This document shows positions 1 to 64,000 of a DNA stretch of 64,000 nt, in pieces (within the stretch, counting starts at the first letter, position 1; each line of letters begins with the position of its first letter). Made by a program: the position numbers and the translations under genes. The stretch spans positions 17,499 to 81,498 of the forward strand of contig PS015289.1 of the NCBI GenBank assembly GCA_048213135.1. The letters are read 5' to 3'. This DNA comes from Reclinomonas americana ATCC 50394 (lineage: Eukaryota). A model generated the notes under the pieces. That model saw nothing but the letters and a program-made list of their open reading frames with translations. It did not search any database and was not told the DNA's origin.

Positions 1-217
1 GGGGAAGAGAGTGAGCGAAGAGAGTGAGAGAAGCGAACTCTCTTCTCTTTGAAAATAGACAGAGAGCGCGATGAAGGGGAAGAGAGTGAGCGTAATAGAG
101 AAGAGAATGAGCGATGCGAACTCTCTTCTCTTTGAAAATGGAGGAGGGCATGAAGGAGAAGAGAGTGAGCGTAATGGAGAAGAGAATGAGCGATCTCTTT
201 GAAAATGGAGGAGAGCA

Positions 218-3200
218 TTAAGTAGAAGAGAGTGAGCTGAAGGGTTTCGTCTGAGGCAAACCGATTCTTGTGCGGGTGGTGCTGCAGGTGGACATGTGAG
301 TTCGAAAAAGAGACGATGGGGAGGGCAGGATCGCGTGAGACTCACCGGCGCTGGTCGGCACAGGTGGTTGGACGCTCGAGGCGGAGGAAGAGGCGCCGGC
401 TGGTGAGTTGGAGGGAGGAAAGTGAGAAGAGAGAGAGAGAGGAGGGGGGAGAACGAAAGGGAATGAGGAAGGGGAAGACGTAGGGAAAGGGGGAAGGAAC
501 GGGGAAAGGGGGAAGGAACGGGAAGGGGGAAGGAACGGGAANNNNNNNNNNNNNNNNNNNNNNNNNNNNNNNNNNNNNNNNNNNNNNNNNNNNNNNNNNN
601 NNNNNNNNNNNNNNNNNNNNNNNNNNNNNNNNNNNNNNNNNNNNNNNNNNNNNNNNNNNNNNNNNNNNNNNNNNNNNNNNNNNNNNNNNNNNNNNNNNNN
701 NNNNNNNNNNNNNNNNNNNNNNNNNNNNNNNNNNNNNNNNNNNNNNNNNNNNNNNNNNNNNNNNNNNNNNNNNNNNNNNNNNNNNNNNNNNNNNNNNNNN
801 NNNNNNNNNNNNNNNNNNNNNNNNNNNNNNNNNNNNNNNNNNNNNNNNNNNNNNNNNNNNNNNNNNNNNNNNNNNNNNNNNNNNNNNNNNNNNNNNNNNN
901 NNNNNNNNNNNNNNNNNNNNNNNNNNNNNNNNNNNNNNNNNNNNNNNNNNNNNNNNNNNNNNNNNNNNNNNNNNNNNNNNNNNNNNNNNNNNNNNNNNNN
1001 NNNNNNNNNNNNNNNNNNNNNNNNNNNNNNNNNNNNNNNNNNGAAGGGGGAGGAGCAAGGGGAGGACATGGGGAAGACGAAGGGGGAAGACCATGGGGGA
1101 AGACCATGGGGGAAGACCATGGGGGAAGACCATGCGGGAAGACGAAGGAGGAAGACGAAGGGGGAAGACGAAAGGGGGAAGGCAAGAGAATGAGAAAGGG
1201 GGAAGACGAAGCGAGAAAGAGAAGGGAGAAGAGAAGGGGGAAGAGAGAAGAGAGAGACGAACTACAAGAATGCAAGCAACGACCACAATGCAGATGACAA
1301 CAGACACAGCAATGCGAGACCGCCACGTTGACTCACTTGATCGAGAATGATGTCGCGGGTGATGAGGAGGAGGGACACCGCTGGACGATGCAGTGAGGCC
1401 TGCACTGCGTTGTAAGCACGCTGAATCGTGAACGTAGAATGCACGAAGTGAGTGGTGTACCTGATGCGGCGGAACGATGCCTTTCGATTTTCGACCCGGC
1501 GGCTGGCGAGCTGGGCAAGGCAGCTGCAGTGGCGTGAGTTGGATGAGTGAAGGGAGTGTGCTCTCTTAGCGAACCTGAGGCTGCTGCATTGAGAGAGTGA
1601 GTGATGATACGTAGACGAGCAATGTGACTGCCACATACCAGAAGACTTCTCCGCTGAGGAGTTCGAGGGTGAGCTGGGCAATGCTCCTCCTGTATAAAAA
1701 GGTGAGCTGTTGCGCTTCAATAATAGCTTTCATGCAGGCCAGCTAACCGGATGATGCTGTGCAAGGAATGCCAGAAGCAGGTCAGAAGCACGTGTGTTTA
1801 CGGAATGCGATACACAAGGATCAACACGGACCTGGGTAAGCGCACAATGAGCTCATCAATACCACGCAATAACGGAGGAAAGGATCAACACACACGGATA
1901 CCTGCAGCTTGTGAAGGCACACTAGCGCGTCTTGGATGCAGTGATTCGTCGTCAGTGGCATTGATGGACGCACTGGATCGTCGTTGCTCCAACGAACTCG
2001 CTGCACGGCGGCACCGCGTGAGATACAACGCAGACTCCACCATCACCGACAGGTCCAAACTCACCGACATCAGCAGGTCGCGCGGCCTCTTGTGGCGTGG
2101 CGCTGGCGCTGGCCATCAATGCACTCGCCGATGGAGCGTTGGAGCCTGGGAAGAGGGTGCAACACTCAGAGGCACACATTTTCCAGAGTGTTCGAGATAA
2201 TCAGGTGGCCGGGCCAGCACACCTGAAAACGATCCCTCCACCACGCGTTTGCCGCCGACACCTGCGACGAGAGGAATGAGAGGAGTCGGTGCTGCGGTTG
2301 GCGATGGCTGCACAGACCGGCCACCAGCCCAGAAGGAGCGCTGGCTCCCTTGACGAGGCGCGCCGGTGGTGGTGGTCGCACGGGTGTGTTGTCAATCTCG
2401 GCGGTGACTGCAGCCGGGAAGGTGAGGAGCATGCGAGAACGACAGACGAAGAGAGGGTGAGAATGCTCACCGGTGTTCGACGTGGCGATGCTGTGGCGTT
2501 GCTCTGCTGCACAAAGAAAGAGAGAGAGAGAGAGGGAGAGAGACATGAGAAACGGGAAAGAAGAAGGGGGGAAAGGAAACAGGAGAGGTGGCAGAGAGGT
2601 AAGATAAACACACCAGTATTCGCGGTGGTGATGCCGTGGCGCGAGTCTGCAAAAAGAGAGAGAAAGACACGACGTGAGATGAGGAACGGGAAAGAGTGAG
2701 GGGAAAAGGAAAACAAGAGAGGAGGCAGAGAGAACATGTGGCGCATGAGAAAAACGCACCTGTATTCGCAGTGGCGATGCTGTGGCGCGGCTCTGTAGAT
2801 AGATAGATAGGGAAAGAAAGAGAGAGAGAAAGACACGACGTGAGATGAGGAATGGGAAAGAGTGAGGGGAAAAGGGAAACAAGAGAGAAAAACGCACCTG
2901 CATTCGCAGTGGCGATGCTGTGGCGCGGCTCTGTAGATAGATAGATAGAGAAAGAGAGAGAGAGAGGGAGAGTGAGTGAAACGGAAAGTGAAAGAGAGAT
3001 AGAAAGGGACAGAGAAGAGATAGACTCGTTTTCGAGATGAGGAACAGGAATGAGAGAAAGAGGAGGCACCGAGAACTTGTGGTGGATGAGAATAACGCAC
3101 CGGTGTCCACAGTGGCCATGCTATGGCGCGGCTCTGCAGGCAGAGAAAGAGACTCGTCGTGAGGTGAGTCACGAATATCGCAGAATACAAGGTAGATACC

Positions 3201-4298
3201 AACCAATCGCAATTGCATCATGATCCACCACCACCGCCCTCTCTTCGCCATCATTGCCGCCCTCCAACACNNNNNNNNNNNNNNNNNNNNNNNNNNNNNN
3301 NNNNNNNNNNNNNNNNNNNNNNNNNNNNNNNNNNNNNNNNNNNNNNNNNNNNNNNNNNNNNNNNNNNNNNNNNNNNNNNNNNNNNNNNNNNNNNNNNNNN
3401 NNNNNNNNNNNNNNNNNNNNNNNNNNNNNNNNNNNNNNNNNNNNNNNNNNNNNNNNNNNNNNNNNNNNNNNNNNNNNNNNNNNNNNNNNNNNNNNNNNNN
3501 NNNNNNNNNNNNNNNNNNNNNNNNNNNNNNNNNNNNNNNNNNNNNNNNNNNNNNNNNNNNNNNNNNNNNNNNNNNNNNNNNNNNNNNNNNNNNNNNNNNN
3601 NNNNNNNNNNNNNNNNNNNNNNNNNNNNNNNNNNNNNNNNNNNNNNNNNNNNNNNNNNNNNNNNNNNNNNNNNNNNNNNNNNNNNNNNNNNNNNNNNNNN
3701 NNNNNNNNNNNNNNNNNNNNNNNNNNNNNNNNNNNNNNNNNNNNNNNNNNNNNNNNNNNNNNNNNNNNNNNNNNNNNNNNNNNNNNNNNNNNNNNNNNNN
3801 NNNNNNNNNNNNNNNNNNNNNNNNNNNNNNNNNNNNNNNNNNNNNNNNNNNNNNNNNNNNNNNNNNNNNNNNNNNNNNNNNNNNNNNNNNNNNNNNNNNN
3901 NNNNNNNNNNNNNNNNNNNNNNNNNNNNNNNNNNNNNNNNNNNNNNNNNNNNNNNNNNNNNNNNNNNNNNNNNNNNNNNNNNNNNNNNNNNNNNNNNNNA
4001 CGGGCAGGTGGTTGTGCAGGGCGGCGCAGTGGAAGGCGGAGCGATTGTCCTCCGGGTCGACGGCGGTGAGGAGAGAGGCGGCGCCGTGGCGGGTGACGAA
4101 GCGGCGGAGAGGGCGGAGGAGGCCTTGGGAGGCGAGATCGCAGGGGTGCGGTGAGGAGGAGCTGAGGGAGGAAGAGGGGAGAAGAGAGGGAAAGAGGGAA
4201 AGAGGGGAAAGAGGGAAGAGTGAGTTTCTTCTTCTTTCTCTTTTGCTTTGTCCTCTCTTCTCAGTGAGTGAATGCGGCACGAACCATGACGCTCCCAT
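218..4298 (-). CDS. Multi-exon ankyrin-repeat-containing protein (partly in gaps; outer boundaries approximate)
   Basis: The exon at ~4001-4140 encodes CDLASQGLLRPLRRFVTRHGAASLLTAVDPEDNRSAFHCAALHNHLP, an ankyrin-like pattern. Further GT-AG bounded exons lie at ~3204-3270, 2471-3133 (five 33-nt exons), ~2320-2408 and downstream to ~218. Linkage across the two N gaps is inferred. Confidence 0.45.
2471..3133 (-). repeat. Five tandemly duplicated 33-nt phase-1 exons with duplicated flanking intron sequence
   Basis: Exons 3101-3133, 2898-2930, 2760-2792, 2614-2646 and 2471-2503 each sit between CAG and GT(G/A) on the minus strand. They encode EPRHSMATVDT, EPRHSIATANA, EPRHSIATANT, DSRHGITTANT and EQRHSIATSNT. 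Confidence 0.8.
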
Positions 4299-4544
4299 TT
4301 ACGTGGAGAGAGAGAGAGAGTGAGTGGGGAAGTTTGTCCTGCAGCATGCAATGCATTTGACTTCGACGGGAAGGGAGACGGTGGTGGTGAAGGAGGAGGG
4401 GAAAGTGTGTGAGCGAGGAGGAGAGAGAGGCGGTGCGTGGAGAAAAATGCAAAAGAGAAAATCACGCAAGACGCAACAAAAACGTCGATGTCGAGATCTG
4501 GCCACTCTCTGCATTGCACTGTGGCTCTTCGGATTTTGCATAGT

Positions 4545-5065
4545 ACGGACAGCCTACAGGGCACCCGCATGTATGCAGTTGCATCGACGTTGTACCTTCT
4601 CGAGTTGCAGAAGAACGACTGCAACAAAAACAGAGCGAACAGCGAACACAGCGCAAAACCAGCCTACAAAACGATCTCGCCAGGCTTTGCAACACTCACG
4701 GTCAGAGCTGCAATATGAGAGGCCGCGAGAGCAACCTCGTTGCGCATGCGCTTTTAAACTTTCGATGAACGTCGCGAACGAATGATCGACTCAGAAACCA
4801 GCATGTAAAGGCCCAGATCGATCTCGCAGGTCAGACCATCTCGCGATCGCAGGCCTTGCAGCACAGCTGACATGAGTGGTCATGAGAACAGCCTCACGCT
4901 TTAAATTTTTTCCAACGAGCGAACGACTGAATTGCAGAACCCAGCCTTCAAAAGGCAAAAACGTCACAGGCTACACAGCACCCGAGGTCACAGCTGCAAC
5001 GCCAAGAGAGCAACCTCACGCTTTTATCCAACGTGCGAACGAACGAACGAATCGCAGAAACCAAA
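4545..5065. repeat. Degenerate ~130-nt tandem repeat (3-4 copies) in a divergent intergenic region
   Basis: Recurring ordered blocks CAGAAACCAGC ... GGTCA(C/G)AGCTGCAA ... GAGAGCAACCTCACGCTTTT ... CCAACG(T/A)GCGAACGA. Confidence 0.6.
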
Positions 5066-5073
5066 TATCGATC

Positions 5074-5839
5074 ATGGGCGACACGGGAAGCGATGTTGCG
5101 TTTCTCTCCCTCTCTGTCTCTGTATGAGTGCCTGCCTCACTCACCTTTTCTCTCTGCCACAGCTCTCTGCGGCTTTTGATGCGGGAATCAACGCGGCCGA
5201 GGGCCGACTGAACCCTCGTTGAGTTCTCGTCCTCCTTCTTCTCCTCCTCCTCCTCCTCCTNNNNNNNNNNNNNNNNNNNNNNNNNNNNNNNNNNNNNNNN
5301 NNNNNNNNNNNNNNNNNNNNNNNNNNNNNNNNNNNNNNNNNNNGTTGAGTTCTCGTCTCCTTCTTCTCCTCCTCCTCCTCCTCCTCCTCCTCCTCCTCCT
5401 CCTCCTCCTCCTCCTCCTCCTCCTCCTCCTCCTCCTCCTCCTCCTCCTCGTCCTTCTCCTCCCTCTCTCCGTCTCTCTTTCTCTTTCTCTCTCTCTCTCC
5501 CTCCCTCCCTCCCTCCCTCGTTGTTCTTCTTCTTCTTGTTCTTCTTCTTCTCCTCTCTCTTTCTCTCTTTCTCTCTTTCTCTCTCACTCACTGTGTGCAC
5601 TTGCACGTTCAGCACCGATGCCAGAGGGCGTCTCTGCTGCGTGGTCTGAGGCCTACATTGGTGAGTGCGAGAGTTTTCGCGTGTTTCATGTCGATATCGA
5701 CCTGCTGCTGATCATTGTCTTGCGTGTCGCGTTGTGCAGAGGGATACGATCAGGGCGCGGTGAGTGAGAGAGAGGGAGAGAGAGAAGGAGAGAGAGAGAA
5801 GAGATTCATATTGTATCACCACTCAAACACTCGCAAACG

Positions 5840-5887
<48 letters not shown>

Positions 5888-6068
5888 CGCATTCACTCAC
5901 TCTGTTACTGATTGATGCTTTTGTTGACACAGGCGGACGTTGTGGAGCAGCAGCAGCAGGCGCAGAGTCAGTGGCAGACGTGAGAGTAACACATGCTCTC
6001 TCTCTCTTGTGTCTCTCAGTGTTGACTGTGCAGCAGCAGAAGAAAGTGAACGTTTTCGTCGATATTGA
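5074..6068 (+). CDS. Small 79-aa hypothetical protein, six exons
   Basis: Exons 5074-5094, 5163-5217, 5613-5660, 5740-5759, 5933-5979 and 6020-6068 join through GT-AG introns into 240 nt in frame: MGDTGSDLSAAFDAGINAAEGRLNPPPMPEGVSAAWSEAYIEGYDQGAADVVEQQQQAQSQWQTVDCAAAEESERFRRY*. Confidence 0.65.
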
Positions 6069-6878
6069 GCGCTTTTCAAGAGAAACCAGAGTCGCGTTCG
6101 CTGGGGCTGGCTCGCGGAGGGCATTGAGCTTCTAGTTTCGACAACACCCACTGCAAGAGTGCGATGTTGGATGCAGGAGTCGGCATCTTGGCCGGCAAGG
6201 CTTGCGAGGTTTGACCTCTGCAGCCGTCTGATCGTCCAGGCATGTAGCTCTTTCTGCCCTGCACAGTTGGACTCTCTTGCTCTTTGCCGCTCTTCCGCAC
6301 TCTGCCCTTGTACTGATGTGCTCGTCACCTGTCATTGTTGCGAGTAACAGGGTCGTTGACTCGCCACCTTGGTTGGTCGCTCCAGCAAGCACGGCAACTG
6401 CTCAAGTTCCTGGGTGCGTCGTCGGCGGTTTCAGTTTCTGCCGTCCTTAGCATGCAGTCTTCGCCACGCAATGCCAAGGCCTCGACTCTCGCCGCTCGGT
6501 CGTCCATTTTCGACGGTGATGAAGGTAAGTCGTTATCTGTCTCGTGTATGCTGTCGACTTGATGCTACGGAGGACAGGTTCCTCCATCAACACGCCCACC
6601 TTGCAAGTGCGCTTCACTCAACTCTTTGCGGATGTGCGTTTTCTGCTGCATTACCCGACTTGTCTACAGCATGGTGTTTCGCTCGCTAGCTCGCGAGCTG
6701 GATATCCAAGGTCAGTGCATGCCGCTGAAAGTGACAGAGCTTGGTGCTGCTCTGCAGTGCGTTAACTGAGCATCCAGACTTGTAGGCCTTCCAGCAAGGT
6801 GCAATGCTGCATTTCGCGAGCGAGACAGATATCTTGGATATCTGCGAGAATCTCTCTTTTGTTCTCACACTGGAGAGA

Positions 6879-9196
6879 ATGCACCACTTGCGCGTGGTTT
6901 GCGTTGCTGCGCTTCTCCTGTGTGCGATTTGTGTGCTGCTAGATGCGGCTGCCTTTGCGCATGCACACGTGGATCCGGACACCGAGGCTGGCGACTTACT
7001 CGACATGATGATGTTCGACTTGGAAGGTGTGTTCGCAATGGCGGACTCTGTGTAGTGGGGAGTGGATCTCTTGTCTCTCCTCTTCCTCTCTCTCTCTCTC
7101 GCACACACACATTTTTCCCGGAATCGTGCACATCTGGAGCGGATGCACCTCTTGTCTCTCATTCCATCTCTTCTCTCCACCTCCTTCTTTTGCTGTTGCT
7201 TCTTTTCCCTCTTCTTCTTCCTCTTCCCATCATCTTTCCCCAACTAGTACGTACTCTCGATCTCCCTCTTCTCCCTCCATCTGTTTTCTCCTCCTCCTCC
7301 TCCTCCTCCTCCTCCTCCTCCTCCTCCTCCTCCTCCTCACCGTCCGCTTCTTCCCTCCTCCCCTCCCTTCTCCACATTGCGCAGACGTCGACCTCCACGC
7401 GGAACATGGCGAGCACGACATCGACAGCGCCGCATCGCTGGCAAATGTCGACGCCACTTCAGCCGCTGGCACCGGTCTTGCGGATTACGACCTGAAGTTC
7501 CTCGGCGGTGGCGGCAACGGATTCGTTTTCGCAGCCCGACGCAAGGGCACTGAACGAGTCGCGCAGGATACGTATCCTCTCATCATCAAGACGGGAGGCT
7601 ACTTTGCGCCACCGGCGAGCAAGTACCGTTTGACGCAAGAGTTGCTCCGCGAAGAAACAAGTTCATCCAGGATCTGCCGCTATCGGACCGCCAGCTCTTT
7701 GCGAAATTCGTGACCGCGTTTCATGATACGTGCTACGTGCCGACGTATGGCATGGTGCCGAATGTTGCCATCTCGGCCGTGACCTCGACTGATCCGGATC
7801 TCAAGGACAAGTGCCTCTTCCTCGTTTTCAGAAACGCTGGGTCGGTATCGTTGTACGACGCCTCCCTAGCGATGTTGTTTGATGCGTATGCGGCGCCGAC
7901 TGCCGAGTTTGTGGGCGGCACTCGACAAAACTTAGACCCTAGGACTGGAGCCGGACTCACGCAACTCAAGCAGCTGATGGCCACGACTGTGTACGGTGAC
8001 GTTTCTCGGCACTACAATGCTGTGGCTAGCGACATTGCAAGCATGCGAACAGGGGCTCCCTCAGCTCACATACTCAAGCCCGGCGCTCTTGAGATGTGTC
8101 GCACACTGTATTTCGGCGCGCGAGGCACACTCCCCTTTCGTTGGGCTCTCACGCGCAACGTCATCAGGCAGATCGTCGGGGCATTAGGTGAGGATCGTGA
8201 GAGGCGTGTTGTTGAGGTACGATGGGTGTTACTGATATGCTTTGTCTCCTCTTTCTTTCATTATCAGCGGCGTTGCACCGGACCGGGCGATACCACGGCG
8301 ATACTGGTGCTCAAAACTGGTTGCTCAGCTGGCAACCCGACACCCAACAGCAGCAGCAACAACCAGTGCTTCAGGTCAAGCTGATCGACAATGTCGGACT
8401 GAGTGGTCGCGCACTTGCTGGAACGTTCGACTCCATGGAGAAGGCGCTCAAGGCGCTCAAGAGGCAACGAGAGCATGCAAGGAAGTGCATCGAGAATGCG
8501 AACGCCGAGTGTGCCATCTTCCGGTCCGAGATTGGTGAATCCCTGGACGAAGTGTTCCAGACGACGGTGCTGAACGATCCCATTCGGATGCAGAAAGGGC
8601 ACACTGGCGTTGAGGACGAGAATGTTCTGAATGTCCCCATGGCCGAGTGTGCTCGACACTTTTTGTGGCTGCTTCAGAAGCTGCCGTCGGACAGGCGCTT
8701 GGCAGACGTGCTGCTGGCACATCCATTCTTGGCTAGGAATGGAGCGGATGACGACATCACCGCCGGTGACAGAGTCTGCAGGAAGGTCGGAAAATCGCTG
8801 TCCCCATTCATGGCCAATCCAGAGCACACTCTGACATTGGCCGTCAAGTGGGCGTATTCCAAGGGCAAGCAGCAGACGGCCCCCAAGCCGAATGTTCGAT
8901 TCTCGTATGACTTGGTTGCACGCGCTTTCCGATTCAAGTTTTCTGCTGACGCCAAGACCGTCGAAGGCACGTTCGGTCTGGACGATGTTAAAGTATCGGA
9001 CGACAAGCGAGCTGTGGCTGTCCAAGGCGGCGATGATCGTGTGTATTTCGTGAACAAGAAATATGGCCGCTTGCCAATTGCCGAGCTCACCTTCCGCGAC
9101 GTGGACAGCGCGGCGTGCCTCTGCCAGTCGCCGCTGGGCATGTTGCAGCAAGCACTCGAGGCGGCCAAGCAGGCGCGCGACTTTGTTACTGGGTGA
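6879..9196 (+). CDS. Divergent protein kinase-like protein with N-terminal signal peptide; one frameshift at ~7655
   Basis: Exons 6879-7026, 7385-8187 and 8268-9196. Hydrophobic leader MHHLRVVCVAALLLCAICVLLDAAAFA. Kinase motifs: LGGGGNGFVF (Gly loop), LIIK, LREE, ALHRTGRYHGDTGAQNWLL (catalytic loop), VKLIDNVGLS (DFG position) and LLAHPFL (domain end). The frame changes at GAAGAAACAAG, which is one A short. Confidence 0.7.
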
Positions 9197-9412
9197 AAAA
9201 CGCAAGAATAAAACGCAGTGACATTGAGAACTGCTAGTCGCTGCAGCCTGTCGCACTCAATTCCACGGCACATAGTATACACTCGTCTCATTCCCCACCA
9301 CTCCTCCATCACGCACTCTCCATAAATCGTGCAGCAAAGTCAACAGTACCACCACCACCACCACCAAGCCTGCTGGCAGATTGATTTGTGTTTCGTCTCT
9401 TTTTTTCCTCTC

Positions 9413-9724
9413 TCAGGCGCGTCGTTGGGTGGTTCCGCTGCGCGGCGAAGACGCAGAGCGCGCTGCCGTGGGTCGCGGCGCCGGCGACTTGCTGCTGCTG
9501 GCCGCACCTGGAGACTTGCCGGCACCCGGCGTCGCCGTGGTGGTAGTAGTTGTTGTTGTTGCTGCTCCGGCGCCGTTGGTGGGCCTCGGCGACTTGCTTG
9601 CGATCGGCACGGGTGAGCGTGGGCTCATCGTGGTGCGCGGTGAGTAGCCTGGTGGGGAAATGGGGGAAAGGGGGTGAGAAAAATAGGGGAAGAAAGGGAG
9701 GGAGGGAGGGAGCGAGGGACAAGG

Positions 9725-9760
<36 letters not shown>

Positions 9761-10005
9761 GATGACATAGACTATTTCTCTATTACAACCTAAACCTTAC
9801 CACCTTCCGTACTATTCGTTCGGCGTAGGTTCGGCCCGCAACTAGTTAGGTAAGGTTTATTTTTTCGTCTAGTTGTNNNNNNNNNNNNNNNNNNNNGCGC
9901 GTCGGACGGTCGGTCGGTCGGCGTCGTCGTCGTCGTGCGTGCGGGGCGGGCGGGGTGCGGGCGTGAGGGAGAGGAGGAGGAGGAGAGAGGAGAGAGGAGG
10001 AGGAG

Positions 10006-10054
<49 letters not shown>

Positions 10055-13000
10055 GATGACATGACATTTCTCATTCACAAACCTTCACTCGTCATCTTCG
10101 GCGAGTTGGCCCGCACATTGAAGGATTTTTTCGTCATGTTGCCGTACACCTGCGGGAGAGACGGTTGATTGAGAAGAGCGTGGCGGGAGGCAGGAAGAGG
10201 AGATATAGAAAGATCGTCACTGCAAGAGCAGACGCACAGAGGCGTTTTGTGGAAAAGGAGTGCGACGCACAAGGGAGGACGTGTGGAACAGCGGAGAGGA
10301 GTGCAGAGACGGATCGAGGAAGATGCTGACTGGAAGAGCACATGTTCTTGATGAGAAAAGAGGACAACAGGAGGAGCTGCGGAGAGGAGTGCAGAGACAA
10401 ACAGCGGAAGATGCTGACTGGATGATCAAATGTCTTTGATGAGAGCAGATGGAACAGCGGAGAGGAGTGCAGAGACAGCCAAAGGAAGACATTGATCGGA
10501 AGGGCACTTGACTGTGAAGCATCTTGTGAATGACAAAAGCGCGGCGCAGAGTACGACGGATGGAATGGCGGAGAGCGGATGAAGGAAGACACTGACAAGC
10601 GACAGGAGATGACGCGTCACTGAAGTAGAATAAGAGGAGACGGATGAGTGGAGCCTCGCAGACAATGAGAGCAGTTTGCGCGCGGCAGTGAGAGACAAGC
10701 GGAACGCGCGACAGAACAAGAAGCGGCACGCCACACTGTTTGCTACCAGGCAGAAAAAAGCTGATGTCTCGTTTCAGGACAAGACTGACAATGACTGCGC
10801 GCTGCGCGTAACGCTTTGCACCGAGACTCATACCGCCTCACACACGCAACTTGATGGTACTCTCCAGGCCCGCACGGGGTCACCGTCTTGTGGCAAAACA
10901 CCAAGTCCGATTTCAGAGTCGCTGTGGCGAGAGAGAGACACGTAAGCAAACCGTGAAGAGGGCGAAGAGCTGGAGGGAGTGCGAAGCGGGAAGAGAGAGC
11001 GGTGGTACTGACACGAGCGAGAGAAAGGAGAGAGTGAGGGTGTGAAAAGAGAGAGAGAGAGAGCCAGGGGAAGCGAGAAAGCGACCAGTGGCTGGAGTGA
11101 GCGAAAGATAATGGAGGTGAACGCATTGAGATGCAGTAAAGGAGAGGGGGAATGATTCAACGGGACAGAACGCGACGAGGGCAAGGGTGAACAGACAGAG
11201 TGAGATTCACAGAGCACGAGACAGAGAACACAATCGAATGCTGAGAACGAATGATGGACAGAGAGAGGCAGAGGAGAGTGTGTTTGTGACACACACATAG
11301 AGAAGAGGAATGGGGGGAGAGAGAGAGAGGACGGGCAGAGAGTAGGGAGAATGAAGAAACTGTGAGTGAGAGTGAGAGTGAGAGATAGAGGAGGAAGAGA
11401 CAGACACAATCGCAGCATATAGACAGAGGGCAAGATGCGCGGGTTTACGTTGGAAGAAGAGAGAAAGACACAGTGATGAGAGAGAGGGGAGAGTGAGAGG
11501 GCGGAAACTGAGAAGGCAGCACTGATTGACACAGCACAGAGAGAGAGAGAGAGAGCGAGAGAGAGCGAGAGAGAGCGAGAGCACGAGAGAGAGAGGAGGG
11601 GGAGACAGAGAAAGACGAAGTGAGATCAGAGAGAGAGAGAGAGGAGGGAGAGAGAGAGGGAGAGACAGAGAGAAAGACAAAGAGACAGAGAGCGAGTGAG
11701 AGAGAGAGAGAGCGGAATGTGAGAAGGCAGCGCTGATTGAGACAGCAGAGTGAGAGAGAGCGAGAGAGAGAGAGAGAGCACGAGAGAGAGAGAGGAGGGG
11801 AGACAGAAAGACAAAGTGAGATCAGAGAGAGAGAGATAGAGAGAGAGCGGAAGGTGCGAAGGCAGCATTGATTGAGACAGCAGAGAGAGAGAGAGAGCAT
11901 GAGAGAGAGAGAGCATGAGAGACACACAGAGAGAGAGGGAAGCAGTGGAAGAGAGTGAACCGCAAATGAGAAACCGCATCGGAATGGTAAGTCTGAAATG
12001 AATTGTGCAATCACAAACGGACGATCGCCAAGCGGAATCCCAAACAACAAACACACAAACACACAAGACACAGACACAAAAACAACAACAAAGAAGGAAA
12101 AAACACACACACACACACAACATCATGACAACGAAATAAGACAAAAATGCACGCAAGAGTGTGTGCGTGCGTGTGTGTGTCTCTGTGTGTGAGAGTGCGT
12201 GTGTGTCTCTGTGTGTGTGAGTCACCATTGGTCCAGCCTGAGCGATTCTCCGGTCCATCCGCTCGCGGCGGAGCGCCCTTCTTCTTCTCCACACGGAACT
12301 GACTGGGTGCAGCATATGCACCCTGCGAAAGCACACACGCATAAACAAACAAACAAACAAGAAAGAAAGAGAGTGCGTGCGTGTGAGTGATGTCATGTCA
12401 GCTCTCTCACAAAACGAACGATTCTGTCTCGTGTGTGTGTGTGTGTGACGCAACTGGTCCGGGTACGCGGTTCTTGTCCTTCTCAAACCGGTCGGAGCAG
12501 TCGAAGAACATTTCGTGTGTGCGTGCCTTGAGTGCGAGTGCGTGAGATAAGTTGCGTGCCGGTTCGTTGGTTTGGAAGAGTGGATGTTCGGAATTCTGCG
12601 GTGCAGAGGTGCAGCGTCATTGTGCGACGGGAAAGGTGCATGACAGTTACCGCATTAATGAGCAGGTTTGTGTGCATACGCAGACGCCTCGTAAACAGAG
12701 TGAGTGAAAATTTCAAATTCGACCTTTCCGGTTTTTGGTACAACACGAACTCCACCTTCTGATTCTCTCGTATCACGTTCTCTGCACCACACCAGCTATA
12801 CCGCCGTCACTGCTTTGCCCACTCACGCCATTCCGATTTCCCTATCCTAACCTTTACTTTCCCCCCTCCAGTCAGTCGACCCACACCAGACGAACCGATT
12901 GGGCGATCGGATTATTGTAACTCACTTTCCCACGCGCAACTCTCTCGCCCAAGCCCACACGCGTGGTATCCGAAAGGCAGCAGCGAACCGGGTGCGCCTC
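9413..13000 (-). CDS. SHIPPO/PGPGxY-repeat protein (ODF3/STPG-like, usually ciliary); 5' end uncertain
   Basis: Splicing from donor 12454 to acceptor 12323 rebuilds DRFEKDKNRVPGP|GAY. The exon at ~10851-10920 gives TPCGPGEYHQ, which joins VYGNMTKKSFN. The last exon is Ser/Pro-rich and ends at 9413. Confidence 0.55.
10230..10600. repeat. Intronic minisatellite
   Basis: Repeated CGGAGAGGAGTGCAGAGAC ... GAAGATGCTGACTGGA blocks. Confidence 0.6.
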
Positions 13001-13650
13001 CTCCCCCCTCACACCCACTCTCTCCGTGTGCACGTGCATGCGTGTGCGTGTGCGTGTGAAAGAGATGTNNNNNNNNNNNNNNNNNNNNNNNNNNNNNNNN
13101 NNNNNNNNNNNNNNNNNNNNNNNNNNNNNNNNNNNNNNNNNNNNNNNNNNNNNNNNNNNNNNNNNNNNNNNNNNNNNNNNNNNNNNNNNNNNNNNNNNNN
13201 NNNNNNNNNNNNNNNNNNNNNNNNNNNNNNNNNNNNNNNNNNNNNNNNNNNNNNNNNNNNNNNNNNNNNNNNNNNNNNNNNNNNNNNNNNNNNNNNNNNN
13301 NNNNNNNNNNNNNNNNNNNNNNNNNNNNNNNNNNNNNNNNNNNNNNNNNNNNNNNNNNNNNNNNNNNNNNNNNNNNNNNNNNNNNNNNNNNNNNNNNNNN
13401 NNNNNNNNNNNNNNNNNNNNNNNNNNNNNNNNNNNNNNNNNNNNNNNNNNNNNNNNNNNNNNNNNNNNNNNNNNNNNNNNNNNNNNNNNNNNNNNNNNNN
13501 NNNNNNNNNNNNNNNNNNNNNNNNNNNNNNNNNNNNNNNNNNNNNNNNNNNNNNNNNNNNNNNNNNNNNNNNNNNNNNNNNNNNNNNNNNNNNNNNNNNN
13601 NNNNNNNNNNNNNNNNNNNNNNNNNNNNNNNNNNNNCACTCACTTTCGCC

Positions 13651-16600
13651 ATGTCCGATCCTCTCTCCTCCTCAGCAGCAGAGATGAGTGAACGCTGGAT
13701 GAGCGCATCGCCGGGCATCGGCATGCGTCGCGAGCACACGCCCTCGCATCTCACACGCGGCCGCTCCATGCCCTCCACCACCACCACCTCGACCCGAATT
13801 TCCGTGCAACCTCCACCGCCTCCTCCACCTCCGCCGCAATCCCGCCTCGGCCCGCTCTCCTCGACACGTCGACATGGCGGCGCGTCCCCCGTCGCCTCCA
13901 CCGTCCCATCCGCCTCAGGGAACGTCATGGCGGCGGCCGCCGCGCGACGTCGCTCGCTGCTCGCGACGGCGCAGACGATGCCGCGACGACGTTCAGTGTC
14001 GCCGCCAACGTCGGCTGCTGGGAACAGAGCGCAGAGTCCTGCTGCAGGAGCGTCCTATGAGGCTCCGCGGAAGCTCATGGCGAATGAGTTGGCCATGTTG
14101 CAGCAGTACTTGCGGCATGGATTTTCGTGTTTGGTGAATGTGTTGGGCGGGAAACGCGTGGTGTCGACCTATATTGAGTTGCGTTGTGTGTGTGGAAGGG
14201 AGAGAGAGAGAGGAGAGAGAGAGAGACGAGAGAGAGACGAGAGAGAGATTGTTCGGAAATTCGGTGGTGGTTGGCATTTGTGTGTGTCGGATTTCTTACG
14301 CAGATAGTGAGTGAGCGAGAGATGCGCTCGTGTGTGCGCTGTCTGCGTCGTGCGATGGTCGCGTTGAGAGGGCGGGGAAGAGATGGGGATCGCCTCCAGT
14401 TTCCCGACTTCAGTTTCGCTTGAGTGAGGAAGAGAAAGATCATCACCACGCAGGCACACTCTCCTGTTTCACACCCTCAGTTCCTTGCGACAGTCGCGTG
14501 GAGAGGAGAGGAACAGATAGATCGTCACTGGTTCAGTTTCCTGTGAGAGATCATCTCCGCACAGACACGTTCTCCTGTTTCGCTTCTTGCGACTGTCGCG
14601 TTGAGTGGGTGAGGAAGAGACAGAGATCACCACACAAGCGCGTGCACACGCTCAGCTTCTCGCGACAGTCGAGTTGAGAGGAGAGGGACAGACAGATCAT
14701 CATTGGCTGTGACAGTCGCATCGAGTGAGGAAGAGGCAGAGACCAACTCCGCACAGGCACGTTCTCCTGTTTCGTTTCTTGCGACTGTCGCGTGGAGAGG
14801 ATGCAGAATAGATGGAGATCGCCTCGAGTTCTTCAGTTTTTGCTGCAATGAGTGAGGCAGAGAAATCATCCCGCAGGCGCGCTCGCCTTCTTTGCGTACT
14901 CGCGACAGTCTCGTGGCGATGGTTGCCACACCGTACGTTCTCTCGGTTTCCTGTGTCTGTCGCATCGAGGGCAGGAGGGTGAGAAATCATCTCCGCACAG
15001 GCTCGTTCTCCTGTTTCGCTCCTTGCGTCAGTCGCGTGGAGAGGAGAAGAACAGAAAGAGCATCAGTTTCCTTACAGTCGCACTTAGTGAGGGACACATA
15101 CAGCCTCGCTCGCCAGCTTCGAAGTGCCTTCAATTTCTTGGGACAGTCGCGGTTAGAAAAGACGCAGGAAGAGATCTCCTCCAGTTTCACTTTTCTAGGG
15201 CAGACACGTCGAGGGAGACATGATCGTTGCCATACAGGCAAACTCTCCTTTCGCACACCCTCAGTTTCCTGCGACAGTCGTAGAGAGGAGATGAGGCAGA
15301 CACGTCACGGATCGTCGCCAGTGAGACACGCACACGCACACTTCCTATTTCTGTGAAAGAACACGCAGAAGTCGAAGCCAGTGGTGTTTCGTGCGAAGGA
15401 ACAGAGACTAGAAGACTCGCAGACATTCACTCACGCGTATTTGCATTGCTTGTTGCGAGACTCTGTAGAACAGCCTCCCTCCCTCCCTCTCTCCCTCCCC
15501 CTCCCCTCCCTCCCTCCCTCCCTCCCTCCCTCCCTCTCCTCCTCCCTCTCCCCTCACCTCCCTCTTCCCCCTTAATCCCCCTCTCACCCCCTTCCCCCTC
15601 CTTACGCAGCTCCGCCACCGGCGTCCAATACGACCACTACGACCTCACCAACGAAGGCTGGCCACTCGGCCTCCGTGTCACCACCTTCACGTTTGCGTTC
15701 TGGGAGCACCCCGACAGCATCCAGGCCGGCTGCTGCGGCACTCGCCAACCGCGCCAACTCTCCAAGACCTACTACATCCACTCGAAACTCGAAGTGACGC
15801 TCGACCGCAGCACCGGCATTATCAGCATTCGCGACTTGCGCGCCCCCAATTTTGTAATCATGTTTACCACCGACAATCCGTTCCTGGTGGAGGCCGCGTT
15901 TCGCGGGTTGATTGAGTCCAGCAGGTTTGTTTGAGGGACACAGAGAGGGAGGGAGGGAGAGAGATAGAAAGAGAAGAGGAAAGCACGCGCACAAACAAAC
16001 AGAGATATCCCTCACTCACCGTTTGCCTTGTCTCTCTCTCCCTCTCCACTGCCGTTTGCTTCTGTCTCTATCTTTCTCTCAATTTGCCTCTCTCGCCGAT
16101 CGTCTCTGTCTCTCTCGCCGCTCGTCTGTCTCTCTCGTCGTTTGCGCTGCCTCTCTCGTCGTTTGCTCTGCCTCTCTCTCCACTCGTCTGTGTCTCTCTC
16201 GCCGCTCGCTGTGTCTTTCTCGCCGCTCGTCTGTGTCTCTCTCGTCGCTCGTCTGTGTCTCTCTCGTCGCTCGTCTGTGTCTCTCTCGTCGCTCGTCTGT
16301 CTCTTCTCGCCGCTCGTCTGTGTCTCTCTCGCCGCTCGTCTGTGTCTCTCTCGCCGCTCGTCTGTGTCTCTCTCGCTGTTCGTTTTATCTCTCTCCGCTG
16401 ATCATCGTCTCTCGTTTTTAGTCTTATGTCACGCTCATCGATTGTTTCTGTCTTACTCGCCGCTCGTCTCTCTCTCGCCACTCTCTCTATCTCTCCCACT
16501 CTCTCCCACTTCTTCCCCTTTTCCTCCCTTCCCCTCAAACCCCTTCCCCTAATATCCCTTTCCCTTGTGTAGGTTTGTCGAGGAGTACGTGTTCCTCGGC

Positions 16601-19600
16601 GCCCCTGGCGTCTTCCGCTTCGAGAGCCGCGGCATGAAGGTCGGCCTCGACGCCGAACCCGCGATTGCCGCCACCTCATACGGCGGCGGCGGCGGCGCCA
16701 GTGGCATTGGCGGCGTGGGACGCACGCTACCCATGTCCACACCGCGCACGCTGACTGCTATGGCACGGCGGCAGGCTCCACTGTTGGAGAGCCGCTCTGC
16801 CACCACCGCCATGGCGCGGCCACAGCGAGCCATCACTGGTCAAGTGGACCAGCAGCAGCTGCAGCAGCAGCAGCAAGAGGAGCAGCGCATGAACAGCTTT
16901 ATGGAGACGGAAGACGAGGCGCCGTTCTCAGGTCGCTCTGGCTCGCCGCCACCCATGGGTGCCGGCTTGGCCGAGTTCCGCGGACGCAACCTGGAGATGC
17001 CGTTGCATCCGAATCCGTCCACCATTCCCACCAGCGGCCACTCGACCGTCGCTGGCTCTATTGTGGGGCCGCCCAAGACGCAGATTGACATGCTGCTCGG
17101 GCGCCGTCCTGTGCCCGGCGGTCTCTCGCTGCCCGAGCCCATGTCGCCACCGGGCACGGTGGGTGTCATGGGTGCACCGGCGCCTCCGCCAATGCCCAAG
17201 ATGCCGAGCTCGGCCATTGGAGCACCGGGACCCGCTGCGTCGCGCGAGACGGGCACGAGCACGCCCACTGGATTTTACGATGCGTCGTCGGCGGCGGCGG
17301 CGGGAACGGGAGTCGGACAGCAGCCGATTGCCACTCCGCGCTCGCCGGTTCCGCGTGGCACTGGCGGTGTGGTGCCGTCGGTGGTGCCGCCAAGACCGCC
17401 GGTGCAGACGCCGGGATCGCAGTCGGAGAATGCAAGGGATGCGATTCAGAGGTGCGTTGATGGTAATAGGACAGAAGGAAGAGAAAGACGGAGCTTCTCC
17501 TCCTCCTCTCTCGCTTTGCATTTCCTTCTTGATTTGTCTCAGGTTTCCTGCTTTCCTTATCTCTCGCTCTCCTCTTCTTTTCTTATTCTCGTCTTTCTCT
17601 CTCTGCTCTCACACTCTGCTCTCGCTCTCGCATTCACCTCTTGCATTCCCCTCTCTCTCCTCTCGCTCTCTCCTCNNNNNNNNNNNNNNNNNNNNNNNNN
17701 NNNNNNNNNNNNNNNNNNNNNNNNNNNNNNNNNNNNNNNNNNNNNNNNNNNNNNNNNNNNNNNNNNNNNNNNNNNNNNNNNNNNNNNNNNNNNNNNNNNN
17801 NNNNNNNNNNNNNNNNNNNNNNNNNNNNNNNNNNNNNNNNNNNNNNNNNNNNNNNNNNNNNNNNNNNNNNNNNNNNNNNNNNNNNNNNNNNNNNNNNNNN
17901 NNNNNNNNNNNNNNNNNNNNNNNNNNNNNNNNNNNNNNNNNNNNNNNNNNNNNNNNNNNNNNNNNNNNNNNNNNNNNNNNNNNNNNNNNNNNNNNNNNNN
18001 NNNNNNNNNNNNNNNNNNNNNNNNNNNNNNNNNNNNNNNNNNNNNNNNNNNNNNNNNNNNNNNNNNNNNNNNNNNNNNNNNNNNNNNNNNNNNNNNNNNN
18101 NNNNNNNNNNNNNNNNNNNNNNNNNNNNNNNNNNNNNNNNNNNNNNNNNNNNNNNNNNNNNNNNNNNNNNNNNNNNNNNNNNNNNNNNNNNNNNNNNNNN
18201 NNNNNNNNNNNNNNNNNNNNNNNNNNNNNNNNNNNNNNNNNNNNNNNNNNNNNNNNNNNNNNNNNNNNNNNNNNNNNNNNNNNNNNNTTTTCTCTTTTCT
18301 CTCTTTTCTCTCTTCTCTCTTCTCTCTCTTCTCTCTCGCTCTTCGCTCTCTTTTTCTGTCGTTCTCTCGCTCTCTCCACTCGCTCTCTCGCTTTCTCCTC
18401 TCGCTCTCTCACTCTTTCCTCTCACTCTCTCCTCATCACTTTTCCCCTTTTCCCTTCCCCTTCCCTGTCTCCCGCCTACAGAGCCCGCGAATCCGCCGAC
18501 CGCGCCCGCCACATGGTGGAGGAGAGCAGCCACTCCATTGTCGACATTACCTCGCACTCACCCGTGGCCGGCGGCAACGACTCGCCGCCTCGAACCCGAC
18601 CAACTGGTACATTGACACATCCTTGCCTCCATGCACAACACTCTTCGCCTCACCTTCGCCCCCCCCCCCTCTCTCTCTATGCGACGTAGATGACTGGGGC
18701 CTCACCAATCGCTTCACCACCCCTCACCGACCGCCTCCACTCTCATCCACACTCCCGCCACCACAACCGGCCATGACGACCGATTTCCGTGGTGCTGGTG
18801 CGGCGGCGGCGGCGGCGAATCGCGCCGCTCAGCGAGACGAACCCGCCCTCGCCCAACCGCTGCTACACGACTCGGCGACCGCCGTTCTGTTTGGACGCGC
18901 CGGTAGTGCCGGCAGCGGTGGCATGACTCCCGACCAGGACGTCTTCCAGCCGCCACACGCGGTGCTGACGAATGGCGACGACAAGGAGGTTTGCGTTTGT
19001 GCTGTTTGCTCTCATCCCTCTTCATCCGCCTTCTCACATGATGTCGTTGCAGGGCGCTCTTCGCGAGCTCTTCAAGAAGCAACAGGAGCAGCGTGATGCA
19101 CTGGAGCGTGCGCTGCAGGGCGCGGCGCGTGACACCAATCCGTTTGATTTGTCGGGTGCACTGTCGTCGTCGAGCATCTCGGTGCACGGCACGACACCGA
19201 TGAAGGGCGACGGCAGCGGCGATGTCAACAACCGCGGATCGGAGCGCGACTTTTTCTCGTCGGCGGGCATGACGCGTGACCAGTTGCGTGTTGCCACCGC
19301 CGGTTCCCTCCCTCCCTCCGTCTCTGTTGCTCATCTCTTTCTCTCTCATAACAGAGGCGAGTCCATGCGGTCATCACCGACGGCCTTTGAGCTGAACGTG
19401 CCGACGCCGCGTTTGCCCGAGGAGGAGTCCCTTCGTCGCGACCGCGACCCACCGGCGAGTTACGACTCGAACGCGGAGCAGCTGCCGCCGGAGAATCGCG
19501 CTCCGAGTGGCATGACGGCCACGCAGCTGCAGCAGGAGCGAAACCTGAAGCGTGCTCTCGGCCGCGTCGACCCGCCGGCACCGCTCAGGAACGCCACCAG

Positions 19601-21586
19601 CGAGGGACCGCTCCGCATGCCGTCGGTCGACAGCAGTGGTATTGACACGGCGGCCGAGATGAGTGGCCGCTCCCCTGGCAACCCGAACCCGCCACCGACT
19701 CGTCAGGCGCAGCCACCAGGTGGCGACGCCTCGGCACCGCCTTCGTCGCCTCGCCCGTCATCTGCACCTCGTCCGTCGTCGGTGAAGCGCGTGTCGTTCA
19801 GGGAACCGCAGTCGCCCGACCTGATGACGGAGCCGTCGTTTGCGTCGTCGCCGGTGACCACGGCCAGCGCTGCATCGGAGGCCGCTCGCCGTCTGCGCGA
19901 TGCACGCTCGGCAGCGCACTTGAAGAGCGCCGCCAACGCCATGCAGTCCATTGATTTGGACGCACCAGTGCCGGTGACCTCCATCAATCTGTCCGGTCCC
20001 GCGCCGTCGAGACCCTCCGCAGCGGTGAGTGCTTTGGGAGAATGCACTCTCCTCCCATCACTGCTGTCATTGTGCTCACCATTATCACCTTTCACAGTCC
20101 ACGGCCACGCAAGAGCCTGAGCAGGAGGCTCGCACGACCGAGGAACGCGCATCGCCGCGTGCCGGCGACCACAAGTCGACCAGTCGGCGGCCACAGCTGC
20201 ACACCACTGTTGCGTCGCGCTTCATCGATGCGAGCTCCTTGTTTCCTTCGTCCACTCACCACCACTTGCACCTCCGTTGCAGGGCACCATTCTGCCACCC
20301 CCACCACTGGACCTCGATTTGCCGCCCGTGGAGCCGGCCGAGTTCACGTGGGGTGAAACGCTGCAAAGCACCGACCCGTACCGCCACGACTACTTCCCCA
20401 AGACCGACCCGTGGCAGTCGCGTGGCGCAGCCTCGGAGGACATGCGCCCGCGCCCACCCATGCCTCGTGGCGGCGGTGGTGGTGCCGCTGCTCCCTCTAG
20501 TGGCAATGGTGGTTGGGGCGGTCAGCCTGCGTGGGCGTCGCTTGGCGGTGGCGGTGGTGGCATGTCGGCCATGGATCCAGTGGAGCCGCTGTTCCAGCAG
20601 CAGCCTCGTCGCCCGTTCCAGCATGCCGACCCGAGCATTGCTTCGTCGATGCCGCCGCCAATGCCGCGCGCACCACAGTCGATGGCCACCGATGCCGGCG
20701 GCGACGAGGTGTCGACCGACATGTCTTCGCAGTCGGGATCGCCGCTGTCGTCGCAGCGCAGCAACTCGGGCTACGGACCACCGCAGCCCTCGTCGCAGCC
20801 GACGGACGGACGCGACCTCAATTTCGGTCAGCGCTTCCGCAACCGCGGCGCCCCGGGTGGACGCATGCCACCGACCTCCACCCAGGCCGAGGCATTTGAC
20901 CTGGCGCCGTTGCCGGAGCACTCGCCATTCATCAAGGAGGACGTTCTCGATTGGAGCAAGCAGCGCGCACGACCGCAACAGGCGCCACTGGCACCTCCGG
21001 CGGCGGCGGCGCGCTCCAAGCCCAAGATCGTGACGGTGACGCAGGATTCCGACGCCGACTCGCTCGACTCGGCCGATCTGGAGAGCATCTCCGACATTCC
21101 ACAGCAGCCCGCCAATGGCCACGGCCCGCAGGCGTTTACCTATGGCGGTGGCAGTGCCGGAAGCAGCAACAACAGCAGCAGGAGAGGGTCCGGCTCGCAG
21201 CAACCTCCGTCGTCGCACCAGCAGAATGGCCACGGCGACGACCGACCAACAGTCCCGCCGCTGCAGTTGGGGCGAGTGGGCGGCGACGCGTCTGCGGGTG
21301 GACGGCCATCGGCCACACCAAAGGTTTGTGAGCGGGAGAAGGTGGAGGGCGTTTGTGCAAAGATTACTCATCATATCTCCCACCACAGGGCGGTTCAACA
21401 CCCTCACTGGCCGCCATGAATGGCCAGCTTCCGGTGTCCTCCACGCCGCGCGTGGTGGCATCCGAGCCGACCATCAATCTGACCGGCTCCGGCGTCAATA
21501 TCTCGTCGGGCGGCAGTGGTGGTGGTTTTGTGAAGCCCAGCGACTGGCAGAAGAAGCGCGATCTGACCAGCAACATTACGTTTTAA
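13651..21586 (+). CDS. Large multi-exon Pro/Ser/Gly-rich hypothetical protein with one N-proximal globular (possibly PH-like) domain
   Basis: Phase-compatible exons 13651-14177, 15610-15924, 16573-17451 and several more from 18482, ending at TAA 21586. The globular segment runs RKLMANELAMLQQYLRHGFSC...FLVEAAFRGLIESSRFVEEY; the rest is low-complexity. The start codon follows a gap and may lie further upstream. Confidence 0.65.
14330..15350. repeat. Intronic degenerate repeat carrying the 11-bp palindrome GCGAC(A/T)GTCGC
   Basis: Perfect copies at 14487, 14589 and 14781, with near-copies at ~14662, 14710, 14902, 15025, 15142 and 15271. Interspersed with TTCTCCTGTTTC and ATCATCTCCGCACAG. Confidence 0.65.
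16100..16380. repeat. Intronic ~22-nt tandem repeat
   Basis: Repeated TCTCTCTCG(C/T)CGCTCGTCTGTG. Confidence 0.8.
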
Positions 21587-21787
21587 GTTGCCTGGCTCAG
21601 TGTTGTATTATGTTTTATTTTGGGTGGCGCAAGTGTGTCGTGCGGTGACCACTTGCTTGTAAGAGGAGAGAGGGATGGAATTGGTTTTTTTGAAGTTGTT
21701 TAGCGTGGTGAAAAGAAATGTAGACGATTAATGCTCATAGGGAATATTCATGGAATGGTGGTGGGGTTCTCTCTCTTTCTTCTCGCC

Positions 21788-23870
21788 TCAGTCGGGATCG
21801 ACGAGGAGTCGCGACGACTCCATCTTTTGTGTGGTTGGTAATCTGATTTGGCGGCGGCCGAACAGTGCGTTTACAGAGTTGACAATGTCGGCGGCCTCGT
21901 CGGCGACTGCAAAGGGGAGAAGGGGGAGTGAGGGGAGAATGAGGAGAAGGGGGATTAGGGGGATTAGGGGGAAGGGAGGAGAAGGGGGAAGAAGGAGGAG
22001 AAGGAGGAGAAGGGGGAAATGGAGGAGAAGGGGGGAGAGTGAGATATGAAGAGAATGAAGATGACAAGGGGGAAGGGGGAAGGGAGAAGGAAAGCACAAT
22101 GAGGAGAAGATGCACGAACACGAGGGGATGGAGGAGAAGAGTGAGACATGAGAAAGAACGGAGAAGGGAGGAGAATGTAGACAAGAAGGAAGGAGAGCGC
22201 AATGAAGAATGTGGACAAGAAGGAGGGGATAGGGGCGACGAGTGAGACATGAAAAGAATGAAGATGACAAGGGGGAAGGAGGAAGGGAGGAGAAGGTGGA
22301 CAAGAAGGAAGGAGAGAGCAATGAGGTGAAGAGATGCACGAACAGGAGGGGATGGGGGCGAAGAGTGAGACATCAAGGAGGCGAAGGGTGAGAATGAAGA
22401 TGACAAGGGAGAAGGGGAAGAAGGAGGAGAAGTGGGATGAGGGAGAAGAGGAATGGAAAGCACAATGAGGAGAAGGAGGCGAAGAGCGAGACATGAAAAG
22501 AACGAAGATAACAAGGGGGAAGGGAGGAGAAGGGGGGAGAGTGTGAATAAGAAGGAAGGAGAGAGCAATGAGGAGAAGGTGCACGAACAGGAGGGGATGA
22601 AGGCGAAGAGCGAGACATGAAAAGGACGGAGAAGGGAGGAGAATGAGAACAAGAAGGAAGAGAAGCGCAATGAGGAGAAGATGCACGAACAGGAGGGCAA
22701 GGAGGCGAAGGGTGAGAATGAAGATGACAAGGGGGAAGGGGAAGGGGGAAGGGGGAAGAGAGAAGGAAAGCACAATGAGGAGATGGGGGCGACGAGTGAG
22801 ATCTGAAAAGAATGAAGATGCAAGGAGACAAAGACGTGGGAGAAAGGTGAGAGAGGGGCCAGCATAACAACGACAGAGTCTGTCTCTTCCTCCGCACGCA
22901 ACAATCAATCGGCTCATTCAGCAGCGGCACAAAATCCCGCTCGTTGTCAGGGCTGCCTCCCACCAGGTTAGACTCGGTTCTGCTCATCCTTTCTCACACG
23001 CACTCACCTCAAATGGACGAGACTTGGCATGATCTGCCCGTCGCTGCGCCACCCCAGCTCCGCACCCACGATACCTGGCATTGCGCATGTCAGCATGCAC
23101 AACTCTAACGATCTCGAAACAAGCATTTCTTCCTCTGTACCGTCGATGATCCAGTACGACGCGTTGCGGAAGCATCCGCAGGTGCGCGAGGATCGACGGA
23201 CACCGCCCGTTCCGTTGGCACGCATCGTGTACACGCGAGTGGAGACGAAGCTGCGATGAAAGGGAAGTGAGAGACAAGGATCGGCGCAGAGGGAAAGAGA
23301 GAGAGAGTGACTTCGGGGAAAGGGGATTAACAGACGAGCGAGAGAGTTGACAACAGCTTAGGAGGAGACAGAGCGCATGGAGCGATTCTTGCGTATTCAG
23401 CTCACGCCGCTCGTTAGTTGCACCTCAAGGTACTGCTCCTCCCTCTGCAGCCTCATTCGCTCAAAGTCATCGAGCACCTCCATGCAGCTATTCTTCAGTG
23501 CAGTCAAACAGCACATTGACTGGCCCAGAAGAAAAACGAGAAGCAAGAGATTCAAAACAACATGGCACAAGAAGAGAACCCCAACTGGCAAGATGCAGAA
23601 AGAGAGAGAGACAGAGACAGAGACATACAGAGAGAGAGAGAGAGACCAAGAGACTTTGACGCGAAGGAAAGCCTGCAGCACGTCGCTGGAGTCTGCCAGC
23701 GCTCTTCCACTTCAGTCCTCCCTCTGCCACGCCACTCACCAACAGCGCATGTAACACAGAAACAAGCCCAACACCGACTGCGCTGGCGACAAGTCGTCGT
23801 CCACACGGAAGCTCACTTCCGCGCCCGCTGCGTCTGCGTGCAACAGTGACACTCGGGGCATCTGGAATCA
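21788..23870 (-). CDS. Multi-exon hypothetical protein (5' exons approximate)
   Basis: The exon ending ...FVPLLNEPID|F (donor 22902) joins the last exon ADEAADIVNSVNALFGRRQIRLPTTQKMESSRLLVDPD* (21788-21907). Further coding-like segments lie at 23010-23250, 23430-23500 and 23660-23870. Confidence 0.45.
21990..22850. repeat. Purine-rich intronic minisatellite
   Basis: Recurrent GAATGAAGATGACAAGGG, GCAATGAGGAGAAGATGCACGAAC and GAGACATGAAAAG blocks. Confidence 0.7.
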
Positions 23871-24175
23871 CAACAGTGAGTGTGGCAGGAGGCGTAAGAG
23901 GAGGAGGAGGAGGAAGAGGGGGAGGAGGAGGATGATGATGATGAAGAAGAAGAAGAAGAAAAAGAAGAAAGGAGAGGGAGGAGGAGTGAGAGAAGGATGA
24001 GGAAGAAGGAGAGGAAAAGGAAGAAGAACAAGAAGAAGAAGAACAAGAACAAGAACAAGAACAAGAACAAGAACAAGGAGGAGGAGGAGAGAGGACGAGG
24101 AAAGAGGCGACGAAGAAAGAGGAACATGATCGGTCAGTGATTATGCGGCCACAGATTGAATGAATGAGCGGGGAA

Positions 24176-24206
<31 letters not shown>

Positions 24207-24452
24207 TGTGTGTGTGCACGAGAAATAGAGAGACAGAGAGCAAGTGATGCTTGAGAGTGCGAGTGTGAGCAAGTGAGTGACGTCGAGATCGAATGATGCA
24301 ATCAGTGTGCGTCACAATGTGCAGGAGTCACAGATGCAACTCTCTCTCTCTCTCTCTGAGTGGAGGTGAGACAGTGAGAGTGTGAGAGAGTGAGAGAGAG
24401 AGAGTGCGAGAGTGTGTGATTTTTCCGATTGCTGATTCGCTCAACACTGAGA

Positions 24453-24492
<40 letters not shown>

Positions 24493-24646
24493 TCACACAC
24501 TCACCTCGCACTCTCTCACGCACAACAATGCAGCTTGCAAAACACACAAAAGTTATCGGACGTGTGCGATACAGGACACAAGATTTTCGCGCGCAAAACT
24601 CTACTCTGAGAGAGCTTTGTGTGAGAGAGTGTGTGAGAGAGATAAG

Positions 24647-24745
24647 ATGAGCAGTGCAGGAGTACTTGCGCAACTGCGACACTTGCTGGTGGAGCGCGGA
24701 TTGTCGGCATATGTGGTGCCTTCTGCAGATGCGCATTTGGTGAGT

Positions 24746-24793
<48 letters not shown>

Positions 24794-27700
24794 TGTGTGT
24801 GTGGAGTGAGTGAGTGAGTGAGTGAGTGAGTGAGTGAGTGAGTGAGTGAGTGAGGGTGTGAGTGAGTGAGTGAGTGAGGGAGTGAGTGAGTGAGAGAGTG
24901 AGTGAGGGAGGGAGGGAGTGTGTGTGAGTGTGAGTGAGTGAGTGAGTGAGTGTGTGTGTGAGTGAGTGTTAAAGTTGTTGTTTCGTTGTTTGAGGATATG
25001 TCTTGTTGTCTCACGCTGATTGATTGTTTCATTTTTTTCGCAGAGTGAATATGTGGCCAAGTGCGACGAACGACGCGCTTTTGTCTCTGGCTTCACAGGC
25101 AGCGCAGGTATCCATTCCACTCAATCAATAATTCATTCACAAAGGATCTCGGTTCTTCTTTTCTTGAACGACTTTATTGTCGTGTTTGTCACAGGCGTCA
25201 CTCGTTCCCTCTCTTCCTCCTGCACTCTTTCGTTCTGTCGTCGCCCAAGTCGTTGCTTTTGTTGCCTTCTCTGTTCCTCACTGAAACACTCACTCGCTCC
25301 TTCTCCTCTCCACTTATTGTCGCCTTTGTCAGGCGTCACTCGTTCCCTTTCTTCCTCTTGCACTCTTTCGTTCTATGGACGCCTAGGTTGTCGCCTTGAT
25401 TGCTTCAAGCGTCACCCATTCCCTTTCTTCCCTCCCTCCTCCATTCCTCACTGAAACACTCACTCGCTCCCTCTCCTCTCCACTTCCCATTCCTCACTCA
25501 TTCGTTTTTTTGAATGCCTTCATTGTCGCCTTTGTCAGGCGTCACTCGTTCCCTTTCTTCCTCCTGCACTCTTTCGTTCTGTGGATGCCTAAGTCGTTGC
25601 TTTAATTGCCTTTGGCGTCACCCATTCCCTTCCGTCCTCTAATCCTCACTGACGCACTCATGCGCTCCCTCTGCTCTCCACTTCCCATTCCTCACTCATT
25701 CGTTTTTTGAATGCGTTTGTTGTCGTGTTTGTCACAGGCGTCACTCGTTCCCTTTCTTCCTCCTGCACTCTTTCGTTCTGTGGACGCCTAAGTCGTTGCT
25801 TTTATGGCCTTATCCATTCCTCACTGAAGCACTCACTCGCTCCCTCTCCTCTCCATTTCCCATTCCTCTCTCCTTCGTTCTTTGAACGCCTCAGGCAGTC
25901 GTTGTCTTTACTGCTAGGTGTCACTCATTCCCCGTCTTCCTTCCATCGTCCAGTCCTCACTGAAGTATTCGCTCCCTCCCTCTCTTCTTCTCCACTTCCT
26001 CTAGCACTCCTCCCTGCCTTCCTCCCTCACTCGGTTGTTCTGGATCATCGCCTCAGTCGTCACATTACTTTTTGTCACTCATTTCCATCCTTCCTCNNNN
26101 NNNNNNNNNNNNNNNNNNNNNNNNNNNNNNNNNNNNNNNNNNNNNNNNNNNNNNNNNNNNNNNNNNNNNNNNNNNNNNNNNNNNNNNNNNNNNNNNNNNN
26201 NNNNNNNNNNNNNNNNNNNNNNNNNNNNNNNNNNNNNNNNNNNNNNNNNNNNNNNNNNNNNNNNNNNNNNNNNNNNNNNNNNNNNNNNNNNNNNNNNNNN
26301 NNNNNNNNNNNNNNNNNNNNNNNNNNNNNNNNNNNNNNNNNNNNNNNNNNNNNNNNNNNNNNNNNNNNNNNNNNNNNNNNNNNNNNNNNNNNNNNNNNNN
26401 NNNNNTCTTCTCCCCTCTTTCCCCTTTCGCAGGCGTCGCACTGATCACCCTCCACGACGCACTCTTGTGGACCGACGGGCGCTACTTCCTGCAAGCGGAG
26501 ACTGAGCTCGACGAGAACTGGAAGCTCATGCGCATGGGCGAAGATGAGACCATTCAGTTGCGCGTGCGCTCTCTTGTGCGACGGTGGTGCGAGTGTGACC
26601 TGATTCGTGTGCGTGCACAGGGAGTGGGTAGTGGCGCAGGCTCGCAAGGTATTGATATCGCCTTTTGTTGATTGTTGTGTCAACCCTTTCTGCTAAACGC
26701 CAACGTTGGCGTCAATTCTATCCCTTGATTACGATCACATGGAATTGTTGTTGTTTTCCTTTGCTCCTAACCTCTCCTGTCATTGCCGTTCTTCGTCACC
26801 CCTCACCTCTCCTTCTCCTTGATCACACAGCAATCCGGCAGCAGCTTTGTTCTCGGCCTGGACCCCACCACCGTCGCCTTTGAGTTGCATCACAACCCTC
26901 CTCTCCTCTGCTCCTCCTCCTTCCTCCCACTCACAACCCCCCTCCAGCGACATTCGCTCGTGGACCGAATACCTCACTCCCGTCGGCGGTGCCGTGTTGC
27001 CCGTGTCGGAGAACCTCGTCGACTTGGTGTGGGGTGACGCGCGCCCGCCCACACCGCACGGCGAGATCTTTGTGCACCCGCTGGAGCTGGCCGGCGAGTC
27101 ACACCTGGCCAAGATTGAGCGCGTGCGCGAAAAGATGGCCAAGGAACACGCGACTGTGTTTATCGTGGGAGCGCTGGACGAGGTGGCCTGTTGCGTGCCG
27201 GCGTCCACCACAAAGCACAAGCGCTCATTTGTCTCATCCATTCCGTTGCAGGGCTCTTCAACCTCCGCGGCTCAGATATTGAGTACAATCCAGTGTTGCG
27301 TTGCATTCACTTGTCCCAAAGAGAATGACTCGTTCTCTGGCATGCACTCTTCTCTCACCGACTTCTGTCTGCAACTGAATCTTGCTGTCTCTGATGTTGG
27401 AGTCGCTTGTCGTCTCTCGCTCGGGAGACACGTCTCTTTCTCCGTCACCTTCTCTCTCTCTCCTCGTTACATTCACTCTTAGCTCCCTGATTTGCTCTCT
27501 TTGCCAATCAACCCTTGATTCGATCTCTCCTTCTGTCCTTCGCTCTCTCGGACGCATCCGTGCCACAATCTCTCCCTGTACTCTGTGATTCGCTGTGTGT
27601 GCCAAACATTCCTTGACTCAATCTCTCTTCCCCTCATTGTCTGTTACGTTCCACCTTCTCTCCTTCGCGATCTCTCACGCAAGTGTGACGCCACGCAGCC

Positions 27701-28909
27701 CTCGACCCAACCACTCCTTCTCTCCCGCTCTCTTGCCATTTGCTGTTTCGCTGAACCCTGTCTATCCTTCACTTCTCACACAATTCGATTCGTTGCCCTC
27801 ACTGATTTGCTGTCTTTCCAAGCAGCCCTTGACTCAATCCCTCCTTCTCTTCTCTCTCTCTCTCTCTCTCGTCGACATGGACAGTTCGTTTCTCTCCTTT
27901 GTTCTCTCTCGCTCTCTCCTCCCCCTCCCCCCCCCCCCCCCTCCTTTCATTCCCTCCTCACCCGTCCCTCACCCCCTTCTTCTCCTCTCTTCCTGCAGCT
28001 TCCTGGCCTACTCCATCGTCACGCGCAGCGACGTCCGCCTGTACGTTGACGACAGCAGATTCGCCGCCAATGTGCGCGATCACCTCACCGACGCCGTCGC
28101 TGTGCGCCCCTACGCCTCCTTCTGGGACGATTTGAACACGCTGGCGGCCGACTCGAGCAACGTTGCGTTCCCCCGAATATTCTGCATTTTTGTTTCCACC
28201 ACTCATCCGTCTCGCCACAGCTCATTCTCCTGGCCTCTGCGTCGTGCAACGGTGCCATTTCGCTGGCCGTAGAGAATGCACGCGTCATTCAGCGACTCAG
28301 TCCCGTCAATTATATCAAGGCCATCAAGAACCCCGTTGAATTGGAGGGCATTCGACAGGCGCACATTCGCGATGCGGCGGCATTGGTAAGAACCCTTTCT
28401 CCGAAGCGAGGTTGAAGTTTCTTGCTCTCATCCGTCCCGCAGGTTCGCTTCTTGTGCTGGTTGGAGGAGCAAATCCACAACGGCGTGGAGCTGACAGAAA
28501 AGGATGCGGCGGATATGTGCGATGCCTTGCGATCGTTGAGTTGTGCGAGACACAAACCCCTTGTCTCTCTCTCTTCTCTCTGACTCTTTCCCTCGCAGTG
28601 AGCAACCGCTGTACGTGTCGCCAAGTTTCGCCACCATTCTCGGCAGCGGACCAAATGGCGCAGTGATCCACTACAAGCCGAACGCGGAGACTGCACGCAA
28701 GCTTACACCAACTGAAATGGTGTTGTGCGACTCGGGTGTGCAGTATCGGTGAGTGTGGTAACCCACAAGAACGATTCATTCACTATCAAACAAGTAACAG
28801 CTGTTTCACTCTCCTCGCACATTACTCCCCTCACCTCTTTCTCTCTCTCTCTCTTCTCTCTCTGTTGCTTCTCACCTTGTCGCCACAGACGCGCTTTCTA
28901 CTCCTCCTC

Positions 28910-28954
<45 letters not shown>

Positions 28955-30244
28955 GTTGCTTCTCACCTTGTGGCCACAGCGACGGCACCACGGACGTCAC
29001 TCGCACCATTCACCCCTCGGAACCCACCGCCTGGCAACGCGAGTGCTTCACGCGCGTTCTCAAGTCATTCCTCGCCCTCGGACGCGCCGTGTTCCCCGAC
29101 GGCACCACTGGCGTGCAGCTCGACACGCTGGCCCGCATGCACATGTGGTCTGGCGGCCTCGACTACAAGCACGGCACGGGTCATGGAGTGGGTGCGTTCC
29201 TGTGCGTGCACGAGGGACCGCACCTCATTGGCAAGCGGCGTTATCCGATTGAGATTGGCTTGTATCGTGGCATGACGGTTACCGATGGTAAGGAGGGGAA
29301 AGGGGAGAGGGGAGAGATGTGAGGAAAGTGGTAACGAAGAGATTAAGAAGGGAGAAAAGGAGATGTCGGCGAGTGGGGTCCCATGATGCCATCGTTTGCA
29401 TTCCAAGCCGAATCTTTCGGCTCTCCTTGATCTCACTCACTTGTTGTCTTCTATCGCTCTCTATCTCTGTCTGTGCCTTCAGATGCAGTCGTCTTGTCCT
29501 CGTTTGCTCGTTGCTCGTCGTGGCGGCGTTCTCCTTCAGTCTTCTTCTTCATTTTCTTCCTCGACTTCTTCTTCCTTTCTAGGCAACTTTGTGAGAATGA
29601 GAGGGCGAGGGACGGAAGAAGGAGCGGAGAGATAGATGAGAGAAAGAAGTTAGTCAAGGACATGTGTGAGTCTGAAGAGCAGCGAAGAGAGAGAGAGTCA
29701 AAGACTGTGCAGGGGTAAGACAGTGTGCAGGGAAGGGCGGGAGTGGATAGTGTCGGCAAGAGAGTGAGTCAGCATGTTGCTCTCACTCTTCTGTTACTCT
29801 CATGAACGAGTGAGGATTAGTTGAGTTAGGAGTGGAAGAGAAGTATCAAGGATAGTGCGGGCACAAACCGCATCTCCTCCCTTCTCTAATCTTCTCCCTT
29901 CCCGTACTTTGTCTATTCCCCTCGCAGAACCCGGCTACTACCACGACGGACACTTTGGCATCCGCATCGAAAACACGTGCCTGGTGGTGCCAGCCACGCA
30001 CCCCGGTCCCTCGGTCACTGGCGACTTTGAGGGCAATCACAATCGCTTCGACGGCATGTGCACGCTGGAGCACGCCACAGTGGTGCCGATTCAGCGCAAG
30101 CTGATGAACATGGAGATGCTGACGGGCGACGAGATCGCCTGGCTCAACGCCTATCACCGTCGCTGCTGGGAGTGTGTGTCGCCATTGTTGCAGGAGCATC
30201 CGCAGGCGTTGGAGTATCTGCGACGGGAGTGTGAGCCGCTGTGA
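24647..30244 (+). CDS. XPNPEP1: Xaa-Pro aminopeptidase (aminopeptidase P, cytosolic M24B type), 13 exons
   Basis: The spliced product contains [112 protein letters not shown] and TDEPGYYHDGHFGIRIEN. Confidence 0.95.
25170..25960. repeat. Intronic minisatellite in aminopeptidase P intron 2
   Basis: At least four copies of TTTGTC(AC)AGGCGTCACTCGTTCCCT...GCACTCTTTCGTTCT...CCTAAGTCGTTGC...CCTCACTGAA. Confidence 0.75.
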
Positions 30245-30802
30245 TGCGGGAGTGAAGGTACAGGGTGTGAGACTGAAGAAAGGGGCGAAGAGTGGATGTT
30301 GTGCCATCCTCTTCTGTCCATCGTCTCTCGCAATTGGCTGCTTCTTGGAGGTCTGCTGTTCTGGTAAGCTTTCACGCTTCCGTAGGAGCTCTGGAGTGCT
30401 TCGCAGCGCACTTCATGTTTCTTGTCTGTAGGGACGCAGCATCGACGGGATGTCTGCGCTGCGTCGCGACAGGCATGTGCTTGGTGAGAGGGGTGACCTT
30501 GACGGTTTTACTTTCGACATGTGTGTCGGAGTGTGGTTGCGCGTACTCGACTGGTATGTCGACCGAGAAAAGCAAAGGTTGTGCGGAGTCGGTGACCTTG
30601 CCAACTTCGACGGCACGTCTGCGTGGAACCCTTCGACCCTAGTGGAAAGCAAGGCCTCGATGGGTCAATTGACAATCACTGCTGATTCTCGTGCACATTC
30701 TCAGCTCTGCAGCTCTCACTGCCTCACTTCCCGCCACTTCCACTCGCCCCTTCCACCACCACTCGTCCTCCAAACACAGGACAAAGTGATTGAGGTCGGC
30801 CA

Positions 30803-31442
30803 ATGGGCCGACGACGCAAGCGCCCTCGCGCCTCTCCTCACACCGACAACGAACCCTCACAAAAGAGACGTGAGTGCCACACACACACTCTCTCCCCATC
30901 TCTCATCACCTCACACACACGCACACACAGCTCGCTCAACCACCACTCAGCATCGCCATCGCGCCTCGACCAAGAACACAGCACTGGCGCTCACCTGCGA
31001 TGAACTGTACACACTGGAGACTTACATAAGCCTACACAAGGGACTGAGCGCGACTCGGCATTCTCCGCCTTTGACAGACGCGCAGAGTGATGAGTATCGC
31101 GAGTTTCTGCGCAACACTCTGATCAGTCCTGTCGTTGTTGGTGTTGGTGCGGCGACTGCTCAGCGACGAGTTTTTTTGTATGAACCGCCGGCGGAGATGT
31201 CGCAGGATGAGCTGTTGGATCGTGTGCTGGAGCAGTTGTTTAGGGCGGTGAAGGGCGAGGGGTTTCCGGATAATGTTTTGGCCGATGGTTATGTGAAGGT
31301 GCGGGAGGGGAGGGTGAGGGAGAGGGAGAGGGAGGGAAAGGGGAAGGGAAGAGGGAGGGAAAAGAAAAGGGAAGAAGGCTTGACAGGCAACTCTCTTCGT
31401 TTCCAGTGTTCCAGGTCTCCGAAATGTTCTGTCTTTCGTCAC

Positions 31443-31502
<60 letters not shown>

Positions 31503-32040
31503 GTACGTCGTCGTCGTCTCGTACGTCGTCNNNNNNNNNNNNNNNNNNNNNNNNNNNNNNNNNNNNNNNNNNNNNNNNNNNNNNNNNNNNNNNNNNNNNN
31601 NNNNNNNNNNNNNNNNNNNNNNNNNNNNNNNNNNNNNNNNNNNNNNNNNNNNNNNNNNNNNNNNNNNNNNNNNNNNNNNNNNNNNNNNNNNNNNNNNNNN
31701 NNNNNNNNNNNNNNNNNNNNNNNNNNNNNNNNNNNNNNNNNNNNNNNNNNNNNNNNNNNNNNNNNNNNNNNNNNNNNNNNNNNNNNNNNNNNNNNNNNNN
31801 NNNNNNNNNNNNNNNNNNNNNNNNNNNNNNNNNNNNNNNNNNNNNNNNNNNNNNNNNNNNNNNNNNNNNNNNNNNNNNNNNNNNNNNNNNNNNNNNNNNN
31901 NNNNNNNNNNNNNNNNNNNNNNNNNNNNNNNNNNNNNNNNCGTCGTCGTCCGTACTGGTACGACGGTACGTACGGTACGGACGGTAACGTACGGTACGTA
32001 CGGAAACGTAACGTACGTACGTACGTACGTACGTACTCCT

Positions 32041-32082
<42 letters not shown>

Positions 32083-32088
32083 CTCCTT

Positions 32089-32135
<47 letters not shown>

Positions 32136-35100
32136 CGTTCCACTCCTGCTCTTTTGCGCATTCTGTCGCTCTCCTGAAACTCTGTACGTATCGTTCTCTC
32201 AAATTTTCTCCTCTCCATTCTCCTCACCCTCTTCCTTCTCCTCCCTCTCACCCTTCTCCCCCCTCCCCCCTTTCTCCCCCGCAGCCCAAGTTCGGCGTCG
32301 TCCACTCCGTCGGCCTGCTCAACGGCGTGCAGAGCCTCGCTCCCAACACCAACAGCAACCACCTGCGCAGTGCCGTGTGGCAGCGCCTCCTGCGCAACTG
32401 CGGCACCGAGTTCATGCGCTACCTGCTGTGCGAGCATCGCGTGTTTGTGCCAACCTCGGCGGCCACGCACGTGCAGGTCGCCGGTCCGGCTATTATCAAT
32501 CACCGATTCCGCGCCACCGCGACTGCTTCTGCTGCCGCCCCACCGCCACCACCACCCGCCGCCGCAGGCCCATCACAACTGCCAGTCCGAGCACCGAAAC
32601 GACAGGCCGCCGAACCCTTGCCCAGGCAACCGACGCCCGCCAAGCGGCGCCGTGTTGCAGAGCCGCTGGCCACCCTGAAGATCCCGCGGCATGTGTATCT
32701 GTACCGGAGAACATCACAGAAGCGGCCAGGACTGCCCACCGACCGTTGCGAAGAAGGTGGCTCTCTTTGCGCGCCACTCGCTGTTGCTCATTGATTCTTC
32801 CCGTCTGCAGACGTCTTGTACAAACTCGGCAAGTCGGGTAACGCCGGTCGCGATCTGGCGCTGCACATCATGCAAAACGGCAGCGACACCCCACTACCAC
32901 CGTCGGCAGAACCCAACCGCAACGCGCATTACGTGCCGAAGCGGCTGGTGGCCTTTGCGGAACTCTGTCACACCTTTCTCGCCCGTCATCACCGCTTCAA
33001 CCACTCGGCGATGTTGAATCTGCACGCGCCGTGCCACGGATCGCCGCGCGAATGGGACGAGGCGGCCACGGCGTCCAAGTCGGCCGGCTCAATCTTCGAC
33101 GCCGACATCAACACGCAGGAGAGTGCGGTGTCGCAGATCGCCGGTGACGGTGCTGAAGGTCGGTGCGGACATGCACATGTCGGTGATGCCGTGATTCACT
33201 TTTTCATGCATGTGCACAGCAAGTGACGACGTGCCCATGCCGCCGACTCCGCAAGTGGGCGGATCGTCCAGCGTGCTGTCGTTCGCCTCTCCGCCCTCGC
33301 ACGTGTTTCTCTACATTCGGTCCATGATCCGTAAGTGCGTACCACTGGAGGCGTGGGGAACCGAGGCCAATCAGCGCAAGTTCCTTTCAGATATCCTTTT
33401 TTGTGATACCTTCGCATCCCACCGTGTTTGTGCGTGCTGCGACCGATTCCTTGACCATGCGTGCCACCCGTCGACGACTTTATCAGGGGCAAGCGCTACG
33501 AGAACGTGTGTCTCGGCCATTTTCGCGACGGTATCAGCTGGAAGGCGATTCCGTGGATCAACGAATGCGGCGCCGACCATCTCACCAAGGAGACCATGCT
33601 GCTTCGCTTTCTCAAGTGGCTCGTGTTCGATGTGGTGCTGCAGCTCATGGCTGTCAATTTCTACTGCACGGAGACGGCGCCGCATGGTAGGCGTTCACCC
33701 CAGCAAATGTGCCACTGTTCTCTCTCGTGTTGCTCACCCTTCGTGCTCTACCCACAGGTCAGCGATTGATGTACTTTCGACAACCGATCTGGGATCGCCT
33801 GTCACGGCGTGCATTCCAAAAGCTGCACGATTCCGGCATGTTGCGCCAGATCAACACTGCAGAACGTACCGCTCTCACCGCGCGACGCAAGCTGGGCGAA
33901 GCCTCCTCCAAACTGCGCTTCGTCCCGAAAGAGGTCAGTCTTGAGTCGGTTGTGTCATTCATTCGCTTTCCCTCCCGCTCACGCGCGGCGCAGTCGGGTT
34001 TCCGTCCAATCTTCAACCTGTCGCGCAAGGTGGCTGTCGCCGGTCGCTTCCCCACTTCGGCGAATGCGCTGCTCCGAGACGCTCTGGCGGTGATCAGTCT
34101 GCACATGGAGAGCAATCCGCGCCTGATGGGTGCCGCCGTGTTCGACCGCAACGATTTTTTTCGGCTGTTTGCGCCGTTTGCCGTGCACCACCAGGAGCGC
34201 AGCGCACGCACGCAGACGCCGATGCCAGAGTTCTACGCCGTGTCCGTGGACGTGCGAGGCGCATTCGACTCGCTGCCGCACCCCTCACTCGCCACCGCCG
34301 TGCGAGCCACGTTTACCGAGTCGCTGTATCTGCTCGTCAAGTGTGCGGTGCTGTCGGGATCGACATCCAATTTGCGCACGCGCTTTCCGCTCATCGCCCG
34401 AAACATTCTGGCCGACGGCTACCCCGAGTTTCTCGAGCTGGCGCGTGATTGGCTCACCAAGAGGTTCTCGCCGGCGGTGTTTGTCGATAAGGTGGGGGTA
34501 GGGAAAGGTAGAAGGGGAAGGCAGAAAGGGAAGGTAAAAGGAAAGGGGGAAAAGAGTGAGAGGGAGTAGAAGGGGAAGGGTGCTGGGGAGCAAGCGAGAA
34601 TCATGTTGACTCGCTTGATCCCGCAATACTTCTCTCGGCATCCGCACTTCACATCAGTCATTTACCTCAGTCCCTCTTGTCTCAGTTTTGACTGTATCTC
34701 CTCTCTCTCTCTCTCGCTCTGTGTGTGTGTGTGTGTCTGCGTCGTGTAAATCCGGTATTCTTATCTTTCGGCCCTCTCGGTTCTTTCTGTTCCCGTCCCC
34801 TTGCTTTATGTGTTTGTTATCGATCTCTCACACAAGCCTCGTTTTCCGTAACCCTGGTCCTTCTCTCCATCTGTCTACTTGCAATGTCATTCTCCTTCAA
34901 TGCCATGATGGTCTTGACCTTCTCTCTCGCGTCAGTGCTCGTTTGATGTTACTCTGTCCAGTTTCTCCCGTTCTCTGCTTGCGATATTCTGTGTTTCTCT
35001 GAACAAGTGGGTTTGTTAAGCGCCCTCGTCCAGACTCTGCTCTCTCACATATCAGTGCCCCATTTCCTCAACCTGCCCCCTCTTTGCATTACTCGACTTG

Positions 35101-37151
35101 CATTCTGTGTTTCTTTTTGATAACGTCCTTGTCACTGTCGTCAGTGCCTCGTCTTTTGTGATTGTGTCTCTTCTCTCTCTTTCTGCACTTGCGATACCGG
35201 TGTCTTCTTTTCTTCTCTGGAAAGTGGCGTATGTTCAGTTTTGTTCTTGCCCAGACTCTTCTCTCTTTCTCTCTCTCACACACGCGCTCTCATTCTCTCC
35301 CTCTCCCTCTTCTGCCCGAACTTTATTCAGTCCACATTGTGTCCTCTTCTGCTCTCTTCTTTCGTGCACGTATATCACTCACTCGCACCCAGCACTTGCT
35401 CTCTCATCGCATCGCCGCACTCACCTATTCCCTTCCCCTTTTCTTCCCTTCCCCCTACGCCAGGTGCTCTACCACCTCTCCCCCCGCGAAGACATCCTCT
35501 CCCTCCTCGACGACCTCGTCCTCTCCAACCTCGTCAACTACGACGGCAGCGTGTCGCTGCAAGAGATCGGCATTCCGCAAGGCTCGGTGGTCTCGACGCA
35601 CCTGTGCAATTTGCTGTATGCGCAGCTGGAGCGCAAGTTTCTCGATTTTCTCTCGCTGCCCGACGACGGCGAGGATCCCGGTGCGAAGCCTCCTTCTCTC
35701 TGTCTCTCTCACACACATTCCCCGTGCAAGCTCACTCTCCTGCTTGCAGCATTCGTGGCTAGCAGTCACTGGCTGGCGGGCTCGACGCTGCTGGTACGCA
35801 TGACCGACGATTTCCTCCTCATTACATCGTCGCGCATCAAGGCCGAGCGATTCCTGCGAGTGATGGCGGGTGGCGTGCCCGAGTTCGGCGTGTCGGTGAA
35901 TCTCGACAAGACGCAGAGCAACTTTGAGTCGCCAACCGGTGGCACACGCACCAGTGGCAGTCGCTTCATTCGGTGGTGCGGCCTGTTGCTCGACACGGTG
36001 CAGCTGGAGCTTCTGTACGATTACTCGCGGTTGTACAGGAAACGTGAGTGTGTTGCTTGATGCAAAAGCGTTGCAATGGTGGCGTACTCATTTCTTTTCT
36101 GCGCGAAGATATGGGCAATACGATTTCCGTGGACGTGGCGCGCAACGCTGGTCGACAGCTGCAGGAGCGAGTGATATCGTTGCGCGCGGGGAGGGGGAAG
36201 GAGGGGGGGAGGGGGGAGAGGGGAGGGAGGGGGGAGAGGGGAGAGGGAGAGGGAAGAGGGAGAGGGAGAGGAAGAGGAAGAGGAAGAGGGAGAGAGGGGG
36301 AGGGAGAGGATGAGGGAAGAGTGAAGAGGCGAGGGAAAGGAGAAGGGGAGAATGATGAGAATAGGAGGAGGAGGGATGGCTGAGGAATAAGAGGGATATA
36401 GGCAGAGGGAGAGGGATGCACACGAAGTGGAGAAAGCATGAGAAGAGAACCAAAAAGGAGTGATTTCCTTTCGCTCATCTATTCTCGCAGTGTCATGGAG
36501 CAGCGCCTGCAGCCAGTGGTCCTCGATCCGGCGGTGCTCAGCGAGCGCACCATTGCCCGCAACATCTACTGCGTGATGAGCTGGACGGCCATGCGACTGC
36601 ACTTGGCGGTGCGCGACATGAGTGCACGCGCCGGCATTCGGCAGGAGTTTGTCATTCGTTGCGTTCCCGACGCTCGCTGATTCACTTGCAAGCATTGCAC
36701 TCACTCCAATGAACAGGAACGGCATTTGCACTGCTCAACGCCGCGCAACACCGCTGCTATCGCATCGGGCGTCGCGATGGCGATGGTGACGGTGGATTGC
36801 TGCGCTGCAAGGCGGCAGTGCAATGGTGCGCACAATTATGCAGCACACGTATTCTCCTTCGACTTGTCTCATTCCTATTGGTGTAGGATCGGCCTCACGG
36901 CATTCCTGCACGCTCTTCAGCGCAAGCAGTCGCGCTACCGCGACCTGCTGCCACGGCTTGCCAGCCTGCAGCACTTTATGTTCGCCAACATCCCCTCGCG
37001 CATGACCGCATGCTTGCTCCACGACGAGTGCCTCGGTTCGCTGCTGTGTCCACCCATTGCAGATCCTGCCGCGACTGGCGCGCGCCGCATCGCCATGCTG
37101 CAAGATGTGCCACAGCATCGGCAGGCGCCCCACTTGCTGGTCAAGTACTGA
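30803..37151 (+). CDS. TERT: Telomerase reverse transcriptase
   Basis: Probable start MGRRRKRPR at 30803 (intron 30870-30930). TEN domain: DNVLADGY, PNTNSNHLRSAVWQRLL...HVQVAGP. QFP: VPLEAWGTEANQRKFL. Motif T: NFYCTETAPHGQRLMYFRQPIW. Motifs 1/2: KLRFVPKE|SGFRPIFNL. Motif A: VSVDVRGAFDSL. Motif B': GIPQGSVVSTHLCNL. Motif C: LVRMTDDFLLI. Motif E: WCGLLLD. C-terminal extension: VQWIGLTAFLHALQRKQSRY. Confidence 0.95.
33391..33467 (+). other. U12-type (minor spliceosome) AT-AC intron in TERT, 77 nt
   Basis: 5' ATATCCTTT, branch site TTCCTTGAC at 33447-33455 and 3' CCAC. Its removal restores NQRKFLSAVDDFIRGKRYE. Confidence 0.9.
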
Positions 37152-37206
37152 CAGGATATAAAAAAAACACGGCGGCGCGGGCATTTACTGGAAGCGGCAC
37201 GGCACG

Positions 37207-38871
37207 TCAGATGCGTGAATCGGGCTCTCGTCGAAAGTGGCGCACTGTGGCCGCGTCAAAACTCTCCAGTCCGTCTGGGAGAGGGAGTGAGCGATTTGTC
37301 TGCCGAGCAAAGAGAGGGAGAGGGAGAGCGGACGAACCGACTTGTGTGCCAATGACCTTGGCAATGTCGGCGCGCATAATGAATGAGATGCGTGAGTCGG
37401 TGACGACTTGGTCCCAGTGTTTGACGAGGGCGCGCACGGTGGTCAGCCACTGGTGGGGGAAGGGGGGAGAAGGGGAAGGGTGAGCAAGGAGAGGAGGCAA
37501 GGGAAAGGGAGGAGCGGCAGGATGAATAGGCATGGAGATTAGGACATGACTGAGTACGAAGATCAAGAGGGGACGAGAAGGGAGCAGGAGGAGAACGAGG
37601 ACCAGGATGAGACGGTTGTGGAACAGGCCGAATAGAACAGAGGCATGGAGATTAGGACATGACTGAGGACGAAGAACAAGAGGGGAGGAGAAGGGAGCAG
37701 GAGGAGAATGAGGAGCAGGATGAGCCGGTTGTGGAACAGGCCGCGTAGAAGAGAGGGATGGGAATACGGACATGACCGAGGACGCAGAACAAGAGGGGAC
37801 GGGAGAAGAGGACGAGAAGGAGAATGAGGAGCAGGATGAGCCGGTTGTGGAGCAGGCCGCGTAGAAGAGAGGCATGGGGATTACGACATGACTGAGGACG
37901 AAGAACAAGAGGGGAGGGGAGAGGGGAGCAGGATGAGCCGGGTGTACAGGCCGCGCATGGGGTGGATATGACTGAGGACGCGGAACAAGAGGGGAGGAGT
38001 GCGAGAAAAAGAAGCACTTCTTCCGTACAGGAGGAGCTCAGACAAGGTGCACGAGAGTCGCAGAAGTTAGGAACAGAGCTCTATCAAGGCAAGTGTCGAG
38101 AACAATAAGGAGGCGATCGCTCAACGACGAGAAGAGAGAGTCAAACTGATGGCGCCAGTATCGAGCGTGCACGAGACGACGGAAAGAGTTAAGGGATGCG
38201 GAATCATGTCGCTCACCCTTTTCTCATCTCTCTTCATCTCTCACTCCATCACTCACTCACTCACTCATACACTCAGTCTCTGCCCTGAAACCCTTTTCTC
38301 CCTTCTCCGTGCCACCCCTCACCCTTCCTTGTCCTCCCCCTCTTCCCCTCCACAACCAACCATCTCCGTGGCAATCAATCGCCGCGCCCGATCCAACTGC
38401 TCCTGCGACCATCCCATTTGCTGTGCGACACGCGGGAACAGCACCTGCGCTGTGGAATCATCCAGCACCAGTCGTTCGCCCACTGGAGGAGGAGTTGGCG
38501 GTGGCTGAGATGCAGAGGGCGATAGAGGGGCGCCGAGGGCGGAGGGCGGAGGTCCACCGTTGCTGCCCGTGTAGGCGCGGTTGCCGCCGCGTGAGCTGAG
38601 AAGGGCGTCGCGTTCTGGGAGGGAAAGGGGGAGTGGGTGAGGTGGAAGGGGGAGGAGCAGGAGGAGGAGGAGTGGAAGAAGAAGAGGAAGAAGAAGAAAG
38701 AGGAGGAGGAGGAGGAAGAGGGGGAGGTGGTGGTGGTGGTGGTGGTGGTGGTGGTGGTGGTGGTGGTGGTGGTGGAGGAGGAGGAGGAGGAGGAGGAGGA
38801 GGAGGAGGAGAAGGGGTGAGAAGAGGGATGATGAGGAAGGCGGAGAACAAGCACTCAATTAAGACGGAGGA

Positions 38872-38916
<45 letters not shown>

Positions 38917-39067
38917 TGTGTGAGGATCAGCACGAGAGAAACAACAGAGAGAGTAAGGAGAACAAGACATGTGAGATTATGCACACCATTGGGTTGCGCC
39001 AAATGATCCGTGTATGTTGGTCCTCCCTCCCTGTGAGCACGAGTGAGTTACAAACACACACTCTCTT

Positions 39068-39104
<37 letters not shown>

Positions 39105-39225
39105 TCTCACGCAACGCAGCAACGAGCTTTGGCACATCCTGTGCACTCTTGTCACCTCCCCTCTCCGCATCATCGTCTCCTGTGTTCTCTTGGGCAGAGT
39201 TGCCCGGGCAAAACGCAGAACCCAT
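37207..39225 (-). CDS. Small five-exon hypothetical protein with myristoylation-type N-terminus and C-terminal helical domain
   Basis: MGSAFCPGN... exon 39116-39225, then phase-compatible exons EGGPTYTDHLAQPN, ERDALLSS...LIATEM, WLTTVRALVKHW...IGTQV and DGLESFDAATVRHFRREPDSRI*. It converges tail-to-tail with TERT, with about 55 nt between the stop codons. Confidence 0.65.
37510..38000. repeat. Intronic ~120-nt minisatellite
   Basis: Repeated GACATGACTGAGGACGAAGAACAAGAGGGGA...GCAGGATGAGCCGGTTGTGGAACAGGCCG. Confidence 0.75.
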
Positions 39226-40011
39226 CTCGTTGCTCAATGAGACGAATTTTGAGTGATTGTGTTGTCCGCCGAGGAGTCCTGTCGATGCACTCCTCAATGT
39301 CGCGCGAGGAAGGAGGAAGGAGAAAGCAGTGGTCTTGTACGCTGGCACACGTTGATAGCGAAGGAAGAAAGGAAACGCGAGACTGTTCGGCTGTCGACGT
39401 CAACCTTGCTCTCGACGTCGGCAAAAGAGCATTTGCAAGGGAATTGGTACGTGCCACTGCATAGCTCCAAGCCTCAGTACATTATGCAGCCCGAATGGCA
39501 CAGGTTGCGGTGGGGATGCAGGCACAATTGCAACTGCAACTTCGACGTCGATCTCTCTCGACAAGAAAGCTAACCAAAGCTGCTACAAGGGAATTGGTAC
39601 GTGCCACTACATACACTCGTACTTCGTACATATGATGCTGCAAGCGATGAAGGGAATCGCGGCGACTGGGAAGCATGCAGAAGCGCAAATTGCAATCTCG
39701 ACGTTGATCATTTCTCTCACCAGGAAAGCTTCTGCATTGCCACAGGCCATTACATAGCCCACGGCCTTCGCGTAGGTCACAAGGAAGGCGCCGGAGAAAC
39801 GCCAGTGACTGGGAGGAGTACGAAGCGAAACATTGCATTGGAGGATTTGTCAGGTTTTCTGCTGGCGACGCCGCAGCGATCCAGTTCGTGTTGCCTCGTG
39901 GCCAGACTGCTCTCTCACTCTCTCCCAGGGTCACACGCCGCGCATGCACCTTGTGCAACAATTTTGGCGCGAAAACACAGTTTGTCCGGATCGCCACTCT
40001 TTCTTTGTTGC

Positions 40012-43439
<3,428 letters not shown>

Positions 43440-43828
43440 TATATAATACAAGCATCTAGACGTTGAAGGAAGGGAAGGGGAGGGATGAGGAGAAGAAGGG
43501 AGAGAGGGAGGGAGGTAGAGGAAGAGGGGGAATGAATAACAAGAAGAAGAAGCAGGATGAGGAAAAGCATAACGTTGATGATGAGGAGTACAACAAAAAG
43601 AAGAAGGATAGAGGGGAGAGAAGGCGATTCTGCAAGAGGGAGAGAAAGAAGACGATTTGGAAAATGGCGCGAAAAACAATTCGAATTCTCCGGCACAAAA
43701 GACTTCGACATTCTCGTCACGTCGACCTCTTTCTCTCCCACCTTGCTTGTAGCAGCTCACGGATGCAACAATCACTCTCCTCCCACCCAAACTTCATCGT
43801 CCCACTTGTCCACCACACTCAATTTGTC

Positions 43829-46446
43829 ATGATTGTGAGGGCGCGAACCTCGCCTCCCCCTCGCCTATACCTCCTCCTCGCCACGCAGCTCGCCAGCCTT
43901 CTCCTCCTCCTCTTCCTCTTGCTCTGCACAGACGAGGCTCTCGCCACACCCATTCCCACACATGCAGTCGAGTCGCCGATCGAGTTGGAAATGGCGCGAA
44001 AAAGCAACGTGTTGAATGTGACACTGGCGGTGAAGCCGTCGCATGCGTCGCCGCCCTCGGAGGTCGTTCACCTCTACTTGTCATGGGCGGATCCGCAGAT
44101 TACCACACTGAGAGAAGCAGGTGTGACTGAGGGGAAAAGGATGTCACTCATCTCTGTGGCCCCTGTCTTTTTTGGCGCTGTCTTGTCTCTCATCCACTCT
44201 CTGACTCGCTTTCTGTGGATCTGCCTCTCGCACTGCATTCTCTCTCGTATTCCTCCGACTTGTCTCTTTCCCTCTCTACTCCAGCACTGTTTAGCTCTCT
44301 TTTCTCTTTCTCTGTCTTTCTCTTCCTCTGTTTTTCCTTTCTCTCTCTTCTGCGGCACTGGCTTCTCTTCCCGACACTGGTATGTTCTCTGTTGTCTCTC
44401 ATCCACTCTCTGACTCGCTTTCTGTCTGTCTCTTTCTCTCCCTCTGTTCTTTGGCACAGCGTTTTGTCTCATCTCTTTCTCTTGCCAGTCTCATTCCCTA
44501 TCTTCTCTGTCTTTCCTTTCTCTCTCTTCTGTGGCACTGTCACTTCCCGACGCTCTGTCATCTTCGGTGTGGCTTGTCTCTATACTCTGGCACTGCATTC
44601 TGTCTCATCTCTTTCTCTTACCAGTCTCTTTCTCTCTTCTCTCCTCTGGGCTCTCTTTTCTCTTTATCTGACTTGTCACTTTCTTTCCCTCTCTACTCCA
44701 GCACTGTTTAACTCTCTTTTCTTTTTCTCTGTCTTTCTCTTCCTCTGTTTTTCCTTTCTCTCTCTTCTCAGGCACTGTCTTCTCTCTGGTTTGTTCTCTG
44801 TGGCCCTCTTTGTCTCTTATCCACTCTGTCTCTTTCTCTCCCTCTGTTCTCTGGCACAGCGTTCTGTCTCATCTCTTTCTCTTACCAGTCTCATTCCCTA
44901 TCTTCGCACTGCATTCTCTTTCCCTGGCTCTCACATCTCACTCTCACTCTGGCTTGTCTCCCCCTCTCTTCTTTGGCCTGTCTTATTCTCATTCTCCCTT
45001 CCTTCCCCTCCCTTCCCCTCCCTTGCCCTCCCTTCCTCCCTCCCCCTCCCTCCCCCCTCCCTTCCCCCTCCCTCACCTGCCTGCCACAGTGACCCGTGCC
45101 TTGGCGATGGACGCCATGGCCAACAGCACCAGCATCCCTATCGAGTTGTACATGAACAAGGCGCGCCTGCTTCTCCAACAGCGAGGCTTGTGGAGGTGTA
45201 CGCACTGCAAGGCACGACCGCTGCCGTTCACGACGTTGGTGGTGAGCAGAGCGGAGGGGAAGGAGGAGGGTGTAGTGGAGGAGAGCTCATCCTGGCGTTC
45301 CACTCTCCTTCTCTTTCTTCTCGTAATTTTTCTGTTGTTGTCGTTCTCCCCTTCCTCTTCTATTCCTTCGTGACATCCCACTCTTCTTCTCTTTCATGTT
45401 GTTGCCGCTGCTGTTCTTGTCGTTGCCGTCGTCTCTGTCGCTGTTCTTTATCGACCCTGTTGTCTTCCTCTCTTTCTCCCTAATCTCCCCTTCCTCTCTT
45501 TTCTCTCCTGGGGTCCCACTCTTCTTTCTTCTCTTTCATGTTGTTGCTGCTGCTGTTGTTGTCGTTGTCGTCGTCTCCGTCGTTAGTCTTTATCGTCCCC
45601 GTTTTCCTCTTCTCCTCCATCTCCCCCGTGTTCTCCTTTCCCACATCCCACTCTTCTGCTCGTTCTTTCTGTTCTTGTCTTTGCTGTTGTCCTCCACTCC
45701 TCGATTATATTCTCATGTTTCTTCTCTCCCTCTTCTCCTTTTCCTCCTCAAGAGAAGATCTGATCGAAAAGACCACTTTCCTGTGTTCATTCCTTGGTGA
45801 CCACAGAACGGACCTCTCAAATACGAGCAGCGACGTGTGGGGCTCATGTTGCGCGGACGCTTGTACATTCTCAACGTGGACATTGATGGCAGTGATGTGA
45901 CACGTGTTGGTGCGTTGTCTTCGCGAAGAAAAATCGAAATCGTCCTCTGATACTAATTGTGTGCGCACGCAGTCAGCGACTTTGTGAAGCAAGAGGAGCT
46001 CGACGACGTGCTGCTGGAACCCATGGCAATGGCGGTGCGCTGGCAATTGGAGCGCAACACTCCAGAGGTGAATGCAGCCAGTGCACCCGTCATTGTCCCG
46101 CTTCCTCACTTTTGCTGCAGCCGGAACTCGTTCCGCCATCTCTTGTGCGCCTCGAGTACCTGCGCAAAGGGTTCCTCGTTCCACCTGCGCCGGGCGTCCA
46201 GAGAGACCGTCGCCGAACTTCAGAGTCGTACGTGATGCCCGGTTCCGAGTTGTACGGTACAAAGAATCCCACTTGCTGTAGTTGTGTGTGCGAATGCTGA
46301 TCACTCGCTTGTGGCGGTGCGCAGATGCGCCTCTGCATGCCGACCTGCCTTCCTTCCGGACGAATCTACTGACGTCGGAGGGCCTCCAGTACGATCCTCA
46401 GGGTGTGCTGCTGGAGAGCGCTGCGTACGTGCGACGCAATCCGGAG
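43829..46446 (+). CDS. Glycosyltransferase paralogue 2, N-terminal exons only (catalytic exon not visible)
   Basis: Shares motifs and intron phases with paralogues 1 and 3: SWADPQITTLREAG|, RRVGLMLRGRLYILNVDIDGSDV, VLLEPMAMAVRWQLERNTPE|, RLEYLRKGF and RNPE|gt. It is followed by a pyrimidine tract and a 20-N gap at 47128-47147. Confidence 0.7.
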
Positions 46447-47189
46447 GTCAGTGTCATTGGGCTCTCTCTCATTTGGAAAAAGAAAACAGATAAGAAGAGG
46501 AAGAAGAGAGGACGAGGATAAGGAGGAAAAGAGAGAGAGAGAGAAGAAGAAACGATGAATGAGAAGAAGAAACCCCACCACAAGAAGAACGACAGGGACA
46601 GAGAAGATGGAGGAGGAGGAGGAGGAGGAGGAGGAGGCGAAAAGAACAACAACCAGAAGTGCGAGAAGCAGATGGCCAGAATGAGGAGGAGTGTAGGTGG
46701 AAGAAGAAAAGAATAGAAAAAGAAGAACAAGAACGAGAACAAGAGGAAGTTTTCATTCTCTCGCTCTCTCTCGTATATGTGTTCAATTAAAGTAGTAGAG
46801 AAAGAAAAGGCCACGAAAAGGAAGGAGGAGAACGAAGAGGATAGAGAACAAGAAGAGGGAGAGGAGGAGGAGAAAATGGGCAAGAATAAGAAAAGAAGAA
46901 CAACAAGCAGAAGCAGAACTCCCTCTTCCTCCCTCTTTTCTCAGTCTTCTCTCTCTTCTCTCCCTTTTGTCCTTTCTCTCTCCCTCCCTCCTCCCTCCTC
47001 CCTCCCTCCTTCCCTCCCTTCCCTTCCCTCCCTTCCTCCATCCCTGCCTTCCTCCCTCCCTCCCTTCCTCCATCCCTCCCTCCCTCCCTCTCCCTCCCTC
47101 CCTCTCCCCCCTCCCTCCCTCCCTCTCNNNNNNNNNNNNNNNNNNNNTCGAAGAATGTGTAACAATAAAAGAAGCAGATCAACTTTTAA

Positions 47190-50100
47190 TTAGAATTCGG
47201 CCAGCGATGCGTAGCCACCAACCGGCGGCACAAACGGTTCCATGCCCTCCAGGGCGCTCATGACTTCGCCCATGCTGTGTATGTAGACAAGCAGGTGAAA
47301 CGCGGGACACACATGCTCTTTATCCTTTTCTCCCTCCCACTGTCTTTCACACCCACTCTCTCCCTCACTGTCCCTCGCCCTCTCCATCTGCTGTCTTTTT
47401 TCCCCCCTCACTCATGGTTCTTCTCACCCCCTGCATCACTCACGTTGGTCTCAACTCGGCGTCGTACTGCAAGCAGCGCGTCATGAGCTTTGCGTATTCC
47501 TCCGGGAGCACGCTACCGTCGCGCTCGTCCGCCAGTTCACCGAGGCGCTCATGCGAGACAGAGAGCGAGAGACGGCCTGTGTCACAAGAGGCAGGAAGTG
47601 AGACAACGAGGCACAAGGGCAATTCCACAAACAATTGCTGCGTGCACGAACCCACGGCCAACTGGTGCAGCACCGACATGGCGTTGAGGTCCTCGAAGGG
47701 TCGCCGCTGATGCGCCAGCTCCCACATCACAACGCCAAAGCTCCACACGTCCACCTTGACCGAGTACCGATCGCCGCGAGCCAACTCGGGCGACATGTAC
47801 GAGATGGTGCCGACGCGTGTCATGGTCGTGTTGTTCTCCGCCAGTCGCGCCAGTCCGTAGTCGCCGACTTTTGGCAGCCACGATGCCGTGATGAAAATGT
47901 TGTCGCTCTTCACATCGCGATGGACACTGCATGGGGATGATCATCAGCAAGGACAAGAGGGCAAAGCAAGAGCGAGAGAGGGCGACGCGCAACATGGCAG
48001 GCTGCAGCGAGTGCAAGAAGTGCAGTCCACGAGCCACACCGAGTGCAATCGACAAGATGAGTCGCGGTGGGACGGGATCCGTGCGCAAGCGCTGCGGCTG
48101 CAAGCAGTCGGCCAGACTGCCACGCTCAGCGTACTCGGTAATCAGTGCGTTCTGCGCGGTGCATGTGTGAGAGAGGTGAGGAAAAGAAAATCCTGCGCCC
48201 TCCCTGTGTCTTTCCCTCCACTTCCTGCGTCCTTTTTCTTCTTGCTTCTCCTATTACTGCATCGCCTTCCCCTCCCTTCCTTCTTGTTCTTCTTCTTCTT
48301 CTTCTTGTTCTTGTTCTTCTTCTTCTTCTTGTTCTTTCTTCTCCTCTTGTTCTTGTTCTTGATCTTCTTCTCCTTGCTCTTCTTCTTTTTTCTTCTCACT
48401 CTTCTTCTTCTTCTTCGTCTTCTTCTCACTCTTCTTCTTCTTCTTCNNNNNNNNNNNNNNNNNNNNNNNNNNNNNNNNNNNNNNNNNNNNNNNNNNNNNN
48501 NNNNNNNNNNNNNNNNNNNNNNNNNNNNNNNNNNNNNNNNNNNNNNNNNNNNNNNNNNNNNNNNNNNNNNNNNNNNNNNNNNNNNNNNNNNNNNNNNNNN
48601 NNNNNNNNNNNNNNACTCTTCTTCTTCTTCTTCTTCTTCTTCTTCTTCTTCTTCTTCTTCTTCTTCTTCTTCTTCTTCCCCCACCTCATCCTCATCTCGA
48701 TCGCTTCTCCTCACTCTCCTTCTTCGCCGTGGGGGATAATGACACACAGACCTGTCTCTCGCCGGCAATAACACCCCAGCACATGAGCAGATTCGGGTGG
48801 CGCAGCGAGGCCATGAGGCGCACTTCGCCGGCAAAGGAGCGAATGGCACCGTCGTCCTCATGAGAGTCGGCGAGAGTGTCGAAAGACCTGTCAACGATGA
48901 CACACTAGGAATGGGCACTCTGATGCTTGGAAAGCATACTTCGCGCAAACACGCACCACGGCGCGCGGAAACTCTTGATGGCCACCTGCATGCCGCGCCA
49001 CGTCCCCAGGTACACCTCACCGAACGAGCCAGCACCCACACGGCGCGTGAAAGAGATTTCGTCGGGGCGCACAATCTGGATGCGCGCGTCACCGGGTCCG
49101 AAGCGCGCGTCCAAGTCAGGATCAGGCGCGGTAATGTACTGCGGCAGAGGGGGCCCGTGAGACGTGCGCGCAAAGAGAGAATGCACACACCACACTCACC
49201 CGCACAAACAGCGACGGCCCCTCGAGCGGAATCGAGTCGGAGTTGGTGCTGCCAAAGAGGCGACGCGGAGAGGTCAGCAGCGGCGTGTTCTCGTTGGAGC
49301 TGGTGGGCGAACCGGAGCCGGAACTGAGGAGCAGGAGGCGATCCTGGCTCTCCTCCACCATGAACATGAATGTGATGAAGAAACTGGGCGGCGCGGTCAG
49401 TGGCGAGAAGAGGGCGCGAAACGAGAGCGAGCCACGCACAATACGGAGACCATGTCGGCGGCCTGTGACAACAGGATACAGAAAAGCGTGAGTGCACCAC
49501 CAATGTGAGCGACAAGGCACGTAGCCCGACCGCTCACCATGTACACACAGTCGAGAGAGCCTTTCGACGAATCCTGTTAACAAAAGTTGCAATGTCAGAG
49601 AAAGAGCGTCGCCTCCGCACACAGGGTGCACAAGCTTACCGTGTTGCCAATGCCGAAATCGCTCGAGAAAAACAGGGAGAATTTGACGAGCACCATCAGC
49701 GTGCATAGTTTCTCCCAGAAACCCGCGCGTGCCACAAACGAGTTGAGCATGGCGAGCAGGCTCAACACCACACCGGCGCCGTCGATGACCAGGAAAATGC
49801 GACGCATGTTTGTAAAATCGTCGTCACTCACCACCGTCTGCCGGCGAGCGGTGAGAAGCAGACGAAAAGTAAAAAAAACGCGTGTCTCCTCTTCTGCATG
49901 CATACCAGCGCGAGTGTGCCAATGAGCAGCAAGACGCCGCCGACGGTGGCGCTGAGGGCCCACGGATAACGCAAGTTGGTGAGGCGGCGGGGCACGATTT
50001 GGTAGCGCGCTGGTGGGTGGCGGATGCGCACAATCAGCGCGGTTACCACGAAGCCGTAGGTGAAGTACTGCGAGAGGAGGGAGGAGGAGGAGGTGAGGAG

Positions 50101-51570
50101 GTGAGGAGAAGGGGGAAGGGGGGATAGGGGGAAACGGATGGAGAAGGGGAAGGGAAGGGGAGGGAGAAGGAAGAAGGGGAAGGGGAAGGGGAAGGGGAAG
50201 GGGAAGGGGAAGGGGAAGGGGAAGGGGAAGGCGGAGGGGAAGGGGATCCGGAGAAGTGTGAAGGAGAAAAAGAAGGAGAAAAAGAAGGAGAAGGAGAAGG
50301 GGAGAAGAGAGGAGAGGAGAGAAGAGAGAACAAGCGAAGTGAGAGAGACATCAGAGTGCGGGATACGAACGTCGGCGGCGTCAAGCGGGGTAAATGAGGG
50401 GTAGCTGTGGTCGCTGACGATTCTGTGGGTGGGGCGAGGGGGAGGGGTATTGTGAGATGAGGAGCAGGGAGAGGGGGGGAAGGGGAGAAGGGGGAAAGGG
50501 GAAGGGGGTGAGAAGGAGAAGCGGGAGGGGAAGGGGAGAGGNNNNNNNNNNNNNNNNNNNNNNNNNNNNNNNNNNNNNNNNNNNNNNNNNNNNNNNNNNN
50601 NNNNNNNNNNNNNNNNNNNNNNNNNNNNNNNNNNNNNNNNNNNNNNNNNNNNNNNNNNNNNNNNNNNNNNNNNNNNNNNNNNNNNNNNNNNNNNNNNNNN
50701 NNNNNNNNNNNNNNNNNNNNNNNNNNNNNNNNNNNNNNNNNNNNNNNNNNNNNNNNNNNNNNNNNNNNNNNNNNNNNNNNNNNNNNNNNNNNNNNNNNNN
50801 NNNNNNNNNNNNNNNNNNNNNNNNNNNNNNNNNNNNNNNNNNNNNNNNNNNNNNNNNNNNNNNNNNNNNNNNNNNNNNNNNNNNNNNNNNNNNNNNNNNN
50901 NNNNNNNNNNNNNNNNNNNNNNNNNNNNNNNNNNNNNNNNNNNNNNNNNNNNNNNNNNNNNNNNNNNNNNNNNNNNNNNNNNNNNNNNNNNNNNNNNNNN
51001 NNNNNNNNNNNNNNNNNNNNNNNNNNNNNNNNNNNNNNNNNNNNNNNNNNNNNNNNNNNNNNNNNCACTCTCTCTCTCTCTCTCCCTTCTCTCTCCCTCT
51101 CTCCCATCTCTCTCTCTCCCTCCATCTCTCCCTCCCTCCCTTCCCTCCTTCTCGCACTCTTAGACAACACGTGCAGCGGAACAACAACACAAACAATCAC
51201 TCACTGCGCACAAGCAGAGAACCCCCTCTCCCCCCGAGCAACACCAACTCACCGACTCAACGCCAACAACACCATAACCACCGAGGAAAGCGCGAGAAAC
51301 GTCACATGCTCTGCAATGCACCGAGTCACAAATCCGAACACGCCACGAAAAGCACTCACACTCACACACACAAACACAGCAACACCTGTCTTGAGTGGTT
51401 TAACAAGACCACGGAGCACGCGTCTCCGATGCACAAGCACCTGTGGAAAGCAGCAGCTCTTGATGAGGAGTTTTTCACGCTGAGCGGACACGTTCTCGCG
51501 CTCTCTCTCACACACTCACCAGTGCGCCTGTGACCACCACTTGCCCCAGTAGGCAGGAGCCAGACATGAC
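47190..51570 (-). CDS. Multi-pass membrane protein with C-terminal tyrosine-kinase-like (TKL) kinase domain; 5' exons approximate
   Basis: Kinase motifs across exons: VGAGSFGEVYLGTWRGMQVAIK, EVRLMASLRHPNLL, GLHFLHSLQPAI|VHRDVKSDN, KVGDYGLAR, VGTISYMSPE, DVWSFGVVMWE and RCLQYDAELRPT. Several hydrophobic segments lie upstream (49370-50070, ~51260-51320). Confidence 0.85.
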
Positions 51571-52088
51571 GCCAGCAGTGGAGTGCGGGAATGGATGTGA
51601 CTGAGTGTGTGAGTGAGTGAGTGAGCGTGAGAAAAGGCAGATTAGATCATGTTCGTGTGCGTGTGCGTGTGTACGTGTCAACCTGACTGACGAGTGCATT
51701 GGTGCACCAGCCGCCGGCGTTGTCTGCCAGCATCCGTTCGCTTTCGCGTTGTCTGTGTCTTGTCTGTCTCTTGTCAATGCATGCATGCGCGCATGTGCGA
51801 CGTCGACGTTCGACGCTGTTTCGCCTTGTTCTGTGGTGCGTTGCATGGCCGGGATGTGGAAGGTGTGCTTTTCTTGGTCGCCAAAGTTGTTGACCTTGCA
51901 TCGAAATCAAGACAACTGCTGAAGTTTAGGATAAAATTGGCGACAGTGTATACTCAAGCAGACAACGGAAAGCCGCACCTGTAAGAGGCAGAGCTCAGAG
52001 AAAAACACACAAATCATTCCAGGGGCAACAGACGGGAACCACAAGAGAGAGAAGCCAGATCTCCTTGCGTCCTTCGCCCACTAGCAAG

Positions 52089-53182
52089 TCACAGTCGGAG
52101 ACTCTCATCGGCGCAACAACGATGGAGAATCACCTCGGCCTCCTCCACAATGAAGCACCGCAACACAATCTCGGCCAAACATCGCCTGTCTGACTCCTCA
52201 TCCTCTCCGCTCCTTCGCCGCATCTCCAGCGCGGCGCACATGGCTTGTCGAGCGCAGTCCAGCTCCTGCCGAGCGAGGCCACATGGCGTCGACCACACCC
52301 TCACCGTTCTGTCTTCACCCCCGCTTACAATGTGCAGGCCATCTCGAGCAATGGCAACAGACAGCACGCCTCTCGTATGCCCTTCCAACTGTCGCACCTG
52401 CTCGCCAGTCGCCAGCGACCACACTCGCAACTTCCCATCTTCGCCTCCACTCACAACTTTTTGACTGTCAAGAGTGACGGCGACACACGAGACCCATCCA
52501 CTGTGACCCTCGAATCGTCGCACCTCCTCTCCGCTCTCCAGCGACCACACGCGCACTGTGCTGTCGTCACTTCCGCTGACGATATGCAGGCCATCGAGAG
52601 TAACGGTGATAGATGGCACCCACTCCGCATGCCCCAGCAATCGTCGCACCTCCTCCCCAGTTGCCAGTGACCACACTCGCACTGTCCGGTCGGCACTCCC
52701 ACTCACAACATGCAGGCCGTCGGGAGTGACGGCAACAGACAATACCCAGTTCGTGTGCCCCTCCAACCGTCGCACTTCCTCGCCACTCTCGAGTGACCAC
52801 ACGCGCACTGTCTTATCACAACTCCCACTCACTACATGCAGGCTGTCGGGAGTGACAGCGACCGAACGCACCATGTTCGAGTGCCCTTCAAGCCGTCGCA
52901 CTTGTTCTCCACTTGCCAGCGACCATACGCGAATTGTGCTGTCGTTGCTCCCGCTGACTACGTGTTGACCATCGGGAGAGACGGCGACCTCCATCACCCA
53001 CTCAGTGTGTCCCTCGAACCGCGCCACCTCTTCTCCAGTCACGAGAGACCACACTCGCACGGTCTTGTCACCGCTCCCACTCACGATGAACTGACCATGG
53101 GAAAGATGGCGACAGAGGTCACCGCGGAGGTGTGTCCACGCAAGCACTTGCAGGGGAGAGAGGGAGGAGGAGCGGAGGACAT
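52089..53182 (-). pseudogene. WD40 array copy A: 7 repeats plus conserved C-terminal module; 1-nt deletion in repeat 1
   Basis: ATG at 53182 (MSSAPPPSLPCKCLRGHTSAV). CCC ATG GTC replaces consensus CCC GAT GGT at ~53098 and shifts the frame; the remainder is open to 52089. This could be a sequencing error. Confidence 0.7.
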
Positions 53183-53399
53183 GGTGCGGGCGTGGGGAGA
53201 GAAGTGCGAGTTTGAGTTGTCCTTTGTTGAAGGGACATGCCGGTGACTTCGGAACTCTTACGGCAGTGGCACACTGGTCTATCGAAACAAGGGTGCTTCA
53301 CTTGGGAGGTACACTCTCAGAGACAGAATATTAAAGCAACTCATGGGCTGCTGTCTGTTGCGTAAAAACACGCAGTAAATGGCAAGGAAGAGCACAGAG

Positions 53400-53434
<35 letters not shown>

Positions 53435-53857
53435 GAGAGAGAGAGAGAGAGGAGGAGAGAGAGAGAGAGGAGGAGAGAGGAGAGAGAGAGAGAGAGAGAC
53501 AACAACGACGACGTCTCCTTCCCGTTCCCGTCCCGTCCCGTACCACCTACGACGGACGGTACGTACGTACGACGGTACGGTACGGACTCTCGTCGTACGT
53601 TAACCGTANNNNNNNNNNNNNNNNNNNNNNNNNNNNNNNNNNNNNNNNNNNNNNNNNNNNNNNNNNNNNNNNNNNNNNNNNNNNNNNNNNNNNNNNNNNN
53701 NNNNNNNNNNNNNNNNNNNNNNNNNNNNNNNNNNNNNNNNNNNNNNNNNNNNNNNNNNNNNNNNNNNNNNNNNNNNNNNNNNNNNNNNNNNNNNNNNGGA
53801 GAGAGAGAGAGAGAGATCACAAGACAGCTCTCCTTCCGCCCTTCGCCACTCAGCGAG

Positions 53858-54961
53858 TCACAGTCGGAGACTCTCATCGGCGAAACAACGATGGAGGATG
53901 ACCTCGGCTTCCTCCACAATGAAGCACCGCAGCACGATCTCCACCAAGCAGCGTGAATCATCTCCTTCCTCCTCTCCACCCTCTTGCATCTCCTGCACGA
54001 CCCGCATGCATTGTCGAGCGCAGTCCAGCTCCTGCCGAGCGAGGCCACATGGCGTCGACCACACTCTCACTGTTCCATCATCACTCCCACTGACGACATG
54101 CTGACCATTTGGAGAAACGGCGACATTCTGCACCGCCGACGTGTGGCCCATCAGCCGTCGCACCTCTTTGCCACTCTGGAGTGACCACACTCGTATCGAC
54201 TCGTCTCCGCTGCCACTCACCACGTGCTGACCATCGGGAGTGACGGCGATACACCTGACCCACGCACTGTGACCCTTCAATCGTTGCACCTCCTCGCCAC
54301 TCGCCAGCGACCACACACGCACTGCTTTGTCCCAGCTTCCACTCACAACGTGGCATCCGTCGGGAGTGACGGCCACAGCCATCACCCACTGAATGTGTCC
54401 CAGCAGCCGTTGCACCTCATCCCCAGTCGCCAGTGACCACACTCGTACTGTCTTATCACAACTCCCACTCACTACATGTTGACCGTCGGGAGTGACTGCG
54501 ACAGACATTACCCATTTCGTGTGCCCCTCCAACCGTTGCAGCTCCTCGCCACTCTCGAGTGACCACACTCGCACTGTGCTGTCGGAACTTCCACTAACGA
54601 TGTGCTGACTATCAGGAGTGACAGCGACAGAGCGCACCAGGTTAGAGTGACCCTCAAGCCGTCGCACCAACACCGCAGATCCACTCGAGCACACAAGCGA
54701 CCACACACGCACGCTCGTGTCATCACCCCCGCTGACAATGTACTGGCCATCGGGAGTGACGGCAACGGACTTTACCCACTCCGAGTGTCCCTCGAACTGC
54801 GTCACCTCCTCGCCAGTTGCCAGAGACCACACTCGCACAGTGTTATCATCACTTCCGCTCACCACGTGCTGGCCGTCGGGAGTGATGGAGACAGAGGTCA
54901 CCGAGTTGGTGTGTCCGCACAAGCACTTGCAGGGGAGGGAGGGAGGAGGAGCGGAGGACAT
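53858..54961 (-). CDS. WD40 array copy B, intact, 367 aa, intronless, 7 repeats plus C-terminal module
   Basis: Seven GH...VAVTPDG...SGSxDxTVRVWS repeats, then TPCGLARQELDCARQ...RCLVEIVLRCFIVEEAEVILHRCFADESLRL*. Confidence 0.95.
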   Translation of the reverse strand: MSSAPPPSLPCKCLCGHTNSVTSVSITPDGQHVVSGSDDNTVRVWSLATGEEVTQFEGHSEWVKSVAVTPDGQYIVSGGDDTSVRVWSLVCSSGSAVLVRRLEGHSNLVRSVAVTPDSQHIVSGSSDSTVRVWSLESGEELQRLEGHTKWVMSVAVTPDGQHVVSGSCDKTVRVWSLATGDEVQRLLGHIQWVMAVAVTPDGCHVVSGSWDKAVRVWSLASGEEVQRLKGHSAWVRCIAVTPDGQHVVSGSGDESIRVWSLQSGKEVRRLMGHTSAVQNVAVSPNGQHVVSGSDDGTVRVWSTPCGLARQELDCARQCMRVVQEMQEGGEEEGDDSRCLVEIVLRCFIVEEAEVILHRCFADESLRL

Positions 54962-55223
54962 GGTACGGGCGTGGGGGGAGGAGCGTGAGTGACGGAGTTT
55001 ATGTTGTCCTTTGTTGAGGGGACATGCCAGTGACTTCAGCACAGTGCTTTATCGAAACAAGGGTGCTGCATGAGGAAGGTATATTCTCAGAGACAGAAAA
55101 TAAGAAACTCACAGGCTGCTGTCTGCTGCGACAAAACACGCAGTAAATGACAAGGTAAGAGCACAGAGCACAAGAGAGAGACAACACAAGGCAGACCTCC
55201 TCCGCCCTTTGCCCATCAGCGAA

Positions 55224-55720
55224 TCACAGTCGGAGACTCTCATCGGTGACACAACGATAGACGATGACCTCGGCCTCCTCCACAATGAAGCACCGCAACA
55301 CGATCTCCACCAAGCAGCGCGGATCATCTCCTTCCTTCTCCATGCCAACTTGCATATCCTGCACTTCACGCATGGCTTTTCGAGCGCAGTCCAGCTCCTG
55401 TCGAGCGAGACCACAGGGAGTGGACCACACTCTCACCGTCCGATCGTCACCCCCGCTGACAACGTGCTGACCATCCGGAGAAACGGCGACGCACTGCACC
55501 GCTGATGCGTGCCCCTCCAGCTGACGCACTTCTGCGCCACTCGCCAGTGACCATACACGCACGGTTGTGTCCAAGCTGCCACTCACTACGTGCTGACCAT
55601 CGGGAGTGACGGCGACAGAGTACACAACGCTTGTGTGTCCCTCCAGTCGCCGCACTTCTTCTCCACTCGCCAGAGACCACACGCGCACAGTCTCGTCCCA
55701 GCTGCCGCTCACCACATGCT
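55224..55720 (-). CDS. WD40 array copy C, 3' part only (5' end in gap)
   Basis: About 2.5 WD repeats plus the same C-terminal module, truncated by Ns at 55721. Confidence 0.85.
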
Positions 55721-56117
55721 NNNNNNNNNNNNNNNNNNNNNNNNNNNNNNNNNNNNNNNNNNNNNNNNNNNNNNNNNNNNNNNNNNNNNNNNNNNNNNNN
55801 NNNNNNNNNNNNNNNNNNNNNNNNNNNNNNNNNNNNNNNNNNNNNNNNNNNNNNNNNNNNNNNNNNNNNNNNNNNNNNNNNNNNNNNNNNNNNNNNNNNN
55901 NNNNNNNNNNNNNNNNNNNNNNNNNNNNNNNNNNNNNNNNNNNNNNNNNNNNNNNNNNNNNNNNNNNNNNNNNNNNNNNNNNNNNNNNNNNNNNNNNNNN
56001 NNNNNNNNNNNNNNNNNNNNNNNNNNNNNNNNNNNNNNNNNNNNNNNNNNNNNNNNNNNNNNNNNNNNNGAGAGAGAGAGAGAGCAATGCAGTTTCCTTC
56101 GTTCTTCATCCGCGACC

Positions 56118-57210
56118 TCAAAAACAGTCCTCCGTCGAGAGCCGATGGAGAACGACTTCGGCTTCCTCCACAATGAAACAACGCAGCACGATCTCTGGCA
56201 AACAACGCGGTTCCTCTTCTTCCTCCTCTGCGCCCTCTTGCATCTCCTGCACGACGCGCATGGCTTGTCGAGCGCAGTCCAGCTCCTGCCGAGCGAGGCC
56301 ACATGGCGTCGACCACACCCTCACCGTTCTGTCTTCACCCCCGCTTACAATGTGCTGGCCATCTTGAGCAATGGCAACAGACAGCACACCTCCAGTATGC
56401 CCTTCCAACTGTCGCACCTGCTCCCCAGTCGCCAGCGACCACACTCGCAACTTCCCATCTTCGCCTCCACTCACAACTTTCTGACTGTCAAGAGTGACGG
56501 CGACACACGAGACCCATCCACTGTGACCCTCGAATCGTTGCACCTCGTCTCCACTCTCCAGCGACCACACTCGCACAGTCGTGTCCCAGCTGCCGCTCAC
56601 AACGTGGCGACCGTCTGGAGTGACGGCGACAGACGTCACCGTATTGGCGTGTCCCTCCAACCGTCGCACTTCCTCCCCAGTCGTCAGTCTCGTCAGTGAC
56701 CACACGCGCACTGTCCGGTCGGCACTCCCAATCACTACATGCTGGCCGTCGGGAGTGACGGCAACAGACAACACCCGATTCGTGCGCCCTTCGAATCGAC
56801 GCACTTCCTCGCCACTTTCGAGTGACCGCACGCACGTTTTTATCCACACTTCCACTAATGACGTGCTGACCATCAGGAGTGACGGCGACCGAGCGCACCA
56901 TGCGAGAGTGCTGTTCAAATTGTTGCACTTGTTCTCCACTCACCAACGACCACACGCGAATCGTGCTGTCGTTGCTCCCGCTGACCACGTGTTGACCATC
57001 GGGAGTGACAGCAACTGACTTGACCCAATGAGTGTGTCCCTCGAATCGCGCCACCTCTTCTCCAGACACGAGTGACCACACTCGCACGGTGTTGTCCTCA
57101 CTCGCACTCACGGCGAGCTGACCGTCGGGAGAGACAGCGACAGACCAGATCATGCCAGTGTGACCACGCAAGCACTTGCTTGGGAGGGAAGGAGGAGGAG
57201 CGGAGGACAT
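56118..57210 (-). pseudogene. WD40 array copy D, frameshifted
   Basis: ATG at 57210. Lesions: a frameshift at ~56830 in repeat 3 (VRVWSL broken), GH changed to GR and QH, a 9-nt insertion (WSLTRLTTG) and an altered C-terminus HRLSTEDCF*. Confidence 0.75.
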
Positions 57211-57478
57211 GGTGTGCGTTCGTGGAGAGAGAGAAACGGAGTGTGTGAGTGTCCTTTGATGTGGGGACATGCCGGTGACTTCGAAACTCTGAGGCCAGTG
57301 ACGACACGCCTGAAGGTACATTCTCAGAGACAGAATATTAGAGAAACTCATGGACTGCTGTCTGCTGCGACAAAACGCGCAGAAAATGACAAGGGAAGAG
57401 CCAGGAAACACGAGTGAGTGAGAGAGAGAGATTGAGAGCACAAGGCAGATCTCTTTGCGTCCTTCGCCACTCAGCGAG

Positions 57479-58567
57479 TCACAGTTGGAGACTCTTATCG
57501 GCGAAACAACGATGGAGAACGACCTCGGCCTCCTCCACCAGGAAGCAACGCAGCACGATCTCCACCAAGCAGCGCGGATCATCTTCCTCCTCTTCCGTGC
57601 CCTCTTGCATCTCCTGCACGGCACGCATGACTTGTCGAGCACAGTCGAGCTCCTGCCGAGCGAGACCACACGGAGTGGACCACACTCGCACCGTCTTATC
57701 ACCGCTCCCACTCAAAACGTGCAGACCATCCGGAGTAACGGTGACGGACGTCACGCCTGCAGTGTGCCCCACCAACCGGCGCACCTCGTCGCCACTCGCC
57801 AGCGACCACACTCGAATCATCCCATTCTCGCCCCCACTCACCACACGCTGACCATCGGGAGTGACGGCAACATACCAGACCCATCCCGTGTGACCCTCGA
57901 ACTGTCGCACCTCTGCACCAGTCGCCAGTGACCACACCCGCACTACCTTGTCGTCGCTTCCGCTCACAACGTGCCGCCCGTCGGAAGTGACGGCGACACA
58001 CCACACGATGTTGGTGTGTCCCTCCAGTCGTCGCACTTCTGCGCCACTCTGGAGGCACCACACGCGCACTGTTTTATCCCAACTGCCACTCACGACATGT
58101 TTACCATCGGGGGTGTCAGCAACAGATCGCACCATATTCGCATGCCCCTCACATCGGCGCACCTCCTCGCCAGTGGCCAGCGACCACACGCGCACAGTCA
58201 TGTCCACACTCCCACTCACAACGTGCAGACCATCGGGGGTGATGGCAACTGATGTCACATCTGCTGAGTGTCCCTCCATTCGTCGCACCTCCTCGCCACT
58301 CGCCAGCGACCAAACGCGCATTGCGTTGTCTGCACCCCCACTGATAATGTACTGACCATCGGGAGTGACGACAAGCGAGCGCACCCGCTCAGTGTGGCCC
58401 TCCAACCGTCGCACCTCTTTCCCACTCGCCAGTGACCAAACGCGTATGGTCTTGTCATCACTTCCGCTGACCGCGTGCTGGCCGTCGGGAGTGACAGTGA
58501 CAGAGAAGACCATGTGAGTGTGGCCACGCAAGCACTTGCAAAGGAGAGAAGGAGGAGCGGAGGACAT
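57479..58567 (-). CDS. WD40 array copy E, intact, 362 aa, intronless, 7 repeats plus C-terminal module
   Basis: Full ORF from MSSAPPSLLCKCLRGH to HRCFADKSLQL*. Confidence 0.95.
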   Translation of the reverse strand: MSSAPPSLLCKCLRGHTHMVFSVTVTPDGQHAVSGSDDKTIRVWSLASGKEVRRLEGHTERVRSLVVTPDGQYIISGGADNAMRVWSLASGEEVRRMEGHSADVTSVAITPDGLHVVSGSVDMTVRVWSLATGEEVRRCEGHANMVRSVADTPDGKHVVSGSWDKTVRVWCLQSGAEVRRLEGHTNIVWCVAVTSDGRHVVSGSDDKVVRVWSLATGAEVRQFEGHTGWVWYVAVTPDGQRVVSGGENGMIRVWSLASGDEVRRLVGHTAGVTSVTVTPDGLHVLSGSGDKTVRVWSTPCGLARQELDCARQVMRAVQEMQEGTEEEEDDPRCLVEIVLRCFLVEEAEVVLHRCFADKSLQL

Positions 58568-58890
58568 GGTGCGCGCGTGGAGAGAGAGAAGGAGATAGTG
58601 AGTCTGTTCTTTGTCGGGACAACATCATGACTTCGGCACTGACGGACGAAGATCAAAGGCGACGCATTGCTTGTCAACATGGGGCGCTGCAACTGGGTGG
58701 TACATTCGCAGAGAGAAAGGAAATATCTTGAGTTACCGGCTTAGAAATCAAACCGCGAGGAGAAGAAGCAGGAAACACAATTGCAAGAAAGCAGAGAGGG
58801 TGAATAGGGAGAGAGAGAGAGAGAGAGAACACGAGGGAGAGAGAGAGAGAGAGAACACGAGGAGAGAGAGNNNNNNNNNNNNNNNNNNNN

Positions 58891-59313
58891 CACCTCCTCG
58901 CCAGTCGCCAGTGACCACACTCGCAAGGCCTTGTCACTGCTTCCGCTCACGATGTACTGTCCATCGGGGGTGACGGCGACAGACTGTACGATCGACTGCA
59001 CGTTGGCAATGTGCTCCAACTGGCGCACATTCTTTCCGCTCTCCAGCAAGCGCACGTAGATGGTGCTGTTTGCACACCCACTCACGATATGCTGTCCGTC
59101 GGGAGTGATGGCAACAGACAACACATAGAAGAGGTGGTGTGCCAGTTGATTCACTTGCTCCCCACTCGCCAGTGACCACAGGCGCAAGGTCTGATCGTGA
59201 CTGCTGCTCACAATGTGCTGTCCGTTCGGAGAAATGGCAACAGATGTCACACCATCCGTGTGTCCAAGCAAGCATTTGCAGGGGAGAGAGGGAGGAGGAG
59301 GGGCGGAGGTCAT
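58891..59313 (-). CDS. WD40 array copy F, 5' part only (3' end in gap)
   Basis: MTSAPPPPSLPCKCLLGH plus three more divergent WD repeats, interrupted by the 20-N gap at 58871-58890. Confidence 0.8.
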
Positions 59314-59545
59314 GGTGGAGGGAGGGAAGGAGAGAGGGAGAAGGGAGGGAAAGGGGGAGAAGGGAGGGAGAAAGAAGGGAAGGAGGAAGGGAAAGGGAGT
59401 GAAGGAGGGAGGTGGGAGAGATGCAGTGGAGAGAGAGAATGAGAGAAGAGTATGTGAGCGAGAGAGTGTGTGTGTGTGCTTGTGCGTGTCAAGGAAGAAA
59501 GAGACTCGTTGTCCTTCTTGAGTCCCACTTCTCCTTTGTTTGTCA

Positions 59546-63295
<3,750 letters not shown>

Positions 63296-63329
63296 CGTTG
63301 GAAGTGATTCTGCTGCTGGGGGCTGGTCA

Positions 63330-63700
63330 GGGGTCAAGGGTGGCAGACGTGGTCTCTTGAGGAGGCTTGCAAAATCCGCCGACTGCTGGGTGTGACGTGT
63401 TGATGAAGGCCTGGTGGTTGAGGAGGAATTCCAAGACTTGCAGCCAACTGCTGGGGTGACGGGTTGATGTACGCCTGGTGGTGGACGTGGTCCTTGGAAG
63501 AGACTCGGTGGTGTCCGCCGACTCCTGGGTGTGACGTGTTGATAAAGGCCTGGTTGTAGACGTAGTCTGTGGAAGAGACTCGATGGTGCTACCTGAGTGG
63601 TCGACGTGGATGTGACTGTTGGCATAGTGGACGTGGTGGTGTCCGCCGGCTGCTGGGTGTGTCGTGTTGATAAAGGTCCGGTGGTGCACGTGGTCTTGTG
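63330..63700. repeat. Degenerate tandem repeat downstream of paralogue 3
   Basis: About four copies of CCGCCGACT(G/C)CTGGGTGTGACGTGTTGAT(G/A)AAGGCCTGGT(G/T)G..GACGT(G/A)GTC. Confidence 0.65.
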
Positions 63701-64000
63701 GGAGAGTATTCCCGAGGCCTGTTGACTCTGCGGTGCGGGCTCAAGATGATGATAACGAAGCACCCTTGAATTGTAAGATTGCGAAGCTGTTGGTTGCTGT
63801 TCCGACACAGCCAGCCCATTGTCTTGCAGTTGCACTATCACAGTTTCTCGATTGCTATTGCTTTGATGCCCTTTCAAGAAGATGGCCAACCAGTAGCTGC
63901 TGTTGCATCGTATGTTGGCGCGGTCGTCGTTGCTGATGCGACACCACGCAGCGCGGCGTGCGCCAAATCGGTCGGTCGTCAAGCAGTGCTTTCACGTAGA

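Follow-up and report, generated by a model that had tools for sequence, protein, structure and literature searches.

A tandem array of stand-alone seven-blade WD40 genes with a shared C-terminal tail in Reclinomonas americana

Results

Six WD40 genes in tandem

We analyzed a 64,000-nucleotide stretch of contig PS015289.1 from Reclinomonas americana ATCC 50394, hereafter the window, and give all positions relative to its first letter. Six intronless WD40 genes lie head-to-tail on its minus strand at 52089-59313, spanning from the ATG of the first gene (59313) to the stop of the last (52089). An initial annotation of this DNA had proposed at least six head-to-tail copies, and these boundaries agree with it exactly. 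A tblastn search of the whole window with g5 returned no match beyond 52092-59313, and Tandem Repeats Finder reported 126-bp repeat arrays of 6.3, 6.0, 2.1, and 6.5 copies. As shown in Table 1, two of the six copies (g5 and g2) are intact open reading frames, two (g1 and g4) are frameshifted, and two (g3 and g6) are cut by N gaps.

Table 1. Positions in the window of the WD40 genes, their tails, and the spacers between them.
Feature	Positions	Strand	Description
g6	58891..59313	-	Opens the array, with its ATG at 59313; putative velcro strand, blades 1-3; remainder in a 20-N gap (58871-58890)
g5	57479..58567	-	Intact, 362 aa; seven WD40 blades, preceded by a putative velcro strand (residues 10-14) and followed by the 65-aa tail
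g4	56118..57210	-	Seven blades and tail; frame broken in blade 3
g3	55224..55720	-	End of blade 5, blades 6-7, tail; 5' part inside an N gap (55721-56069)
g2	53858..54961	-	Intact, 367 aa, ATG at 54961; seven blades and tail
g1	52089..53182	-	ATG at 53182; one frame covers blades 2-7 and tail
Tail of g5	57479..57676	-	65 aa; predicted helix A, acidic loop, predicted helix B
Tail of g4	56118..56309	-	Equivalent stretch
Tail of g3	55224..55421	-	Equivalent stretch
Tail of g2	53858..54055	-	Equivalent stretch
Tail of g1	52089..52289	-	Equivalent stretch
Spacer g5-g4	57211..57478	-	
Spacer g3-g2	54962..55223	-	Comparable to g5-g4
Spacer g2-g1	53183..53857	-	Comparable to g5-g4; contains an N gap (53609-53797)

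The paralogues share 56-70% protein identity. The most diverged copy is g6, with 56% identity to g5 over residues 1-136 and 3 extra amino acids in blade 3, while g2 carries a 4-aa insertion in blade 2. An apparent pseudogene or assembly error, g4 lacks 2 bp relative to its paralogues near 56840, has a 3-aa insertion in blade 4, and diverges over its final 8 residues. In g1, the loss of 1 bp within blade 1, at about 53095-53110, shifts the frame. These two copies form a mosaic, with nucleotide identities of 0.86, 0.68, 0.91, 0.67, 0.99, and 0.95 across blades 2-7. Each full-length copy (g1, g2, g4, g5) has seven blades, and the fragments g3 and g6 are compatible with that layout. At 70-80% identity to one another, the three full spacers each consist of a short conserved stretch past the stop, a CT-rich tract, and conserved blocks reaching the ATG. 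Because the spacers were duplicated along with the genes, the unit of duplication includes the spacer.

The genes had also been described as stand-alone, with a short N-terminus, a constant C-terminal module, and no signal peptide, and each of these points holds. Neither the WD40 ORFs nor 102 other ORFs in the window matched NACHT or NB-ARC, and the Pfam matches of the WD40 ORFs were confined to WD40-type families. The ATG of g5 is preceded by a stop codon 19 codons upstream and lies 14 residues before blade 1, and the N-terminus, as read from the sequence, has no hydrophobic signal-like stretch. The C-terminal module is present in the gene sequences and the tail alignment.

Propeller fold and repeat class

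Pfam recognized seven WD40 stretches (PF00400) per protein, with E-values of 5e-79 for g5, 4e-83 for g2, and 3e-73 for a third protein, and bit scores of 257.8, 270.8, and 239.5 that exceed the gathering threshold of 27. The AlphaFold2 model of g5 (overall pLDDT 89) contains 28 strands, equivalent to seven blades, plus two helices. It is a closed propeller of seven four-stranded blades with pLDDT of 94-98 across the blades, and we read the strand ahead of blade 1 as a velcro strand. Its best solved neighbor is the WD40 domain of Thermomonospora curvata PkwA (5yzv; 41% identity, rmsd 0.9), target-normalized TM-scores to 5yzv and the WRAP-T designs are 0.97-0.98, and the closest solved propellers also include Lis1.

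We recovered 32 complete 42-aa repeat units and two partial ones, in agreement with the 42-aa unit of the initial annotation. Blades inside one protein have a mean identity of 0.60-0.68, which, with the divergence of the paralogues, makes the repeats moderately rather than highly similar. Hu et al. 2017 (PMC5587647), in the passage defining their classes, call WD40 proteins moderately repetitive when six or more repeats all have pairwise identities in the range 0.4-0.7. Across the six best repeats, the lowest identity was 0.52 in g5, g4, and g1 and 0.61 in g2, placing all four in this class, with the qualification that our identities were computed on a 31-aa core and the alignment method of Hu et al. 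differs.

Variation at five positions of the repeat

Numbering the unit from its GH, Shannon entropy exceeded 2.8 bits at positions 4, 5, 7, 23, and 25 only. The next-highest value was 1.83 bits at position 3, and most scaffold positions were at or below 1 bit. These peaks confirm a near-constant scaffold with variation focused at the sites that follow GH and at those that flank the D of SGS-x-D, and all the motifs listed for these sites were found (EWVME, NMVRS, KWVMS, SAVQN, HMVFS, ADVTS, NIVWC, and GWVWY). Positions 5 and 7 flank an invariant V6, and positions 23 and 25 flank an invariant D24. Secondary structure in the model assigns the five positions to the d-a loop, to strand a (its second residue), and to the b-c turn. 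A match to the diversifying sites of fungal HET-E/HET-D repeats had been claimed and is supported by this arrangement of two flanking pairs, which follows the layout given for NWD/HET-E by Paoletti 2007 (PMC1805685), at least in its account of codons 7/9 and 25/27, the selected codons that surround purified codons 8 and 26.

Between same-index blades of different genes, pN was 0.53 at the five positions versus 0.15 elsewhere, and the non-synonymous rate (beta) was 1.08 versus 0.21. Ordinary WD40 relatives from databases, most of them bacterial, also have their highest variability at these five positions. Such variability characterizes this WD40 subtype in general and therefore does not by itself demonstrate that the copies have different ligands.

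Selection and blade evolution

The initial annotation had interpreted the array as a possible innate-immune or allorecognition repertoire, in which the top face would be under positive diversifying selection as in HET-E/HET-D/NWD and the tail would signal to an effector. Several observations fit such a repertoire: the variable positions correspond structurally to the selected codons of NWD, the hot-spot-type residues W, M, R, Y, and F are common there, and the genes are a tandem multigene family in which some members look like pseudogenes and g1 and g4 show patchy exchange. However, a site-wise likelihood test on a tree built from the 126-nt units found beta greater than alpha (p < 0.1) at 0 of 42 unit codons, and significant purifying selection at 28 of the 42, at high dS. 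Pooled omega for the five variable sites was 0.36 (CI 0.19-0.61), with equality of beta and alpha rejected (p = 0.003) in the direction of beta below alpha. Counting gave pN/pS of 0.6-1.04 at these sites, where synonymous changes are near saturation (pS 0.67), which makes positive selection of older date harder to detect. Across 20 variable codons in blades 2, 4, 6, and 7 of g1 and g4, the youngest pair, there were 4 non-synonymous and 2 synonymous changes. The lack of a non-synonymous excess at these positions is an outcome that the initial annotation had named as refuting its proposal, and diversifying selection thus found no support, within the limit set by synonymous saturation.

The history of the blades also argues against a repertoire of this kind. 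Nucleotide identity was 0.72 (0.718) between same-index blades of different genes versus 0.667 within genes and 0.661 between different-index blades of different genes. Blades clustered by index across genes, with bootstrap values of 91 for the blade-6 clade and 95 for the blade-4 clade. Since blades retain order-specific orthology between genes, concerted evolution is absent, and neither the blade identities nor the blade tree of the array gave any sign of repeat homogenization. Together with the fixed blade number, the absence of NACHT, NB-ARC, and death-type domains from the genes and the window, and the matching variability of ordinary relatives, these results leave the immune reading unsupported, and we consider it highly improbable.

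A constrained C-terminal tail

The tail consists of helix A (TPCGLARQELDCARQ...), an acidic loop, and helix B (RCLVEIVLRCFIVEEAEV...). Its two helices are predicted with moderate confidence (pLDDT 54-74 in context and 76.8 alone). Omega was 0.04 for the TPCGLARQELDCARQ segment and 0.07 for the RCLVEIVLRCFIVEEAEV segment at dS of 0.3-0.7, compared with 0.45 for the acidic loop and 0.94 for the last 12 residues. The two segments are under strong purifying selection, which bears out the description, in the initial annotation, of a variable binder joined to a constant part. The tail had no Pfam match and no PDB match; searching eight tails at E ≤ 10 yielded no F-box (PF00646/PF12937), SOCS box (PF07525), or other adaptor-binding family, so that membership in the F-box/WD40 or SOCS-box/WD40 families was not detectable. 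By eye, the tail motif CLPE[IM][VI]LRCF resembles LPxEILxxIF, which we take to be the start of the F-box, with the proline present in just three of eight tails. Comparison with solved chains recovered only generic helical hairpins, the best at Z = 8.6, within the range of common arrangements.

The modeled tail could equally serve for dimerization or fold back against the propeller. One alternative is that it forms a self-association helical bundle, making the proteins dimeric or oligomeric housekeeping scaffolds akin to Lis1, with top-face differences due to subfunctionalization or drift. The amphipathic helix-loop-helix with its hydrophobic helix B would suit such a bundle, as would the proximity of Lis1 among solved propellers and the designed helical oligomers among the tail's structural matches, all of which have unspecific Z. 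However, 15 invariant tail residues directly abut the last blade, which a simple bundle seldom requires, and six tandem copies would be unusual for a housekeeping scaffold. We judge this alternative unlikely.

Relatives of the tail and propeller

A tail profile searched against 1.84 billion representative proteins matched just three at E ≤ 0.001, all of them propellers. The first, P0241, is a Reclinomonas americana EST (EC795383.1; EukProt EP00694) of 116 aa with a tail E-value of 1e-24. It comprises the last WD blade and the tail, is 62% identical to g5, and stops at the same place; it is a fragment and is not identical to any copy in the window. The other two, P0242 (394 aa) and P0243 (381 aa), come from Logan assemblies and resemble the array proteins in total length and in ending a propeller with the tail. 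Their propellers are divergent (28% and 24% identical to g5) and degenerate (WD40 E-values of 6e-13 and 4e-3), without consensus-like repeats. Three of the four tail cysteines are not conserved in P0242, the exception being that of LRCF.

The nearest propellers are bacterial, with at most 50% identity in genomes; among metagenome proteins, the best two, P0023 and P0021, reach 57-62%. We found the tail on none of the bacterial matches: 77 of 80 kept loci end by residue 342 of the query, short of helix B, and the other three (L007, L021, and L017) extend further at just 35-38% identity.

A further alternative is that a bacterial-type WD40 gene, gained by transfer or retroposition, was recently amplified into an array that is decaying and for the most part non-functional, its scaffold conserved solely through fold stability and youth. 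Transfer or retroposition would explain the lack of introns in an intron-rich genome; elsewhere in the window, aminopeptidase P contains six or more GT-AG introns. GC3 is 0.62-0.65 in the WD40 genes and higher, 0.72-0.82, in neighboring ones, a difference that, with the two frameshifted copies, would likewise be compatible with weak expression or decay. Conversely, overall omega is 0.23-0.30 with widespread purifying selection at high dS, two copies are wholly intact, the very strongly constrained tail is missing from bacterial matches, and a tail-bearing relative is transcribed in R. americana. Such decay appears very unlikely as an account of the array.

Discussion

We favor, with a probability of roughly 0.5, a tandem birth-and-death family of stand-alone WD40 binding platforms whose top faces differ and whose tail, common to all, would serve in docking or dimerization. 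Each gene would encode a small cytosolic closed seven-blade propeller, with an N-terminal CKCLR strand predicted to complete blade 7 as its last strand. The top face would comprise five positions per blade, or 35 residues. Because these faces differ between paralogues, each copy probably binds its own protein or peptide ligand. The tail is constant under strong purifying selection and occurs in other organisms on quite different propellers, and therefore most likely docks all members on one common partner or pairs the proteins. Evolution would have proceeded by whole-gene duplication with patchy exchange at times between copies. The scaffold would have been kept by purifying selection, and constraint on the top face would have been relaxed, with no demonstrable positive selection.

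Such a family would act like substrate or cargo receptors with a common adaptor-binding module. In the F-box/WD40 and SOCS-box/WD40 receptors of cullin ligases (FBXW7, beta-TrCP, and WSB1), a seven- or eight-blade WD40 face is combined with a short constant helical module that binds a shared adaptor, and tandem expansion of these receptor families is frequent. The parallel is a functional analogy only, and the module of the array is C-terminal with just two predicted helices.

With HET-E, HET-D, and NWD of Podospora anserina, as described in the cited parts of PMC1805685, the array shares a WD40 subtype and paired variable positions on the interaction face around two invariant residues, as well as being a multigene family that includes pseudogenes. 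Unlike HET-E/NWD, the array genes have no NACHT or HET domain, no detectable positive selection, and seven blades fixed in the four full-length copies. Their repeats share about 0.6 protein identity, whereas homogenized HET-E/NWD repeats reach up to 100%, and their blades keep orthology, whereas HET-E/NWD repeats group by species or gene (PMC1805685). Among jakobids and heteroloboseans, Gcp1-3 are Pex7-like WD40 proteins forming a clade beside Pex7, according to the portion of Horvathova et al. 2021 (PMC8134430) that describes them; our impression is that the consensus-like repeats of the array do not resemble Pex7-type propellers.

The closest resemblance in repeat architecture is to the moderately and highly repetitive WD40 proteins of bacteria and lower eukaryotes, for which Hu et al. 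(PMC5587647), in the sections relevant here, describe conserved scaffolds with diverse hot-spot sites. The array shares these features and the consensus-like 42-aa repeats, and its high dS with omega near 0.2 is similar to their "ancient" cases. Nostoc 2ymu is a further repetitive WD40 example of this class. PkwA carries a kinase and the metagenome proteins P0021 and P0023 long N-terminal regions, whereas the array proteins stand alone at 362-367 aa. Unlike the bacterial repetitive WD40s, the array is eukaryotic, comprises six genes in tandem, and bears the C-terminal tail. This previously undescribed 65-aa helix-loop-helix is the new element of the family.

Anatomy of the array

Six WD40 genes (g6 first, g1 last) lie head to tail on the minus strand. 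The initial annotation had counted at least six such copies; the count was right, since N gaps may conceal further ones, and the array and its anatomy were confirmed. Tandem Repeats Finder resolved 126-bp arrays of 6.3, 6.0, 2.1, and 6.5 copies, and Pfam found seven WD40 repeats per protein (E = 5e-79, 4e-83, and 3e-73). A tblastn search of the whole window with g5 recovered no relatives outside the array interval. Each copy consists, in order, of an ATG and 14-residue N-terminus (MSSAPPPSLPCKCLRGH), seven 42-aa repeats, a 65-aa C-terminal tail, and a spacer. The two gap-free spacers span 262-268 bp, and the g2-g1 spacer spans 675 bp including a 189-N gap. Conserved spacer blocks are found just upstream of every ATG. 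Protein g5 is 56-70% identical to the other five copies. The two frameshifted copies, g1 and g4, are also the partners in the mosaicism described below.

Features of the window, with spacers and example N gaps
Feature	Position	Strand	Description
WD40 array	52089-59313	-	six genes
g1	52089-53182	-	1-bp frameshift, blade 1
g2	53858-54961	-	intact, 367 aa
g3	55224-55720	-	cut by N gap
g4	56118-57210	-	2-bp frameshift, blade 3; last 8 residues altered
g5	57479-58567	-	intact, 362 aa
g6	58891-59313	-	cut by N gap
Spacers	53183-53857, 54962-55223, 57211-57478	-	70-80% identical
Aminopeptidase P (Xaa-Pro)	25020-30241	+	multi-exon; Pfam pieces in order on separate ORFs
Reverse-transcriptase ORF	35020-36057	+	RVT_1 23.5 bits, sub-threshold (cut-off 29.6)
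GT31-type Galactosyl_T ORF	41847-43436	+	intronless; weak, E = 2.8e-9; flank region
GT31-type Galactosyl_T ORF	62126-63292	+	intronless; weak, E = 4.5e-10; flank region
Protein kinase exons	47443-48250, 48908-49195	-	Pkinase, E = 7.5e-27
N gaps	48447-48614, 50542-51065, 53609-53797, 59937-60138		adjoin long microsatellites

The WD40 genes contain no introns in an otherwise intron-rich genome, and their GC3 of 0.62-0.65 is below that of the aminopeptidase, kinase, and GT31 genes (0.72-0.82). Either a retroposed or transferred origin or low expression would fit these features. The window comes from a draft assembly and contains 16 N gaps; the assembly was probably broken by low-complexity DNA, within the array too. 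Long CT/GA or trinucleotide microsatellites adjoin several of the gaps that we inspected.

Among the neighboring genes, aminopeptidase P is interrupted by GT-AG introns that measure a few hundred bases and contain many CT repeats. For its last exon, identity to the best database relatives (chytrid and kickxellomycete fungi) is only about 50% and nowhere above about 53%, which implies that the database holds no close annotated relative of this organism. The reverse-transcriptase ORF is probably a retroelement remnant. The kinase, whose glycine loop (GSFGEVYLGTWRG) looks TKL-like, shares the array's strand at a distance of about 3 kb downstream, and we found nothing that ties the two together functionally. 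CT-rich spacers had first prompted the idea of a kinetoplastid-style polycistronic array, which was dropped because the neighboring genes have ordinary GT-AG introns. No NLR-type domain, Rfam family, or tRNA was present in the window, and its WD40 proteins were not found in the protein collection searched. Taken with the aminopeptidase result, this implies that the databases lack the proteome of this organism.

Variable positions and predicted structure

Across the 32 complete repeat units, numbered from GH, entropy exceeded 2.8 bits only at positions 4, 5, 7, 23, and 25. Position 3 came next at 1.83 bits, and most scaffold positions were at or below 1 bit. The AlphaFold2 model (pLDDT 89 overall, 94-98 in the blades) contains 28 strands in seven blades, with blade 7 closed by a strand of residues 10-14. 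When mapped onto this predicted structure, the d-a loop holds positions 4 and 5, strand a has position 7 as its second residue, and positions 23 and 25 lie on either side of an invariant Asp in the b-c turn. In the established geometry of WD40 propellers, the loops carrying these positions form the top face, and residues equivalent to the variable positions presumably line the arginine-binding site of WDR5.

The initial annotation had equated these positions with the diversifying sites of HET-E, one of the fungal NLR WD-repeat (NWD) proteins, and their layout agrees with Paoletti et al. 2007 (PMC1805685). In that study, the four selected codons of NWD repeats are 7 and 9, on either side of purified codon 8, and 25 and 27, on either side of purified codon 26; the window units have the same paired arrangement, shifted by two.

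Tests for diversifying selection

The initial annotation had further proposed diversifying selection at the top-face positions, which was undetectable by any of three tests. Nei-Gojobori counting between orthologous blades gave pN of 0.53 versus pS of 0.67 at the five positions (pN/pS per site 0.60-1.04), and omega was 0.22 at the remaining positions. We then applied a FEL-type site-wise test (GY94-type codon model with F3x4 codon frequencies) to an IQ-TREE tree of 32 units by 42 codons. Out of 42 sites, none showed beta > alpha (p < 0.1), and beta < alpha held at 28. The five highest non-synonymous rates (1.25-1.63) belonged to four of the variable sites and position 39, and position 5 was near the top of the ranking at 0.63. 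When pooled, the five positions had beta of 1.08, alpha of 3.01, and omega of 0.36 (CI 0.19-0.61), and the other positions had beta of 0.21 and a likelihood omega of 0.23. The youngest gene pair, g1 and g4, showed four non-synonymous and two synonymous changes at the 20 variable codons of blades 2, 4, 6, and 7. These data fit relaxed constraint at the variable positions. Because synonymous sites are near saturation, the units are short, the deep tree is weakly resolved, and copy-to-copy exchange goes against the assumption of a single tree, positive selection that was old or episodic might have escaped these tests.

Ordinary WD40 relatives served as a control. At least five regular units were present in 21 of the best 120 database relatives of g5, yielding 113 units; the unit-finding pattern fixes several scaffold positions but none of the five variable ones. 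Within these proteins the five most variable positions were 7, 23, 5, 4, and 25, and the variability profile correlated with that of the window (Spearman 0.75). According to Hu et al. 2017 (PMC5587647), hot-spot sites of repetitive WD40 proteins remain diverse, and about 2% of fungal and protist WD40 proteins have internal identity above 0.4. By the cut-offs given there, the window proteins, at 0.52-0.61, are 'moderately repetitive'. Together, the control and this comparison imply that the variability pattern is a trait of the repeat subtype. A hypervariable top face on a constant scaffold is general in consensus-like WD40 repeats, and such variability alone is no ground for calling an immune repertoire. 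The suggested diversifying repertoire for immunity or allorecognition is not supported.

The nearest solved structure is the WD40 domain of bacterial PkwA (41% identity, rmsd 0.9). A search of 185,579 prokaryote genomes gave a best relative that was 50% identical over residues 10-324, and no relative that convincingly matched the tail.

Mode of evolution

Blades of the same index in different genes had a nucleotide identity of 0.718 (58 pairs) versus 0.667 for blades within a gene (82 pairs); between-gene blades of differing index stood at 0.661 (356 pairs). The tree also clusters blades by index, with bootstrap support of, for example, 91 for blade 6 and 95 for blade 4. It follows from both observations that the array evolves by birth-and-death of a seven-blade ancestor. 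NWD repeats are defined by concerted evolution, whereas the window array lacks it.

Identity between g1 and g4 is patchy, at 0.86, 0.68, 0.91, 0.67, 0.99, and 0.95 in blades 2-7, and blade 3 of g1 resembles blade-4 types. The mosaic sequences of these two genes suggest patchy gene conversion or blade replacement. The spacers are also more conserved than the genes are at third codon positions, where orthologous blades are only 57% identical. Regulatory constraint or homogenization could account for the difference.

A conserved C-terminal tail

In the five tail-bearing copies, the first 17 aligned residues are invariant, as is most of RCLxEIVLRCFIVEEAEV. Omega was 0.04 in segment TPCGLARQELDCARQ, 0.45 in the acidic loop, 0.07 in segment RCLVEIVLRCFIVEEAEV, and 0.94 in the last 12 residues. 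Since dS is 0.3-0.7 in both conserved segments, the constraint is real rather than an artifact of recent duplication. AlphaFold2 predicted helices at residues 299-322 and 332-356, with pLDDT of 54-74 in context and 76.8 when the tail was folded alone.

None of eight tails, comprising the five window copies and the three database proteins described next, matched Pfam at E ≤ 10. A sequence search of the PDB returned nothing but a designed helical barrel (E = 9.7), and structural matches were generic helical hairpins only (Z ≤ 8.6). Searching 1.84 billion representative proteins with a tail profile gave three matches. P0241 (E = 1e-24) is a Reclinomonas americana EST with one blade and the tail (EC795383.1, EukProt), from which it follows that at least one tail-bearing relative is transcribed in a jakobid. 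P0242 (394 aa) and P0243 (381 aa) are full-length but degenerate propellers that end in the tail; hence, the module accompanies propellers of very different sequence. These two come from Logan assemblies, on contigs of 2262 and 5765 bases.

Other searches with the tail were negative. A word-index search over protein lengths of 199-634 gave two candidates, neither of which scored. Tail patterns had 72 matches in metagenome contigs and 44 in viral contigs, none of them a relative, and a degenerate RCFIVEEAEV pattern had no matches in the metagenome contigs. In the ESM Atlas the tail had no usable match, and P0242 led only to generic WD40 clusters. A literature search on jakobids, WD40 proteins, and tandem arrays listed nothing relevant. 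We consider the tail a new element of these proteins.

The eight aligned tails share ten invariant columns, LRCF among them. A zinc or disulfide motif was rejected: only one of four cysteines in the five window copies, that of LRCF, is kept in all eight tails, and a fifth, in HRCF, is already absent from g4. A single conserved cysteine is evidence against a metal site. A peroxisomal PTS1 signal was likewise rejected on comparison with the consensus, as the tails end in -LRL, -LQL, -MYL, -DLR, and -LWW. The segment CLPEIVLRCF has what we take to be an F-box-like look.

Interpretation

The evidence best supports reading the array as a family of WD40 binding platforms that stand alone and evolve by birth and death, with different top faces and a shared, constrained tail. 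The top faces would differ in specificity between copies, and the helix-loop-helix tail would dock to a common partner or mediate pairing. A bolder version, which we regard as improbable, makes the tail a new adaptor-docking domain of an undescribed jakobid-like protist receptor family, in which the diverging top faces of tandem paralogues would recognize different targets and the tail would connect them all to one shared effector, such as a ubiquitin ligase or a machine for cell death or trafficking, and saturation would hide any episodic positive selection. On this version alone, the family would be a non-NLR functional counterpart of F-box/WD40 or HET-E-type sensors.

The array is modestly notable, for its new tail module and because arrays of this kind are rare in an understudied lineage. 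If the tail docks, these proteins would represent a new coupling of WD40 platforms to a common partner in deep-branching, barely studied eukaryotes, and the array would offer a compact system for propeller specificity after gene duplication.
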